Both the position numbers and the translations under genes were made by a program. From contig JADGBR010000009.1 of NCBI GenBank assembly GCA_015231405.1, forward strand, positions 25,423 to 89,422: DNA of 64,000 nucleotides, given 5' to 3'. Origin of the DNA: Candidatus Omnitrophota bacterium. GTDB lineage: Bacteria; Omnitrophota; Gorgyraeia; Tantalellales; Tantalellaceae. A model generated the notes under the pieces. That model searched no databases, had not been told where the DNA came from, and worked only from the letters and a program-made list of their open reading frames with translations. Within the stretch, counting starts at the first letter, position 1, and the number at the start of each line of letters is the position of its first letter. Positions 1 through 64,000 of this stretch are shown here, one piece after another.

Positions 1-210
1 AGCCATCTTCATCTCCAGAAGCGACCCTGCCCTTATTACCATAATATCTCCTGGATGAGATGTTCTGGCGTATTCCAGCGCTGTTTCACCGATATTCTCA
101 TCGGTCATCATGTTGTCCTTCGTGAGCTCGGAGATATTCATATTGTAAAGGCTGAGGTCACGTATCACCGGGACCATCACCGGCAGATCTATCCGGCTGA
201 GAAAATCCCC
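1..210 (-). other. Start of the shared C-terminal domain in D (the remainder lies beyond the window start)
   Basis: Translation of 300-1 gives IRRISANTSRPVTALTPRKIREIKAGMSDLGDFLSRIDLPVMVPVIRDLSLYNMNISELTKDNMMTDENIGETALEYARTSHPGDIMVIRAGSLLEMKMA. This matches the C-terminal domains of A (FLPVIMPLINDLGLYNMNFSEI), B (LPALPDVSGLKDNGMYYNLEM) and C (LPVMMAEINDLSMYNFNLCDI). Confidence 0.6.
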
Positions 211-3200
211 GAGATCGCTCATTCCGGCTTTGATCTCTCTGATCTTACGTGGGGTCAGCGCCGTGACGGGACGGGAAGTGTTAGCGGAGATACGTCTTAT
301 ACGATCGGCATTATTTTTCATGAATCTCTGGGTTTCCATGCTTTCGAGTTTCTGGATCAGGGCTATCACCGCCTCCATGTGATCTCCACTGTTCTTGTCC
401 AGATCTTCGGCCTTCAATATTCCTATAGAAAAGGTGTTAACCGAACGCGCGCATCCCAAAAGACTTTCCATATTCCTTAGCCTTGCCCTTTCATTTTCCG
501 GGACCGGCAATGGAACAAATAACACACTCGGGACCATATTTAGTTTTTCCGCGGCGTCCGTTGTGAGGAGATCATACCCTTCGACGCCTATGACCATATC
601 CTTTTCAAAAAACACTTCGGGAGTCTCGCTACCCGGAACCTCAGGGCGCCTTTCATCTTTTTCCTCAGGTTTTACCACTCGTTCTCCCGCGAACCGTTTA
701 CCGACAATGATCACCAAAACGGCCAAACTCAAAGCTACGCACAATATCACTAGGGGAAGATGGTTCGAGGCCAGGTTCGCGAATAATCCCGCCGCGTTAT
801 CACTTGCCGCCTGTTTCAGTCCCGCATCCTGGCCAAATAGGAGTGTTGTGAAAGCGTCGGCTACAGGCCCTGCTTTAGTTGCCGATAGCCCGAAATATTT
901 CTCGGCGTAATACAGCGGCATCAGGAAGCATAGATACAGTATGGTAAAGAAAGCTACCCCATATGTCCATAATTGCCTGAACCCGGAATGCCTCATGTAT
1001 AAATACGCCTTATCCCATTTTTCAGCCAGAAAATGCCTGAGCTCATTAAGCGGTTTCAATTCCTGCCGGGCGTATATTCTCTGAGGCAGACGGTCCAACC
1101 CGACCGGAAGTACCTTTTCGGTATATGGCCAGACATTATCGAGCCGCCACCTGATCTGGAACCACATTATTCGCGCCGCCGCGTTCAGGTTAACGAAATA
1201 AAGCGGCATATAGAACGATTTTGACAGATGGTACACGTAATAATATGGGATCAGCCCTATGCGGAGGTGTACTTTAAGCATATTTGACACAAGGACCGTG
1301 GCCATGAGCAATATACCAGAGAGCATCACCGGCAGAAAGACCGATGTTTCGATCATGAAAAAAGCCGTTAACGCTAAAGCGAAGCCAATGACAAAAGTGA
1401 GAAGACCGGGGCGGAAATATCCGTACAGGAATTTATCCCTCTCGGCTTTCAGTGTCTCTATACGGACCTTTATCGCCTCGGCGATAAGGATCCTTCCCCT
1501 GGTGACGGCCCCGTCCAACGGCCGAGACGGGTCCCCATAGTAGTCGGATAACAGGTCCGCGAAGAATACCGGCCTCCCGCCGTCATTTTTTTGTTTATCA
1601 TAATCCCTGTCACCGTGAATAAGCCATTCCCTGAACCTGGATATTACCTCACGGCTCATCCTATCTTTCTCGCGGGGTCCTATGATAGCCGCGTCGGCCC
1701 TTATGGCGTTGATCTCATTTACGGCGTCCTCCAGGTACTTCAAATCCTTGGTTACCCAGTTCGAAACGTCATCCTGTTGGAAATTTCCGGTCGCGCCGGA
1801 TCCTACTTTCAGAAGATCGGCTTCGAATTCATCGATCCTGTCGCCGTAAAAATCCCTTATACCCCTTGTGATCTTCTCGCGGCCTCCTAGCTTATTCTTG
1901 AAAAGCGCGGTCACATTGTGGTAGACCTGATAGAAATAGAACGTCATCATTATGGAAACTCCCACCGAGGCGGCGGCTATGAACCAGATATCCCACGGCA
2001 GCCATGTTTTCATGCTCTCGCTGAAAACGTGTACCATCCCGGATAGCCCCGACGGGTCTCGCGCCAACATGCTCGAAAGAGGCTTTCCGGCCCACAACGC
2101 GGCCCTTTGAAGTATCTCAGCGCCTACAAAAGCCAGGAAGTAGAAAAATGTCACGGCGAAACTGAGTGCCGTAAAAATAGTCGAAGTGAAACCCGAATCC
2201 AGCATTATGTTTATGAAGAAATTCCCCCAGCCGATCTGTTTTATCCTGTCCTCGACCTTTTCGGGCTGTTCTATGAAACCCCGGCGGGCGAGGAATAAGG
2301 TGAACGAACGGCTCAGCCGGTAGCTTAGCAATGCCCCTAGTACGGCGCCAATGGATGTCCCAATGAGCCCCAGGACGATCCCGTTCCTTAATCCCAGTAA
2401 ACCGCCCGCAATGCCCGCTAAGCCGAACGTAAAGAGAGGGATACAGATACTTAGAGACGCGCCGAGTATTGCAGAAGAGGAGACTATCATTATCCACCTT
2501 GACCGCTGCCCGTGCCAAGCGAAACCCATAGGACCTGCCTGTTCCAGTACTGAGGCACCCATGTCTGTATAATAATAGACTCTCTTCCCTCTCTGGCTGA
2601 CTCTCATACCCAGGGCCTTATCCTCGGTAGTATCGTCCCTGGGATGCATACCTAAAGGCTTGAGAATATTCAATTCCGCCATGATCTCCAGCATACGGCC
2701 CTTTGTTTCACCATCCAGATCCTCATGGACGTTTATCCTCGCTTCTTCGAGTATGTCCTCAACCTTACCACGCGCTGTCCTCGTTCCGTCATGTTCATAC
2801 CCTGTCATCGACCTCGACTCGAACCAGTTCGAAAGTCCGTCCAGATGGAATACCGTATGTGTCTTGGATAAACGCATTATCGCTCCCCACCCTCTTTCCC
2901 TCCCCATTCTCACCAGGGACGACGAAAGGATGAAAGCGCCGTAATACCCTATGACCGGCATGAGGATCGTAGTGGCCATCACTATAACGCTCGGGCTGAA
3001 CGCCATAATGGTCTCAACTGAACCCGCTATACCCAGGACCATGCCCACTAATGTCGCGACAAGCGCGATAGGGCTTCTCGGAGCCACCAGGCCGAATTTT
3101 ACCGGTCCCCAGCCGTTATAATCCAGATGAAAGGACTTATTGAGCCCGTAAGGGAGCTGAACCGGCATGCCCTGCATCACGGACGGTCCTTCTCTTTCTC

Positions 3201-6200
3201 TCATCTCCTCTATTATGTATTCCTCCCTCGTGGGATAAACCCCGGCACCCGGCTTAAAGATCTTTTTCATCATATCGCCTACAGGGTCACCGTCCTCGGC
3301 CAGAAATGCCATCTCAACATACCTGTCATATTCTTCCGATATTCTCACGCCCGCGTACAGGTCAATGTTCCACCTTATAGCCTCGTTGTAAAGAGTTCTG
3401 TTCCTCCTTATAAGATTCTCCGGAAGTATATTCTCGGGACGCGCCGTATATGTACCATCATCGTTCCTCTCCATTATCTCACGGGTAAGGCATCCGACCA
3501 GGTTCTTAACGCGTTCATATCCGGCTGAAACCGTCCAATAATGGAAGAGCTGGGGTTCATTGTCCTCGTCAAGTATCTCCCAGATCTCCGGCATGGCCTT
3601 AAGCCCTTCCTGGAAATCGACCAGCATATCCGTGTAAGCCATATTCGTCCCGCTGGGTTTTGATAAAGGCTGGTTCTGCTGGCCCGGCTGGTTCGGTATA
3701 GGCACAGGCTCTGGATGCGTCCTCACGCGCATTGGGTCCATGCCTATTGCCCTGGCCGCCTGCTCTCCGGACGGCACTATATTCATCGCGCCAAGCGTTA
3801 ACGGTATTATGGTCGCGAGCGAAACATTGAACCTGTCGGGCGGGTAATGCCCCTTGGTCACCGCGTGGTCTATACTCCGGGCGGCGCAGCTGGCGGCCGT
3901 CGGCCCGGGCATGGTAGGACGCATGACGTCGATATCCGTAGCCAGTTTCCTGGCCAGGTCCACCACCCCGTTATGTCCCAATTCGTCGTGAATGGCCCGG
4001 AGAATAGCCCTGTTATCAACAACCCCAGGGTCAGCGACAAAACCTGAATAATCAGGCATGCCATCCGCGCCGTTAAGGATACCCGTGCCCGCGAGCAGCC
4101 TCAGGGTCTCTTCCCTTAAAGGAGTGGGCGAAGTTCTGGTTCCTCTTAACCGCCTTATCACGCTGGCCAGAACGGCCGGACCCAGCGAAGAGTTCTTGTC
4201 CGCCCAGGTCGGGTTGTTGAAGAACTGCGGCGGTGTATCCAAAAGATTGAACAGGCTCATCACAAGTTTCACCTGATCGATCCCGTTCAGGTATACGTAA
4301 TGGTAATTCCTTATGGTCCTCCCTTCCGCCCCGGTCTCAGCCTCTTCCGGGGTCTGCGCTTCCACTCCGGCTATTGATTCCGCCACCTGATACTCGCTGT
4401 CGGTAACGAAAGTACGTGTCTCTTTCCAGAAGAACCCGTTCGATTTCAACCAGGGCTTGAGGAACATCGTCGAGATCATGAACGCCGTGCCGCCCGTCAC
4501 AAGGAACATCTTGAAACCCATATTGAGCCATGTCGCGCTTTTGTCTATACCTATCGACAACGGGCCCAGCGTCAGGACCTCAGGCAATAAAGGTATCACA
4601 AACCAGTATAAAGCATGGCTGATAGCCACCAGTATGCCTACCGCGACCAATACCGTCCTCCCATGCCTTTTCAGAACGGTCTCGAGCGCTGACAATGAAC
4701 CAAGCCTACCGTGCTCCACGCTTTCCCTGGCAGCTACATGAGCCCTGTTCCTTTTAGCGTCAAGCGGATCAACGAAACCCTTGATGTTCTCCAAGAGCAC
4801 CGCTGTCTCCCATAATTCGTACGGCACAGTATGGGCGAACAACTCCTTGCTCTCTCTTTTAGTACCAGAAGGCCAGGTCATAACCCTGCCCATCCGGTCT
4901 GTCTCGAGCCCTCCGGCATAGACACCCGACCCCGGCACAATGGCGTCATCGCCGAAGCCTGACAATACGAACCCCCCGGATGTTCCGGCGTTAACGTTAT
5001 TATCATCCTGATTGAACGACAGTTTCCGCCATCCGCCGCCGTTCTTTTCAGGGTACATGTCTTGCACGAGTATCCGCTTATACCGCATCTCGTCAACCAC
5101 CCATACACGCCATCTAAAGTCTGTTTCCCCGCCAGAATCGATCACATGCTCGGCGTCGCCTTTTAGAGCTTGTGCCTCTATTCTGGAGATCGTTATCGTA
5201 TCGAAAATAGCCTGGTACGCCGACAGGTCCGTGGTCAGGCTGTTCACGTCCGGGAGGGGCACTCGCATCGGGATGCCGACTATACTATCGGCCACAAGCT
5301 GTCTCATCCTCGATGTCACGGCGTCATCAGCGGCGTCGGGAGCGATAAGCTTTTTTAACGTTTTTTCGGCTTCGTCAAGATTGTCCAATACCATCTGCAT
5401 GGCCTCGGATTGCGCGCGAGCGTATATTAGCCTTTTCCGGGATACAGACCGGAGAACCTCGTCCCTCAGCCAGAAAAACATGGGAAACCACCGGCGTTCC
5501 AGAGACTTCCATTCTTTTTTGTTGACCGTAATCGTCTTTCTCTCGATCTTCGCCGGCCAGATAAGGCTTATCCCCATTATTATTATCCCTGTAAGCCATA
5601 GATTATTGTTCGGAAAATTCAGGATACCGGCTAACCCCATTGCCCATAACCCAAGAGCGGCTAGCCCCGTGACCATCACACAAAAAGCGGTCCCGGGCCT
5701 GGTGGATTTTCCGGTTTCCCACAAGAGCCAAATGGGTTTGGCCATATTTCCCATATCGGTGGCTTTCTTTGACCGCCTCCCGACATATTTATCTATTATT
5801 TTCACGACCTCGCCTACTCCTTTTTTCCGGGCCTCAAGATCTATCCCGGCCGCTCCAGGGACAGGTGCCGGAGCGGGTGCAGGTGCCCGTGCCGGCGGAA
5901 CTACGGGAGGCACAGGGTCACTATAGGGATGATCTTTACTCCACCGCCATTCGGTTATCTTACGTTTAATAAGCCCCACGCTGAATATTAAAAGCGCCGC
6001 GGCCAGACCGTAAATCGTCATATTCATCATGAAAACTTTCCTCGAGTTGACCTCGTCGGAAATATATGTCAAAGCACCCGGGCTATGGAGGTTAACCATC
6101 GTCACCGCCTGGTCAATTGCCTGGTCCCTCCTCAGGCTTTTCACCTTTTTCGCGTAAACTGTGTCTCCCTTCTCTACCGATACCGCCAGCTCGTAGAGTA

Positions 6201-9200
6201 TCGAATAGATCCTGTCAACGCTTTCTTCCGTTTTCCCGTCAAGATCGTACTTTTTCATTAAGACTTTCACCGCCGATTTAATTCTGTCGTTCCCGGCTAT
6301 TGCCCTTACCTCGCCCTTCAGATCCCCGTATCTCGAATTCGCGGTCTGATCGCCCCAGGCCAGAAGCTTGTATATGACCCGATCCACTTTGACATCCTTT
6401 TGATCCAGCCCCGCCAAGCTGGCTATCATCTCCCTGACAAAGAACACCGTCTCCAGCGCTTTCCTTATTTCGGGACTTTCGCTTGGATCAACTACCCCCT
6501 TGGCCATCATCATCTCATGAACGGCCGCCAACAGATCCTTATTATCATGGCGACCAAGATCGTTATCCGGGTCCATGCCGTTAAGAAAAGCCTGTATCAT
6601 AGAGCCGGCGGCTTCTTCCGGCATGACCTCGAACATGGTCTTTTTATTATCTCCGGGCACTAGCGCCGTTACTCCGTCGGGTACCTCTCCAAGTCTGATC
6701 CTTCTCCCTCCAACGACCATATCGACCCATCTCTCGGCGCTATCCACAAGAACCGTCCTTTCCACTCCTTCCGCTATCCTCTGGAGCGCCATCCCTTTTA
6801 TGAAAACGTCCCCGTCGAACGTGCTGGATGAGCCCCTGCCGATCGATATCCTTATACCGAGTTCGGATATCTTCCGCGGATCGACCTTTTTCTGGAACCC
6901 GGGCCTCACCCTCACCGTTATCCAATTCTCTCGGTTGTTCTCGCGGTTCCCCTCAGTTATGTTTATGGTGAATCCCGTACTCAGCTCGCTCTCTCCGGTC
7001 TTTATGTTCACCCAATTCCCTTCATGTCTCGCTTGATCGCCATACCAGCCTTTATTAGCGCATGACGCCTCCAGACCGTTGGATATTATCCTGTTTTCTC
7101 CCAGAAAGTCGACATCCCCCTCTTTGCCGTCGAACCTCAACTGATAAACGAATTCCCAGTTCCTCAGGTCAAGCGTCCCGTCAGGGTCTACTTTTAGTTC
7201 ATCGTGCGTATTTTCGGCGCCGGCTAATAATTCCGACAACGGCATGTACAACGAGGCGCAGCGGGTCTTCTCGCTCCCACCTATCCGCACATGATATCTC
7301 AGCACGCCTCGGTTCGCCTGGGGATCCCACCCCGGGACCTGTTCCATATTGTCCATGTTTCCGGGTCCGGCTTCGCTAAAACCCTTTAATTCGGTCCGGT
7401 CCGTATATACCGCCGAATCGAAATATGGTATGGGGGTCTTAATACCGCGCCACGCGACGAGACTGGCGAGTTCGCTGTTTATCTGATAGTATTTATCGTC
7501 GGCTATTTCCCTGCTTATTTTGCCTTCCTTGACAGCCTCATCCAGTATATTCCCTATGGCGATCATCTTCGCCGTCACTATGAACGGCGCGGAAAGTTTC
7601 ACTTTGCGCCATTGCTTCATGACGTAGTCCTCGCTCTCCCCTTCGTACATCGCCCTGAAAGCTCCGTCCGGTTCTTCCCTGCCCATCATATTTATCTCTT
7701 CGCTCACCCATCCCTTGAGATAATCGACATCCCAGTTATTCTTCAGCTGCTCGATAAGGTAGTTCAATACCGCGGCGTACGAATGCCCTTCAGCATACTG
7801 AACGAGGCCAAGAAGAGCCAGGGGAGCCCTTACCAGATACTGGATCTCGGTCCGTTTCACCCCTTCGGACACCTCCGAGCTTATGATCTTATATATCTCT
7901 ACTACTTCGTAACGGTCGATCTCGGTCACCTTCCTCCCATCCCTTTCCGTATCCCTCGTCGACCCCTTTATTTTTATCCGGATGTCCGGAGAGATCAGGG
8001 AAACCCCGTAAAAATATCCGGATCTCCCCGGAACACAGTCTCCGGGAACGCTTATACTGAATTTTTTCCCGTCATGCTCAATAACGCAGAAATACTTAAC
8101 CACTATCTCTCGCGATGTATCTGCGGCCAACCCGTTAAAGTCAACACCCTCAACCTCACATTCCGGATCGGCTTCCATTTTCCCTCTGGCGACCCTTATC
8201 CTGAAAATTTTCCCTTTATCGGGCGAATTGTCGTCGTCGATACGCATGTACGCCGTTTTTGGGTCGTTAGGATCATCGTAAGCGAATGTCTCCAGCCATC
8301 TCTCTTCACCCTGAGAGAGCCCTTCCGGCGAATACGTGATGCCGAAAATACCTCCCAGTATCTTCTTATCTCCTCCGGGAACGGGCGTCATTACATCCCG
8401 GAACTTCTTGAGAGGGGTAATTCCTTCTATATCGGTGCCTTTAAGCACCGCCCTTACTTTCATTTTCACCCCGGGTTCGTTGACACTCGAGCCAAAGAAC
8501 TCGCTCTCCCTGTCGTGAGGGGCATCGGCAGGAATTACGAACCTATACTTTTTTCCCGCGACCGTGTGCGGCTTAAAATATCTGACCGCCTTTTCACCCG
8601 AAGCGTCAACCTCACCGTTACCTTTAAATACAACTCCCGTGACCTCTCTTTCGGCCTCCGGCTCCATTTTCCTGCCCAGGACATCAATGCGGAATATCTT
8701 ACCTTTATCGGGGGATAACTCATCGCTGACAATGACATATGCTTTGGAAGGATCCGCCGTATTGTCATAACCGAATTTCCTGAGCTCCTTAGCCGTGCCG
8801 GAGACACTGCCGTCGAGCGCGTATGTCAATCCCGAGAATTCCCCTATCGTGAGGGTCTTCTCATCGCCTTCTTTTTCCGGGAAGAACAGAGCGGCGAAAG
8901 TGGTCTTACCCGCCTCCATGGTGTACTGGATCTTCGGGTCCCTGATATCGTCATACCCGATCCATTTAATGACCGCGTCCTTATCGGGCGTGCCTTTAAC
9001 CATGCTTGTCACGCCGTCCGTCTCAAAAAGAGACAGCTCTCTTATGACAAGCCCCGTCTTACCGGCATTCATATCGTAAAATGCGAGATAATAACTCCCG
9101 GTCTCCTTGTCCTCTATGAACTGGAGGGTAAGATCGGCGTTATAGCCGTAGTTGACAAGAACATCCCCCTCGTCTTTCACCTCACCCTCTTCCAGCTCGG

Positions 9201-12200
9201 CTGAGGCGAGTTTTTTTATGGTTATTGGCTTACCGTCCACGAGGATATACACGAACACCTCGCCGGCCTTCACCTTATTCGCTTCGACCTCGGGGGAACC
9301 CGTTCCGTATTTTTTGTAGTAGTGTATTACCTCCAAGCCGTCCTTGGCCATTTTCTTCGCCGCGAATTGATAGATCACCTTCCTGTCAACGTCCTTGACC
9401 CCGCCTTTCCCGTCAAGCTCAACGCCTTTTAACTGGGCGATCACCGGCCCGCCGAAGGAAGACGACAGAAAAACGTCTCCGGCGGCATTCTTCCCCTGGA
9501 TAACCTCGGGAGAATTCGCCGTCATTTCCTTGTAATAACCGGATGCGTCCCATCCATAAAGGTATATTGTCTTCTCAACCGACTCCACGGTCCCGTCAGG
9601 TTTGATCTTCACGCCCGCGCATTTCCTTATAAGTGAACTCTCGTCGTCCTTGTCCAGATATACGAAAGCTTCTCCTTCCCGGATCGAAGCGTCCGGCCCG
9701 AGGACATACGGGGATCGCGCGCCGTGGACAACTAAGAACAGTTTTCCGTCCGGGCTCTTCGCGAAAAGATACATCGTCTCTTCATTTATCCCTATACATT
9801 CCTTCCAGTCCTTTGTCGGGTCGTAATACACCTCGGCTATTGTCCGGCCGGGGACCAACACGTCCGGCTGGTACATTTTATAGATGGGCCTCGCCTCCGG
9901 CTTATGTTCCCGATCGGTCTTTTTGTCGATGAACTCATGCCTGTATATGTAAGGCGAAGCTTCGGCCTGTCTATATTCGGCTACAAGTACGCCGAGCCCG
10001 TCGGGAAGGACCCTATTGACGCTGTTCATCTTCATGTTGTATCTTTCCGCGGATAGTTTCGTGAATTTTTCGTCCACCATAAGGAGGTTGTCGTGTTCCT
10101 TTACGACGATATCATAAACGTACCAGACTTTGTCTCCGCTCATACGTTCACAGCGTTTAACGGGTATCCCGCTCGGGCCGTTTATGTACGTGACCTCTAT
10201 CTTCTTCGCCTCTTTTGTACCGTCGGCGTAGGTTATTTCTACCTTTCTGTTATGGACAAGGCCCGTCACGACGTCTTCCTCATAATCAACAAGAGTTATT
10301 CTTCTTATCTCTTTTGCCGCGGCGCCTCTTCGTACGGCAGGGATACCCGCCGCTCCACCGGCGGGAGGGACCCCTATGACCGGTGTTCCCGGCACCCTGA
10401 CCGCTCCCGGAGCCGGCTTCAGCGCGGGAGCCGGCGCTCTACCCCCGGTGGCTTGTCTTAAAACCGCCCGGAGCGATCCCAGCCACGCCTCCCTTTCGTC
10501 TTCGTTCCTCCACGTACGGTCATCGAGCCCGGTGTTCCAATTCCATACCGCTATCCCTTCGATACCGTTATCCGATGCGAGGCTCAAATACTCATCTATT
10601 CCGGTCGGATCCGAACCCGCCGCGGTCGAAAGCTCCTCGATCCTTACGGGAACTCCCTCGTCCTTGAATGTTTTTATCGTCGCCAGGAGCGCCGCCCTCG
10701 CCTCCCTCCCGAACCTGTCGGCGTAATGGTGTATGGCCGCGTAATCCAGCATCCTCACTTCCTCGCCGTTCACCGTTCCCGTCCGTTTAAAAAGTGCGGC
10801 GATAAGGTCGATATATTCCGAGGTCCCTTCCTTTTCGGTATTAACGCTCATCGTAATAAGCTTGCCGGGGGCCAGTTCTCTGATGGTTGCGGCCACTTTC
10901 CCGGCGTATCTCTCAAAAAGGTTTACAGGAAGCTTCGTTTGTTCTATCTCGTTGAACAGGTCGAACCCTTTAAGGGCTTTATGCCCGCCAAACTCACGAA
11001 GGAACGGTTCAAGGAAATCCGAGACAAAAGCGTCAAGCGTCGCCTCGTCCTTCAAAAGCGCGTCCCTGCCGAAAATACGCACTCCTTTGTCGTTCTTCCC
11101 CGGGAACGCCGATTGGTGGTCCAGCACACAGAATTCTATTCGCATACCCAGGCTATCGGCAATGTCCAGGAGCGCTTTCATGTCTTCCTTGAACCTGATA
11201 TTCAGCCCATACGGTACCTTGAGCTTCCCGTTCTCGTCCAACAAAGCGCGCCCGTCGGCGACAAGGTTCATACGCACAAAAGTCATCCCGCTCTCTTTCA
11301 TCGCGGCGAGGTCCCTCCTTACTTCGACTGTATGCCTTGATATCCCGTTCCCGTTCTTATACCAGAGGGTCGTTCCGAAATTCTGGCCGTACCCCGCCGG
11401 CCCGTTATAATTCACCCCTACTTCAGGAAGAGCGGCGCCGGAAGCGGCGGGGGCCTGTAGCATAGCAACGGACATCTGGGGCATAAAGAGCCCTATGAGA
11501 CCCATCCCGAGGTTAACTCCGTTATCGAATTCCCTCCTAATAGAAGAGCGCCTAGCCTCCGACAGCATTTCCTCCGGGACATTTTCCGAAACACCTCTTC
11601 TCCCCGGGAAAGCCCTCATATCGAGGCCGGCACTCTTGTTCCAGAGATCCTCGATCCACGTGTTCCTGGCGGGCGACACCTCATGGCACCTGTCCCTGAA
11701 ATCATCTTTCCACGGCTTTTTAGTCACTTTCCCGGGAACAGACGGGTCATATTCGAGATCAACGGTCTCTACTACAATGAATTTTCCTTTATATACTATG
11801 CCGGTCGATATCTTCATGGGTTTACCTTTGAACCGGCTGGTCTTCGAATACTCGAATTTTTTGTATTCATACACCGTTGTCCCGTCCGGAAGCGTTACGG
11901 GTATCTTCTCGAGGTCCGTAACAACACTCCCGGTCTCCGCGTCTTTATGTTTGAAGAACTCATGAAGCCGGTTGGATTCAATGGTGTGGAACCTTGTGAA
12001 AAGAGTATGTATCTCGGCCGGAGACCCGGAACCGAGTATTATCTCCCGTTCATCCTTATCTCCCTCGTAATCGAACGAAGTGGTCTCGGTTTCGTCCACC
12101 CAGTTCATATCGTATTTGTGTTCTTTTTTGTTCACATGGTCGGGAATAATGTGCTGGCTGAGATATTCTATGGCGTAATCTATCGGGTTCTTCCCGTTCT

Positions 12201-15200
12201 CGTAATATCTCGGCAGGAAACCGTCATGGTCTCTCATGGCGTCGGCTATCTCGCCGAGTTTGGCTATGCCTTTGGCGACCTTAGCGTCAAATTCGCGTTT
12301 TTGGTCTTCGGTAGCGTTGTTATTAAGAATAGCCTTCCCCATCGTCTCCTCGCGTTTATAAACGTCCCGGACGAGAAAAATCGCCTTGTAAAGCATCTTT
12401 TCGTACATGCGGCGCCTTAAAAGCATCTCCTCGCGTTTATGTTTTGCGTCCCAGAACTCCTGGTCGGATCCCACGCCTTCCGCTTCGACGGCCCTCATCC
12501 CCTCGCCGTCGGGCATATACCTCAAATACTCATCGTATGGCAGCCCGAATTTATCCTCGGCCAATTTCGCCGCTTCGAGCATGTGTTTCCTGAACAGTTC
12601 GAGGAGTTTAATGTCGATCTGGTTGCTTGTCATGAAAGCCTTCAGACCCATAAGGGTATAAAGGTCGTCCTCGTAAGCGACCCTTTTCTGTTTCGTGTAC
12701 ATACCGCTATCTTTGAAAGCCGCGGAAAAAGGCTGGGTTCCGTCAAGGTTAAGGGGCGCCGCTGTGACAGGGGGCCTGAAATTATTGATATCCTCGAGAT
12801 GCTCGGTACCGAAACTCGCGTCCCACTTTACCGCGTTCGGGCTGTACTGCCTGAAAAGTCTCATCCCTATGTTATACCAGCCTTCTTCGACGAATCCGTC
12901 TATGGTCCTCACATAATGAGCCCCGATATGCTCGCGCCTCAATAACCCCTTCATAGTCGGCGTCAGTTCCCCTATCCCCTCCATAGCCACAAGAGCGTCT
13001 ATGAACTTCCTGGAAAGACTCCTCGGCATGGCGGCTTCCATCTCTTTCTGCCATCTCATATAATCTTCTCTGTTCCTGACCTTTAAAAGATCGTTCTCGC
13101 ATTTTTTCTCCCATTCCCTCATCTCCCGTTCATCAGTGGTCTGCCACTTGCGGTCCATGGCGATATTTACCCTAAAAAGGAGGGTTTTCCTAGCCGAAGC
13201 GAGCATCTCTAGCCTCTTCTGGAGCTCGCCGGCGAGTTTCTCGTTCTTTTCATCCACCGCTTTCTTTATTCGGACCTTTAGTTCTTCTATATCCGCCTTC
13301 AATTTCTCGGCCTCCTTCCTCTCCTTTAAACCCCCGAAATACGCCGAGAATTTTTTTACTTCTTCCCAATCCCTGGAAGTCATGACACCGGGCTTTAAAC
13401 CCTTCACCCGGTAATATTCGTTCCGTGACTGGAGGTATAAAAGCTCTCCAAGTTTGTTCCCGAAATCCTTGTCGATGGCCGATAGCTCGGCGTTCTCGGC
13501 GCTTGAAAGGAGACCCGAGGCGAAAGTCCCGAGATAATGATGCGGCGGAACTATCTCAGCCGCTATTGTAGTTGCCATTTCGGCCATTTTCCTCGTATTG
13601 AAACCTCTCGACGGATTCATCTTTATATAATCCGAAAGGAACCTGTTCCACCTTTCTCTCGAAAGTTTGGACGCCGCGTCCTTGTTGAATACCTGCATCG
13701 CGGCGATCAGATAATCGACGTCCTCGGCGTTGACAGGAACATTCGGGAGTTTCGGAACTATTTTTCCCCCGGCCGCCATGACCCCTAGCTCCCTTGCTTT
13801 TTTCACCTGAAGCGCCGTCAGTTGTTCCTTCCTATCCGCCGGAAGCGAAGCTATCTTACCCCGAAGGTATTCAGTCACCGCAGCCAGCCATTTTTCGTTC
13901 ATCCTATTGTCCTTAACTTGAAGCATCTTCTCGAGCTCCTCCAGCCTGAAGGCTTTTTTCGTGGCGGCATCAAGAAACTCATTCATCGCGGCCATGGCCG
14001 CCTCTATCTTTCCTATCGCCTCCTTGGCTCGCTCCTCCTGGTTTATTTTTTTGGCGTTAAGCTCGGTTATTACCGCCTTGAGCCATGGGATATTAAGCTT
14101 GTTAGCGCCAAGAGCGTTCCTCCTTGCCTCGACAATGTCCCTGTCTACACCGGCCGGAAGCGTTTTTTCCAGATGGGCTATAAGTTCTTCGGCCTTTTTC
14201 TGGACTGCTTCAAGCTCTTTTTTAGCGAGTTCGTCCGAAAGCATCTTAACTGCTTTTTCCATCTCATCCCTTTTACCCTTAAGGCCCCTTATCCACTCGG
14301 TCCATGTATCAGTCTGTTCCTTGGGATAAAATTTTTTCAGACCTGAGATCAGACGGGCGGCGTCGGCTACCAGCCCTTTTGTATCGTCTACCCCAAGTTT
14401 GTCCTCGGCTTTGACTTTCGCCGCTTGAGTCGCTTGGACCTTATCTTTAAGGGCGAGACTTGAAAGAGTCCCTTCAAGCCTTATTTTTATGGTATCTATG
14501 GGAGTTTTGCCCACGGCGTCCTCTAGTGCCGCTATTTCGGACGCCGAATAGGGCCGCCCCGCGAGTTCCCTCTCCTTTTTCATTGCAGCCACATAGGCCC
14601 GCCTTATTCCCTCCTGCGAACTCGCGAAACTCAGTCTCTTTTCCCTAATTATCGCCTCAGCGTCGAGAAGGGCCTTATCCGACGTTCTAATGAATTCCCG
14701 GATAGCTTCATCGTCCTCATGTTTTACCCAGTCCTCTATCTTCCTGCCGCGTCCGATTATCCCGCCGACACCCTCTGCTCCAAGCTTATTGCCGCTAACT
14801 ACGGCTTTTTTCTCCAGGTCCAGCCTCTGCCTGACGGCGTTCTCAGCTACCGTAACCGCCACTTTCAGCTTGTCCTTATCCGTGAATTTTCCGGCTTCCG
14901 TTTCCAGGGCCAGCCGTGCCTCATCCGTGCATCCGGGGATAAGAGCGGCTCTTGCTTCTACCCATCGCCTGACTAGCGGCCTCATCTCCGCCTCAAATTG
15001 TTTCTGGGGGAGGCTCTCCTCGAGAGCTTTCGTCTCAGCCCTTCCTTTAATGAGCGTTTCTAATCCATTAACAGCCTCACGAAGCCTGTCATAGGTCATC
15101 TCGTCAGCTATTTTCTCAAGATCTTCCCGGCTCTTATCGCCGTAAAGATCATTAGCGTCGGGGGCAAGCTCGACGAATTTCTTAGCGAGAAAGGTTTTCC

Positions 15201-18200
15201 ACTGAACATTTGTCCGGAGCTTTCCGATCAATTCGTCCAGGAACGACGTCTCTTCGACCGGAGTTCTTGTCCTGGCGTTTTCGGCAAGGTATTTCATATA
15301 CTGTTCCACAGGTATTTTATGGATTTTCTCTACAAGAGCCGCCGCTTCATCCCGTTTAGCCTGGATCCCATTCATTATTCTTATTTCTTCTAAAAGCTCA
15401 TCCAGGCTCATGTTCAGAGATACGTCATAAACGGCACCGAACTCCTTGCCATATAGCCGTTCCTGTTTATCACGGTACTCTACTCTCGCCGCTTCCGCTC
15501 GCTCGACATTTTTTGCCAGTTCCCTTTCTTTATCCCGAAGGGACTTAAGGTCACGAAGCTCTCTGAATATTTTTTCCCCCAGTGCCTCATGTCCTTTCGG
15601 ATCCGTCTTTTTCAGGGATCCGGTTATGGATCTCTTGACCCTTTCCACAGAAAAATAATAAGTAATACCTTCTTCCAGTTCTTTCTTATCGAACCCCGCC
15701 GCTTTCTCTTCCAATTTCTCTTTTGTCGTATCGGGAAAAGCCGCCAGACCGCCTCTCACGAATGAGTGCCTGGCGATATCAGTTTCATGCTCGGTTATGG
15801 ACCTTTCCAGGCCATCCTTGTCCATTGTTTCATATACTCCCAGATCGGTCATCTTGAAATCGGCATGAGCTCTTACATGTTTATTCCTGGCGTCAGCCCT
15901 CAAGGCCTTCATCTCCTCGGTATCAGGAACGGCCTCTTTGACCCCTTCATCCGGCGGTCCCGCTCCCCCGGCGCCCTCAGGCTCCGGAGCAGCTTCTCCC
16001 AAGTCCGCCATAGCTAACATTTCATCGAAGACATCCTCTTCGACGCTGTCCGCCAGTTCCGTCGCCGCTTCCCGAGTTCCGTCGAGTGGAGCTAACGGGT
16101 CGGCCTCCGTGCTGACCGGTGTCACTACCGGCACAGCCAGTATGTCCGCGACCGTTACCTCTTTACCCTCCCATATCCTCCTAAAATTATCCCGGACCTG
16201 AGCCACCGCCCCTTCTTCATAAACGTGGCTCACATATCTCGAACTCGCCTGTTCCACCATACTCCCGGAGGCGATCGACGGGATAGCCATTATTATGCCG
16301 GCTTGCATTACAAGCTGGGTCATTTTCCGCGAATCCGCTATTACCCCCGCTATCTTCCCCGAAAATCCGGTCAACTCTTCGCCGCTGGCAAGGCGCCTTA
16401 CAAGCCCTTTCCTGTACGAAATGATGGCCATGACAATTCCGGCCACGGTAAGGATGAAAGCGCCAACGCTCCCGGCCAAAACCGCGATCGAAGTCCCCAG
16501 GGCCATTGTTTTAGCGACCCCTGTGACCGTTCCGAGAATAGCCGCTAAGCCTAAAGCCCCGAGAACCAGCATCCTCACGTCAACCGCTCCTGACCACACC
16601 ATGCGTTTCCCGACGCCCAACAATTTGCTCCCGCCGAAAGTTTTGTGCTCAATTTCAGAAAAACGCGCCGAAACATAGGGTAGGCCGACGAGATAGAGAA
16701 GCGCGAGAGTGAACGTCACTATAGAACCCAAAAGCATTACGAGGCTTACAGCGCCGATGAACTGTCCGGTATAAATGGCCGTGCCGTAGAGAAGGGCTAC
16801 AGCTACGCCTGAAGCGAGGAGCCCCTCGGCCCTTTTCAGCCTGGCCGCGCTTGAATCCTCGAGCACTCTGTCGTACTGGCTCCTTTCCAACTCCCTTATC
16901 CCTATTCCGATCAAAGTTATCGCGCCGGCGCCGATCATAAGGCCGGGAACATTCGTGAACATAAAGAGAAGCGCTATCCCCGAGATGACCGTCATACCTG
17001 TCGTAAGAGCGGAAAAGAACCTTTTCATATCATCCGTTTTAACTAGTTTCGGAGTTATGACTTCGCGCCGTGATATCATCCTCGCCTTGGCAACGGCCAA
17101 AATGATGGATGATATTACACCGGCACCGGCCATAAGCGCGATTAGAGGTAAAAGCACCGGGACCGCTCTCGGAAGTGCTACCGCCGATATCATGGCAAGG
17201 ACAGACCCTACGGGGGCGAACGACGACACCATAATTAAAGCCATAGCCGGGACCGCTTTCACCGCTCCCAGCCAATCCTTTGCATCCAGAGAGCCTTTCA
17301 AAACAAGCTCAATATTTTCTTTACCTTTATATATCTCGCCAAACTTGGCCACATGACTCCGGTAAATAGAAAAAGCCAGGAATATCAACCCTACAGCCGC
17401 CACCACCCACAGACAGGCAGGCATCACGGTGTATATATCCGTTATCAGGAATTTTACATGCCCGCTCATCGCAGTTTCGCCTATCCCACTACCATCCGAA
17501 ACAAAGCTCATGACGCTTGTGAGCTTCATGGCTAAATTCATTACCTGCCATGAAAGGGCTATTATCACGCCGCCGAAAACTAAGCCCGGAAGGACTTTAA
17601 GCACTCTTTTCCCTCTTTCAGCGGCCGTCTTTGGCTCGAGTTCGCGTTTCAACATATCGGATATACTCAGATCCTCTCCCCTCACTCCGGCCCCTATCAA
17701 TATTTCCCTTGAAAGATCGGCGTTCATATAAGCCACGGCATATTTGAAAGCTTTTTCCGAAGCGCTACTGAACTCCCCGAAGACCTTTTCCTGGGACCTT
17801 GCGGCAACAGCCCTCCATCGGGCGTTCCTTACCTCAAGGCTGAGTCTGTGCTTGACCTCGGAAACCTTATCGAAATAATAGCTCGAAAAAGCGTTGTCCA
17901 TTATCTGTAAAAGCCCTTTACGAAAATCTGCCATATTGTTTTTCGCAACTTTAGCGGCTATAAGGTCTAAATCCTTTATTAAACTCTTTAGTTTCTGGTC
18001 GTTAAAACGCCCCTCGACTACCGCGGCCCGAATATCCAGAAATGCAGCTTTTCTGGCCTCAACCTCGGCCTCAAAACGCGCTTCCTCGCCGAACCCTCGT
18101 ATCCTTGAATCCATTATCGCCCTTCTTATCGAGCCGATAAGGCTTTCGACCTGGCCGGGCCTTATCCCTACCTTCGATGCTATGAACCCTGACTCAGGTT

Positions 18201-21200
18201 GACCGTTGAACAATTTCCCGAGCGACGCTCGCGCGGTCTTTACGCCGCTATCTTCTTTGTATTTCGCGAATATCGGATCGCCAAGCGACCAGTACGCCGT
18301 CCACCTGCCCATTTCTCCCGGTCGCCTCGCGACACGGCGCCTGAACTGAAGGTCGGTAGCCATAACCTCGTCAATATAGGTCGAGTACGCCGAGATGCCT
18401 TCCCTCGCGGATATGACGCCCCTTAGCGCGATATCCATGCCGCGGCTTCCGCGGTTGGACACGATCGTTATCATCCCGTCGTTTCCGCCTGTATCCTCTA
18501 TCCTTTTAATATCCGCGTCCGAACCGGACGCAAAAATATTTATCCGCTCCTTTGCGATAGCCGCGCCTAAAGCCTTCTCGATGCCTTTAATTATGACCTC
18601 TATCTCCCCGTCCATAGCCTTTATAAGGATAGGCGCGTTGCTATTGACCTTTTCCGCTATATCCCGTAACATGGCCTTTTCTTTTTCTTTTTCGTTACGG
18701 AATAACATTATTGTATCCTCGCCAAGGCTCATATATCTGTCCGGTATGACAGGCTCGACGACTTCCTTATTATGTACCCTCATCATGAACTCTTTGTCCA
18801 TAGTGCCGCTAGCGCCCGCAAAATCGGCGATAATGTCCCTATTTTGTAGAAATGACTGAAGCATGCTGACGTTCCGCGTGGCGTGTTCGAGGTTCACTTC
18901 AACATTCTCTTTAGCCTCTATCGCCGCGTGAAGGCCGAAAGACCATCTTCTTCCTTCCATTTCTTTTCCTTCGGTCGCGTCGATAAGCACAACCTCGCCG
19001 TTTTTTACCATGTAATCCCTGCCGCGTTTGTAACAAACGGCCGCGGTTAAAGCCTGCTCCACGAGATATTTCCAGCCGAGGAGATCATTATGATCAAGAT
19101 CGGTCTCGCCCACTTCCCCGGGGTTGGCCCTGAGTACATTCCTCAGGCATTCCTCGCCATCACCCGTCAACGTCACTGTTTGAGACGCGGCTTTGGAGAG
19201 ATCCACTAGTCCGGGCACGGTCTTGGCCCGCTTTATGATAAACTGGGCCATCTGTCGGGCCACGATAAAACTCTTTCTTATCTTTTCGGCTTCCTTTTTA
19301 TCCCCACCGGAAATGACAAAAGGCGTCATGATCTGGTATATGAGCGCGGAGTCCGCCTCGTCGAAAAGCGCGAACCATTTCCTGGCGGAGAAAGCTATTT
19401 CCCCTTTTTCGACAGCCAGTTCTTCGGATTGGCGCCTGTGCACGAATTTGTCGATCTTTCCGTAAATAATATTGGCTTTCCGATAAAGCTCCGTAGCCGG
19501 CACGGGATCCTTGCCCATTTTTCCCGTTAATGGATCATATAAATACCCTATATCCCGCCCTTCCTTATTCCGGCCCGCGGCGTACCCGCATACAAGCCCG
19601 AACGGCTCGAGCATCTTCGCCGCCGATTCCGCGTCCCTAGCCGCAAGGTCGTCGCTTGAGGTAACGACAAGAACGCCCTTGTCCATCGCGCTATATCCTT
19701 TTTTAACGGCCAGCATATAAGCACAGAGCCTGAGAGCAAGTGTCTTCCCGAATCCCATCGGTATCTGGTACATCTTCCCTTCCGCCATGTTTCTGGCCGC
19801 ATCCGCCTGTATGGCGAGTTTACCTATATCGGGAGTGCCGCCCGTAGCTTGAAACATGTCTATTTCCCGTTCGAGCATGATCCTCAGGTCTTTTTCCCTG
19901 CTTAACAGCTCGGTTTTAGTTATGTCAGCGTTCAATGGAATTATCGGGCTTCTCCCTAGGAGAGGATTAATAAAGGCTGACAGAAGGGTTGCGACCAGTA
20001 TAAGCCTGGCCACGATCCAGTTCTTTCTCGGAGCGGGCGCTTTCGTCAGATCCTGAGCCGGCTCTTCTTCCGGTACGGCGATCTCGAAGGTTTCGGCCAT
20101 AACGGGTTCCTCTATCGCGGCGGGGACAGCTCCATCGGAAGTATTCGGCTCAGGCGATATGGCCGCGACGGTCCCACTTTCGATTAGACTTGCATCCGGT
20201 ATATCCGCCGTAACAGGGGCCGGTGATCCTATCTCGGGATAGACCACGGCTTTAGCCTTTTCCGCTATGATCTCGCCGGCTCTATCGATCTTCCGCTGTC
20301 TTAAAGCGGCCAGCTCTTCCCTTATCGAATCCGGATCTTTAGCCATCCAGGCTTTAAGCTCAGTCACTCCGGGTTCTTCGACCTTTGGATGATCAGCGCC
20401 GAGTTCCGCGCCGTAGGTTCTTTCCATATGATCGTTGATCCCCTGTATCGTCCGAGCTGCAAGAAGCATCCTTTCGAACCTGGGCTTCCAGTTCCTGCCG
20501 AAAGACATGAGAGACCTACCCCTCCCCTTATAGATGTCTACCCCGGCATCGGAGAGCATATTTATCTGTTCCTTAAGGAATTCCAGGTCGAAATCCGAAG
20601 ATATGATCTTTTTGATCGCGGCCGTTTCTTTTATACCCAGCGCCCTGAATACGTCTTGTTTGGTCAGGGCTTCGGCAACCCAAAGTTTACGGACCATCAC
20701 AGTAATATCCTCTGTTACGTTCCCTGTGACTAGAAGTTTAGGGTGTTTCCTTATAATATACGCCTCGTCGGTCTTTGTGACATACCATTTGAGGCTGCTT
20801 TGTATCGACCGCGAGAACACCGTGCCCGAAGCCAATTCCTCTCGGGTAACAGTTGTTCCAAGCTTTTCACCCGCGTCCTCGACCGCTTTCAGGAAAAGCC
20901 CGAGAGCTTTCCTTAAAACGCCGTCAAAATTGGCGATATCGACGACATTGCCATGCCTTGTCCTCATTAAAGACAGCAAGGCGTCCTGATGGATCTTTCT
21001 CATGAGAAGAAAGTTATACACATCCTTGGTAGAAACGGCCGTCTCTTCGACTCGCGGATCGGCCATCCCCGAAGCTAAAACCAGGTGCCCGATCTCATGC
21101 CGTAGGGCCCATGCCACCGCCGGAGCGACGCACATGTACACATCTTTCCTTTTAAACCTGGTTATATTTTCAGCGACATATATCGCCTTCTCAAGGAACC

Positions 21201-23538
21201 TGGCGTCTATTTCGACAACACCCCTCACGGAGTCTATGCTCATAACTTTCTGTTTGACCGTTCCATATTTGATCTCTAAGGCCTTACCGGCGAGGAACAT
21301 CTTTTCTTCCGCGCTTAATAGGCCCATCATATCCCCGACAACGGCGATCATTTTAGCGTCGAGCCCTGTTCCGGACAGCGAGATCCGTCCTCTGTCGTCG
21401 AACCGGCCGCTAAAAACACTTGTGCCGGCTCCCTTAGCCATTGCTACAGCGTTACCCTGGCCGGCCGCCCGCGCTTTTAATTGCCCGTGCCTTTCTTTTT
21501 CTTTAGTCGCCATTGTCCTGAATATATATTCGTTCCCCTCCTTATCCAAAGCTATTTCATCGGGCGAACCCTTGTCATCGTTCGATATCGTAGCGGTGCG
21601 GCCGAGCGCGAAAACACTTATGCCCCCGAGATAAGCTGCGAAAATCTCCGGAGTTACCCGGGCCATTGCACCTTCCTCGCTATAGGCACGTTCATAAGCG
21701 CGGGCCCACTCCGCCTTGGCCTCTTTTATATCCTTTCCTTCCAGCACCGCCGCGCCAAGCGCGCGGTATATCGCCCTATTAATTTTTGCGAATTCCCCGT
21801 CCCACTGGTCGAAGAACGCCGCTAGCGCCAGTTGATACTTTCCCGACTCAAGCACCTTCTCATAATCGCTTTTTTTCTTAGTCAATATCGCGATGTACGG
21901 CCTTTCCTTTCCGGGACCGTATTTGGGAACGACAACGAGATACGACAACCCGTTCTTTTTCATCAGCGACGTAAGCCCTTCCGAATGGAACCCGCCGCTT
22001 ACAAGCGCCGCTATCTTTTCACCTTTCGACCTCATTTCCTTCAAAGTGTTATTGAAGAGGACCTTGTTCCTCTTTTCGGCGTCGATGTAGAACTTCATCG
22101 CTGTCCCGAGAGCGCCGAATATTTCGGCGAGGTCATAACCCTGAACTATTCCCGCTCCAAGCTCCCGGCAATTCCTGTTTATATACTCCGCCCATTCTTC
22201 GGGCTTTAACCTTCCGAGTGAGGCGTTAATGCGCCTGAACTCGGGCTCGCTTATCTCCATCTCATACAGCTGCAAGAGGAGCCTCGCGAGCTCAAGCTTC
22301 TCGAACACCTCGCGTTCCCTGGCGCTCTTCATCAGCTTATCCCCGAGACCCGATTCAAGGCCGGCTATCTCGGAGTAAAGCCCCAGAAAATTAATCGATT
22401 CGTAAACGCCGATGTACTCGTTGAATTTCATCATATTCGCGTACCCGCAGAGCGAAATGCCCGACCTATTCGAGAGGTCGACGAGATAACCATGGAATTC
22501 GCTTTGCGCAATTTTTTTCTGTTTAAAAGCGACGGACTTAAGGACCAGCGTCTCGAGGTCCGTCCGCCCTATGGCCTTTGAAAGCGCATTGATAAGGGCC
22601 AGACGTTCGATATTCGCCTTTTCAAAATTTATTAGCTCTTCAAGCTCTACTGCCCTTATCAATTTTGATATCTGGACATACGGTGAAATGTCATATCCTG
22701 ACTTTTCGATGACGGGATATAACGCCTTCCAATACTCCTTGAAGCCCATATCTCCTTTTCTGTGAAGGAAGGCGGCATTATCGACCGTACTCATGTCAGC
22801 CGATAATATCCTTTCCCCGATCCCGGATATCTGCTCAACCAGTTTTTCCAGCTGAAAGCTCAATTTTGCCCTTTCCTCGACGACAGCACGGAAACTTTCC
22901 ACATTCTCCATATACAGCTCATTATCTTCGATGCCGTATAGAGCGATCTTCTTATCGCTGATTATCTGATAGAACTCGCAAGCGCTCATTAACCCTTCAT
23001 TCATGAGATGAGCGGCGGTCTCCTCTTTGATCTTCTCGTCCGGGAAAGTTCTCAGTATAGATGTATCGATATATCCCGTTGATCCCTCGATGGCGACCAG
23101 TGAAAGGTCATAATCCGTAACCAGCTTATCGACGAGAGCCGCTATTGAATACTGGGCCTCTATAGATGAATGAGCGTCCTGAATATTGACTATCGTCTCG
23201 CCGCCAGCATTAAGCGCCCTTTCCTTTATACTAGAGAGATCGTCAGGCAGGGATATGTCATATTTTTCGCGCCTGTCGATCTCTCCCGTCACTTTCGACC
23301 CTGATACTACCCACACGGGTTTACCATTCTCTGTCCAGCCGATCTCATTTTCAACGAATATTACCGATAAAATAATGGATACGATCTTAATAAATTTTTG
23401 ATTCCGGGCTTTCCATGTGCTGATAAGTATATTGTCGTTCTCCTCATCTCTACCTTCGATAGGTTTATCATGGAAGGGAATATTGATCTTTGAAAAAAAG
23501 ATCTTCAGAAGCCCTTTCTTTTCACAAATTGTTTTCAT
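1..23538 (-). CDS. Giant multidomain membrane protein (gene D). At least 7846 codons lie in the window and the 3' end lies beyond the window start
   Basis: The start is ATG at 23536-23538 on the minus strand. An AAGGAAG Shine-Dalgarno sits 7 nt upstream and an in-frame TGA lies at 23566-23568. The frame (codon first bases at coordinates divisible by 3) stays open down to position 1. The ORF track omits it, presumably because there is no stop in the window; only short antisense plus-strand ORFs cover this span. Hand translation was checked at more than 15 sites. Motifs recovered include [22 protein letters not shown] (start), [10 protein letters not shown] at 23190-23160, [13 protein letters not shown] at 22002-21961, [91 protein letters not shown] and [21 protein letters not shown] at 186-121. 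Confidence 0.85.
   Translation of the reverse strand, partial: [7846 protein letters not shown]
7900..9300 (-). repeat. Tandem ~160-aa protein repeats in D (motif YD(D/N)xxDPxxAY...[10 protein letters not shown]). The same repeat begins the visible part of C
   Basis: Translation of 8760-8701 gives [20 protein letters not shown] and of 8280-8221 gives [20 protein letters not shown]. C residues 7-35 read YDDLRAPSFAYVRIRDPLSRDTGKIFRVDV. Confidence 0.55.
10550..11400 (-). other. Domain in D: clan GH-A (GH5-like) glycoside hydrolase (beta/alpha)8-barrel-like domain
   Basis: [40 protein letters not shown] (11340-11221) matches the GH5 strand-1/2 signature GFNxVR(I/L)P. [11 protein letters not shown] was found in translation of 11160-11101 (about 11145-11113). 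[11 protein letters not shown] at 10968-10936 matches the GH5 acid/base region (L/F)ELxNEP. AIHHY and IAVWNWN follow downstream as expected for the family. Confidence 0.5.
12900..16000 (-). other. Long Lys/Glu/Ala/Arg-rich alpha-helical region in D, a predicted coiled coil of about 1000 aa
   Basis: Translation of 14220-14161 gives [20 protein letters not shown] and of 13620-13561 gives [20 protein letters not shown]. There is heptad-like charge periodicity and almost no Gly/Pro runs. Confidence 0.45.
16300..17850 (-). other. Polytopic transmembrane block in D, about 515 aa with roughly 10-12 hydrophobic helices, immediately after the SecA-like core
   Basis: Translation of 17160-17101 gives [20 protein letters not shown]. 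The surrounding translation is dominated by 18-25-residue hydrophobic stretches separated by short charged loops. Confidence 0.5.
17660..20060 (-). other. Domain in D: SecA-like preprotein-translocase ATPase core (NBF1, NBF2 and helical scaffold-like region)
   Basis: Direct translation gives Walker A PMGFGKT (19761-19741), [24 protein letters not shown] (19374-19300) and [40 protein letters not shown] (19020-18901). It also gives [24 protein letters not shown] (18480-18421) and an arginine-finger segment [12 protein letters not shown]. These match in order the SecA signatures [85 protein letters not shown] and RGRSGRQGDPG. Confidence 0.7.
21085..21099 (-). other. HEIGH (HExGH) zinc-metalloprotease-type motif in D, in a hydrophobic context
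   Basis: Direct translation of 21120-21061 gives [20 protein letters not shown]. The motif fits the HExGH of M50/S2P-type or M48-type intramembrane zinc proteases. A carries HELAEH (not canonical) at a roughly comparable position. Confidence 0.3.
21979..23331 (-). other. Domain in D: conserved N-terminal domain shared with A and B. It is tentatively TIKI/TraB/GumN-like and follows a signal-anchor helix
   Basis: D residues ~70-520. The stretch [45 protein letters not shown] is about 75% identical to A residues 86-130. The second His motif GGFHSEG (D) corresponds to GGYHADG (A) and GGFHTGG (B), matching the G-x-x-H-x-x-G pattern described for the TIKI/TraB/GumN superfamily. The family assignment is tentative. 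Confidence 0.45.
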
Positions 23539-23639
23539 ATGACACTTCCTTTTTATTACCTTTATTCATTAAATGTTTTAATAAGTTTTTAATTATTTTT
23601 AGCCTTAATTTTTCCTTATTATTGGAATTTATAAGGTCA

Positions 23640-23668
23640 TTATACTCCTTAGGCGATAAAAAAGTCAA
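23640..23668 (-). promoter_or_regulatory. Candidate sigma70-type promoter for gene D, TTGACT-17 bp-TATAAT
   Basis: On the minus strand the -35 TTGACT is the reverse complement of 23663-23668 and the -10 TATAAT is the reverse complement of 23640-23645, with a 17 bp spacer. The predicted start site near 23633 would give a ~95 nt 5' UTR to the ATG at 23538. The region 23539-23740 is strongly AT-rich. Confidence 0.4.
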
Positions 23669-23741
23669 AATAAATATTTCAACTTTTTTATTTTTTACTT
23701 CAACACGCCGATTATTAAAATACCTCAGTTCTTTTCTGAGT

Positions 23742-23769
23742 AGCGTCAAGAGACTAAGCCTGTCATTTT
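23742..23769. repeat. Left terminal inverted repeat (IR-L)
   Basis: gtcAAGAGACTAAGCCTGTCATTTTTCC. The core 25 nt are the perfect reverse complement of 25663-25687. Confidence 0.7.
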
Positions 23770-23845
23770 TCCCTGTGCTGCACGTCTGCACCGAGCGGGG
23801 TACGGACATCCTCTCCAAGCCTTCCCCCGGGAATTTCTTAACGCA

Positions 23846-24010
23846 TTTCACATGCCGTTTTTAGACCTTGCAAATTCACCCTCCTCCGTCTTCGGCTTCG
23901 GAGGGCGAGCTGCAAGCAAGGAGGTTGTCATAAAAACGGCATGCGAAATGCTAAAATTCCCGAAGGGGCCCCTTTGCTCTCCGAGGCTGTCCGCACCCCG
24001 TTTGATGCGT
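23846..24010. repeat. Nested-palindrome element, copy 1 (about 165 bp)
   Basis: A 13-bp perfect inner inverted repeat CATGCCGTTTTTA / TAAAAACGGCATG flanks a central hairpin CCCTCCGTCTTCGGCTTCGGAGGG, followed by TAAAATTCCCGAAGGGGCCCCTTTGC. The element is about 85% identical to the reverse complement of copy 2. Confidence 0.6.
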
Positions 24011-24065
24011 TTGAGAAGTTCGGTAAGGATCGCGTTAAGACCCTCTGGGATCCGCTATGTTCGTT

Positions 24066-25427
24066 TTACGAAGAGTCTACTATCCCCGCAAATGGATTAT
24101 CATTGCAAAGTAATATCGTTTTCAGCGTATCAAGTACATCCATCCCGTTCAGTTTGGCCGTCTGGATCACGCTCATAAGAACGCTATGGTATCTAGCTCC
24201 CTGTTCCGATCTGTTGCCGTATGTTATCTTTCTCCGGATAACTCCCGGCCTTATTTCCCGTTCCGCACGATTATTGTGAGATTCGATATCTTTCACGTAA
24301 AAAATGGTGAATATCTCGTTCTTGTGCCTCTCCAGCCTTTTAGCGATTCTATTTAATATTTTCTTATTCGGGTCAGGGAACCTGAAATCCTCAAGACTTT
24401 CTACGATCCGTTTTCGTCTCCTTATATACTCCTCATCCCATTCCTTATTTCGATGTTCGTCGTATAATTTAATACCATCCTTCAGTATCTTTACTAGCCG
24501 CCTGGCGTATCTTATAACCCCCTTATCCTCCCTGTCCCAGAATTCTAGTACCTTTGACAGGTCCCTTAATAAGTGTAATAAACACCGCTGCTTCTTCGCG
24601 GCTATCTTGTTATATGCCGATAAAAAGTCCGTTATCAATACCCCCGTCATAGTGGTCTCCAAGGATACTTTGAACGACCTTTTGCCCCCGGCTAAGGTCT
24701 ATGTGTATCACACTGACGAACCTGGTAACGAATTTCCATAACCACCCCGTCTTTCCGTTTATCTTCCAGCCCGTCTCATCACCGTTGTTAAACGGGCTTT
24801 TTCTTAATTCCGTCATCAGTAGGGAGTATATCCTTTCAGCCTTAGCAGCTGCTTGTCTCCTGAAATCCGTAATAGCCGAATGACATAGCTTAAGTCCAAA
24901 GATCTTATCAAATACTTTACGTATATCCCCGTCGGAGACTTTAACGTCATATTTCATGTATATGGCCAGAGCCTTGGCGATGGGTCCGATGCGACTGTTG
25001 TCCAGCTCGTCCTTACCCCGGCCGGTGACCGTATCCCGGCACACGGGACAATAGTATTTCTTCTTGTCAAACCTGGTCGTTATTATCCCGGGCATGATTA
25101 TGTCCTATGAGTGTGCTGGATGGTTCCCTGGCATTGTCGCAAGTCGCTTGAACCGCAGACCGGACATTCAGTTATCCGGACCTCTACGATCTTGTCTATT
25201 TTGTCTGGTGTTTGCCTGAACCAGCCGATGTGACCGAACAATCCGCCTATTTTAGACTTGGATCTTTTAGATGTTTTCTTCTTTGATTTGGATCTCGGTT
25301 TTTTCTTTCGGTTGAAGAAGTCCGATTTGAATTTATTAAGTTCGAATCGCAAGCAGACTATTTCACCGCGTAATTCCTTAACGGTCTTTTCATAGTCAGA
25401 GCAATCTTTACAACCGGTAATTTGCAT
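24066..25427 (-). pseudogene. IS66-family (single-ORF, ISBst12-like) transposase broken into three frames
   Basis: ORF 25427-25098 ends CPVCGSSDLRQCQGTIQHTHRT. Two bases later, in a different frame, ORF 25095-24610 begins MPGIITTRFDKKKYYCPVCRDTV, so the N-terminal zinc finger is split. That ORF contains DETGWKINGKTGWLW, matching the IS66 DETPxxVxGKxGYLW motif. ORF 24662-24066 overlaps in a third frame and contains HNNRAEREIRPGVIRRKITYGNRSEQGARYHSVLMSVIQTAKLNGMD, matching the IS66 DNNxAERxIRP...GRKNxLF...TAKxNGxDP motif. The two frameshifts indicate a pseudogene or a sequencing error. Confidence 0.65.
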
Positions 25428-25662
25428 AAAGTTTATTGACGATTTATGATATTGCGAGTTTTCATACTTGTTTTCGTGTGACGGGTAAGATTCGCGAGCG
25501 GACGGGGGCGGGCGAGCACTGCAGCAACTCGCCGCCGGAAGGATAACAATAATTTACACATCTCTGTGAATCAAACAACTGCAGTTTAAAAATAACAGGC
25601 GAATTGTGAAGCGCTCGAGAACGCATGCGGTCGATCGCGAATCTCGGTTGTCGGACGGTTAA

Positions 25663-25690
25663 GGAAAAATGACAGGCTTAGTCTCTTAGC
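25663..25690. repeat. Right terminal inverted repeat (IR-R)
   Basis: GGAAAAATGACAGGCTTAGTCTCTTagc. The core 25 nt are the perfect reverse complement of 23745-23769. Confidence 0.7.
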
Positions 25691-25835
25691 TAACGTCTGA
25701 AAATGTCTGAGGTGTTACTTATTCTTTGGATCTGTCTGCCAACTGTTGGTCGCGTGGCATGCTTAGGTATGCCATCGTAATATTACACGTACAAATATTT
25801 TGTAATAACTACTATAAGCGTGAGGTTACCGGGAT

Positions 25836-26060
25836 CGGACGGGGTGTGGACGCACTCTTCAAGCAAAGGGGCCCCTTAGGGAATTTTAGTCTTCCACATG
25901 CCGTTTTTATGACAACCACATTACTTGCGACTGAGCCCTCCGAAGCCGAAGGCGGAGGATGGGTGAATTCGCAAGGTCCAAAAACGGCATGTGGAAGGCG
26001 TTGTTAAATTCCCGTGGGGAATGCTTGAAGAGTGCGTCCGCACCCCGTCCGGCACCCCAT
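25836..26060. repeat. Nested-palindrome element, copy 2 (about 225 bp), inverted relative to copy 1 and carrying an extra outer stem
   Basis: The outer arms GACGGGGTGTGGACGCACTCTTCAAGC (25837-25863) and GCTTGAAGAGTGCGTCCGCACCCCGTCC (26023-26050) pair with 2 mismatches. The inner stem is CACATGCCGTTTTT / AAAAACGGCATGTGG and the core hairpin is CCCTCCGAAGCCGAAGGCGGAGG. Confidence 0.6.
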
Positions 26061-26150
26061 TGACGAGAGGAAATTGTAAAATACTTGAGTCATTATTTCT
26101 GGGATTTTCCGCAACGTGTCTGGTACCAGCTAAACATTTACGGGAAAATA

Positions 26151-29100
26151 TCATGCGGAGATCAGAGCGCGCCTGTAACCTTCTATGGCTTCCCGAAGTT
26201 CCAAGTAGTCGATCTTAATGATCCTAGGAATGTATTTAAGAAGACCGCCCGCTATATTGAACCCGAAAAGCTTTTTATCTTTTAAATATGCCATGAATCT
26301 GTCGTTATCGAATTCGGAGTGTCCGATCGACGCCCAGTACGCGATAAAATTCAAAGCGGCGTCGTAGATCTCGCCGGTAGCGATGGCGGACGAATCATCT
26401 CCGTTCTTATACGCTATGACCCTTATATTTTCAGGAAGGGCATCTTCGGAACACATGGCGTCCGGGTCGAATACCGTTATGTATGTTTCAGCCGGAAATA
26501 GCTCTACGGCTATTGCAGCGGCAGTTCTGGCCTTAGCCTCATCAATTGTTAAAAGCTCTATATTCTCCTCTTTCAGATATTTTATTCCCATTTCCTTGAG
26601 GAGCTTCGCCTTCCCGGTTCTCCGCGATACCCGAACGAGCTGTTCTTCCCCGGCAGTTACCGGAGCGAGAACTATCCTGATATCATGTTTCGCTCCTCTT
26701 TTTCTATATGCCTCGGCTATCATTTTCAACTCTCCGAAGGTCCTTACTTTAACCATCAAAGCGTCCTTTCTTCCATCGGCCGTTTTTATCTCCCCGGCCA
26801 TATAATTTACGGCGTCTTTTGTAAGCGAATCCTGCGGCGTCGAGTCCGAACTTATTTCAGAGAAATTCATATTGTAAAGCCCGAGATCGTTAATGAGCGG
26901 CATTATTACCGGAAGGAACATCTTTTCCATTATTGAACTGACGCCCGCATATACTTCTTTGTATTTACCCAGCCGAAGGCTCGTGAACGGGGCGGTTCCA
27001 CCGTCTTTACCCCGCATTAGGGCGTCTAACGCCTCGCTTTTATCCAGGACTTCCATCCGCGCCTCATGTGTTTCCAACTGAGAGACGATCGCCTTTACCT
27101 GTTCGGACACTCCTCCCTTTACGCCGCTGAGCGCCTCAGCCTTGACTATGCCTGTCAAAGCTATTCCTCTGGCTTCGGCGATCTTCGAGATCGTATCGAT
27201 ATTCTTACTCGCGTCAAACGCATTCTGCGTCTCCGGAAGAACAATGAATACGAACTCATCCCTTGGGAACTTTGCCAGCTCCGCGTCTATATCGGCTTCC
27301 TCGAACCCCTGGAATTCCTCTATGCCTATCACGAACCTTTCCCTGACCGGTTTTATATCACCGATCTTTCCCGTTTCGGCCGCAAACCTGGCGTTAGCGA
27401 TGAACCTGGCCCATTGCCTCACGCTGAAAAAAGGATGTTCTCCGCCGGGAGTAAGAGCCGCGGCGAGCTTTTCGGGAAAGCCCGCTATCCTGGCGTCCCC
27501 GGCCGTAGCCTCCTCATCCTCCTCAATAAAGAAAATTATTTTTTCGCCGTCTTCCAGGTCAAGCTTGTTCCAGTTCGAAACAATTCCCGCATTACCTATA
27601 AATGTTTTTGACTTGATCCCTACCCTGATGAACAGCTTAGTATCGCCTTTACAATACCCGGCGCATAAATTTGCCAATGCCCTGCAATTACTTATGTCCC
27701 CGAAATCCAGTTTATTGCTCAACACGAACTTATACGAGATCTTTTTCATACCCAGGACCATATATGGCTTGATCTCATCAAGCAGCGCCCCGGCTCTTTC
27801 ACCCTCGGTCAGGATGAGCATTTCCCTGGATAAGCCCGTATTAATTTCCGAAACGCCGCCTTTATCGTATTTTTTTCCGTCATTTATGATCGCGAACCTC
27901 ACATCCGGATACTTTGGCAATATTTCCTCGACCGCTGCCGCAATATCCTTCCAATCGATCCCTTGGGGAGTAACGATCTTATCTGTCCCGGCTCCAACGG
28001 TAAAACCGTGTATGACCCTGATATCGCTTGCCTGTATCGTGGCTTCGGCGATAGGCGCGCCTTTTTCGCCGTAGACTCTCGGCTGATCCTCACCCTTCAC
28101 CCTGACCTCGAACGCCCTGGCATCGGTAGGTTCCGCCCCGGGATGTTCGCCAAGATACCCGTCATCAAGAACGCCGGCCAAAAAATCTATGAATTTCTCG
28201 ACGTCCGTCTTTGCGCCTTTGACATCAAACCCGACTTTACTGCCGCATTCCATGGCGTATTCCAATAGAACGAGCATGCTGTCGCATTCCATCGAAAGAC
28301 TAGTTCCGTCCTTTAATATCCCGTTCACTTTCATTTTTAATTTCAGCTCCATCAGCTTCCTTATTATAAGATCGCTCACTCGCATGTGCACTCCGTTAGG
28401 GGTCACTACCAAAAGTTCCAGCGGCACTTCGACCTCTCGTTCGTCACGGATCTCGGGCATTATAGGGCCAGCCGTCTCTTTCATCCCGCTGGCTTTGGCC
28501 GGGGAAGGCTCTTCCGCCCGAACATCCTCTACGGGTCTTCCCTCCAGTTTTCTTGAAACATTAGTCATGGATTCGGCCATCAGCCTGTTAAATTCGGGAG
28601 ATCCTCTCATCCTATCGAACCGCACACGGACTTTTTCAAGGATCTTCGCCTCTATTTCTTTATCGGGGATCCCCTCCCATCCTTTAAGAAGCTCAAAAAC
28701 ATTTTCGGCGCTGGTGAACCCTATGTTGGTCTTGACCTTAGTGATAAGTTCCGGGAGCACGCCCTGAAAGAGCGGTATCCCGTATTTCTTAAGGAAATAC
28801 ATGCTGAAAAAGAGCGTTTTGTCCAGTCTCGCGTAATCCCCGCATATCGAAACGGAAACGCCGTTTTCGGAAGCGGCCGCCATGACCTGATCGATCTTCT
28901 CCAACACGGTTTTATTGAAATCGGCGTCAGAAATATCCGTCCTGGGCTTACCGGAAACGGCGGAGGTCAGATCGTTAGATCCTACGCTAAGGAATTTCAG
29001 ACGTTTTCCTTCACCAAGGTCAAAAGTTAATATGTCACGTATGTCAGCCGCAGCTTCAAGCGTTTCTACCATTATACCTATCGCAAGCCCATCTATCCTG

Positions 29101-32100
29101 GCGACGTCGAGATCGCTGATCTTATCAAGGAGCTCCCTCCGGCATTCGGCGAGAACGCTCTTTATGAACTCCATATCTTTTATGGTCTTGACCATCGGGA
29201 ACATCATCCTTATGTTCCCGTATCGGGAACGGACATTAGCCGTCATTATAGCTTTGACCTGGTTCTTAAGCGCCCACCGGCCCGGCTCCGTCCGGTAATA
29301 ATCAAAACTGTTTATCTCTCTTCCCTCATCATCTTTTACGGAAGGGAGAGCGGAACAGATCTTGTCATTCTCCCTGTCGAAAGTCCTTAATGTCACGGGT
29401 TTATCCGCGACGTCGGCAATGGACCTGAAAAGCTCAGACATACTGGCTATACCGGGTTCGACTCCCTTGACGCCGTACATATATTCCGTCCGCCCGAGAG
29501 CGATGCCCGAAGCGCCGTACCGTTCGTACATCTCGCGGACAGCTCTCACCGCTTCTTCCTTGTTCCCGTAAAGGTTTATGTTGCCGTAAACCTTGACGTC
29601 GGCTCCGTCCATTGTTTTCGCCGAATCATCCGCTTTGCGTGAGGCCGCTTCCATCGACGCATAGAAACCCGACATGACCCTTCCTTCCATGTAATCCTGG
29701 AATATCTCCGTCGTGGGCTCCCCTAAATGGACCTTGGCGACGTCGGTCTCGCTGCCCGTGACTTCCTTGTAAATTATCGAGACCTTCTCGCCCATTCTTA
29801 TTTTTTCGTCGAAAAATATCTCGGGTATACCCAGGACGAGAAGAGCTCCCATACCTGTGGCGATTATGGCCACATGCTCGGTCGTGGAACCGTGGGAACT
29901 CACGTAAAATTTTACCCCGTATTTCTCTGTGAGCGCCCTTAAAAGCAGGTCGTCCCTTATGAGCGTCCTTGTCATAACCACCGGCGGACGGGATAAAGCT
30001 TCCGCTTTCTTCATCTCGGCCTCTACTTCGCCCAGAACAACGTCCTCGAGGTCCATCTCCTCCAGAAGAAGGTCGATTATTCCGCTTATTATCGCTTTGA
30101 TCGCAAGCGCTTTGAACATGAGCTCTTCCGAATGCAGTTGCGCTACGGCGTCGACCGAAAAATTCATCTCATACCACAGGCGCAAAGCGAACCGCGCGGT
30201 ATAGCCCTTATCTCTCATAATATCCGAAACTCCGGCAAAAACTATCTCCGCGTGTTTTATCGTTCCGGGGCCTAACGCTTCCAGCTTATCACCATTTTTA
30301 GCCCTTTCGAAACAGGAAGATAATTTAGCCTGTTCCAGCTCCTTTTCGCGTTCCCCGGCAATGTATCCGCGGTCCAAAGTCCGTACCAAGTTAACCATAA
30401 GGTTATTGGTGCTGTCGCCGTTGTCGACCCCGAGCCGGTTATTCCTGTACAAACGGTAGACTTTCGAGAAAACCTGGCGGGCGGCGCTGGGCTTTGGCGT
30501 CCCTTCTTCCTTGAGATCCACCTCCCGATAAATTTCCATGAGAGCGCCGTACATCCCCTGGGCTATGCTCCTTTCTCTTTCATCATGGGCCATATCCATT
30601 GCTTTGTCATAATATTTGATCCTTGAACCCAGGACGCTTTGAAGATGCATCCTTTCCTTGTCAAGATCGTCCTCGGGCACCACGGCCTTGCCGGTAAGTT
30701 CGTTCTCTTCTATCGTTTCCCTGCCAACGTCAAGGACCACGGCATACCCGTCGAGAATAGCTCCCGGGATACCGTTAGAACGGCATATTACGGCTCCATC
30801 CATCAGAGCGCGGTATTTGCGGATCGTTCCGGCATATGCCTCTCTTTCTTTTTCCAAAGAACCCACTATCTCAAACACGCCTTCGGAAGCCGTTGGGCCC
30901 GTTTTCCTGTATGAATCATAGAGTCCGGATAATTGTTCGTCGCTAAGCTCCTCTTTTTCCGATAATGATCTCTGGAACTGGAACAAAGAAAGGAATATTT
31001 CGGCCTGGTTCCCGCTTTCTAGCGGCCTCGCGGGATAAATATGATGGTACATGCCTCTTGTCTCGATCAAAGGCAGGATACCTGATGATGATATCCTGTC
31101 GCTTATGGCTCTAAAATCTCCGGCCCTGTCGGTCGTCGAGATCATTATCTGCGTCATTGGCCCGGCCCCTTCGAGCCCCTTTTCGACGTCAGAGGGTATG
31201 TACCTCCTTCTGTCGTTCAAGACCACAAAATACTTTTTCACGCCTTCCGAAGCGGCCTTCTCAGACATCCGGTAAGCCGTCCAGAGGTCGAATATCTCAT
31301 CGTAGAGATAGTCCGCGTGCCTGACTATGTGGTAAGGTACGAACATCCTCTCCATAACGGCCCTGGCGAACTCGAACGGTATGGGTTCGGCCGCTTTAAG
31401 CTCCTCGGGCAGGTCGGACAAACTCTTTAGCGAATTTATCAGGTCAGCTTCTTTTGATATCCGATCAAGGACGGCTCCCGAGGCGCCCTCATAAAGTCCC
31501 GCCGGAACCACGGGCGCGCCTGTCTTTTGAGGTTGCCGCTGGGGAGTGACTTCCTCCCGCACAAACTCCTTTGGTATACCCACAAAGAGATTTATCGCGG
31601 GCAATAATACCAGCATCCCCAGAAAATGAGCTATGCCCGCTCTCACACCGGGATCGGACGGAATATTCAGGCGCTTCATGAGTTTAAGAGCCCTGTGCTC
31701 GGCGAGCTCGTGACTGAGGATATTTCGCCGTACCCATTGTTTATTTATCAGCCAGAAAGCCGCGTGCGGCCTTTGTACGCCTTTTAGAGTCACGCCTGCG
31801 AGATGAACGCCCTTAAGCCCCTCTTTCTCTTCTGATGTAAGATAAGATCTCCCCTCGGAGGCCTCTATCTCCGAGAGTTTCCAGCGGGTAAGCGCTCTGT
31901 AAGCCTCCCCTTTTATCAGGTAAAATCGGATGGAAGCGTATCCCGCGTAAAACCCGGCTCCCATTATAGCGGCTGAGCACCAGGTTAAACCATGTGCGGC
32001 CGCCATATTGCTCAACCCGAAATAAACAAGCGCCCAGGCCGTAACCAGGCTAATACCGTACCACCTGACGCCGGAAATGACGCGGAACGAGTGAGCCGGC

Positions 32101-34625
32101 TCACCCGGAATGTCCCCACCAGTAGCGGATGTCTTAATGACCGGTACGGGCACGGCTTCCGGAACGGCGGACGGCGCTGCCACATAGACAGCTTGTCTGG
32201 CTGCTATTTCCCCGTAAGCGCTCCTTACCCTCACGAAAAACGCGTTTAAACGTTCCGCTATAGTATCGCCGTTCGATCCTTGTAAAGTTCCATAGAGCGC
32301 CGCGTAATCGTAGGGTATCTTTATTCCCTTGATGTCCCTGATCAGCCCGATGATATTCCGGTCGGAAGGCTCGGCCTTATCGTGATAGATCTTTTCGGCC
32401 ATCTGCTTTACCACAGCATCGTTGTCAGCCAGTCCGTCAAGAACCGGCTCAAGTTCCATACCGGCAACTACGGAACGCTGTATGAGAGCGCGTATCTCAG
32501 GCATGGCATGGCCTTCATCCGTCACGCCATCTAAAGTCCTTAACGCTTCTGCGAAATCATCCGGAGTTCCGGGCTTAGACGGTTCCATGGGCACTTTCAT
32601 TCTGGCGTTAAAAGCCCTTCTCTCGGCCGGGGAAGTTATCCTGAACTCATATTTAAGAGGCTGACCGTTCTTAACGGCCTCCCGCACTATGGTAACGAAA
32701 GTCACGACCGGAGAATTACCGTCATATATCACCGCGCATCCGCTGACCTTTCTGACGGTGATATTGTCGATGAACCGCCCGAAGGTTTCCGCAGCGATAA
32801 CCGGCCTTCCGGGCCCGGCAGAATGAGCGTCATAGTGAACGGCATAATCGGCTTTCCATTTTGCCTTTAACGACACGGTATCAGCTCCGCGAAGCGATGC
32901 TTCACCGAGAGAATAGAAAACAACGGGCCTTACGATATCAAAAGCATACTCGGGATCTTTAGACAGTCTTTCGGGGGTCAGTTCGTCAAAAAAGCCTTTT
33001 AATGCCAGCTGATACCTGCCGGCATCAAGCACTTTTTCGTACCGGCTCTTTTTATTAGTGAGCACCGCGATATACGGTCTTTCATTCCCTTCCGCGTATT
33101 TAGGTATAACTATGAGATACGATAAGCCTTTCTTACGCATGAGCTCGGAGAGACCGTCGGCGTGATATCCACCGGTAATAAGGGCAGCGACGTTCCTTCC
33201 CTCCTCCCTCATCCTCTTTACCGTGTTATCGATGATAGACCTGTTCCTTATCTCCGCGTCAAGATAGAACCGCATCGCCGGGTCTATCCCGCTCTCGATC
33301 GCGTTAAGATCGTACGCTCCGGCTGCCGGCACGCCGTATTTGGCGCTCCACTTCCTTAAAAGACGCGCCCATTTGCCCGCTCCAAAGTCCCTCCTCCTCT
33401 CTTCTATCGCCTGGAACTCTCCGCTTGAAAGCTCCATGGAATACAGCTGCTTTAACATCCTGACGTCGTTCATCATCGAGTATAGCTCGCGCTCGTCAGA
33501 GTTCCTGTAAAGTCCTTCCATGACCCTTGACTCGGCGAGCGCCGCGTCACGGTAAAGCCCGGCCACATTGATAGAGTTGTATATCGAGACATATCTCGTG
33601 TATTTTATGAGATCGCCGAACCCTTCGCTATCTATCCCGTTCGATCCCGCGAGTTTTAGCAGATATCCGTGGAACTCCGCCTCGGCTATGCGCCTATTCT
33701 TAAACGATACTGATCTAGAGACGAGCTCTTCAAGCGACCTTTTATCCAGTACTCCGGCAAGGCTGTCTATGAGCCTTTTCCGCTGGGCGTTCGCGAGTGA
33801 AAAATCTATGGAATCCTCAAGCGTGACGGATTCCACCAGTTTATCAAGCTCCTTGTATTCCCCGATATCCACGCCGGACCGCCTGAGCATAGGCCCGGTT
33901 TTTCGCCAATAGCCCTTAAAGCTTTTTTCGCCCGAACGGTGCGCTATGCAGTTCGCGTGAAATTCCCTGAGTTCCTCCGACGAACACTTAGCCTCGAACG
34001 CTTCCAGCTGAGCTAGAAGCGAATCGATATTAGAGCGTTCCTCCGACATCATGCCGGCGAGTTTTCCGAAACTCTCAACGTTCTTCGCGTATAGATCCTC
34101 ATCCTCTATACCGTATAGCGCTATATCCTTAGAGGAAGTCACGTCGAAGAACTCTCCGGCGCTCATCCTGCCTTCACTCATAAAATGACCTGCCGTATCC
34201 CGCCTTATATCCTTATCCGGAAATGTTTTCAAAACGGAAGTATCGATATACCCGGTAGAACCCTCTACCGCCACCAGAGACAATTCGTAATCATTGGCCA
34301 GCGAATCGAGAAGTTCAGCTATGGAATACTGCGCGGATAGCGACGAATGGGCGTCCTGGATATTGACTATGAGCTCTTTTCCGCCGGTCGAATTCACTTC
34401 GCTTACACCCGCTAGGTCGTAAGGGATCGCAATATTTCCCCGTTCAGGATTATCCCCCGGAAAGGTTGTCCTTTGTATTTCGGCATATTCCCACGATGAC
34501 GAGACATCGGCCGTAAAGCCGCTTTCCTGCCAGAAGAAAACGAAGGCAACGAGAAGTGCAATCGTTCGGATAAATAACGGATAAGAGCTGTTCTCTTTCT
34601 TACCGCGTGAGAAGTTTTTTGACAT
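26151..34625 (-). CDS. Giant multidomain membrane protein (gene A), 2824 aa. Domains are the N-terminal conserved domain, a PTS Enzyme-I-like phosphoHis domain, a PEP-utilizing TIM barrel, an HPr-like domain and the shared C-terminal domain
   Basis: Complete ORF from the track, ATG at 34623-34625 and TGA at 26151-26153. Hydrophobic signal-anchor at residues 20-32, further helices at 857-905 and 996-1018. It shares N- and C-terminal domains with B, C and D. Confidence 0.9.
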   Translation of the reverse strand: MSKNFSRGKKENSSYPLFIRTIALLVAFVFFWQESGFTADVSSSWEYAEIQRTTFPGDNPERGNIAIPYDLAGVSEVNSTGGKELIVNIQDAHSSLSAQYSIAELLDSLANDYELSLVAVEGSTGYIDTSVLKTFPDKDIRRDTAGHFMSEGRMSAGEFFDVTSSKDIALYGIEDEDLYAKNVESFGKLAGMMSEERSNIDSLLAQLEAFEAKCSSEELREFHANCIAHRSGEKSFKGYWRKTGPMLRRSGVDIGEYKELDKLVESVTLEDSIDFSLANAQRKRLIDSLAGVLDKRSLEELVSRSVSFKNRRIAEAEFHGYLLKLAGSNGIDSEGFGDLIKYTRYVSIYNSINVAGLYRDAALAESRVMEGLYRNSDERELYSMMNDVRMLKQLYSMELSSGEFQAIEERRRDFGAGKWARLLRKWSAKYGVPAAGAYDLNAIESGIDPAMRFYLDAEIRNRSIIDNTVKRMREEGRNVAALITGGYHADGLSELMRKKGLSYLIVIPKYAEGNERPYIAVLTNKKSRYEKVLDAGRYQLALKGFFDELTPERLSKDPEYAFDIVRPVVFYSLGEASLRGADTVSLKAKWKADYAVHYDAHSAGPGRPVIAAETFGRFIDNITVRKVSGCAVIYDGNSPVVTFVTIVREAVKNGQPLKYEFRITSPAERRAFNARMKVPMEPSKPGTPDDFAEALRTLDGVTDEGHAMPEIRALIQRSVVAGMELEPVLDGLADNDAVVKQMAEKIYHDKAEPSDRNIIGLIRDIKGIKIPYDYAALYGTLQGSNGDTIAERLNAFFVRVRSAYGEIAARQAVYVAAPSAVPEAVPVPVIKTSATGGDIPGEPAHSFRVISGVRWYGISLVTAWALVYFGLSNMAAAHGLTWCSAAIMGAGFYAGYASIRFYLIKGEAYRALTRWKLSEIEASEGRSYLTSEEKEGLKGVHLAGVTLKGVQRPHAAFWLINKQWVRRNILSHELAEHRALKLMKRLNIPSDPGVRAGIAHFLGMLVLLPAINLFVGIPKEFVREEVTPQRQPQKTGAPVVPAGLYEGASGAVLDRISKEADLINSLKSLSDLPEELKAAEPIPFEFARAVMERMFVPYHIVRHADYLYDEIFDLWTAYRMSEKAASEGVKKYFVVLNDRRRYIPSDVEKGLEGAGPMTQIMISTTDRAGDFRAISDRISSSGILPLIETRGMYHHIYPARPLESGNQAEIFLSLFQFQRSLSEKEELSDEQLSGLYDSYRKTGPTASEGVFEIVGSLEKEREAYAGTIRKYRALMDGAVICRSNGIPGAILDGYAVVLDVGRETIEENELTGKAVVPEDDLDKERMHLQSVLGSRIKYYDKAMDMAHDERERSIAQGMYGALMEIYREVDLKEEGTPKPSAARQVFSKVYRLYRNNRLGVDNGDSTNNLMVNLVRTLDRGYIAGEREKELEQAKLSSCFERAKNGDKLEALGPGTIKHAEIVFAGVSDIMRDKGYTARFALRLWYEMNFSVDAVAQLHSEELMFKALAIKAIISGIIDLLLEEMDLEDVVLGEVEAEMKKAEALSRPPVVMTRTLIRDDLLLRALTEKYGVKFYVSSHGSTTEHVAIIATGMGALLVLGIPEIFFDEKIRMGEKVSIIYKEVTGSETDVAKVHLGEPTTEIFQDYMEGRVMSGFYASMEAASRKADDSAKTMDGADVKVYGNINLYGNKEEAVRAVREMYERYGASGIALGRTEYMYGVKGVEPGIASMSELFRSIADVADKPVTLRTFDRENDKICSALPSVKDDEGREINSFDYYRTEPGRWALKNQVKAIMTANVRSRYGNIRMMFPMVKTIKDMEFIKSVLAECRRELLDKISDLDVARIDGLAIGIMVETLEAAADIRDILTFDLGEGKRLKFLSVGSNDLTSAVSGKPRTDISDADFNKTVLEKIDQVMAAASENGVSVSICGDYARLDKTLFFSMYFLKKYGIPLFQGVLPELITKVKTNIGFTSAENVFELLKGWEGIPDKEIEAKILEKVRVRFDRMRGSPEFNRLMAESMTNVSRKLEGRPVEDVRAEEPSPAKASGMKETAGPIMPEIRDEREVEVPLELLVVTPNGVHMRVSDLIIRKLMELKLKMKVNGILKDGTSLSMECDSMLVLLEYAMECGSKVGFDVKGAKTDVEKFIDFLAGVLDDGYLGEHPGAEPTDARAFEVRVKGEDQPRVYGEKGAPIAEATIQASDIRVIHGFTVGAGTDKIVTPQGIDWKDIAAAVEEILPKYPDVRFAIINDGKKYDKGGVSEINTGLSREMLILTEGERAGALLDEIKPYMVLGMKKISYKFVLSNKLDFGDISNCRALANLCAGYCKGDTKLFIRVGIKSKTFIGNAGIVSNWNKLDLEDGEKIIFFIEEDEEATAGDARIAGFPEKLAAALTPGGEHPFFSVRQWARFIANARFAAETGKIGDIKPVRERFVIGIEEFQGFEEADIDAELAKFPRDEFVFIVLPETQNAFDASKNIDTISKIAEARGIALTGIVKAEALSGVKGGVSEQVKAIVSQLETHEARMEVLDKSEALDALMRGKDGGTAPFTSLRLGKYKEVYAGVSSIMEKMFLPVIMPLINDLGLYNMNFSEISSDSTPQDSLTKDAVNYMAGEIKTADGRKDALMVKVRTFGELKMIAEAYRKRGAKHDIRIVLAPVTAGEEQLVRVSRRTGKAKLLKEMGIKYLKEENIELLTIDEAKARTAAAIAVELFPAETYITVFDPDAMCSEDALPENIRVIAYKNGDDSSAIATGEIYDAALNFIAYWASIGHSEFDNDRFMAYLKDKKLFGFNIAGGLLKYIPRIIKIDYLELREAIEGYRRALISA
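26154..26918 (-). other. Domain in A: shared C-terminal domain
   Basis: KMFLPVIMPLINDLGLYNMNFSEI ... ending YLELREAIEGYRRALISA. It is homologous to the C-termini of B (ELESRRQALWSA), C (NEFKRYQEILTRA) and D. Confidence 0.6.
28146..28418 (-). other. Domain in A: HPr-like phosphocarrier domain
   Basis: VVTPNGVHMRVSDLIIRKLMELKLKMKVNGILKDGTSLSMECDSMLVLLEYAMECGSKVGFDVKGAKTDVEKFIDFLAGVL aligns with HPr (APNGLHTRPAAQFVKEA ... SNGKSASAKSLFKLQTLGL ... EGEDEQKAVEHLVKLMAEL), including the active-site His. Confidence 0.55.
28776..29528 (-). other. Domain in A: PEP-utilizing enzyme C-terminal TIM-barrel domain (Enzyme-I-like)
   Basis: IALGRTEYMYG matches RTEFLFM. VTLRTFDRENDK matches IRTLDIGGDK. YGNIRMMFPMVKTIKDMEF matches GNLRIMFPMI. 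IGIMVETLEAAADIRD...FLSVGSNDLTSAV matches IGIMVETPAA...FSIGTNDLTQY. Confidence 0.7.
29751..29903 (-). other. Domain in A: PEP-utilizing enzyme mobile (phospho-histidine) domain
   Basis: SSHGSTTEHVAIIATGMGALLVLGIPEI (residues 1576-1603) matches the GGRTSHAAIIARELGIPAVVG signature of PTS Enzyme I, PPDK and PEP synthase, including the catalytic His. Confidence 0.6.
33096..34373 (-). other. Domain in A: conserved N-terminal domain (tentatively TIKI/TraB/GumN-like)
   Basis: IVNIQDAHSSLSAQYSIAELLDSLANDYELSLVAVEGSTGYIDTS at residues 86-130 and ALITGGYHADGLSELMRKKGLSYLIVIPKY at residues 482-510 are closely similar to D and recognisably similar to B. Confidence 0.45.
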
Positions 34626-34697
34626 TATCTTATATCTATCCTGTGAACAGCGGCTTCTAACTCCGCCATTGAAATCCTAATTTCATACATCAAAACA

Positions 34698-37600
34698 TTA
34701 CGCTGACCATAGAGCCTGACGTCGGCTCTCAAGTTCCGCCCGGGCGTCAACCGGCATAGCCGGCATGTTCATGAGCAGTCCCTTTATGAAATTGACCACG
34801 GCCTGTATCGACCGTTGGTCCGCGGGAAGAAGGTTGGTATCCTTGACCTCGTCGAAGCTCATCATAAAATATATATCGGACGGGGACACCCTTCTGCCGG
34901 TGAACTGCGTGAACAACACTTCCAATTGGTCCAGGTCTTTTTTATCCACTTGTTTATCGACAACCCGTACCGCCGAGAGGACCGATCCGGCGGCCAGCAT
35001 CTCAAGATTGTAATACATACCGTTATCCTTGAGGCCTGACACATCGGGCAATGCCGGGAGTTTGACGGCTTTTGAAAGGATCGCGCTTTCAACGCCGGTT
35101 TCGGTATCAGCGTTCTCATAATTTGCCACTGTTCCGAGTAAAACCTGGCGCGCGTCAGCCCTTAAAGAGCCGGCCCTGATCTCCGAGAAACCGACTTCCG
35201 AGTTGAACGTGATTATTCTGGCATCTATCCCAAGTTTCGTCCTGAGTACCTGCTCCAGCTCCCTTTTCTCATCGCCCGTGAAGGCTTCTTTGGGCATTAT
35301 ATAATCTATCTTTTCACCGTTGAGTTTAGCCGAGTAGGCCTTGGCTGTCTGGAACGCCTTAACTATGGTTTTTTCAGGACCCATAGGGATATGCCCGGTA
35401 TATACCCTGGTATCCTCGTCGGCTGACACGAGAGTATATTCCCCTAAACCCGCTGATACCATTTTTCTATCTCCGGATTTCAGGGTAATGATATTCCCAT
35501 CCCCGTCCCTGAGAAGTTTTCCCGTACGGTCCACTATTCTGATCGCTCCTTTCTCAACGGAAAGGATATGGTCAGAACGACTCGCCAACGCGTCAACTTT
35601 CACTGACCCGCCCATAGTCATTGTATACCCGGTCCTCATAAAATTGTCGCCGATCCCGATGATCTCGACCTTCGCGTCCCGCGCGTCAGAAGTGATAAGC
35701 GGCACCGGTGCCGCTTCAAGGGTTTCCACAGTGCGATCGCCCGCGGCGAGCTCACCGGAGGCGTCAATATCCAGAAGATACTTAGTTCCGTCGAGCGCCT
35801 CACCGCTATCGTCAGCCATGACCGCCTGGGGGAAAACCTCTCCCGGAGTTAATTCGCCCTCGCCGGGCATAGCCGCGTCATCGCCGAAGCGCGCCGCGTC
35901 CTGTACGGGAAGTCCGGCCAGGCGTGACCAGTTCTTAGCGACAATACCGCTAAGCCCTTTCGGGTCACCGACTTCAGGCCCTGGGTGGCTATCGCTAAAA
36001 ACGGAAATAGTCCCGTCGCTCATGATACCGAACCCTAATTCTTTGAACTGGTTAAGCTGCAAAAGCGCCCTTATGAGGGGAGGTGCCAGATATCTGCCCT
36101 TTGACGACATCTTCGGGTCCTCGACGTCGAGACCGACGGCTGAAACCCTGTCGCCCGTCCTCTCCCTGACACCTGCCCTGTCGGCCGGTATATAGTGCGA
36201 TTCATAAGCGGTGTAAAGAGAAGGCTCCCTTAAAAGCACGTACGTCATGTAATCCGCTACCATCTCCCAATCGGGTTCCGGTGATCCCTTCTCAGCCTGC
36301 AGATCCGCCCTGTGCTGCACCGACATGAACCTGTAAAGGTCTTCCATCATTGTCGCGGCGGTCGTTCCCGGAGGATCGTTCTCGAAAAGGGCGTTGTGGA
36401 TATAGATCATTAGAGCTACCTTATTATCCCTGATGGCGGCCCCTATCTCCGGTGTTATTATCGCCGAACCGATATTCGATACCAGCGTCGTTGGGAACAT
36501 AAGAAGAAGCCTGGAGTTCCTTATCGCCATTTCCGCGAGCGGATTAGAGGCTACTTTTTCGCTCGGCACAAGGACTTTTATCACTCCCTGGATGTCGCCT
36601 TCGTTTATTGCTTTTCTCAACGCCTCTTTTTGAGCCGCGTCAAGTACCGGGCGTTCCCTTATGACCGTCTTCTGGAACGGCCCCACCTTGGAGATCTCAT
36701 TGAAAGCGTCTTCGGATGGAAGGAACTGTATCCTTGTCGTGGGAACACCGTTTTCGTCTGTCTGGTAAGCCAGACCCGCGAGATGATATCTCCTTAACGT
36801 CACCGGATGTACCCGTCCCTGAACGTCAAGGAAAGTCTCCATTTCCCTTATGGTAAGATACCACGCGATATCGGCGCTGGTAGATCCCGCCTCGATCAGT
36901 ATCGATATTTCACCGTCTATCGCCGCCCTTTCCTCCGTCGAGAGAAAACCGTCCGGGTGGTCAGGAGCGGGTTTCGAAAGAGTAAGGAGCGCCGAACTTG
37001 GCACTGTCCCGCCAGGAAGCGCGTCTATCGCTTCATTGAAACATATCTGTGCGCCCACAAGGGTCATACTCCTCAAAGGCATGTCATATTTCGGGATCTC
37101 CACATTGGCGCAGAACTCCGCGTAAAGAAGGTCCCTAACTATCTGATCTTTCCCGTCCCTGATCAATTGATTGAGGACATGCTCGAGTTTTTCCTCAAGC
37201 GCGAGCACCCTCTCCTCGGGGTCGAGTTTAAGATCGCATAAAAGATGTCCCTGGTTTCGGGTAGGGTTCAGCATCTCCCAGAGCGTATTATCGGTAAGGC
37301 CGATTATGGCGCCCTCGGCGTCCCTCTTCGTCATTTCCGGGTGGGACTTCGCGAAATAAGCGAGTATATTTCCGACGAACGCCCCCCACACCTTTTCAGG
37401 TTCAGCCTTGGTCTTATCCTGTAATATACATTCCCTAAGTTCCGTAAGCGTATGTACCAATATCTCCTTGGCTTCGGCTACGGCCATACCGCCTCTCCTC
37501 ATATCATCCAGACGGCGATTGAACGCGGCTACATAGCCGTTAATAGCTTTAACCTTGGGAGCGTTCTTCGGCGAGACCTGCCCATACTGGGCCATGCGTA

Positions 37601-40600
37601 TCGCCGACGGCACCACCTCACCCTGGGCAGCTTGGCCCGCGAAAGTCTTATTGAAATTGGAGAGCGAAGCGATATTGCTGAACCTCGTGCCTCCGAGTAT
37701 AGCGGCCAATTCCCCGTCAAGAGCGCCGTCCATGAGACATTTACCTATGTCAGGCATGCCCGGAGAGTGGAACATAAGACTGGCCAGAAGCCAGCTCCTG
37801 CCGTCGTCCGTCGCTCCCGGGAACATGTTCATGGCAAGATCATGCCCCCCTATCCCCATAAGCCCCAGCTGTCGCCTGACTTCCTTCAGGAACCAGTTCG
37901 CGCCGCGGCCGCCTCTAAAACATCCCAGGTCAAAAGGCATCTGGTTGCGTAAAGTAACGCCTATGTACGATTCGGGTCCGAAAGCGGCAACGTACAGCGC
38001 CACTATCTCCTCGTCCGATAACCCCTCGCCTCTTTCCGGGGCGATTAGCGCGCCTAAAGCGGCTTTCTTATCGTCAAGATCTCCGCGTCCCAGGGCCGGG
38101 TTCTTGACATAATTCACATACTCGCCGTAAGCGCCCAATAGCGCGAGTATCTGGTCAGGCGCCTTTAACAGAGAATAACGCTGTATCGCCATACCCATCT
38201 CGAACCAATCTCCGTAATCCGAAAGAGCTACCATTTGCCTTGTGTAATTCTTACTTTTTCTGTCGTACGTACTTCCGTCGGTGTTATGCATCTCGACTAC
38301 CGGCCGCTTTACGACCATCAGTTGAGGTTTGATACCTTCGGCCGCGAGAGAAGCTACCTTGTTATAAAGCTCTCTATACCGGCTTTCCTGGCCGCGCACC
38401 GTAACTTTAAGCTGCGCGTAACTGGTCTGATTGGCGGTTGGAGGCCTCGCGCTTATACCCGACTTGACGAACCAATCCCTATACACGGTTTCCGGATCGA
38501 CCACCATGGATATAACTTCTGTCCTATTAATGAGCGCGGTATATAATTTAAGATCAGCTTCGGCATCTTTGGTCCTTTCTCCCACGGCGTCTTTTCTATC
38601 CGAATCGACCTTTAGCATGTCTATGAGAGTCTTGGCTCTTTCGGGCTGTCCATCCTGAACCAGGATACAAAGCGCCGTAGCTACGCTCGTGAACCTGCCG
38701 GCCATAGTAAGGCCCGCTTTTTCTACCGCTGCTTCATCTCCGGATAAAATACTCTTCATCTGCTTATAAGCATGCCCCTCACTATACATGATCAAAGACT
38801 CTGACAAAGTCTCCTCTTCATCCCTTATACCCTGGAAAGTCCCTTCCTTTATATCAGCCCCTTCAGGAATAATAGCCGCCTTTCCTTTTATTTTAACGTT
38901 CTTCAGTATCTTACCGCGTTCCGTGTGTTTCCCATCTTCCAGCCACTGCCCCGCACCGGCCCCGATATATGCTCTATCAGCCAATATCGTACAGTTCCTC
39001 ACCAAAGTCAGCGAATTGATCTGACCGTCCTGGGCCGGCTCATAACTCGTTACCCTACGGGCCATGACAAGTTTATGGTCGCCGAGGATCACCGCCGAAT
39101 CCTTTCTGGGCACAACCAACCCCTGCACACCCCAGCCGTTGCCGATATACAGGCGCCCTTCGGTATTTACCCCGTCGAGATATGTTCCGTTGCCGATCCT
39201 CGTGAATTTGTTCTTGATATCGATCTTACCGGCAAGCACTATCTGGTCTATTATGCGCAGTATCTGTTTCTTTTCCATGTCATACTGTTTCTTTCCGAAC
39301 ATGGAAAGAACATCCTGAACCGTACTTTCGGTAGCCTCTTTAAGGGTCCCGTCAGGGTTATAGCTCAATTTGATGTCTCCCGGCGCGAGCGGAAGAGTGA
39401 GCGGCTGACCGACTATCGCTGGATCCGCGTCAAGAAGGGTGATCAATAAACCCATATTCGCGACGAGCTGCCTTATGACATACTGCGGTTCTTTCGCCCT
39501 GGCGAGGTCTATCGTCTTATCCTCCTCACCGGTATCCTGCTCCCGAAGCTCTTTGAGGTCGCTTAATATCCTTTCCCCGTTCCTGACCTCCTGCAAAAGC
39601 ACTGATTCTATCTGCGATAACTCCTCTCCAAGCAGCACCTCTTTCATTTCCCCGTAAGAGCCGGCATTATCATAGCCTTCATCCTCGCCGGACTTACGAT
39701 AAACATACTCCATGACCTCTTTTCTTTTCTTACGGGCTTCTACGCTGCCCGCGTCCTTCGGCATCCTTTTTTCGGCGACGAATCTGGAATTATTCGAAAG
39801 AGGCAAATTATCCATGAGAAAACTGTCAAAGATCTCGGAATCCCGTCCTATGGTCCTAAGGGAGTTGTTCGCGCCTTTCACTCCCCGTATCGTGGAACCA
39901 TATACCTTACAGTTCCTTCCTACGTGACAGTATCCCAGTATGGCGCTGTTCTTTATTTCGGTAAATTTATTGTCGCTCCCGGAACGTATCTTTGACGTGA
40001 GATCAAGATGCACTTTACCCGAAAGTTTTATCCCGCGCGCCCTACCTTCCGCGGCGTCCTGGAAAACACCACCCGGACCGAATAAACTCTCTTTCACGGA
40101 GGCCAAAGTGAACACCTTCGCCTCAGGCCCGGGATTAAGAGAGATATAGTCCAACCCGCTTATATCCACCCCTCCTTCTTCAAGTATCTTTCTCAGCTCG
40201 AGCTGCCAGAACCTGTTGAACTCGTTCTGGCGCCATGTGTTCTTTATACCGTCCGGAGCGGCCGCGAAACGGGTATAGCCTACGGGTATACGAGCTCCCG
40301 GCTTATTAATGGCGTACCAGTCCCATAACGGGACTATCGGATCGGCCGGAGTACTTTCAAGTATCCCTTTCTTGCTGTCTACCTGTCCCTGCAGGTCCGG
40401 ATGATCATCCACCATCTCTATGAACGTCGACTCGGCCTGCGCTGTCCCGTTCGCCGCCTTTCTCCACGGATTGGAATGTTTTATTGTAGCCATGTCCCTG
40501 TGCATAACGACCACATTGGCGTTTATCGGCACGGTATGTCTCTGCCCGGCCGTAGTATCGGTATGTATGGTCTCGATGAGCGCGTCAACTTCCTCCTCAG

Positions 40601-43600
40601 CCAGATGTTCTATCTTGGAGACAAGGTCCCTCAACTCTTTATTTTCAGGAAGATCCCTGAGAAGCATTAAAAGCGCGCGTTTTTTTGCGTCGATGGGTTT
40701 ATTCCGCCAGTCCTGCAGATGCCTGACGCCACCTCCGAAAAGTGTAAGATCCGCCGGAACTCCCTTATCCGCGACGGCTATCTCATCCTTAAGACCTATC
40801 GTCATTAGATTGTTCTCAGCGACTGCCTCCATCCATGTGACAAGAACCACATCCGCTACCGACTGGTCCTGTATGCCGCAAGCCTCAACGTCGAACCTGA
40901 TATGGTAAGGCACATCGGGCATCTCGCCCGCTCTCTGCATCTCGATATTCTTTTCGACCTGACCGGTAAAACCGCCGCCATAGCCGTGCACGTTCTGGCC
41001 CTCGAGAACGGAATTGGGAGGAAGATTACGCTCCACCCTTCCTTCCGACAAATGTGCGGGGTCCAGAACTTTCGTTATGGGCGACTCTTTATCCGGAGGC
41101 CTTAAGTCCTGAAGGTCCCTGTCATATTTTACCGCCCCGGTCATCAGCCCGTATCTAACCTCATCCGAAAGGTTCTGAAAAACCGAAAAATCGCTTACGC
41201 TTATGCTTACAGGCGCGTCGGCAAGAGTTTCCGTAGCCCCCAGCAAAGTTGTAGCGGTGTTCGATATACCCGTACCCATAGGGCTGACATGCCCTTTGTG
41301 GTTAAGCCCCATCGGGGAATAACGCGCCCCGAACCCGCCGCCAAGGCTGACTATGATGAAACCGAAATGTTTATTGAACACACTGTAAAAACCTCTCTCG
41401 TCATATTCAGATAACGGTTTCTTATCTTCTCTGGCCAGCTTATTCGCCACGGCCCTGAGAAATCTCAAAGAGAGTTCTTCGGCTCTGTCCGAGTCGGTCC
41501 TCTGCCCAGCGATGATATCTTTCTTGATCACTTTCTCTGTCTCTGAACGAAGCGACGGTCTCCCGTTAACGGTTTTGGCTAAAAGCAGGTTCTTAATGGC
41601 CATTTCCTCGGCTTGGCCTTTATCCGCTATCGAGTCTGACACTCTCTGGACCTCGGCGCTGACGACATCCGCGCCGTAAAGAATGTTCAGGCTTTTCAGC
41701 GTCCACGCCCTGTCGGTCGCCGCTTTTCTCGGAGCGAGATAATTCCTCGCCTCGTTGTATTCCCTGTCAAGAAGCCCCTTGGCTTTCTTAAGGTCCCTGT
41801 GTGATTTCCAGTCTATATCCACAACGGGAGGCCTCTGCATGAAAGCTATGTGCTGATTGACGAGCGACGAGAAATACCCGAACATAATATCGTCTTTCGT
41901 CATCTGAGCGGGATTCGTGTCAGGGTGCGACAATGCCTGCCTTACCGCGTCCATGCGGATGGCCACAAGGAGCGGGTCTACAATGGCGTCTTTATCAAGC
42001 CTTTGGAGATCTTTTTCGGTTCCCGCCATAGGCCTGAATATCTTGGATATTATCCTGTCAAGGCTGTCCTGTTTAGCCTGGATCAGCTCATCCGCTATCT
42101 CAAGCCCCTGCTTAAAGGCAACAAGCGGCCTGGGGTCGATCCGGTCCTGGTGAGGTATCACAAAATCCCAGGCAGCTTTCGCGCAGTCGAGACATTCTTT
42201 GAGGTCGCGGCCTTCCACCATGCTTATCATCTGCGGATCGGTAAGAGAAGCCCTGAAAAGCACCCAGGCTCTGTCGGCGCCATGCGAGGGTTCGGTAAAC
42301 CCAAGCCTTACCCCGGACCTCTCATCGAGCCCGCCGTTCGCATTATCCTCCGCCATGAAGATATCGCAGGTGCCTTCGCCGAACCCGGACTCTTTTCTTT
42401 CTGCTTTTCCGAGCGCGCTGTCCCGCATGACTTTTGGGATAACGGCTTTATCTCCGTCGACGAGGTCCATATCAGCCCTATCGACCGGTTTTTTACCTAT
42501 TTCTCCCGGGAGGCCCATCTCGTTACGCACCTCAGAGCATATCGTACGCCGGTATAAACCGACTATCTCGTCAAGCGTCTTGCCGCTGGCCGCCACGGCT
42601 TTTAAGACCTGGCTGGCCGTATACATGCCGTCATCTATGAAAGCATTGTCCCTGAACATGATATGCCCGGATTCTTCTCCGGCTATGATCACGTTCTCGC
42701 CTCTTCCAACCCGTTTTAAGGCCTCGTTGCGGACATAGACGTATCCGGTATTAGCCATGGCGAATTTCGCCCCTTTGGAAACTATACCTTCGCGGACTAT
42801 CATAGAGCTCTTGTTGTTACCTATTATAGTGACGTTCGCCAGATCCGCCGCGTTGGCGCCATCTGTGATCATCTGATCCAGAGCCGCCTCACCCAGAAGC
42901 CTGAGTAAGGCCTGCCCGTTAAGCCTGTTGCCGAACTTGTCAATGAACGCCACCCTGTCCCCGTCTGAATCGAAAGCTATTCCAAGATCGGCTCCTGTCT
43001 GGCGGACCCTGGAGACAAGATCGTTTACAGCTTCTTCCTTGTTAGGGTCCGCGATATGGTTCGGGAAACGCCCGTCTGGATCGCAATAAAGGCGGTCCAC
43101 CGTCACTCCAAGGGCTTCAAGCACATCCGCGTAAAATCCGGCGGTACCGTTACCCGGGTCCACCACGACCTTTTTGCCCCTTAGCGATCCGGCCAGGGGC
43201 TGGAGATCATCTAACAGGAATTGTTTGTAATCTGTAAGACATTTCTTCTCGATGACGCGTTCACCGGCGGGAAGAGGTTCGGCTTTTGTTATGTCGCCGT
43301 CATAAAATTCCCTTTTATTGGCTCTTCTCAGAACCGTCAATAGTTCGCCGCGGGTTATGTCCTCACCCTTGATCGTGAATTTTAGCCCGTTGAACTGCGA
43401 TGCGAGATGACTGGCCGTTATCATGATGGTCGCGTGGATAGGCATCTCCTCTGTCGCGTAATTGTGGTATGCCCATGAAACCATCGGCGTAGTATTGTAT
43501 TTAACGCCCAGGTTCTCCTCTCCTATATATACGACCTTCGCGCCGTTGTCCGTAAGCGCTTTCTCGACCGTCGCCCTTATACGGGGGGAAGTAAGCCTTA

Positions 43601-46600
43601 TATCGTTACCAAGGACTATTGTCGGGTTCGGTACATCAGTGCCGGTAGAGGCCTTCAGCTTTTCCCTTATCACCCTGAGGAACGCCAGAGACATATCGTA
43701 CACGACATCATAGGGAAGCTCCGTCGCGACTTCACCTCTCAGATCCTGCCCGGCGAATATCATCGACCCTTTCCCTTGCGACTCGTCACCGAAGGCCCTG
43801 ACCCTCGCCTTTTTCACTCTCCCTTCCGCTTTTTTAGCGGCGTCCTGGATAACAGCGTTGGGATGAAGTTTTAACTCGCCTAACTCTGCCAGAGATCTGG
43901 TCGAATAAAAGAGTTCCTGCAAAGAGTCTATCTGCTGTTCCGGAGTTCCCTGGAGGATAGCGTTCTCCTCAGGCGTAAGCTCCAAAGTCGACGCGGCCAG
44001 GGTTTGACGCCCGGATTGCCCGTATATGCTCTTACCTTTATACACCGGGGTCGGAGCATCCGGCACGTTCCGGTCAAGGAAGAACTTCCTGTTAATATTA
44101 AGCGCTAGCCCTACTATAAGCGCCCTCATCCTCGGGTCTGTCGTCACAAGGCGCGGGAACTCATACCCGGCGACTTCGCTGTCCAGGACCGTTTCAAGAT
44201 ATCTCGCTAAACGGAGCTGATCCATCCTGATAGATCTGTCCGGGTACGCGTACGACGCCTTGTACCACAACATGACAACATCATCGATGAACCTCGCCGC
44301 CTCGCTCTTGCCAGTTTCCGTCGAGTCTAAAATGAGGCTTCCCTTCTCTGGGGCATAGGCGTGCCCCGGGCTCCTTCCGGCCCAGTGCATCTCGTGAAGG
44401 GCCAGTTTGAAAGCGAGCGAATCCGCCAGATTAACGGTCCGCGTTCGTGGTTCGCCCCTGTCATTCGTATAACTCAGGTCAAAAACCACATTATTTTCCG
44501 ATATATGATCGAAATCACGGTCAAAAGATCCGTTGAACTCGACTACAAGCTGTCCGGGATTATCCTCGTCTCTTCCGGGAAATATCTGGCAGGTCGGAAC
44601 GGTATTAGGTTTGTGCTCATAATCGACATTGTGCCTGATATTAAGATTCGGACGTCCCCCTTCGTCAGCTATGCCGGCTTTTATGGCTACAAAAGCGAAA
44701 ACGTCGTCTATCGACGTCATCCCGCCTGAAAGCCCCACTTGCGCGGAAGGAGATCCCAACCTTATACTGCCAGGAGCTATGCCTGAGGCGACGGTCCGTT
44801 CGAGCGTTTCTGCACCGGCGGCGTCTATCATGCTCCTTTTGGGGACCTGTCCCGCTTCCGGCATCGCTGCCTCAGCCCCAAAACTGGCTACTTCGGCTGA
44901 TCGCCTGATGGCTAGAGCGGCCGCGGCCGAGATCGCATCAAAACCAGCCGGGTCCGACAACTGTGCGACTATAAAATCAGCGCCTTCCCGAGTCCTGGGG
45001 TCACGGCTATTCGCCCTGAACCTGTCAAGAACCGCTTTCTGTAAACGCGCGCGTCCTTCCGCGGTGTCGAGATCATATTGTCCCTCAGAGGCGAAAGCCG
45101 TCACTAAAGCCACCGCCAACTCCTGTAGGAACGTTAAACCCGATGCTCTTATTTCAACATTCCGTATCTGCGGGTCCAGGCACATACCGCTTATCATGTT
45201 GGCCACCTGCAGCGAAGCCGTCTCTACAATAGGAATGAACGGCTGATAAGGCGTCTTTATGCCTGTCAATACCGACATGTACCTGTCATCGCCTTCGATC
45301 GCCATGGATGGAACGATAACGGCATATGAGATATCCCTTTCCTTAAGATATTTCGTCATACCGCCCGTGTGAAAACCCCCGGTGATCAAAACTCCGGTCC
45401 TGGTCTTTTTCCCGGCCATGCCTTTGAAAGTGTTCTCAAGGAGTATCTTGTCGCGTTTCACGGCGATCGAGTAAAAATCGAGCAGTTTACCGAACGCGCG
45501 CCCAAGCTCGGCACCCGGCAGGTCTGCCGTCAACGCCAGGCCGTACTTTTCGCTCTGGGCGTTTATGAACCCCGTGTAAACCTCCGCGGAGAATTCAGCC
45601 TTGTTGTCGTTATAGTATTCGTATTCCCGGTTCGTTATCCTGAGGGCCATGAAATCCAGTGTTATACCTGAATTTTTCCATAGTCTGTCGAGCCGCCTCT
45701 GGTCATCCCCGGCGAACATCCTCGCCTTTATCTCCGATATGAGAGAATCTATTTCCGTAAAAAGACGTTCGTTATCGACCCCGGAATAAGTTGTCAAATA
45801 GGCCATATACCTGAAAAGGTCAGGATAAGAACGCTCGAGGGATATACCGCTTTTTTTCGCCAATTCCGAAAGAAAAACATAGAAGCTGTAATTGGATATC
45901 CTGCCGTTCTTGAAATCCGAGCTTTTGGCGACTAGCGACGCCAGTAATTTCTGGTCTACCTTCCCGCTCAGCTCCTCGATAATAGCCGATCTCTCCTTGT
46001 TCACCGTTTCGAAATTGATCCCCTTTTCAAGGGCCAGCGTCGACAAAAGGAGTGAATAGCTGGGATATTTATCCAGAGATATCCCTTTCGCCCAAGCGAG
46101 TCCATTAAGGTAGGACGCATGGTCCTCCAGCTTTATCTTATTGTCCCCGTAATTCGATATGTGTTCGTCAAGGTCCCTGAGTTCCTGGCTGTAAATAACC
46201 GATTTTAATCTGCCGAGCGACTGTCGGATATTAGCGTAATATTCACCGAACTGACCTCTGTACGCGTATCCCTCAAGAAAAGCGTTAAGGTTCTCTATAT
46301 ACTCCTTCCTGTTCTCCGCTCCATAGAGGGTAAAAGGCTCGCTACCGGTAATTGATAAATACTCGGGTCCCGTTAAATTCCCTTTTCTTAGAAAATGGTC
46401 GGCAGCCTGTTCTCTGAGGCTGTCGTTGGGGAAGGCATTGAACCACGTCGTCTCTATGGTCGAATCCGCTCCCTCGACCGCCACGAAATTGACGTCATAT
46501 TTTTTTATGAGCTCATCGATTATCCGGGCTATATTCATCTCGGCGCTGTAATTACAATGCGCGTCCTGAATATGAATGATAGAAATATCCCCTTTGCCGG

Positions 46601-46808
46601 AAAACTTTTCTTTGATAGTTCCGCAGTTAAGCGGTATATCGAGTTTGTCTATGGAGACCTTTCGAGACACAGGCTCGAATGTCTGTTGAAAACTCCTGCC
46701 TATATCGGCATTCGCGAAACTTATGTTAGATATTAAAAAGATCTGGGCAATTGATAGACTAACTATTCGATGGAAAAATTTCCATTCTCTTATCAACTTA
46801 ATACTCAT
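34698..46808 (-). CDS. Giant multidomain membrane protein (gene B), 4036 aa. Domains are the N-terminal conserved domain, an alpha-D-phosphohexomutase (PGM/PMM), a sugar-nucleotide pyrophosphorylase-like region, left-handed beta-helix repeats and the shared C-terminal domain
   Basis: Complete ORF from the track. ATG at 46806-46808 with an AGGAG Shine-Dalgarno 6 nt upstream, TAA at 34698-34700. Signal-anchor at residues 13-32. Confidence 0.9.
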   Translation of the reverse strand: MSIKLIREWKFFHRIVSLSIAQIFLISNISFANADIGRSFQQTFEPVSRKVSIDKLDIPLNCGTIKEKFSGKGDISIIHIQDAHCNYSAEMNIARIIDELIKKYDVNFVAVEGADSTIETTWFNAFPNDSLREQAADHFLRKGNLTGPEYLSITGSEPFTLYGAENRKEYIENLNAFLEGYAYRGQFGEYYANIRQSLGRLKSVIYSQELRDLDEHISNYGDNKIKLEDHASYLNGLAWAKGISLDKYPSYSLLLSTLALEKGINFETVNKERSAIIEELSGKVDQKLLASLVAKSSDFKNGRISNYSFYVFLSELAKKSGISLERSYPDLFRYMAYLTTYSGVDNERLFTEIDSLISEIKARMFAGDDQRRLDRLWKNSGITLDFMALRITNREYEYYNDNKAEFSAEVYTGFINAQSEKYGLALTADLPGAELGRAFGKLLDFYSIAVKRDKILLENTFKGMAGKKTRTGVLITGGFHTGGMTKYLKERDISYAVIVPSMAIEGDDRYMSVLTGIKTPYQPFIPIVETASLQVANMISGMCLDPQIRNVEIRASGLTFLQELAVALVTAFASEGQYDLDTAEGRARLQKAVLDRFRANSRDPRTREGADFIVAQLSDPAGFDAISAAAALAIRRSAEVASFGAEAAMPEAGQVPKRSMIDAAGAETLERTVASGIAPGSIRLGSPSAQVGLSGGMTSIDDVFAFVAIKAGIADEGGRPNLNIRHNVDYEHKPNTVPTCQIFPGRDEDNPGQLVVEFNGSFDRDFDHISENNVVFDLSYTNDRGEPRTRTVNLADSLAFKLALHEMHWAGRSPGHAYAPEKGSLILDSTETGKSEAARFIDDVVMLWYKASYAYPDRSIRMDQLRLARYLETVLDSEVAGYEFPRLVTTDPRMRALIVGLALNINRKFFLDRNVPDAPTPVYKGKSIYGQSGRQTLAASTLELTPEENAILQGTPEQQIDSLQELFYSTRSLAELGELKLHPNAVIQDAAKKAEGRVKKARVRAFGDESQGKGSMIFAGQDLRGEVATELPYDVVYDMSLAFLRVIREKLKASTGTDVPNPTIVLGNDIRLTSPRIRATVEKALTDNGAKVVYIGEENLGVKYNTTPMVSWAYHNYATEEMPIHATIMITASHLASQFNGLKFTIKGEDITRGELLTVLRRANKREFYDGDITKAEPLPAGERVIEKKCLTDYKQFLLDDLQPLAGSLRGKKVVVDPGNGTAGFYADVLEALGVTVDRLYCDPDGRFPNHIADPNKEEAVNDLVSRVRQTGADLGIAFDSDGDRVAFIDKFGNRLNGQALLRLLGEAALDQMITDGANAADLANVTIIGNNKSSMIVREGIVSKGAKFAMANTGYVYVRNEALKRVGRGENVIIAGEESGHIMFRDNAFIDDGMYTASQVLKAVAASGKTLDEIVGLYRRTICSEVRNEMGLPGEIGKKPVDRADMDLVDGDKAVIPKVMRDSALGKAERKESGFGEGTCDIFMAEDNANGGLDERSGVRLGFTEPSHGADRAWVLFRASLTDPQMISMVEGRDLKECLDCAKAAWDFVIPHQDRIDPRPLVAFKQGLEIADELIQAKQDSLDRIISKIFRPMAGTEKDLQRLDKDAIVDPLLVAIRMDAVRQALSHPDTNPAQMTKDDIMFGYFSSLVNQHIAFMQRPPVVDIDWKSHRDLKKAKGLLDREYNEARNYLAPRKAATDRAWTLKSLNILYGADVVSAEVQRVSDSIADKGQAEEMAIKNLLLAKTVNGRPSLRSETEKVIKKDIIAGQRTDSDRAEELSLRFLRAVANKLAREDKKPLSEYDERGFYSVFNKHFGFIIVSLGGGFGARYSPMGLNHKGHVSPMGTGISNTATTLLGATETLADAPVSISVSDFSVFQNLSDEVRYGLMTGAVKYDRDLQDLRPPDKESPITKVLDPAHLSEGRVERNLPPNSVLEGQNVHGYGGGFTGQVEKNIEMQRAGEMPDVPYHIRFDVEACGIQDQSVADVVLVTWMEAVAENNLMTIGLKDEIAVADKGVPADLTLFGGGVRHLQDWRNKPIDAKKRALLMLLRDLPENKELRDLVSKIEHLAEEEVDALIETIHTDTTAGQRHTVPINANVVVMHRDMATIKHSNPWRKAANGTAQAESTFIEMVDDHPDLQGQVDSKKGILESTPADPIVPLWDWYAINKPGARIPVGYTRFAAAPDGIKNTWRQNEFNRFWQLELRKILEEGGVDISGLDYISLNPGPEAKVFTLASVKESLFGPGGVFQDAAEGRARGIKLSGKVHLDLTSKIRSGSDNKFTEIKNSAILGYCHVGRNCKVYGSTIRGVKGANNSLRTIGRDSEIFDSFLMDNLPLSNNSRFVAEKRMPKDAGSVEARKKRKEVMEYVYRKSGEDEGYDNAGSYGEMKEVLLGEELSQIESVLLQEVRNGERILSDLKELREQDTGEEDKTIDLARAKEPQYVIRQLVANMGLLITLLDADPAIVGQPLTLPLAPGDIKLSYNPDGTLKEATESTVQDVLSMFGKKQYDMEKKQILRIIDQIVLAGKIDIKNKFTRIGNGTYLDGVNTEGRLYIGNGWGVQGLVVPRKDSAVILGDHKLVMARRVTSYEPAQDGQINSLTLVRNCTILADRAYIGAGAGQWLEDGKHTERGKILKNVKIKGKAAIIPEGADIKEGTFQGIRDEEETLSESLIMYSEGHAYKQMKSILSGDEAAVEKAGLTMAGRFTSVATALCILVQDGQPERAKTLIDMLKVDSDRKDAVGERTKDAEADLKLYTALINRTEVISMVVDPETVYRDWFVKSGISARPPTANQTSYAQLKVTVRGQESRYRELYNKVASLAAEGIKPQLMVVKRPVVEMHNTDGSTYDRKSKNYTRQMVALSDYGDWFEMGMAIQRYSLLKAPDQILALLGAYGEYVNYVKNPALGRGDLDDKKAALGALIAPERGEGLSDEEIVALYVAAFGPESYIGVTLRNQMPFDLGCFRGGRGANWFLKEVRRQLGLMGIGGHDLAMNMFPGATDDGRSWLLASLMFHSPGMPDIGKCLMDGALDGELAAILGGTRFSNIASLSNFNKTFAGQAAQGEVVPSAIRMAQYGQVSPKNAPKVKAINGYVAAFNRRLDDMRRGGMAVAEAKEILVHTLTELRECILQDKTKAEPEKVWGAFVGNILAYFAKSHPEMTKRDAEGAIIGLTDNTLWEMLNPTRNQGHLLCDLKLDPEERVLALEEKLEHVLNQLIRDGKDQIVRDLLYAEFCANVEIPKYDMPLRSMTLVGAQICFNEAIDALPGGTVPSSALLTLSKPAPDHPDGFLSTEERAAIDGEISILIEAGSTSADIAWYLTIREMETFLDVQGRVHPVTLRRYHLAGLAYQTDENGVPTTRIQFLPSEDAFNEISKVGPFQKTVIRERPVLDAAQKEALRKAINEGDIQGVIKVLVPSEKVASNPLAEMAIRNSRLLLMFPTTLVSNIGSAIITPEIGAAIRDNKVALMIYIHNALFENDPPGTTAATMMEDLYRFMSVQHRADLQAEKGSPEPDWEMVADYMTYVLLREPSLYTAYESHYIPADRAGVRERTGDRVSAVGLDVEDPKMSSKGRYLAPPLIRALLQLNQFKELGFGIMSDGTISVFSDSHPGPEVGDPKGLSGIVAKNWSRLAGLPVQDAARFGDDAAMPGEGELTPGEVFPQAVMADDSGEALDGTKYLLDIDASGELAAGDRTVETLEAAPVPLITSDARDAKVEIIGIGDNFMRTGYTMTMGGSVKVDALASRSDHILSVEKGAIRIVDRTGKLLRDGDGNIITLKSGDRKMVSAGLGEYTLVSADEDTRVYTGHIPMGPEKTIVKAFQTAKAYSAKLNGEKIDYIMPKEAFTGDEKRELEQVLRTKLGIDARIITFNSEVGFSEIRAGSLRADARQVLLGTVANYENADTETGVESAILSKAVKLPALPDVSGLKDNGMYYNLEMLAAGSVLSAVRVVDKQVDKKDLDQLEVLFTQFTGRRVSPSDIYFMMSFDEVKDTNLLPADQRSIQAVVNFIKGLLMNMPAMPVDARAELESRRQALWSA
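34701..35321 (-). other. Domain in B: shared C-terminal domain (short variant)
   Basis: AVKLPALPDVSGLKDNGMYYNLEMLAAG ... GLLMNMPAMPVDARAELESRRQALWSA. Confidence 0.5.
38829..39971 (-). other. Region in B: hexapeptide-repeat (left-handed beta-helix) segments
   Basis: LGYCHVGRNCKVYGSTIRGVKGAN (2292-2315) and IGNGTYLDGVNTEGRLYIGNGWGVQGLVV ... VRNCTILADRAYIGAGAGQ ... LKNVKIKGKAAIIPEGADIKEG (2538-2656) show the [LIV]-G-x-x-x-x periodicity typical of GlmU or acyltransferase left-handed beta-helix domains. Confidence 0.4.
40704..41360 (-). other. Region in B: putative sugar-1-phosphate nucleotidylyltransferase-like (UDP-sugar pyrophosphorylase-type) fold
   Basis: FIIVSLGGGFGARYSPMG (1817-1834) resembles the L(N/A)GG(L/Q)GT(R/S)(L/M)G loop of UGPase, UAP and GlmU-type enzymes. 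FGGGVRHLQD lies at 2024-2033. Weak evidence; a profile search is needed. Confidence 0.3.
42549..43631 (-). other. Domain in B: alpha-D-phosphohexomutase (phosphoglucomutase/phosphomannomutase) domain
   Basis: MIFAGQDLRGEV is GTDGIRG-like. The active-site Ser loop is TIMITASHLASQFNGLK (TASHNP-type, Ser 1133). The metal-binding loop is GIAFDSDGDRVAFID (1276-1290). The sugar-binding loop is IIAGEESGHIMF (1374-1385). Confidence 0.7.
45294..46586 (-). other. Domain in B: conserved N-terminal domain (a more divergent copy)
   Basis: ISIIHIQDAHCNYSAEMNIARIIDELIKKYDVNFVAVEGADSTIET (residues 75-120) and VLITGGFHTGGMTKYLKERDISYAVIVPS (residues 473-501). Confidence 0.4.
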
Positions 46809-46893
46809 GTCATTCTCCTGTTTTTAAATAGATGTAGTGATTTATTCACCTATCAGGAACATATTGCCTTTTTAAAACTTTACATTAGTCTCT

Positions 46894-46921
46894 ATTATAT
46901 CACAATTGCTAAAAAAAACAA
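46894..46921 (-). promoter_or_regulatory. Candidate promoter for gene B, TTGTTT-16 bp-TGaTATAAT (extended -10)
   Basis: In the 162-bp AT-rich C-B intergenic region the -10 TATAAT is the reverse complement of 46894-46899, with TGA immediately upstream (reverse complement of 46900-46902). The -35 TTGTTT is the reverse complement of 46916-46921. The 5' UTR would be about 75 nt. Confidence 0.4.
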
Positions 46922-46970
46922 CAGTTACATGTTAAAATTTAAACACCTAACATTCATCCTATATGTTATT

Positions 46971-49900
46971 TTACGCTCTTGTCAAGATCTCCTGATACCT
47001 TTTGAACTCATTTTTGAGTTCCTCAATATTTATGGCCTCTATCTTTCTGACAAAGATAAAGTGTCCAAAAGCGTTCATGGTCAACCCCTTGATCGTCACC
47101 TTAGCCTTATCCCCTTTGACCGAAAGGAGTTTAAGCGTGGCGTCAAGCACTTCGCTTGTCGCGATATCGTTATATTCCATGTATATCGCGCCTTCGGGCA
47201 TACGCCTTTCGCGCCTTGTTTTTGATATCATATCCACAACAGCCACATTACCTTTTCCGTATTGCTGAACCCTCTCGATCATTTTATTTTCGACCGCCTG
47301 ATCGTGTTCACTTCGCTTAATGATAGTCAGGTCATCCTTACGGAGAATGCTGTCTATTCCCATTTTCTTGAGTATAGCGTCTTTATCCGAGTTCAGCTTC
47401 GCTATATCCGCGTCAAGTGCCGCCGCGTCGACGGGGCTAAGACCGCTGTCTTCCATGGCTACCGTGAGGACCAGCTTGAGCTTCTTCGGATTTCTCAGCC
47501 TGAATGACTCTGCCTGTATCCTGGCTTCACCAAGGGAGCCGACCGTCATTTCAACGATACCCGGTTGCTTATTGACGTCGTCAATATAATTCATCGTCCC
47601 GGTATCCAGTTTTGTCAGGGTCTTATCGGCGATATCACAGAGGTTGAAATTATACATACTGAGATCGTTTATCTCAGCCATCATGACGGGAAGTTTTATC
47701 TCCCCGAGTATTTCTTTCCACACTCCCTTAGCCCGGGCTATCTCCTCCACGGTCTCGGGTGTCATAATGGTAAGGGCTTTAATATCCTCAGCCCGTTTTT
47801 TGAGGAAAAGCCTGGTCTCATTTATCTCTATCTGGCGCACAAGAGCACCTATGGCCTGCCGGAGCTTCCTCCTGCCCCCTATCTCCTGCTGGTCCGCCAT
47901 ACCCGCCCATAACAGATTATGCTGTCTCCTGTACGTGTCCAATATTCCCATGTTCTCTTCTTTCTCGTTCCCTTTCGGGAGCGCGAGCACTTTAACGCTG
48001 CCCAATCCGGTCGAAGCCATATACTTATCCAATTCCGCCTGAGTGCTGTCAGTCTCCACCCCTATGACCATGCTCTCTACGCTCGTTCCAGCGAGACCCT
48101 GAGCCTGCTCAGCGTTGCGAAGCCGCGTCACTTCCTGGTTCGCCAGATATGCCGCGCCCATGGCCTGAGCGAAAGCGTTGACCGACGGGTCGTTCCCCGC
48201 AAGCTCCTCCGCAAGCATGATCTCGAGATCCGCTATTTCCGGATAGGAATCGTTAAGCACCCGGTGGATCCTGCCCTTATCGCGTCCGTTCCCAAGCATT
48301 ATGCGGTTGCCCTCAGGGCTTTCAAAACACCGCCCGGTCACGACAACAGTACGTATGAGGTCCCTGTGGTCGTAATAATCGCTTATCTCCGCGAGAAAGG
48401 AAGCCATATACAAACCCATTTCGTCATATATCTCCCTGACGATGTCGGCGCCCGGGAGATTCTCGTTCAGGATCTTCTGCACGTATTTCAGCTGCTGCGC
48501 CCTTCCCGCGCTCTTAACGGGTCCGAGGTCCAACCCTTTTTCCTTGGCCAGTATCATTATATTTTTCTGCGATAGATACAACGCCGCTATGCCGGTCGGC
48601 GTGCCTGGAAATTTCTCATACGAAACCTCGTTATCTTTACGCATATCTATTATCATCCTGCTCGCGTAAGTCCGGAGGTTCCCCAGAACACCCGAATGAG
48701 GCACATATCCCCCGGCAAGCGAAGTCCCGAGAGCCAGCGCCAGGACATTGCCGCGGTTGAGTTCCACGGAAGCCCAGAAAGCCCCGACATCTCCGTCATT
48801 CTTGATCACTACGGGAACTCCTCCCAGAGAAATTTTTAGAGTATCCGCCATAGGCGTAACTATTTCGTTGAATTCCTCCTTCGTAAGTCCTTTGGTCTTA
48901 GCTGTGTCGCCACCTACGATGAGATTATCGACTATTATGTCCGGCCAGCTTATCCCAACTCCCGCCAATATCTTCTGTTTCTCTCCCGATGCCGAATACA
49001 GCCTGCTCTTTATGTACTCGTTCTCCCCGGCCCGTTCTATGATGCTTCTGATCTTCACGATCGACGCTTCGGAAGCGGCTTCATTCTCAGCCGATGACAC
49101 ATCGGAACGGTAGCTTACGCTGTCTATCTCTTTTTCAAGAACATCCAGCTCCTGGTCAGGCTGGGTCCGCTGGCTAAGTATGGCCTTTAGTTCCATGATA
49201 TAGATCAGATCTCTCATGGTATCGACGTGCTCGGTGCTGCCTTTCGTGAAATTTTCCGGAGCCCAGTTGTATTTTTTATAGAATATGATGTCCTTACCTT
49301 TGTAAAGGAGAAGTTTCACATCCGATCCTCCGACATCAACTCCGGCCATGAAATCGCCGGGGGCGATATTTTTTAAACCTTTGAGGTTCAGGTCGCGCGC
49401 TTCCTGCATATTCTCCCTGCGTACCTTTATTCCTTTAGCCTTGATACTATCCATCCTGGACAGTTCTTCCCGGGTGACGGCGCGTATGAACTGGAACTCA
49501 TACCCGCCCAGGTTGATCTCGGCCTGGGCCTTCAGATTATCGCTCTCATCCTTCGTCAATTCGCCCTTCGAGGCTCGGTCGCCCGACAGGTATTCTCTCT
49601 CCAGCCTTTTGTACTCCTCGGATATGAATATTTGAAGCTCTTCCTCGCTATTTATGCCCATTGCCTTCCTGCGAACCACCCTATACGTGTTATTTATGGC
49701 GTCTATCGTCGGGAAGAAATCGTCCGTATACATGGCGTCTCTCGCTTCTTTGACCATGTCCGCCACAGAGTCATCGTATTTAAGGTAAACGTACTGCGGC
49801 CCTATAGCCTCCATCCTGTTCCTGAGAACTATTGTAAGATATCGGACAAGAAGTTCCCGGATTTCGGGCATTTCGTTCGAATTCACGGGTAAAGGGACAA

Positions 49901-52900
49901 CGAACCGCTGAGAACCATCCTTGCCCATATCAAAAACTATCTCGACATCTTTCATATATTCCCGATAACGTCCTCTGGCCTCGCGCATGACCGAATGCCA
50001 GTACGTTACCGGCTTGAAACCCTTGCCGTATCTCTGATCGTAAGTTCTCAACCTGTCGCTAAAGAATTGCCGCATATTGGCCTCGCTTGAAAGCTCTATG
50101 CTGAGATGCAGAGCCTTGACATAATCCCATATCATGGTGTACATCGCCTTGATATGGGTGAGCAATCCCATACCCATGAAAGAAGGAGCCATTTCATGCG
50201 CCAAAATGGACCTGGCGAGCGAATTATGAGTGTTTGTCATATCGACGAGCGCGAATATCTGGTCATCGCTGAGAAGAGAGGTCGTTCCGACCTCTGCGGG
50301 CTGGCCCAGATACGCTCTTCCCGAGGCGGCCGTCCGGAGCATATTGACCTTCTCCGCCCTGTCTTTCGAGTTACCGACAAGATCATTTATTTGTTCATGG
50401 GTCAGTTTCAGTTTCGACGTCATTATGGGCGTGACCATCGCGTCCTTTAAATGGGTCATCCATCGTACTTTGCCGCCGGAGAACTCGCGGTCATGCTCCC
50501 ACATCTTTGCAAATACGATAATTGCCGCGTACGCGTGGAATAAGGCGGGAAGCACGAAAACCGGTATCCCGCCCCATAGAGCTATATTAACAAGAGTGTC
50601 GTCCTTAGCGGCTATGGCCCCCAATATCAGCAGAATATACGCCGTTATCCCGGCCGCCGCGTGGACAAAAGCCCCGAGCGCCCTGAACGGATGTACTGCG
50701 GACGCCGGACCCTTTCTTCCATCGGACATATTTTCTATCGCCCGGTCCAGATAGCTTCCAATTTCGTCGAATTCCCCTCCGAGATAATATAGGCCTTCGA
50801 TCTTATCAGGAGCCATTCCGCCGCGCGCCAGATCGGCATACAAGACTTCCGCTTCACGATACGCCGCTTTTCCGTGCATACCGCCGCCGATATATCTTTC
50901 GGCGACTATCGTGGCTTTAGCCAACTCCTCGGGTTTATTCAGATCGGCGGCCACGACTTTCAGATCTATCCCTGGAATGGGATTTTGCATCAGGCGCTGA
51001 GTTACCGCCAGGCCATTACCTGCCAACGCCTCGTTGTCATGATACGTTATATCGACATACCCCTCTCTGGCCTGGTGTTCTATGGCGCGGTCTTTCTGTA
51101 TCCGCTGGTAAGTCCCTATCTCGAGCGGAGCGAACGGTTCATGTCTCATCGCAACGGGATACGGGGTCCGTCCGAGGACCTGTACCATATTGAGGTCTAT
51201 CGCGTTCTTACCCGCCACTACGGGTATTATCGAGATATCGCCAAGCTCGTTCCTTTCATGCATTCCCTCGAACAATTTGACGAGAACTTTCTCGACCTCT
51301 TTACGCGCCTCCAGAACAGCCTCGTATTCTGGAGTTTTCTTTTCAGGCTTGGGTTTGTATCCAAACGGCCGGTAAAGCAGCTTGGTTATGACCCGCGGCC
51401 CGCATTTAGCCCTGAGAGGATGCCCCTCGGGCAAATCCATGGCGTAAATATTCATCTCCGGAAGGTTGGCGTATCCGCCGAAACCTTTCGCCGTTAATAT
51501 TTCCCGCTGTCTGGCAAGTGCGTGATTTAGCTCCATATACGGCTCGTGTGCCCCGTGATATGTAAGCAGATCCATGATCTTAGCAGAGACATCCGACGAA
51601 AAGCCGGCCTGAAAAGAGGGCTCGATATCCAGCTCGTATTGGCTCCTCGCGCCGCGTTTCGGCACAAGCTTTGTCGCGCTTGTATCCAGAAAGAGGTCAA
51701 AAAGGTCCGTGAGGATGTCGTCGGCGACATCCTCAATGGACGCGTCCCAATTCTCGGTCGAAACATTGGCTATCATGGCGTCCCTTAAAGGGGTGTACAG
51801 CTCAAGGCCCGTTTCGCCCGTGAGCGAATTTTTTACCGTCCTTAATTCTTCAAGAGCTTTGGCGGTATTAATGCCGACTTTCCTGCCAAGCGCTATCATC
51901 GCGGCTAGCCGCCTTGCCGAATCATCGCTAAGGCTGGTTTCGCCTTTATCGAGAGTATCGTCCTTGTCAAAATCAAAAACAGGCGTCGCGGCGTTGATAA
52001 GCTTACCCCGTTTCCCGTCCTCTTTAACGAACGGGACACGGCCATAATAGGTCTTCTTACCATCTCTATTCTGGCGGAGGTCCGGAGCCCCCGTGAGCCT
52101 AATGATACGCGAATAGAACCAGTGGTCCTCTTCGTCTTTCAGCCCCTTACCGAGTTCTTCCAGAATAGCACTGATCGTCTCTGGATAGGTCCCTAAGCCC
52201 TCAAAACGGCCGCTTATCAAATCCAGATCTTTTTCCGCAAAACGGAACACACCGGAAACGGACCTCGATCTCGGCGTCTTAGGTTTTTCCGCGAACAGAC
52301 TGGTAGCGGCTGACCACCCTTTGCCTCCTTCGTGAAGATACCTAAAGCTCTTGACACCGAGGACCTCCATCCCGGAATCCTCGACAAACTCCTGAAAGCG
52401 CGGCCCGCTGACATGCTGGACAACGGTCTGTATGCTAACGATCCCGGCGTCAAGCGCTTCCATGAACTGATCAGCCGTATAGGATTTTTCGGTAAAGAAC
52501 TCATCATATGTCATATCCCTTATTACGTCCGGCACGGCGGCTTTTGTCTTGGAAAATTCCCAGTCCTGCCGGCTATAGTTCCTTTTCTGGAGGATTATCA
52601 AAGCGTCCTCGTTGCGTGATAGATCGGCTGAGGCGACAAAGTTCCGCATTACCGTATCCGCGTTTAAATATTCCGGTAAAGTGCCTCTTTCATTCATCCT
52701 TCTCAGGACTTCGGCGTGTACCGCGTATCGTCTTGATATCGCCAGGTTCCTCAATTTCACATTCTCGTCCTTTTCGGATAACTCAGGAGCTATCTTAAGA
52801 AAATCCAGGCCTGAAAAATATCCGCCCGGCTTAAGTACCCTGTATATCTCGCTGAGAACCTTTCTTTTCATGTTGTCATCAAGGAGAGTGCTGTATACCC

Positions 52901-55900
52901 TGTGAATAGTGACACCGTCGACGCTGTTATCTTCCAACGGTATACGCCCGTCTTCCTTTATAAGGCTGTATACCACGAACGGCTTTTTTGTTTTGCTAGC
53001 AATGGCTTTCGCCTGGTCGATCCATTGTTTAGTTATGTTCTCGACACCGGTCGCTAAGCTCCTCAATCCGTAAATTTTTGCCATTTCGGAAGCTTTAGCC
53101 AGATACCTGACTGAAATGTCGACCCCGATGCAGTTCACACCCTTTGAGACGAGCCAGTTGCTTTGTTCACCCGAACCGCAGCCGAATTCGAGAACGACAT
53201 TGGAAGCGCCTTTTTCACGGCCAAAAAGCCGCCTAAAGAACCTTTCAATAGGATCGCCAGCCAACCTGCTAAGCATTTCAAACGGCCTTGCCTGGACGGC
53301 GTCCTGTATCCCCGCCTTGTCCTCTCCCACGGCGGCAAGTTCCATTTCTCTTCCCTTTAATGTCATGTCAGGCTCAGGCCTTTCAGGACGGAAAGAACGA
53401 TTGGTGGTCTTTTTTATCCAGCGCTTAATGTCCCTCGCGGCGCCTTTCGGATCACTTTGTATTTTTTCCCACATCCGAGGAGAAGAACAAATGCCATTAC
53501 CATAGTGATATGACACCGCCCCGGATTGCTTTACTCCAAGGACGGTCATGGTGCTGTTATCCGTCACGGGCTTGAAAAATACCTCGTATTTCCCATCCCC
53601 CTTTACCCTGAAACTTATTATGTAAGGCTTGACAGATTCGTTAAGTTCGTCGATCCAATATGAGAGGATACCGGCGATCTGGGTCTTGCTCCAGCCCGTC
53701 AGTAACACACCTGCGTTCCAGTTATCAAGTTCGCTCACCTCGACGTCGCCTATCTCCCGGATATTCTTCTTCCTTATCTTCCCCGCGGCTCCGTCTTCCG
53801 CATCAAGTCCTTCCCAAATGGACGAGCTTTTTCGGTAATAATGCGCGTGAAAATGCCCCACTGAGCCGTGAGGCCGTGTATTGAAGAAGCCCTCGAATTC
53901 GGGACCAAGATTATCAGCGAACGTGAGTGAATCCACCAGCTTATCCCTGTTAAGGGTCTGGGGTGAAGCCTCTTCCGTGGCAAGCAGGATATGGTCCCGG
54001 AAGGTCACGTTCATATTTATCCAACTGACGTATTTTCTCGGAGTAGGGACCCCGTCCTCGCTGAAACTTGACTTAAAAAGCGCGTAATCGCTGAATTTTT
54101 TCAACTGGCAGGCCCAGCATCTTCTTGCGCCTTTCTGGGTAAAAGTAAATTCCTGGTGATCACGGAACATTTCTTCCGTCATTTCGGTGGGCCGGGCCGG
54201 TTTATATTGTCCTCTCCCGGGAATATATGTTATTGACGTTTTCGCCCCGTTACCCATATCCAGCTGGATAGTTTCGGGATCATAAGGGTATGGCATGACT
54301 CCCGAATCGTAAACTTGTTTCACCCTCATTGACACGAAATCGGCTAAGGCATTATCCGGCGGGCCTCTTGAATCCACCCCAAAATTGAATTCTTTAAGGC
54401 TTCTGGTGATCTTCTCCCGGCGGTAGTATTCGCTGACCTCGTTGACCGCGGCATCTTCATTCCCGTTGATATTCGCTACCAGGTAATGGAAGTCTTTCCA
54501 TCTTCTCAATTCCCTGACACCGCGGCTCATCCTTTCTTGGATGCCGCGATTAGCGGCTATGACAGCTTCTCCGGGCTCTGCGCCACCGTATTCTTCTCTC
54601 ACCAACCTTTCTTTAAGGACCCTTGTCGCTTCTTCAAGTGCTGCCGGCTCAATACGACCGGTATCGGGCATCCTTCTTGTCAGGCGATCTATAGCTATGG
54701 GCGATACATACACGTCGACGATATTTCCCGGGTACGTTTCCCTGACGACCTTGGCGCCTTCCACATCGATATCCACGATCACGTCTTTACCGGAGCTGAT
54801 CGCGCTGTCTATTTCATCCTTAACTATACCGTATCTCATGTCCCCGAACTTGACCGTATGGAAGAATTTATTTGTGTCCGCCATTTTCTCGAACTCGGCT
54901 TCCGAAATAAATTTATGGTCTCGACCTTCGACCTCGCCTTCCCGCGGCGCCCTTGTGGTGTACGAAACGACCCTAACGGCGTTTGGATGAGTTTCGGCGA
55001 ACCTGTTAAGCATCCTCCTTTTTCCTACTCCTGATGGTCCGGAAAAAACGAGTATTATAGGGTTACTTTTTATCTGCTCTTCGGTTGGCGTGGCCAAGGC
55101 GCGTTCAAGCTCAGGCGCTATTGTAATTTCTTTAGGCTCAGGTTTTGCCGGGACCTTCTTCAAAGGGAAAGCCACCCTTATGAACTTATAAACGACCAGT
55201 ACGACGATGACCAGTAATATTCCCGTCAATAAACCGGACCCGAAAAATGGGATCACACTGCCGGATAAGATCTCCCCGCTTGTCTTTTTCATTGATAATT
55301 CAGCTATTTGAGAGATCACCTCTCTCCTACCGCCCCCTCTTGCCACGCCGGCGGCGAAATATACGCCCAGGCCGGCCAATAAACCTATCAGCCGCCTTAT
55401 GATCCTTGTCCTCCAGGCGGCCCTGTTCATGTCCCTCTCCTTAAGCTCGGCTTTTTTAGCTTTGATCTCAGAGATAAGACGGTCTATTATAGCGGCCTGG
55501 TCCCAGAATACGTTCGACATGACTATCGAGAACTCGCCGAACTTTTTTGTCTCGTTTATTACGGAATCAAGCCTGGCCCCGATATTATCGTCCACGAGGG
55601 GCCTTATCGCTTCCGGCAGAGCGCCTGTTTCGTTAAGGGCTTTCTCTATTACTTCCGGCTCTGGGATGTCTTGATTATCAGGAAACGTTCTGGTCAATAT
55701 CCTGTAAATAAGCACTGCCCTGACAGCGTTCTCCGACTCTTTGGACAAGGTGCCGGCCGTATCTCCTTCCTCGAGTCTATCAGTCGCTATCGGAGATATG
55801 AAAAGGTCAACTATCCTGTCAGAATAGGTATTCCTTACCGCTGCGGCGCCTGCGGCGTCAAGGTCGATAAGCGCGTCCTTGCCCTCGGCAAGTATCTCAT

Positions 55901-58900
55901 CGATAGAGTCACGGGTAACACCGTAAAAGTTCCCTCCGAAATCGATCCACTGGAGGAATTTTCCCTCATCTCTCATCTTCTCGAACTCGGCCCTATCTAT
56001 GAAACGATGTTCGCGGCCGTCTTGTTCGGTTGGTCTTACGGTACGGGTCGTATAGCTGACCACCCTTTGAGCGTTAGGATACCTTTCAAAAATGCCCTTT
56101 ATGCCCCTCCCCGGGTGCCCATCGATGACAGTGCCTTTTCCTACGCCTGAAGGGCCGGATACCGTTATCACAACAGGGCAGTCCGGATCGCCTTGGATTT
56201 TAGAGTGCCTGCGGGTGCGTTCCCCCGAGAATCTCTTGTTAACAAGGACGAGGACCAGAGCGAACAATACGGCTCCTCCTAATATCACGAGCGGCAGATG
56301 GTTTTGGGCTATTTGTGCCAGCAATCCCGAGGATCCGCCGGATGCGGCCTGTACGGCGCTCATGTCCTGGCCTGTAATAAGCGTCCTGAACGCGTCAGCC
56401 ACCGGCGCGGCTTTTACGGCGGAAAGCCCGAAATATTTTTTCGCGTAATACGCAGGCATCAAAAAGCACAGGTACAGTATAGTGAAGAATGCGAAACCGT
56501 ATGTCCATAACTGCCGGAACCCGGAATGCCTCATGTACAGGTAGAACTTATCCCACTTCTCGGAATAGAAGTGCCATAACTCCTTATCGGGTCTCAGCTG
56601 CTGCTGGGCATATATCCGCTGAGGTAAGCGGTCAAGCCCGACTGGAAGGACCTTTTCGGTATACGGCCAGACATTATCGAGCCTGTTCCTTATCTGATAC
56701 CAGACCAGGCGCGCCGCGGCGTTCAGGTTGACAAAATACAGCGGCATGTAGAACGCTTTTGAAATGTAATAAATATAGAAATACGGCATTCGCCCTACAG
56801 GCAGATACCACTTGAAAAGCTGGAACAGTATTACGGTGCCAATAAGCATAACGCCGGGTACCATGAGCGTTAAGAACATATATGTCTGGACCATAAAAAC
56901 CGCGTTAAGCACGAGGACCGCGCCCAGGACGAAAGTCAGGAGCCCGGGACGGAACTGGCCTCTAGAGAATTTATTCATCTCGGCTTCAAGAGTTCCTATC
57001 CTGGTCCTGATAGACTCGGCGATAAGCGCCCTCCCCCTCTGAACGGCGCCGTTCACGTTAAGGGCCGGACTTGAATAATAGTCGGAGAGAAGGTCAGCGA
57101 AGAAGGTAGACCTTCCTCCGTCCCTTTTTTGTTTGTCAAAATCCCTGTCGCCATGTAAAAGCCACTTTCTCAGCATGGTAATTACCTGCCGGCTCGATCT
57201 TTTCTTCTCGGCGGGGGTAATATCACCTCTCAGGTTAATTGCCGTTATCTCAAGAGCTGCGTCTTCCAGGTATTTCAGGTCTTTAGTGACCCAGTTGGTC
57301 ACATCGTCCTGTTGAAACCCACCGGTCGCGCCGGACTCCACCTTTGCCAGGTCGTTTCTAAACTCTTCCAGCCGGTCGCTGTAGAAATCGGATATACCTT
57401 TCGATATCTTCTCGGTCCCTCCCAGCTTATTCTTAAAAAGCGCCGTCACGTTGTGGTATACCTGATAAAAATAGAACGTCATCATTATCGTGACACCTAC
57501 GGACGCGGAGGCTATGAACCATATATCCCACGGAAGCCACGTCTTCATGGTTTCCGAGAAGACATGCACAAGCCCGGACAACCCCGACGAATCGCGCGCG
57601 AGCATGCTTGAAAGCGGCATACCGCTGAATACCGCGACTTTCCCGAGTATTTCAGCGCCTACAAAAGCCAGAAAGTAGAAAAATGTAACGGCGAAACTGA
57701 GCGCCGTGAAGATCGTTGATGTAAATCCCGAATCGAGGAGGATATTGATGAAGAAGTTCCCCCATCCTATCTGTTTTATCCTATTCTCGACCTGTTCAGG
57801 CTGTTCTATGAATCCCAGTCTGCAGAGTAACAGAGTAAATCCCCTCGACGCCGCATAACCCAGTAATAGCCCCGCTATGGCTCCCAGCAATGTCCCCGTT
57901 AGACCTACCGCGATACCCGTTCTTAAGCCCAGTATGCCTCCGACTATACCCGCGAAACCATACGTGAAAATAGGTATTGTCAAACTGAAAGAAGCCCCAA
58001 GGATAGCCGCGGAAGACACGATCATGATCCACCTGGACCTCTGTCCATGCCACGCGAATCCCATAGGCCCGGCCTGTTCCAGGACGGATGAACCCATATC
58101 GGTGTAGTAGTATACCCTCTTCCCCCTCTGGGTCACTCTCATGCCCAGAGCCTTGTCCTCGGTAGTATCGTCGCGCGGATGCATCCCCAGGGGTTTAAGC
58201 CCGGAGAGTTCGGCCATCATGATAAGCATGCGCCCTTTTTCAGCCGTCGCAAGGTTCTCGTGCACGTCAACCCTTGCCGCTTCGAGTATATCCTCCACCT
58301 TTCCCCTGGCCGTCCTGGTACCGTCATTCTCATATCCAAGCATCGACCTCGACTCGAACCAGTTGGAAAGCCCGTCCAGGTGGAACACGGTATGGGTCTG
58401 TGCCATACGCATGATAAAATCCCATCCTCTTTCCCTGGCTACACGAACAAGCGACGATGAGAAAATAAAAGCGCCATAGTATCCTATTATCGGCAGAAAC
58501 ACGGCGTTCGCCAGCACTATGACGCTGAGGCTGAACGCGGATATCGTCAGGGTCGATCCGATAAGACCCAGGACTATGCCAAGGATCGTGGCGATGATCG
58601 CGATCGGCGTTCTGGGCGCCACTAGTCCGAATTTAACCGGGCCCCAGCCGTTATAGTCCAGAAAGAAGGATTTGTTAAGGCCGTAAGGCATCTGTATCGG
58701 GATCCCCTGCATGACGGACGGACCCTCCCTTTCCCTCATTTCCTCAAATATGTATTCCTCTTTGCTTTTGTAAACTCCCGTTTCGCGGTCAAATATCTTA
58801 ACCATCATATCGCCGACAGGGTCGCCTGGCCTCGCTTTCTCCGCCATCTTCGAATATTTATCATACTCTTTTGAGATCTTCATGCCGGCGTACAGATCTA

Positions 58901-61900
58901 TGTTCCAGCGTATGGCCTCGTCATATAGAGCCTTGTTCCTCCTTATCAGGTTCGAAGGGAGAATATTCTCAGGATGCGCGACCACTTCTCCTTCTTCCGT
59001 CTCGTCGAGCATTTCGCGGGTCAGGCATGCAACCACGCTTTTTACGCGTTCATATCCCGTGGTAACGGTCCAGTAATGGAATTTCTGGGGCTCATTATCC
59101 TCGTCGAGTATCTCCCATATCTCCGGCAGAGCTCTCCTTCCTTCTATAAAATCCACATCGATCTCGCTGTAAGCCATATTCGTGCCGCTCGGTTTTGACA
59201 AAGGCTGGTTCTGCTGGCCAGGCTGGTTCGGTATAGGCACCGGCTCGGGATGGGTCATTACCCTCATAGGGTCCATGCCGACGGCTCTCGCCGCCGCCTC
59301 GCCCGCGGGGACTATATTCATCCCGCCCAGCGTCAGCGGTATGATGGTAGCCAACGACACATTGAACCGGTCCGCCGGATACTCACCGTTGGTCACGCCA
59401 TGAGCTATGCTCCGTTCCGCGCAGCTCCCGGCCGTAGGGCCCGGCATACACGGCCTCATCACGTCGAGATCGGTGGCGAGTATCCTCGCGTATCCGACAA
59501 CTCCTTCATGTCCCAGCTCGGCATGAAGAGCCTCTAGTATTTCTCTATTGTCGATAACTCCCCTGTCAGCGGCGAATCCTGAAAGGTCAGGTTGACCAGC
59601 CGCGTCGTTGAGTATCCCTGTCGCCGCGATGAAATCCAGGGCTTCAGGCCGGAGCCGCGCGGGATGGGCCTCTGTTCCCCTTAACCTTTCAATTATCCTT
59701 TTTAGGAGGGCAGCGTCAAAGCCGGAATTCTTATCCGCCCAGGTCGGATTCCCGGCGAACTGCGGCGGAGTGGGTACGGCGTTGAACATGCTCCTTAAGA
59801 GTTCTATCTGGTCATAGCCGTTGATATACACATAATGATAGTTCCGCATCGTCCTGCCGACCGCGCCTGTTTGGGCCTCTTCGGCTGACTGCTGATCCTC
59901 GCCCGCTATCGATTCCGCGACCTTGTACTCATCGTCCGTAACGAACGTCCTCGTCTCTTTCCAGAAGAACCCGTTCGATTTCAGCCACGGTTTGAGGAAC
60001 ATTGTGCAGATCATGAACGCCGTACCGCCTGTCACGATGAACATCTTGATGCCCATATTCACCCATGTTGCGCTTTTGTCTATCCCTATCTCTAAAGACC
60101 CCAGGCTCAAGACTTCAGGGAGCGCCGGAAGACCGAAGAAATATATAGCGTGGCTGACAGCGACCAGGATGCCGACGAGGACCAGCATCGTCCTGGCGTG
60201 CCGTTTCAGCACGGTCTGGAGCGCGGCCATAGACCCTAATCTGCCGTGTTCCTTGCTTTCCCTGGCGGCGATATGCGCCCTGTTCTTTTTGGCTGCCAGA
60301 GGATCGGTATACCCTTTAAGGTTCTCGATAAGTACCGTGGTTTCCCATAACTCATAAGGCACGGTATGCGCGAAAAGCTCTTTGCTCTCTTTTTTCGTTC
60401 TGGAGCTCACCACCTTAAGAGCCCCGTTCGGCTTTGTCTCGAGCCTTTCGGCGTACGCGCCTGAGCCCTGGACAATACCCTCGTCCCCGAAACCGGGGAG
60501 CACGAACCCGCCGGATGTACCGGCGTTAATGTTGTTATCGTCCTGGTTGAACTTTATCTTGCGCCATCCCAGGCCTTCGAGATCCTGTACAAGCATCCTC
60601 TTATACCTCATCTCATCCACTACCCATACGCGCCACCTCAACCGTTCCCGGCCTTTGGAATCCAGGACCCTAAGAGCGTCATTCATAAGCGCGGTCGTTT
60701 CTATCCTGGCTATCCTGATGGTGTCGAATATGTCCTGGTATGCCTGGAGATCCAGGGTTAAGCTGTTAACGTCCGGAAGCGGCACCCTCATGGGAATGCC
60801 CTTGATATTTTCGGCGACGAGCTTCCTCATTAACGCCGTTTCCGGGTCGTCTTCTCCGCGAGCGGCAATAAGCTGGCGAAGTCCCGTCTCCACTTCGTTC
60901 AGATTATCATTGACCAGTTTCATCGCCTCGGCCTGCGCCCTGGCGTATTTCGCCCTTTTGGAGACGGGGCTGGCCAACAATTCCTTAACGAACCATCTCA
61001 GCATCGGGAACCATTGCCGTTCGATAGCTTTCCACTGTTTGTTGTTTACGGATATTGTCCTTATCTCTTTCCTCTCGGGCCAGATCAGACTTATAGCGAT
61101 GATGACAATCCCGCTTATCCAAAGGTTATTGTTCGGGAAGACCATTATCCCCGTAAAACCGGCAAGCCATATCCCGAGGGACGCCATACCGATGACCGTT
61201 ATACCGAATGCGGTCGAAGGCCGTATCGACCTTTGAGCTTCCCATAATATCTCTATAGGTTTTGCCATATTGCCCATATCTGTCGCTTTTTTCGCGCGCC
61301 TGCCAACGTACTTGTCTATCAATTTTATGACTTCGCCCACTCCTTTATTGCGCGCTGTTTTTTCAACGCCCGGACCTGGCGCGGCCGCCGGAGCCGACGG
61401 ACCTTTCGTCGGTCCGACCGGTTTAGCTTCCCCAGATCCCCCTAAAGGAAGGACCGGTTCCGTATACGGCTTGGCCCTCCACTTTCTTAGCGTCCCGACA
61501 TTCTTCCTCAAAATGTTAGCGCCGAACAGCAATAACGCCAAAGCCAGACCGTACATGCTTATGTCCATTATGAATGTTTTCCACTCGTCGACGTCGTCAG
61601 CCATGTAGGTAAGCGTCCCGGGCTTATGGAGGTTGACCATGGTCACCACCTGGTCGACCGCCTGGTCACGCCTCACGCTCTTGGCTTTTGTCGCGAACAC
61701 AGTATCCCCTCTCGCGACCGATACGGCCTGTTCGTATATGACCGAATATATCTTGTCTATACTTTCTTCGGTCACCCCTTCCAGAGCGTATTTTCCCATA
61801 AGCACTTCTATGGCCGCCTTGATCTTGGGGTTATCTGAAATAGCTTTCACCTCATCGCTGATGTCCCCATATTTGGAATTGACCGTCTGATCGGCCCAGG

Positions 61901-63980
61901 ACACAAGCTTAGCGATAAATTCGTCCGTATTGACCGACCCGGGCTCGACACCCGCGAGAGTCGATATGACCTCTTTTACGAGAGTCACCGCCTTCAATGT
62001 CCTCATGATCTCCGGGCTTACTAGAGGATCTCGTACATTCCTTTCCTTCATCAGCGTATATACCGCCGTTAATAGCTCCTTATTATCGTGCGCCCCGAGT
62101 TTGTTATCCGGGTCTATCCCGTCGAGGAACTCCGTCAGCCTCTTACCCATGGCCCCTTCGGGAAAAACCTCGTATATTGTGCTTCTATCCGAGCCGAATT
62201 TAAGTAGGGACCTCTGATCCGGGACCTTCCCTGCGCTGACCCTCATAGCACCGTTGATCACATCAACACCGCCCAGCGAGTTATCGCTGAAAACGGTCTG
62301 CTCCGGATCCTCAACGATCCTTTGCAGCATCATCCCCCGGATGAATACGTCCCCTTCGAACGATTCCGAACTTCCGCGTCCTATGGATATCCTCATTCCA
62401 AGTTCCGCTATCCTCGTGGGGTCGACTTTTTTCTGAAAACCCGGCCGTACCCTTACAGTTATCCAGCCTTCGGTATTGTTCTCTCGGTTGCCCCTGGTGA
62501 TATTTATCGTGAACCCCGTGCTTTCCTCCCCGTTTCCCGTCTTTATGTTCACCCAGTTGCCCTCATGCCTGCCGACATCCCCGGACCATCCCTTGTTCGC
62601 GCAGGACGCCTCGACACCGTTCGCGATTATCCTGTTCTCACCCAGGAACGCCGATCTGCCCTCTTCCCCGTCGAACTTCACCTGGTAAACGAATTCCCAG
62701 TTCCTCAGGTCCACCGTGCCGTCCTGGCCGACCTTAAGTTCATCCTCTTTTACGCCTTCTAAAAGCTCTTCAACCGGCATATATATTGAAGCGCATCTGC
62801 CTTCATCGTTCCCCCCCAGCTGTCTGCCCCGGATACTGATATGATATTTGAGAACGCCTTTCTGTGTGGCTGCGTCCCATCCAAGTACAGGCACCATGTT
62901 GGTCAAATTCCTTCCTGTCGCCCTGCTGAATCCGGGTAAAGCCGTATGACGCTCGTAAACTACGGAATTAAAGTAGGGTATGGGCGTTTTTATCCCGTTC
63001 CAGGCCACAAGACTGGCCAGCTCACTGTTTATCTGGTAGTACTTGTCGTCGGCGATCTCTCTGCTTATCTTCCCGTCCCTGACCGACTGGTCAAGTATGC
63101 GTCCGATGGCTATCAGTTTGGCCGTTATTATGTACGGGGCGGCCTGTTTCATTTTCTTCCATTGTTCCTGTATGTATTTCTCGCTCGCGCCCTCGTACAT
63201 CGCCCTGAATCCCTCGACCGGTTCCTTACTTCCTAGCATATTTATATCGTCGGTCACCCATCCCTTTAGATAATCCACATCCCAGTTGTTCTTGAGCTGA
63301 TCGATGAGATAATCCAGTATCTCGGAATAGGAATGTCCTTCCGCGAACTGGGCAAGACCCAAGAGCGATAAAGGCGGCCTTAACAGATACTCGATCTTAA
63401 TGGTCTTCGCCCCCTCGATCATTTCCTCGCTCAATACCTTGTATATCTCTATGACTTCGGGCTGGCTTACCTCAAGGTCTCTGGCGCCGTTCCTCTCTAT
63501 CTCATTAACGGTACCCCTGATCTTCATCCGCACATTGGGGTCTTTGGCCGAAACCCCGTAGAAGTATTTGAACACCCCGGGCTGTGAATCCACTGGAACA
63601 GTGAAAACATAATCTTCCCCGGCCTCTGCCGTCTCACCTTCCGGGCCCATCTGACCCGCTTGTCCGGACTCTCCTTTGGCACCTTGGGCTCCTTCTTTTC
63701 CCTCTTCCGCTTTAGTGACCTTAGCCTGGCCGCGATCCCGGGACGGCACAACGATCTTTTTTACGCGGAAGAAAAGTACCGGTTTCTCGCCGCTATTATC
63801 GATACGTCCGTTGCCAAGAAATTTCACGTCTTTGACCTCGCGCTCCGCTCTTGACGCCATACGCTCGTCGACCACATCGACGCGAAAGATCTTACCGGTA
63901 TCCCTGGACAGGGGGTCCCGTATCCTCACATATGCGAATGACGGGGCCCTCAGATCATCGTACCCTATATCGGCCAGCAC
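46971..63980 (-). CDS. Giant multidomain polytopic membrane protein (gene C). At least 5669 codons lie in the window and the 5' end lies beyond the window end. Domains are tandem repeats, transmembrane-rich modules, two guanylate-kinase domains, a HIT-like region, a SAM methyltransferase, a ROK-like sugar kinase domain and the shared C-terminal domain
   Basis: ORF from the track, open to the window edge. TAA at 46971-46973. Multiple hydrophobic helices at residues 806-822, 925-970, 1262-1330, 1785-1845, 1985-2170, 2345-2400, 2480-2510, 2560-2582, 2860-2940 and 4430-4490. Confidence 0.9.
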   Translation of the reverse strand: MLADIGYDDLRAPSFAYVRIRDPLSRDTGKIFRVDVVDERMASRAEREVKDVKFLGNGRIDNSGEKPVLFFRVKKIVVPSRDRGQAKVTKAEEGKEGAQGAKGESGQAGQMGPEGETAEAGEDYVFTVPVDSQPGVFKYFYGVSAKDPNVRMKIRGTVNEIERNGARDLEVSQPEVIEIYKVLSEEMIEGAKTIKIEYLLRPPLSLLGLAQFAEGHSYSEILDYLIDQLKNNWDVDYLKGWVTDDINMLGSKEPVEGFRAMYEGASEKYIQEQWKKMKQAAPYIITAKLIAIGRILDQSVRDGKISREIADDKYYQINSELASLVAWNGIKTPIPYFNSVVYERHTALPGFSRATGRNLTNMVPVLGWDAATQKGVLKYHISIRGRQLGGNDEGRCASIYMPVEELLEGVKEDELKVGQDGTVDLRNWEFVYQVKFDGEEGRSAFLGENRIIANGVEASCANKGWSGDVGRHEGNWVNIKTGNGEESTGFTINITRGNRENNTEGWITVRVRPGFQKKVDPTRIAELGMRISIGRGSSESFEGDVFIRGMMLQRIVEDPEQTVFSDNSLGGVDVINGAMRVSAGKVPDQRSLLKFGSDRSTIYEVFPEGAMGKRLTEFLDGIDPDNKLGAHDNKELLTAVYTLMKERNVRDPLVSPEIMRTLKAVTLVKEVISTLAGVEPGSVNTDEFIAKLVSWADQTVNSKYGDISDEVKAISDNPKIKAAIEVLMGKYALEGVTEESIDKIYSVIYEQAVSVARGDTVFATKAKSVRRDQAVDQVVTMVNLHKPGTLTYMADDVDEWKTFIMDISMYGLALALLLFGANILRKNVGTLRKWRAKPYTEPVLPLGGSGEAKPVGPTKGPSAPAAAPGPGVEKTARNKGVGEVIKLIDKYVGRRAKKATDMGNMAKPIEILWEAQRSIRPSTAFGITVIGMASLGIWLAGFTGIMVFPNNNLWISGIVIIAISLIWPERKEIRTISVNNKQWKAIERQWFPMLRWFVKELLASPVSKRAKYARAQAEAMKLVNDNLNEVETGLRQLIAARGEDDPETALMRKLVAENIKGIPMRVPLPDVNSLTLDLQAYQDIFDTIRIARIETTALMNDALRVLDSKGRERLRWRVWVVDEMRYKRMLVQDLEGLGWRKIKFNQDDNNINAGTSGGFVLPGFGDEGIVQGSGAYAERLETKPNGALKVVSSRTKKESKELFAHTVPYELWETTVLIENLKGYTDPLAAKKNRAHIAARESKEHGRLGSMAALQTVLKRHARTMLVLVGILVAVSHAIYFFGLPALPEVLSLGSLEIGIDKSATWVNMGIKMFIVTGGTAFMICTMFLKPWLKSNGFFWKETRTFVTDDEYKVAESIAGEDQQSAEEAQTGAVGRTMRNYHYVYINGYDQIELLRSMFNAVPTPPQFAGNPTWADKNSGFDAALLKRIIERLRGTEAHPARLRPEALDFIAATGILNDAAGQPDLSGFAADRGVIDNREILEALHAELGHEGVVGYARILATDLDVMRPCMPGPTAGSCAERSIAHGVTNGEYPADRFNVSLATIIPLTLGGMNIVPAGEAAARAVGMDPMRVMTHPEPVPIPNQPGQQNQPLSKPSGTNMAYSEIDVDFIEGRRALPEIWEILDEDNEPQKFHYWTVTTGYERVKSVVACLTREMLDETEEGEVVAHPENILPSNLIRRNKALYDEAIRWNIDLYAGMKISKEYDKYSKMAEKARPGDPVGDMMVKIFDRETGVYKSKEEYIFEEMREREGPSVMQGIPIQMPYGLNKSFFLDYNGWGPVKFGLVAPRTPIAIIATILGIVLGLIGSTLTISAFSLSVIVLANAVFLPIIGYYGAFIFSSSLVRVARERGWDFIMRMAQTHTVFHLDGLSNWFESRSMLGYENDGTRTARGKVEDILEAARVDVHENLATAEKGRMLIMMAELSGLKPLGMHPRDDTTEDKALGMRVTQRGKRVYYYTDMGSSVLEQAGPMGFAWHGQRSRWIMIVSSAAILGASFSLTIPIFTYGFAGIVGGILGLRTGIAVGLTGTLLGAIAGLLLGYAASRGFTLLLCRLGFIEQPEQVENRIKQIGWGNFFINILLDSGFTSTIFTALSFAVTFFYFLAFVGAEILGKVAVFSGMPLSSMLARDSSGLSGLVHVFSETMKTWLPWDIWFIASASVGVTIMMTFYFYQVYHNVTALFKNKLGGTEKISKGISDFYSDRLEEFRNDLAKVESGATGGFQQDDVTNWVTKDLKYLEDAALEITAINLRGDITPAEKKRSSRQVITMLRKWLLHGDRDFDKQKRDGGRSTFFADLLSDYYSSPALNVNGAVQRGRALIAESIRTRIGTLEAEMNKFSRGQFRPGLLTFVLGAVLVLNAVFMVQTYMFLTLMVPGVMLIGTVILFQLFKWYLPVGRMPYFYIYYISKAFYMPLYFVNLNAAARLVWYQIRNRLDNVWPYTEKVLPVGLDRLPQRIYAQQQLRPDKELWHFYSEKWDKFYLYMRHSGFRQLWTYGFAFFTILYLCFLMPAYYAKKYFGLSAVKAAPVADAFRTLITGQDMSAVQAASGGSSGLLAQIAQNHLPLVILGGAVLFALVLVLVNKRFSGERTRRHSKIQGDPDCPVVITVSGPSGVGKGTVIDGHPGRGIKGIFERYPNAQRVVSYTTRTVRPTEQDGREHRFIDRAEFEKMRDEGKFLQWIDFGGNFYGVTRDSIDEILAEGKDALIDLDAAGAAAVRNTYSDRIVDLFISPIATDRLEEGDTAGTLSKESENAVRAVLIYRILTRTFPDNQDIPEPEVIEKALNETGALPEAIRPLVDDNIGARLDSVINETKKFGEFSIVMSNVFWDQAAIIDRLISEIKAKKAELKERDMNRAAWRTRIIRRLIGLLAGLGVYFAAGVARGGGRREVISQIAELSMKKTSGEILSGSVIPFFGSGLLTGILLVIVVLVVYKFIRVAFPLKKVPAKPEPKEITIAPELERALATPTEEQIKSNPIILVFSGPSGVGKRRMLNRFAETHPNAVRVVSYTTRAPREGEVEGRDHKFISEAEFEKMADTNKFFHTVKFGDMRYGIVKDEIDSAISSGKDVIVDIDVEGAKVVRETYPGNIVDVYVSPIAIDRLTRRMPDTGRIEPAALEEATRVLKERLVREEYGGAEPGEAVIAANRGIQERMSRGVRELRRWKDFHYLVANINGNEDAAVNEVSEYYRREKITRSLKEFNFGVDSRGPPDNALADFVSMRVKQVYDSGVMPYPYDPETIQLDMGNGAKTSITYIPGRGQYKPARPTEMTEEMFRDHQEFTFTQKGARRCWACQLKKFSDYALFKSSFSEDGVPTPRKYVSWINMNVTFRDHILLATEEASPQTLNRDKLVDSLTFADNLGPEFEGFFNTRPHGSVGHFHAHYYRKSSSIWEGLDAEDGAAGKIRKKNIREIGDVEVSELDNWNAGVLLTGWSKTQIAGILSYWIDELNESVKPYIISFRVKGDGKYEVFFKPVTDNSTMTVLGVKQSGAVSYHYGNGICSSPRMWEKIQSDPKGAARDIKRWIKKTTNRSFRPERPEPDMTLKGREMELAAVGEDKAGIQDAVQARPFEMLSRLAGDPIERFFRRLFGREKGASNVVLEFGCGSGEQSNWLVSKGVNCIGVDISVRYLAKASEMAKIYGLRSLATGVENITKQWIDQAKAIASKTKKPFVVYSLIKEDGRIPLEDNSVDGVTIHRVYSTLLDDNMKRKVLSEIYRVLKPGGYFSGLDFLKIAPELSEKDENVKLRNLAISRRYAVHAEVLRRMNERGTLPEYLNADTVMRNFVASADLSRNEDALIILQKRNYSRQDWEFSKTKAAVPDVIRDMTYDEFFTEKSYTADQFMEALDAGIVSIQTVVQHVSGPRFQEFVEDSGMEVLGVKSFRYLHEGGKGWSAATSLFAEKPKTPRSRSVSGVFRFAEKDLDLISGRFEGLGTYPETISAILEELGKGLKDEEDHWFYSRIIRLTGAPDLRQNRDGKKTYYGRVPFVKEDGKRGKLINAATPVFDFDKDDTLDKGETSLSDDSARRLAAMIALGRKVGINTAKALEELRTVKNSLTGETGLELYTPLRDAMIANVSTENWDASIEDVADDILTDLFDLFLDTSATKLVPKRGARSQYELDIEPSFQAGFSSDVSAKIMDLLTYHGAHEPYMELNHALARQREILTAKGFGGYANLPEMNIYAMDLPEGHPLRAKCGPRVITKLLYRPFGYKPKPEKKTPEYEAVLEARKEVEKVLVKLFEGMHERNELGDISIIPVVAGKNAIDLNMVQVLGRTPYPVAMRHEPFAPLEIGTYQRIQKDRAIEHQAREGYVDITYHDNEALAGNGLAVTQRLMQNPIPGIDLKVVAADLNKPEELAKATIVAERYIGGGMHGKAAYREAEVLYADLARGGMAPDKIEGLYYLGGEFDEIGSYLDRAIENMSDGRKGPASAVHPFRALGAFVHAAAGITAYILLILGAIAAKDDTLVNIALWGGIPVFVLPALFHAYAAIIVFAKMWEHDREFSGGKVRWMTHLKDAMVTPIMTSKLKLTHEQINDLVGNSKDRAEKVNMLRTAASGRAYLGQPAEVGTTSLLSDDQIFALVDMTNTHNSLARSILAHEMAPSFMGMGLLTHIKAMYTMIWDYVKALHLSIELSSEANMRQFFSDRLRTYDQRYGKGFKPVTYWHSVMREARGRYREYMKDVEIVFDMGKDGSQRFVVPLPVNSNEMPEIRELLVRYLTIVLRNRMEAIGPQYVYLKYDDSVADMVKEARDAMYTDDFFPTIDAINNTYRVVRRKAMGINSEEELQIFISEEYKRLEREYLSGDRASKGELTKDESDNLKAQAEINLGGYEFQFIRAVTREELSRMDSIKAKGIKVRRENMQEARDLNLKGLKNIAPGDFMAGVDVGGSDVKLLLYKGKDIIFYKKYNWAPENFTKGSTEHVDTMRDLIYIMELKAILSQRTQPDQELDVLEKEIDSVSYRSDVSSAENEAASEASIVKIRSIIERAGENEYIKSRLYSASGEKQKILAGVGISWPDIIVDNLIVGGDTAKTKGLTKEEFNEIVTPMADTLKISLGGVPVVIKNDGDVGAFWASVELNRGNVLALALGTSLAGGYVPHSGVLGNLRTYASRMIIDMRKDNEVSYEKFPGTPTGIAALYLSQKNIMILAKEKGLDLGPVKSAGRAQQLKYVQKILNENLPGADIVREIYDEMGLYMASFLAEISDYYDHRDLIRTVVVTGRCFESPEGNRIMLGNGRDKGRIHRVLNDSYPEIADLEIMLAEELAGNDPSVNAFAQAMGAAYLANQEVTRLRNAEQAQGLAGTSVESMVIGVETDSTQAELDKYMASTGLGSVKVLALPKGNEKEENMGILDTYRRQHNLLWAGMADQQEIGGRRKLRQAIGALVRQIEINETRLFLKKRAEDIKALTIMTPETVEEIARAKGVWKEILGEIKLPVMMAEINDLSMYNFNLCDIADKTLTKLDTGTMNYIDDVNKQPGIVEMTVGSLGEARIQAESFRLRNPKKLKLVLTVAMEDSGLSPVDAAALDADIAKLNSDKDAILKKMGIDSILRKDDLTIIKRSEHDQAVENKMIERVQQYGKGNVAVVDMISKTRRERRMPEGAIYMEYNDIATSEVLDATLKLLSVKGDKAKVTIKGLTMNAFGHFIFVRKIEAINIEELKNEFKRYQEILTRA
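46974..47723 (-). other. Domain in C: shared C-terminal domain
   Basis: IKLPVMMAEINDLSMYNFNLCDIADK ... NEFKRYQEILTRA. Confidence 0.6.
48231..49373 (-). other. Domain in C: ROK/glucokinase-like ASKHA sugar kinase domain
   Basis: PGDFMAGVDVGGSDVKLLLY (4874-4893) is the phosphate-1 loop, cf. GIDIGGTKI. VLALALGTSLAGGYVPHSG (5079-5097) is the phosphate-2/adenosine loop, cf. LTLGTGIGGGIV. The ROK CxCGxxGCxE zinc motif is absent. Confidence 0.45.
52701..53303 (-). other. Domain in C: class I SAM-dependent methyltransferase fold
   Basis: Motif I is NVVLEFGCGSGEQSNWL (3594-3610), followed by an acidic motif II loop. Motif post-III is VLSEIYRVLKPGGYFSGLD (3708-3726). Confidence 0.6.
53781..54383 (-). 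other. Region in C: HIT-like (histidine-triad) nucleotide hydrolase/transferase-like motif region
   Basis: RPHGSVGHFHAHYY (3370-3382) fits the H-phi-H-phi-H-phi-phi triad. The assignment is tentative. Confidence 0.3.
54561..55073 (-). other. Domain in C: guanylate kinase-like domain 2, preceded by a transmembrane helix
   Basis: GSGLLTGILLVIVVLVVYKF (transmembrane), then PIILVFSGPSGVGKRRML ... RVVSYTTRAPREGEVEGRDHKFISEAEFEKMADTNKFFHTVKFGDMRYGIVKDEIDSAISSGKDVIVDIDVEG. Confidence 0.7.
55641..56183 (-). other. Domain in C: guanylate kinase-like domain 1, preceded by a transmembrane helix
   Basis: HLPLVILGGAVLFALVLVLV (transmembrane), then VITVSGPSGVGKGTV ... RVVSYTTRTVRPTEQDGREHRFIDRAEFEKMRDEGKFLQWIDFGGNFYGVTRDSIDEILAEGKDALIDLD. 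These are the Gmk P-loop and TTR...E.G..Y.F signatures. Confidence 0.7.
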
Positions 63981-64000
63981 CGTGAAATTGTCCTCGCCAA

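Follow-up and report, generated by a model that had tools for sequence, protein, structure and literature searches.

The window, the whole stretch of 64,000 nt analysed here, comes from a locus of giant genes rich in transmembrane (TM) helices, in which enzyme domains lie between membrane helices and gene sizes range from 2,824 aa to above 7,855 aa. One of four giant genes arranged in tandem encodes protein C (MBF0216447.1; 7,175 aa at full length), from a Candidatus Omnitrophota MAG. Its ORF runs uninterrupted on the minus strand at 46971-63980 and provides 5,669 aa inside the window. Since the frame is free of stops up to 63998, at the window edge, the N-terminus is cut off by the window. 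Domain scans of the giant genes next to protein C detected SecA_DEAD, PGM/PMM, CofD-like and PEP-utilising domains. Paralogue D carries a divergent SecA_DEAD together with a preprotein-binding domain, and the locus also has PEP/pyruvate-utilising, methyltransferase and ROK-like content. Among 1.84 billion representative proteins searched with HMMER, only MBF0216447.1 itself exceeded 160 bits, and hence no orthologue was found. The following features were delimited, with amino acid positions of protein C counted in its window part:

580-759, minus strand: junction in paralogue D, with the last core helix (D aa 7603-7621), KRFAGER, a 27-aa linker and the C-terminal domain (MVIGVE)
48075-56216, minus strand: C-specific block of ~2,715 aa (aa 2589-5302), from blastp of C against D and the junction alignment
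52776-53213, minus strand: class I SAM-dependent methyltransferase domain (aa ~3590-3735; PF08241, E 7.7e-17)
54390-55058, minus strand: GK2, guanylate-kinase-fold domain (aa 2975-3197; PF00625, TIGR03263, 1GKY match, model)
55040, minus strand: second Walker A motif, GPSGVGK, in GK2 (aa 2981)
55191-55247, minus strand: strong TM helix before GK2, FFGSGLLTGILLVIVVLVV (aa 2912-2930; Kyte-Doolittle mean 2.73; -2.56 on a Hessa-type scale of approximate values)
55341-55391, minus strand: marginal hydrophobic helix, LIGLLAGLGVYFAAGVA (aa 2864-2880; Kyte-Doolittle mean 2.07 over 17 aa)
55425-56174, minus strand: GK1, guanylate-kinase-fold domain (aa 2603-2852; PF00625, TIGR03263, 1GKY match, model)
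56156, minus strand: first Walker A motif, GPSGVGK, in GK1 (aa 2609)
56241-56297, minus strand: strong TM helix before GK1, LPLVILGGAVLFALVLVLV (aa 2562-2580; Kyte-Doolittle mean 2.95; -2.39 on the same approximate scale)

The comparison of proteins C and D by blastp aligned C aa 2-2602 with D aa 5091-7644 at 65% identity, and beyond this shared core the homology returned only at the C-terminal domain. In a local alignment of the junction, ...KRFAGER, 27 aa and MVIGVE in D corresponded to ...KRFSGER, ~2,715 aa and SMVIGVE in C. In D the core therefore ends at the same last helix and leads straight to the C-terminal domain through the 27-aa linker only, as the first-pass annotation had described. 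The guanylate-kinase (GK) block, which that annotation called a C-specific insertion, is indeed absent from D, but it is only part of what separates the two proteins. The C-specific block, placed between the last core helix and the C-terminal domain common to both, contained in domain scans GK1, GK2, a HIT-motif region, the SAM methyltransferase, a TM hairpin (aa 4434-4492) and an ASKHA/ROK-like region. Its composition resembles that of the rest of the locus (GC 0.507-0.512, GC3 0.565-0.592). The methyltransferase domain also scored above the cutoffs for PF13649, PF08242 and PF13847, and is homologous to P0039, a 1,823-aa JGI fragment (30% identity over 450 aa).

The window part of protein C contains two Walker A motifs and no more, both GPSGVGK; at least one such motif occurred in just 9 of 5,000 shuffles of the protein. 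Both domains were hit by the Pfam profile PF00625 (gathering cutoff 25.2 bits), which gave 67.3 bits (E 1.8e-18) for GK1 alone and 154.1 bits over two stretches (E 4.2e-45) for a piece holding GK1 and GK2, confirming the two domains proposed earlier. Their real ends, at about nt 55425 and 54390, lie beyond the ends first given to them, and the helix before GK1 falls outside the interval to which it had been assigned. The signature quoted for them, E.G..Y.F, had to be corrected to E.DG.EH.F and E.EG.DH.F, the Tyr being replaced by His in both copies. With the NCBIfam equivalog model for guanylate kinase, TIGR03263, GK1 reached 108.1 bits and GK2 130 bits, both under its cutoff of 160.45 bits. 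The top PDB sequence match was yeast guanylate kinase 1GKY (E 2.4e-19 for GK1, 6.8e-22 for GK2), and among PDB sequence matches the enzymatic kinases scored 62-82 bits compared with 29-46 bits for MAGUK GK domains. The region aa 2555-3215, modelled with AlphaFold2, had a pLDDT of ~90 across both GK cores (~86-96 in GK1, ~92-98 in GK2) and matched solved guanylate kinases with target-normalised TM-scores of 0.80-0.87. The GK cores share 35-43% identity with bacterial Gmk, and the two domains are paralogous and mutually closest relatives (34% identity overall, E 1e-43). Family and fold are thereby established: GK1 and GK2 are paralogous, divergent members of the guanylate-kinase (NMP-kinase) fold.

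On the Hessa-type scale no other segments of the window protein favour insertion as strongly as the LPLVILGGAVLFALVLVLV and FFGSGLLTGILLVIVVLVV helices, which lie 28 residues before GK1 and 50 aa before the GK2 P-loop, respectively. The AlphaFold2 model placed helices in both regions, at model residues 2-30 and 362-383. Lys/Arg clusters are located C-terminal to both: the LPLVILGGAVLFALVLVLV helix is followed by the Lys/Arg-rich NKRFSGERTRRHSK, with five positive charges in the next 15 aa and none in the preceding 15 aa, and the FFGSGLLTGILLVIVVLVV helix by YKFIRVAFPLKKVPAKPEPK. A strong helix thus closely precedes each GK domain, as had been claimed. The LPLVILGGAVLFALVLVLV helix, however, is the last helix of the C/D core and is conserved in D. 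Because it belongs to that core it is not a GK-specific anchor, and as no GK domain follows it in D, the notion of a TM helix plus GK domain duplicated as one unit does not hold. Between GK1 and the FFGSGLLTGILLVIVVLVV helix sits the marginal LIGLLAGLGVYFAAGVA helix, with arginines on its flanks; a Hessa-type scan around it found no 19-aa window under +3, and in the model it forms the end of a long helix (H274-327) running on from the C-terminal helix of GK1. Given the positive-inside pattern seen in both strong helices, we infer that LIGLLAGLGVYFAAGVA spans the membrane and makes up the outward-going half of a TM hairpin that separates GK1 from GK2.

To assess the active sites, we used 119 reference kinases, picked by similarity to the query, in which 24 columns were at least 90% conserved. 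GK1 kept 22 of these columns and GK2 20, the only ones missed by both being Tyr50 and Glu69. Glu69 (yeast E69, human E72), a guanine contact present in all 119 references, is Gln in GK1 and His in GK2, while Tyr50, found in 113 of 119, is His in both. Human GUK1 uses Glu72 and Ser37 for hydrogen bonds to the base and Tyr53 for stacking on it and for phosphate binding; Arg41, Arg44 and Tyr81 also bind the phosphate, and transfer is catalysed by Arg137 and Arg148 (PMC11349198). Both domains retain the GxxGxGK P-loop including its lysine, Ser34, Arg38, Arg41, Glu44, Tyr78, Asp98/100, Arg131, Arg146 and at least two lid arginines. The GMP-binding residues singled out for checking in the first-pass annotation are therefore split: the phosphate-binding arginines and Tyr78 persist, whereas Glu69 and Tyr50 have gone. 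Around this shared set the copies differ. The P-loop of GK1 reads GPSGVGKGT and is followed by an 8-aa insert, and its lid is enlarged by inserts of ~21 and ~20 aa; MAFFT aligned the lid arginines only past a 21-aa insertion and the profile HMM left them unaligned. GK2 has GPSGVGKRR without the Ser/Thr after Lys, where nearly all references have Ser/Thr/Asp/Gly then Thr/Ser/Ala (Arg at position 16 in 1 of 119), together with a lid insert of ~25 aa and Thr in place of Arg135. GK1 and GK2 share derived features, namely SYTTR, His50, [IV]SPIA and the lid insert, so the altered pocket is older than their duplication.

The altered base pocket, as read from these alignments, argues against plain GMP specificity. 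We therefore consider it improbable that the domains are bona fide membrane-tethered guanylate kinases (GMP + ATP to GDP + ADP) feeding local GDP/GTP or GDP-sugar use, even though all their nearest sequence and structure matches are enzymatic guanylate kinases. Both still have Ser34, Arg38, Arg41, Tyr78 and Asp100; Val or Ile at position 80 is shared with 19 of the 119 references, and a Gln or His at position 69 could still form a hydrogen bond with a purine. The presence of sugar-phosphate enzymes (PGM/PMM, ROK-like) and of a HIT motif fits a nucleotide or nucleotide-sugar theme, as does a weak NDK match in P0141, a relative described below. Against such an activity stand the residue changes at positions 69 and 50 and the scores of both domains below the curated equivalog cutoff. 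Moreover, GDP-sugar glycosyltransferases release GDP, not GMP, so that a GMP kinase is not obviously needed. In favour of such an activity, a role in keeping up local GTP has been proposed for FAP42, a large eukaryotic protein with several GK domains (bioRxiv 10.1101/2021.06.16.448709).

The retention of phosphate-clamping residues with loss of base-reading ones would also suit a kinase whose substrate is a phosphate ester close to the membrane but not a nucleotide, for instance a sugar phosphate or lipid-linked phosphate, in a glycopolymer assembly line with the weakly GT2-like, helix-rich core. The short tethers (28 and 50 aa) are compatible with this, and the guanylate-kinase family does include a non-NMP kinase, PhnN (ribose 1,5-bisphosphokinase). 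The PhnN profile, however, matched the GK domains weakly (36.5 and 48.9 bits), far under the Gmk scores and under its own cutoff of 156 bits. Sub-threshold Glyco_trans_2_3 matches were observed in the core of C and D, but at 16-17 bits against a cutoff of 27, and a lipid or sugar substrate for GK1 and GK2 is conjectural. We regard this possibility as very unlikely.

A further alternative is that GK1 and GK2 are non-catalytic modules that bind nucleotides or phospho-ligands and serve as regulatory or scaffolding elements organising an enzyme array. Such a role would parallel, in principle, that of the MAGUK GK domains, in which the old GMP phosphate site binds phosphopeptides. The replacement of Glu69 and Tyr50 in both copies, the TIGR03263 scores, GKRR and the lost Arg135 in GK2, and the heavily remodelled lid of GK1 are all in its favour. 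The set of residues retained from the P-loop to Arg146, including Ser34, nevertheless exceeds what is expected of a drifting dead domain, scores favour enzymatic kinases over MAGUK domains by 30-40 bits, and domain scans of protein C gave no PDZ, SH3 or comparable scaffold partner. GK1 and GK2 are not dead domains of the MAGUK type, since the P-loop lysine, the two phosphate-binding arginines and most of the lid arginines persist.

The best non-self matches to the GK block bear on the same question. They are bacterial proteins with tandem or triple GK domains (P0001, P0002, P0026, P0027, P0033, P0035, P0041, P0042) and P0141, a 3,099-aa protein from a 234-kb JGI contig, where it lies in a homologous array of giant genes. 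P0141 is a distant giant-gene relative and shares its N-terminal domain with B2, B3 and D; the NDK match adjoins its GK pair. Like GK1 and GK2, these relatives have [IV]SP[IV] instead of PPS and a helical insert of ~15 aa in the lid before RLxxR, and each has at least one copy without Glu69. They differ in that identity is just 25-35%, Tyr50 is kept and their GK domains have no flanking membrane helices. In the bacterial tandem-GK proteins (400-800 aa), Glu69 and Ser34 are regularly absent from the N-terminal copy and the last copy is canonical, retaining both, whereas neither copy is canonical in protein C. This arrangement suggests another role for degenerate copies. Both GK-like domains of P0141 have Asn at Asp98, which also favours non-catalytic modules. 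On balance we judge the non-catalytic alternative unlikely, though it deserves serious consideration.

Our leading, still tentative, reading is that GK1 and GK2 act in the cytoplasm as phosphotransferases that use ATP but have a changed acceptor, as parts of a polytopic, multi-enzyme giant protein. In its favour are the family and fold, the targeted loss of Tyr50 and Glu69 among otherwise well-kept columns, the better scores against enzymatic than against MAGUK domains, the common origin of the two copies, the published enzyme arrays of Omnitrophota, and the recurrence of tandem GK-like domains without Glu69 in P0141. A cytoplasmic location of both domains is suggested by the positive-inside pattern and by the ATP requirement. 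GK1 would fill a loop of ~280 aa with membrane helices at both ends, the last core helix and then the marginal LIGLLAGLGVYFAAGVA helix, which would pair with the next strong helix as a hairpin. GK2 would open a cytoplasmic stretch of ~1,500 aa running on into the HIT-motif region and the methyltransferase. ATP binding and phosphate transfer would be kept, with a phosphate-bearing acceptor probably held by Arg38, Arg41 and Tyr78. GMP recognised in the usual manner would not be this acceptor, for which the candidates are a different nucleoside monophosphate, a broader set of these, or some other phosphate monoester. The role could be local phosphorylation of nucleotides within an array of enzymes attached to the inner membrane face.

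Several observations count against this phosphotransferase reading. GK2 has Arg-Arg in its P-loop and Thr at Arg135, the lid arginines of GK1 align only past an insertion or not at all, the HMMER search gave no orthologue, the sub-cutoff TIGR03263 scores fit a non-catalytic binding module equally well, and the helix needed to place GK1 and GK2 on the same side is a marginal one.

Compared with Gmk/GUK1 (EC 2.7.4.8; PF00625, TIGR03263), GK1 and GK2 have the same core, NMP-binding domain and lid, and the P-loop GPSGxGK. They differ by the substitutions of Glu69 and Tyr50, the enlarged lids, the sub-cutoff scores and, in GK2, GKRR; Gmk/GUK1 is a soluble protein of ~200 aa, whereas these domains are embedded in a membrane protein of 7,175 aa. 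The GK-like domains of MAGUK proteins (PSD-95/DLG, CASK, MPP) likewise reuse the fold in a membrane-associated scaffold and have lost normal GMP kinase function. Their P-loop is degenerate and their ligands are phosphopeptides (PMC10171801), whereas GK1 and GK2 have an intact P-loop, no PDZ or SH3, and scores to MAGUK domains 30-40 bits below those to enzymes. FAP42, from the Chlamydomonas ciliary central apparatus (PDB 7N6G/7SQC), was the second-best PDB sequence match for GK2 (E 7.8e-22) and the top Foldseek match. It is also very large (~300 kDa), has four GK domains proposed to maintain GTP locally (bioRxiv 10.1101/2021.06.16.448709) and is fixed to a cellular structure. It is, however, eukaryotic, soluble and microtubule-bound, without membrane helices and with a canonical first GK domain; it resembles protein C by analogous design and not through orthology.

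According to published descriptions, giant proteins of Omnitrophota are arrays of cytoplasmic enzyme domains anchored to the membrane (bioRxiv 10.1101/2023.11.21.568195; bioRxiv 10.64898/2026.06.07.730766). The present locus shares with these "Archaeovorins" (West-Roberts et al. 2023), or "multi-enzyme metabolic clusters", the Omnitrophota host, the tandem giant TM-rich genes, the placing of enzyme domains between membrane helices, and SecA_DEAD, PGM/PMM, PEP/pyruvate-utilising, methyltransferase and ROK-like domains. Its genes are smaller than the 30,000-aa class on which the Archaeovorin paper focuses (bioRxiv 10.1101/2023.11.21.568195), and, unlike in Archaeovorins, domain scans of this locus gave no HEAT, GT5 or GT1 matches. 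GK domains are mentioned neither in the main text of the two papers nor in one supplement. GK1 and GK2 would not be ordinary guanylate kinases but a further divergent enzyme module in this known class of giant proteins with many enzyme domains.

Every long reading frame in the window lies on the minus strand, where four giant open reading frames (ORFs), C, B2, B3 and D, are arranged in tandem. Their positions and the recognizable domains of B2, B3 and D are as follows.

Giant ORFs of the window and features of B2, B3 and D
46971-63980, minus strand: ORF C, stop-free to 63998, window part of 5,669 aa
34698-46808, minus strand: ORF B2, 4,036 aa
42552-43760, minus strand: PGM/PMM, all three domains above threshold (B2 aa 1017-1419)
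36306-36854, minus strand: CofD-like region, sub-threshold (B2 aa 3319-3501)
26151-34625, minus strand: ORF B3, 2,824 aa
28827-29636, minus strand: PEP-utilising enzyme domain (E 5.3e-31), then a weak HPr-like match (B3 aa 1664-1933)
1-23565, minus strand: ORF D, more than 7,855 aa, truncated at the left window edge
18406-19815, minus strand: SecA_DEAD, SecA_PP_bind preprotein cross-linking domain and a sub-threshold SecA P-loop (D aa 1251-1720)
~45200-46808 (B2), ~33000-34625 (B3) and ~21800-23400 (D), minus strand: common N-terminal domain of ~500 aa

Protein C corresponds to MBF0216447.1 (7,175 aa; source name Candidatus Omnitrophota; contig of 93,998 nt), its sole 100% match when 1.84 billion representative proteins were searched with HMMER. 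The last 5,669 residues of MBF0216447.1 lie in the window, and full-length numbering equals the window numbering used here plus 1,506. About 18 distinct hydrophobic helices were counted in this part of C, which also carries a collagen-like Gly-x-y run (KEGAQGAKGESGQAGQMGPEGE; 63618-63707, minus strand, aa 92-121) with a sub-threshold Pfam Collagen match. The ~500-aa N-terminal domain of B2, B3 and D follows a hydrophobic leader, has 27-41% identity between the three proteins and no Pfam match; it marks a family of tandem giant genes. The gap between D and B3 (23566-26150), where GC falls to 0.45, contains an IS66-family transposase (24066-25095, minus strand) broken up into two or more overlapping ORFs (PF03050, E 7.9e-17 and 3.3e-11), probably a frameshifted remnant. 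An Rfam scan of the window returned no RNA family.

Protein C contains two guanylate kinase (GK) domains, GK1 (nt 55425-56174, aa 2603-2852) and GK2 (nt 54390-55058, aa 2975-3197), an observation that is real and far beyond chance. With PF00625 (gathering threshold of 25.2 bits), GK1 scored 67.3 bits and GK1 plus GK2 154.1 bits in two stretches, and the window protein contains no Walker A motif besides the two GPSGVGK motifs at aa 2609 and 2981. Yeast guanylate kinase was the best solved relative of both (E 2.4e-19 for GK1, 6.8e-22 for GK2). An AlphaFold2 model of aa 2555-3215, made with an input alignment of 24 sequences, had a mean pLDDT of 76.3, with values of about 90 in both GK cores, and its comparison with solved Gmk structures using Foldseek gave target-normalised TM-scores of 0.80-0.87. 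In the model, both domains have the complete core, NMP-binding and lid fold; because it superposes on solved guanylate kinases, the lid and the last strand and helix beyond the Pfam coverage are present too. The first-pass annotation, which had reported two GK domains with a transmembrane (TM) helix before each, was right on both counts, since a strong hydrophobic helix (aa 2562-2580 and 2912-2930) lies 28 or 50 residues before each P-loop. The ranges it assigned were too short, both domains running beyond them, and the Tyr of its proposed signature is a His in GK1 and GK2.

The two strong helices, with Kyte-Doolittle means of 2.95 (aa 2562-2580) and 2.73 (aa 2912-2930), are the two most insertion-favourable segments of the window protein on a Hessa-type scale. 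A marginal third helix (aa 2864-2880; Kyte-Doolittle mean of 2.07 over 17 aa) lies between GK1 and aa 2912-2930; it has no favourable 19-aa window on the Hessa-type scale and, in the AlphaFold2 model, forms an extension of GK1's long C-terminal helix. A Lys/Arg cluster is found C-terminal to each strong helix, so both would run from outside to inside, placing GK1 and GK2 in the cytoplasm with one span between them, for which the marginal helix would be the only candidate. In this topology, which we infer as a whole, GK1 would form a cytoplasmic loop of ~280 aa with both of its ends fixed to the membrane, and a ~1,500-aa cytoplasmic stretch would open with GK2.

The comparison of C with its paralogue D revealed a duplicated, helix-rich core of ~2,600 aa (634-8295 versus 56175-63977, minus strand), with 65% identity between C aa 2-2602 and D aa 5091-7644 and a sub-threshold Glyco_trans_2_3 match in each copy. 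Both copies end with the same helix followed by KRF[SA]GER. Beyond this point, D proceeds through a 27-aa linker to MVIGVE, where a C-terminal domain common to B3, C and D begins, whereas C reaches SMVIGVE after ~2,715 aa. The GK pair had been described as a C-specific insertion in which each domain has its own anchor. A block absent from D does exist, but at ~2,715 aa it is far larger than the GK pair, and the first helix comes from the core that C and D have in common and is no GK-specific anchor, for which reason a duplicated 'TM + GK' cassette was also rejected. Since full-length C lacks the N-terminal anchor and SecA part of D, it corresponds approximately to the C-terminal half of D. A recent acquisition of the GK block from a foreign source was discarded as well, as its GC and GC3 lie inside the locus range or near it. 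In addition to the GK pair, the C-specific block holds a methyltransferase, a histidine-triad (HIT)-type motif, a further TM hairpin and ASKHA/ROK-like motifs.

Further features of the C-specific block
Within the block, minus strand: SAM methyltransferase (PF08241, E 7.7e-17)
53835-53855 within the region 53346-54113, minus strand: histidine-triad-type motif GHFHAHYY (region C aa 3290-3545), just past GK2
48351-49358, minus strand: ASKHA/ROK sugar-kinase-like motifs GVDVGGSD and NDGDVGA...LALGTSLAGG (C aa 4875-5210)

The methyltransferase region has a sole homologue, P0039, in which a PRK/uridine-kinase domain (aa 615-794) follows the methyltransferase. For the region after GK2 (aa 3200-3600), nothing was returned by the homologue search, Pfam at E ≤ 10 or the PDB sequence search, and the AlphaFold2 model made from its sequence alone was of no use (pLDDT 34.9); when the protein was shuffled 5,000 times, a motif of the GHFHAHYY type appeared in 32 of the shuffles. 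The flanks of this motif may resemble GDP-hexose phosphorylases (VTC2/GDPGP1), a lead that would fit a guanine-nucleotide theme. The ASKHA/ROK-like motifs found weak matches in the NCBIfam ROK glucokinase family (E 0.009) and the PDB glucokinase 2QM1 (E 0.65).

To compare active-site residues, GK1 and GK2 were aligned with 119 references, namely yeast Guk1, E. coli Gmk and 117 HMMER matches of 160-260 aa. Among the 24 columns conserved in at least 90% of the references, GK1 retains 22 and GK2 20, and the only two missed by both (yeast numbering) are Tyr50 and Glu69. Position 50 is a His in both domains (Tyr in 113 of 119 references), while position 69, a Glu in all 119, carries a Gln in GK1 and a His in GK2. 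Both domains retain the P-loop Lys, Ser34, Thr36, Thr37, Arg38, Arg41 and Glu44 as well as Tyr78/Gly79 and Gly103; in this alignment, Arg131 and Arg146 also have counterparts in both, in GK1 only across a long insert. Asp98 and Asp100, of less strict conservation in the references, are also present in both. In human GUK1, Glu72 (yeast Glu69) and Ser37 hydrogen-bond the guanine, Tyr53 (yeast Tyr50) stacks on the base and also binds the phosphate, which is held by Arg41, Arg44 and Tyr81, and the transfer is catalysed by Arg137 and Arg148 (PMC11349198). Judged from the alignment, the phosphotransfer parts appear to be kept in GK1 and GK2, and Glu69 and Tyr50, the two base-reading residues conserved in the references, are replaced, while Ser34 is retained. 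The GMP-binding residues, whose conservation had been proposed as a check, therefore gave a divided answer: Ser34, Arg38, Arg41, Tyr78 and the P-loop Lys stand, but Glu69 and Tyr50 are replaced in both copies. True GMP kinases, which the first group of residues would suit and the second would not, are rather improbable; the scores of GK1 (108.1 bits) and GK2 (130 bits) fall below the 160.45-bit equivalog cutoff of NCBIfam TIGR03263.

The two domains also depart from the references around the P-loop and in the lid, which is enlarged in both. In GK1, the P-loop is followed by an insert of 8 aa, and R131, R135 and R146 align in MAFFT only past a 21-aa insert and are left unaligned by the profile HMM. 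In GK2, R131 and R146 are present with a Thr at position 135, and the P-loop reads GKRR, with an Arg at position 16 that occurs in 1 of 119 references. Such departures, together with the replaced base-reading pair, could point to non-catalytic binding modules, a reading that deserves weight but that we consider unlikely, the P-loop Lys, Arg38, Arg41 and Tyr78 being retained in both copies. A MAGUK-type pseudo-kinase was rejected, as GPSGVGK is intact in both domains and MAGUK chains scored 29-46 bits versus 62-82 bits for enzymes; no PDZ or SH3 domain was found by a domain scan of C. PhnN ribose 1,5-bisphosphokinase (TIGR02322) was rejected too, with 36.5 and 48.9 bits versus a cutoff of 156 and far under the Gmk scores. 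Kinases acting on a non-nucleotide phosphate ester, which the kept phosphotransfer parts would allow, are very improbable. Sequence and model thus place GK1 and GK2 in the GK fold family and outside the MAGUK type, with an assignment as guanylate kinases not demonstrable. We tentatively favour cytoplasmic, membrane-tethered, ATP-using phosphotransferases with an acceptor other than canonically recognised GMP.

No other protein is as close to GK1 as GK2, or to GK2 as GK1 (E 1e-43), and the two have derived features in common (SYTTR, His50, [IV]SPIA and the lid insert), so that the altered pocket is older than their duplication. No orthologue of the GK block was found among about 15 billion proteins (best non-self match of 160 bits), and a scan of GTDB species genomes yielded ordinary gmk genes in unrelated MAGs only. 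The next matches after self were soluble, uncharacterised proteins of bacteria that contain two or three GK domains each (P0001, P0002, P0026, P0027, P0033, P0035, P0041 and P0042). In this family, the N-terminal copy is regularly without Glu69 and Ser34 and the last copy is canonical; its members have a lid insert as in GK1 and GK2. The gene for P0033 (locus L006) has an ordinary bacterial neighbourhood. One giant-gene relative, P0141 (3,099 aa), is encoded on a 234-kb JGI contig (L005) beside genes of 10,579 and 2,000 aa. P0141 begins with a homologue of the N-terminal domain of B2, B3 and D, and three consecutive genes of this unrelated metagenome contig open with a domain of this type (L005 3999-5408, 10127-11317 and 19431-20048). 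P0141 has two GK-like domains without Glu69, with a weak NDK-like match just upstream (L005 13085-13258, aa 1029-1086). These GK-like domains have no flanking helices, indicating that tandem GK-like domains recur in the giant-gene family and adjacent membrane helices do not. A word-indexed homologue search with the GK block was saturated by canonical ~200-aa Gmk, as was a profile built from the P0141 pair together with GK1 and GK2, and neither provided further giant-protein relatives.

Published work on Omnitrophota giant proteins lists many enzyme-like domains, none of them tested. GK1 and GK2 are small, well folded in prediction and easily expressed alone, so a substrate screen would be one of the first biochemical handles on cytoplasmic enzyme arrays. 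With the GMP-reading pair lost and the phosphotransfer residues kept, they would show cleanly whether housekeeping domains embedded in this way retain, alter or lose activity. A more far-reaching reading, improbable enough to count as speculation, is that the altered pocket represents an undescribed substrate class in the GK fold: a membrane-tethered kinase of another nucleotide or of a sugar- or lipid-linked phosphate, which could act together with the neighbouring HIT-motif, methyltransferase and sugar-kinase-like regions, so that an ultra-small predatory or epibiotic bacterium would have, inside one giant envelope protein, a complete supply line for nucleotides or nucleotide sugars. If GK1 and GK2 were ordinary or dead, they would be just one more domain in a known protein class. 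The GK pair adds a divergent domain type to that class and is a good biochemical entry, and no surprise to specialists.

Giant proteins of Omnitrophota have been described with many TM helices, divergent SecA, methyltransferase, PGM/PMM and pyruvate/PEP enzymes (bioRxiv 10.1101/2023.11.21.568195). The locus in the window resembles the giants of West-Roberts et al. in its Omnitrophota origin, many TM helices, divergent SecA (in D), PGM/PMM, PEP and methyltransferase domains. It has the Omnitrophota origin, the numerous TM helices and the divergent SecA_DEAD expected of the Archaeovorin type. However, the 2023 description of the class centres on proteins of 30,000 aa or more in which HEAT repeats or GT5/GT1 domains are the commonest content, compared with 7,175 aa for C and more than 7,855 aa for D in the window, and HEAT, GT5 and GT1 had no Pfam match at E ≤ 0.01 in the window's giant proteins. 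The latter are smaller relatives of the Archaeovorin class, not typical members. A 2026 preprint reads 'multi-enzyme metabolic clusters' as inner-membrane-anchored arrays of cytoplasmic domains (bioRxiv 10.64898/2026.06.07.730766), and the window's giant genes fit this description. Guanylate kinase is unmentioned in the main texts of both preprints (bioRxiv 10.1101/2023.11.21.568195 and 10.64898/2026.06.07.730766), whose catalogues of long Omnitrophota proteins comprise 46 and 916 proteins, respectively. A design analogue of the GK pair of C is FAP42, a ciliary protein of ~300 kDa with four GK domains, for which a role in maintaining guanine nucleotides locally has been proposed (bioRxiv 10.1101/2021.06.16.448709).
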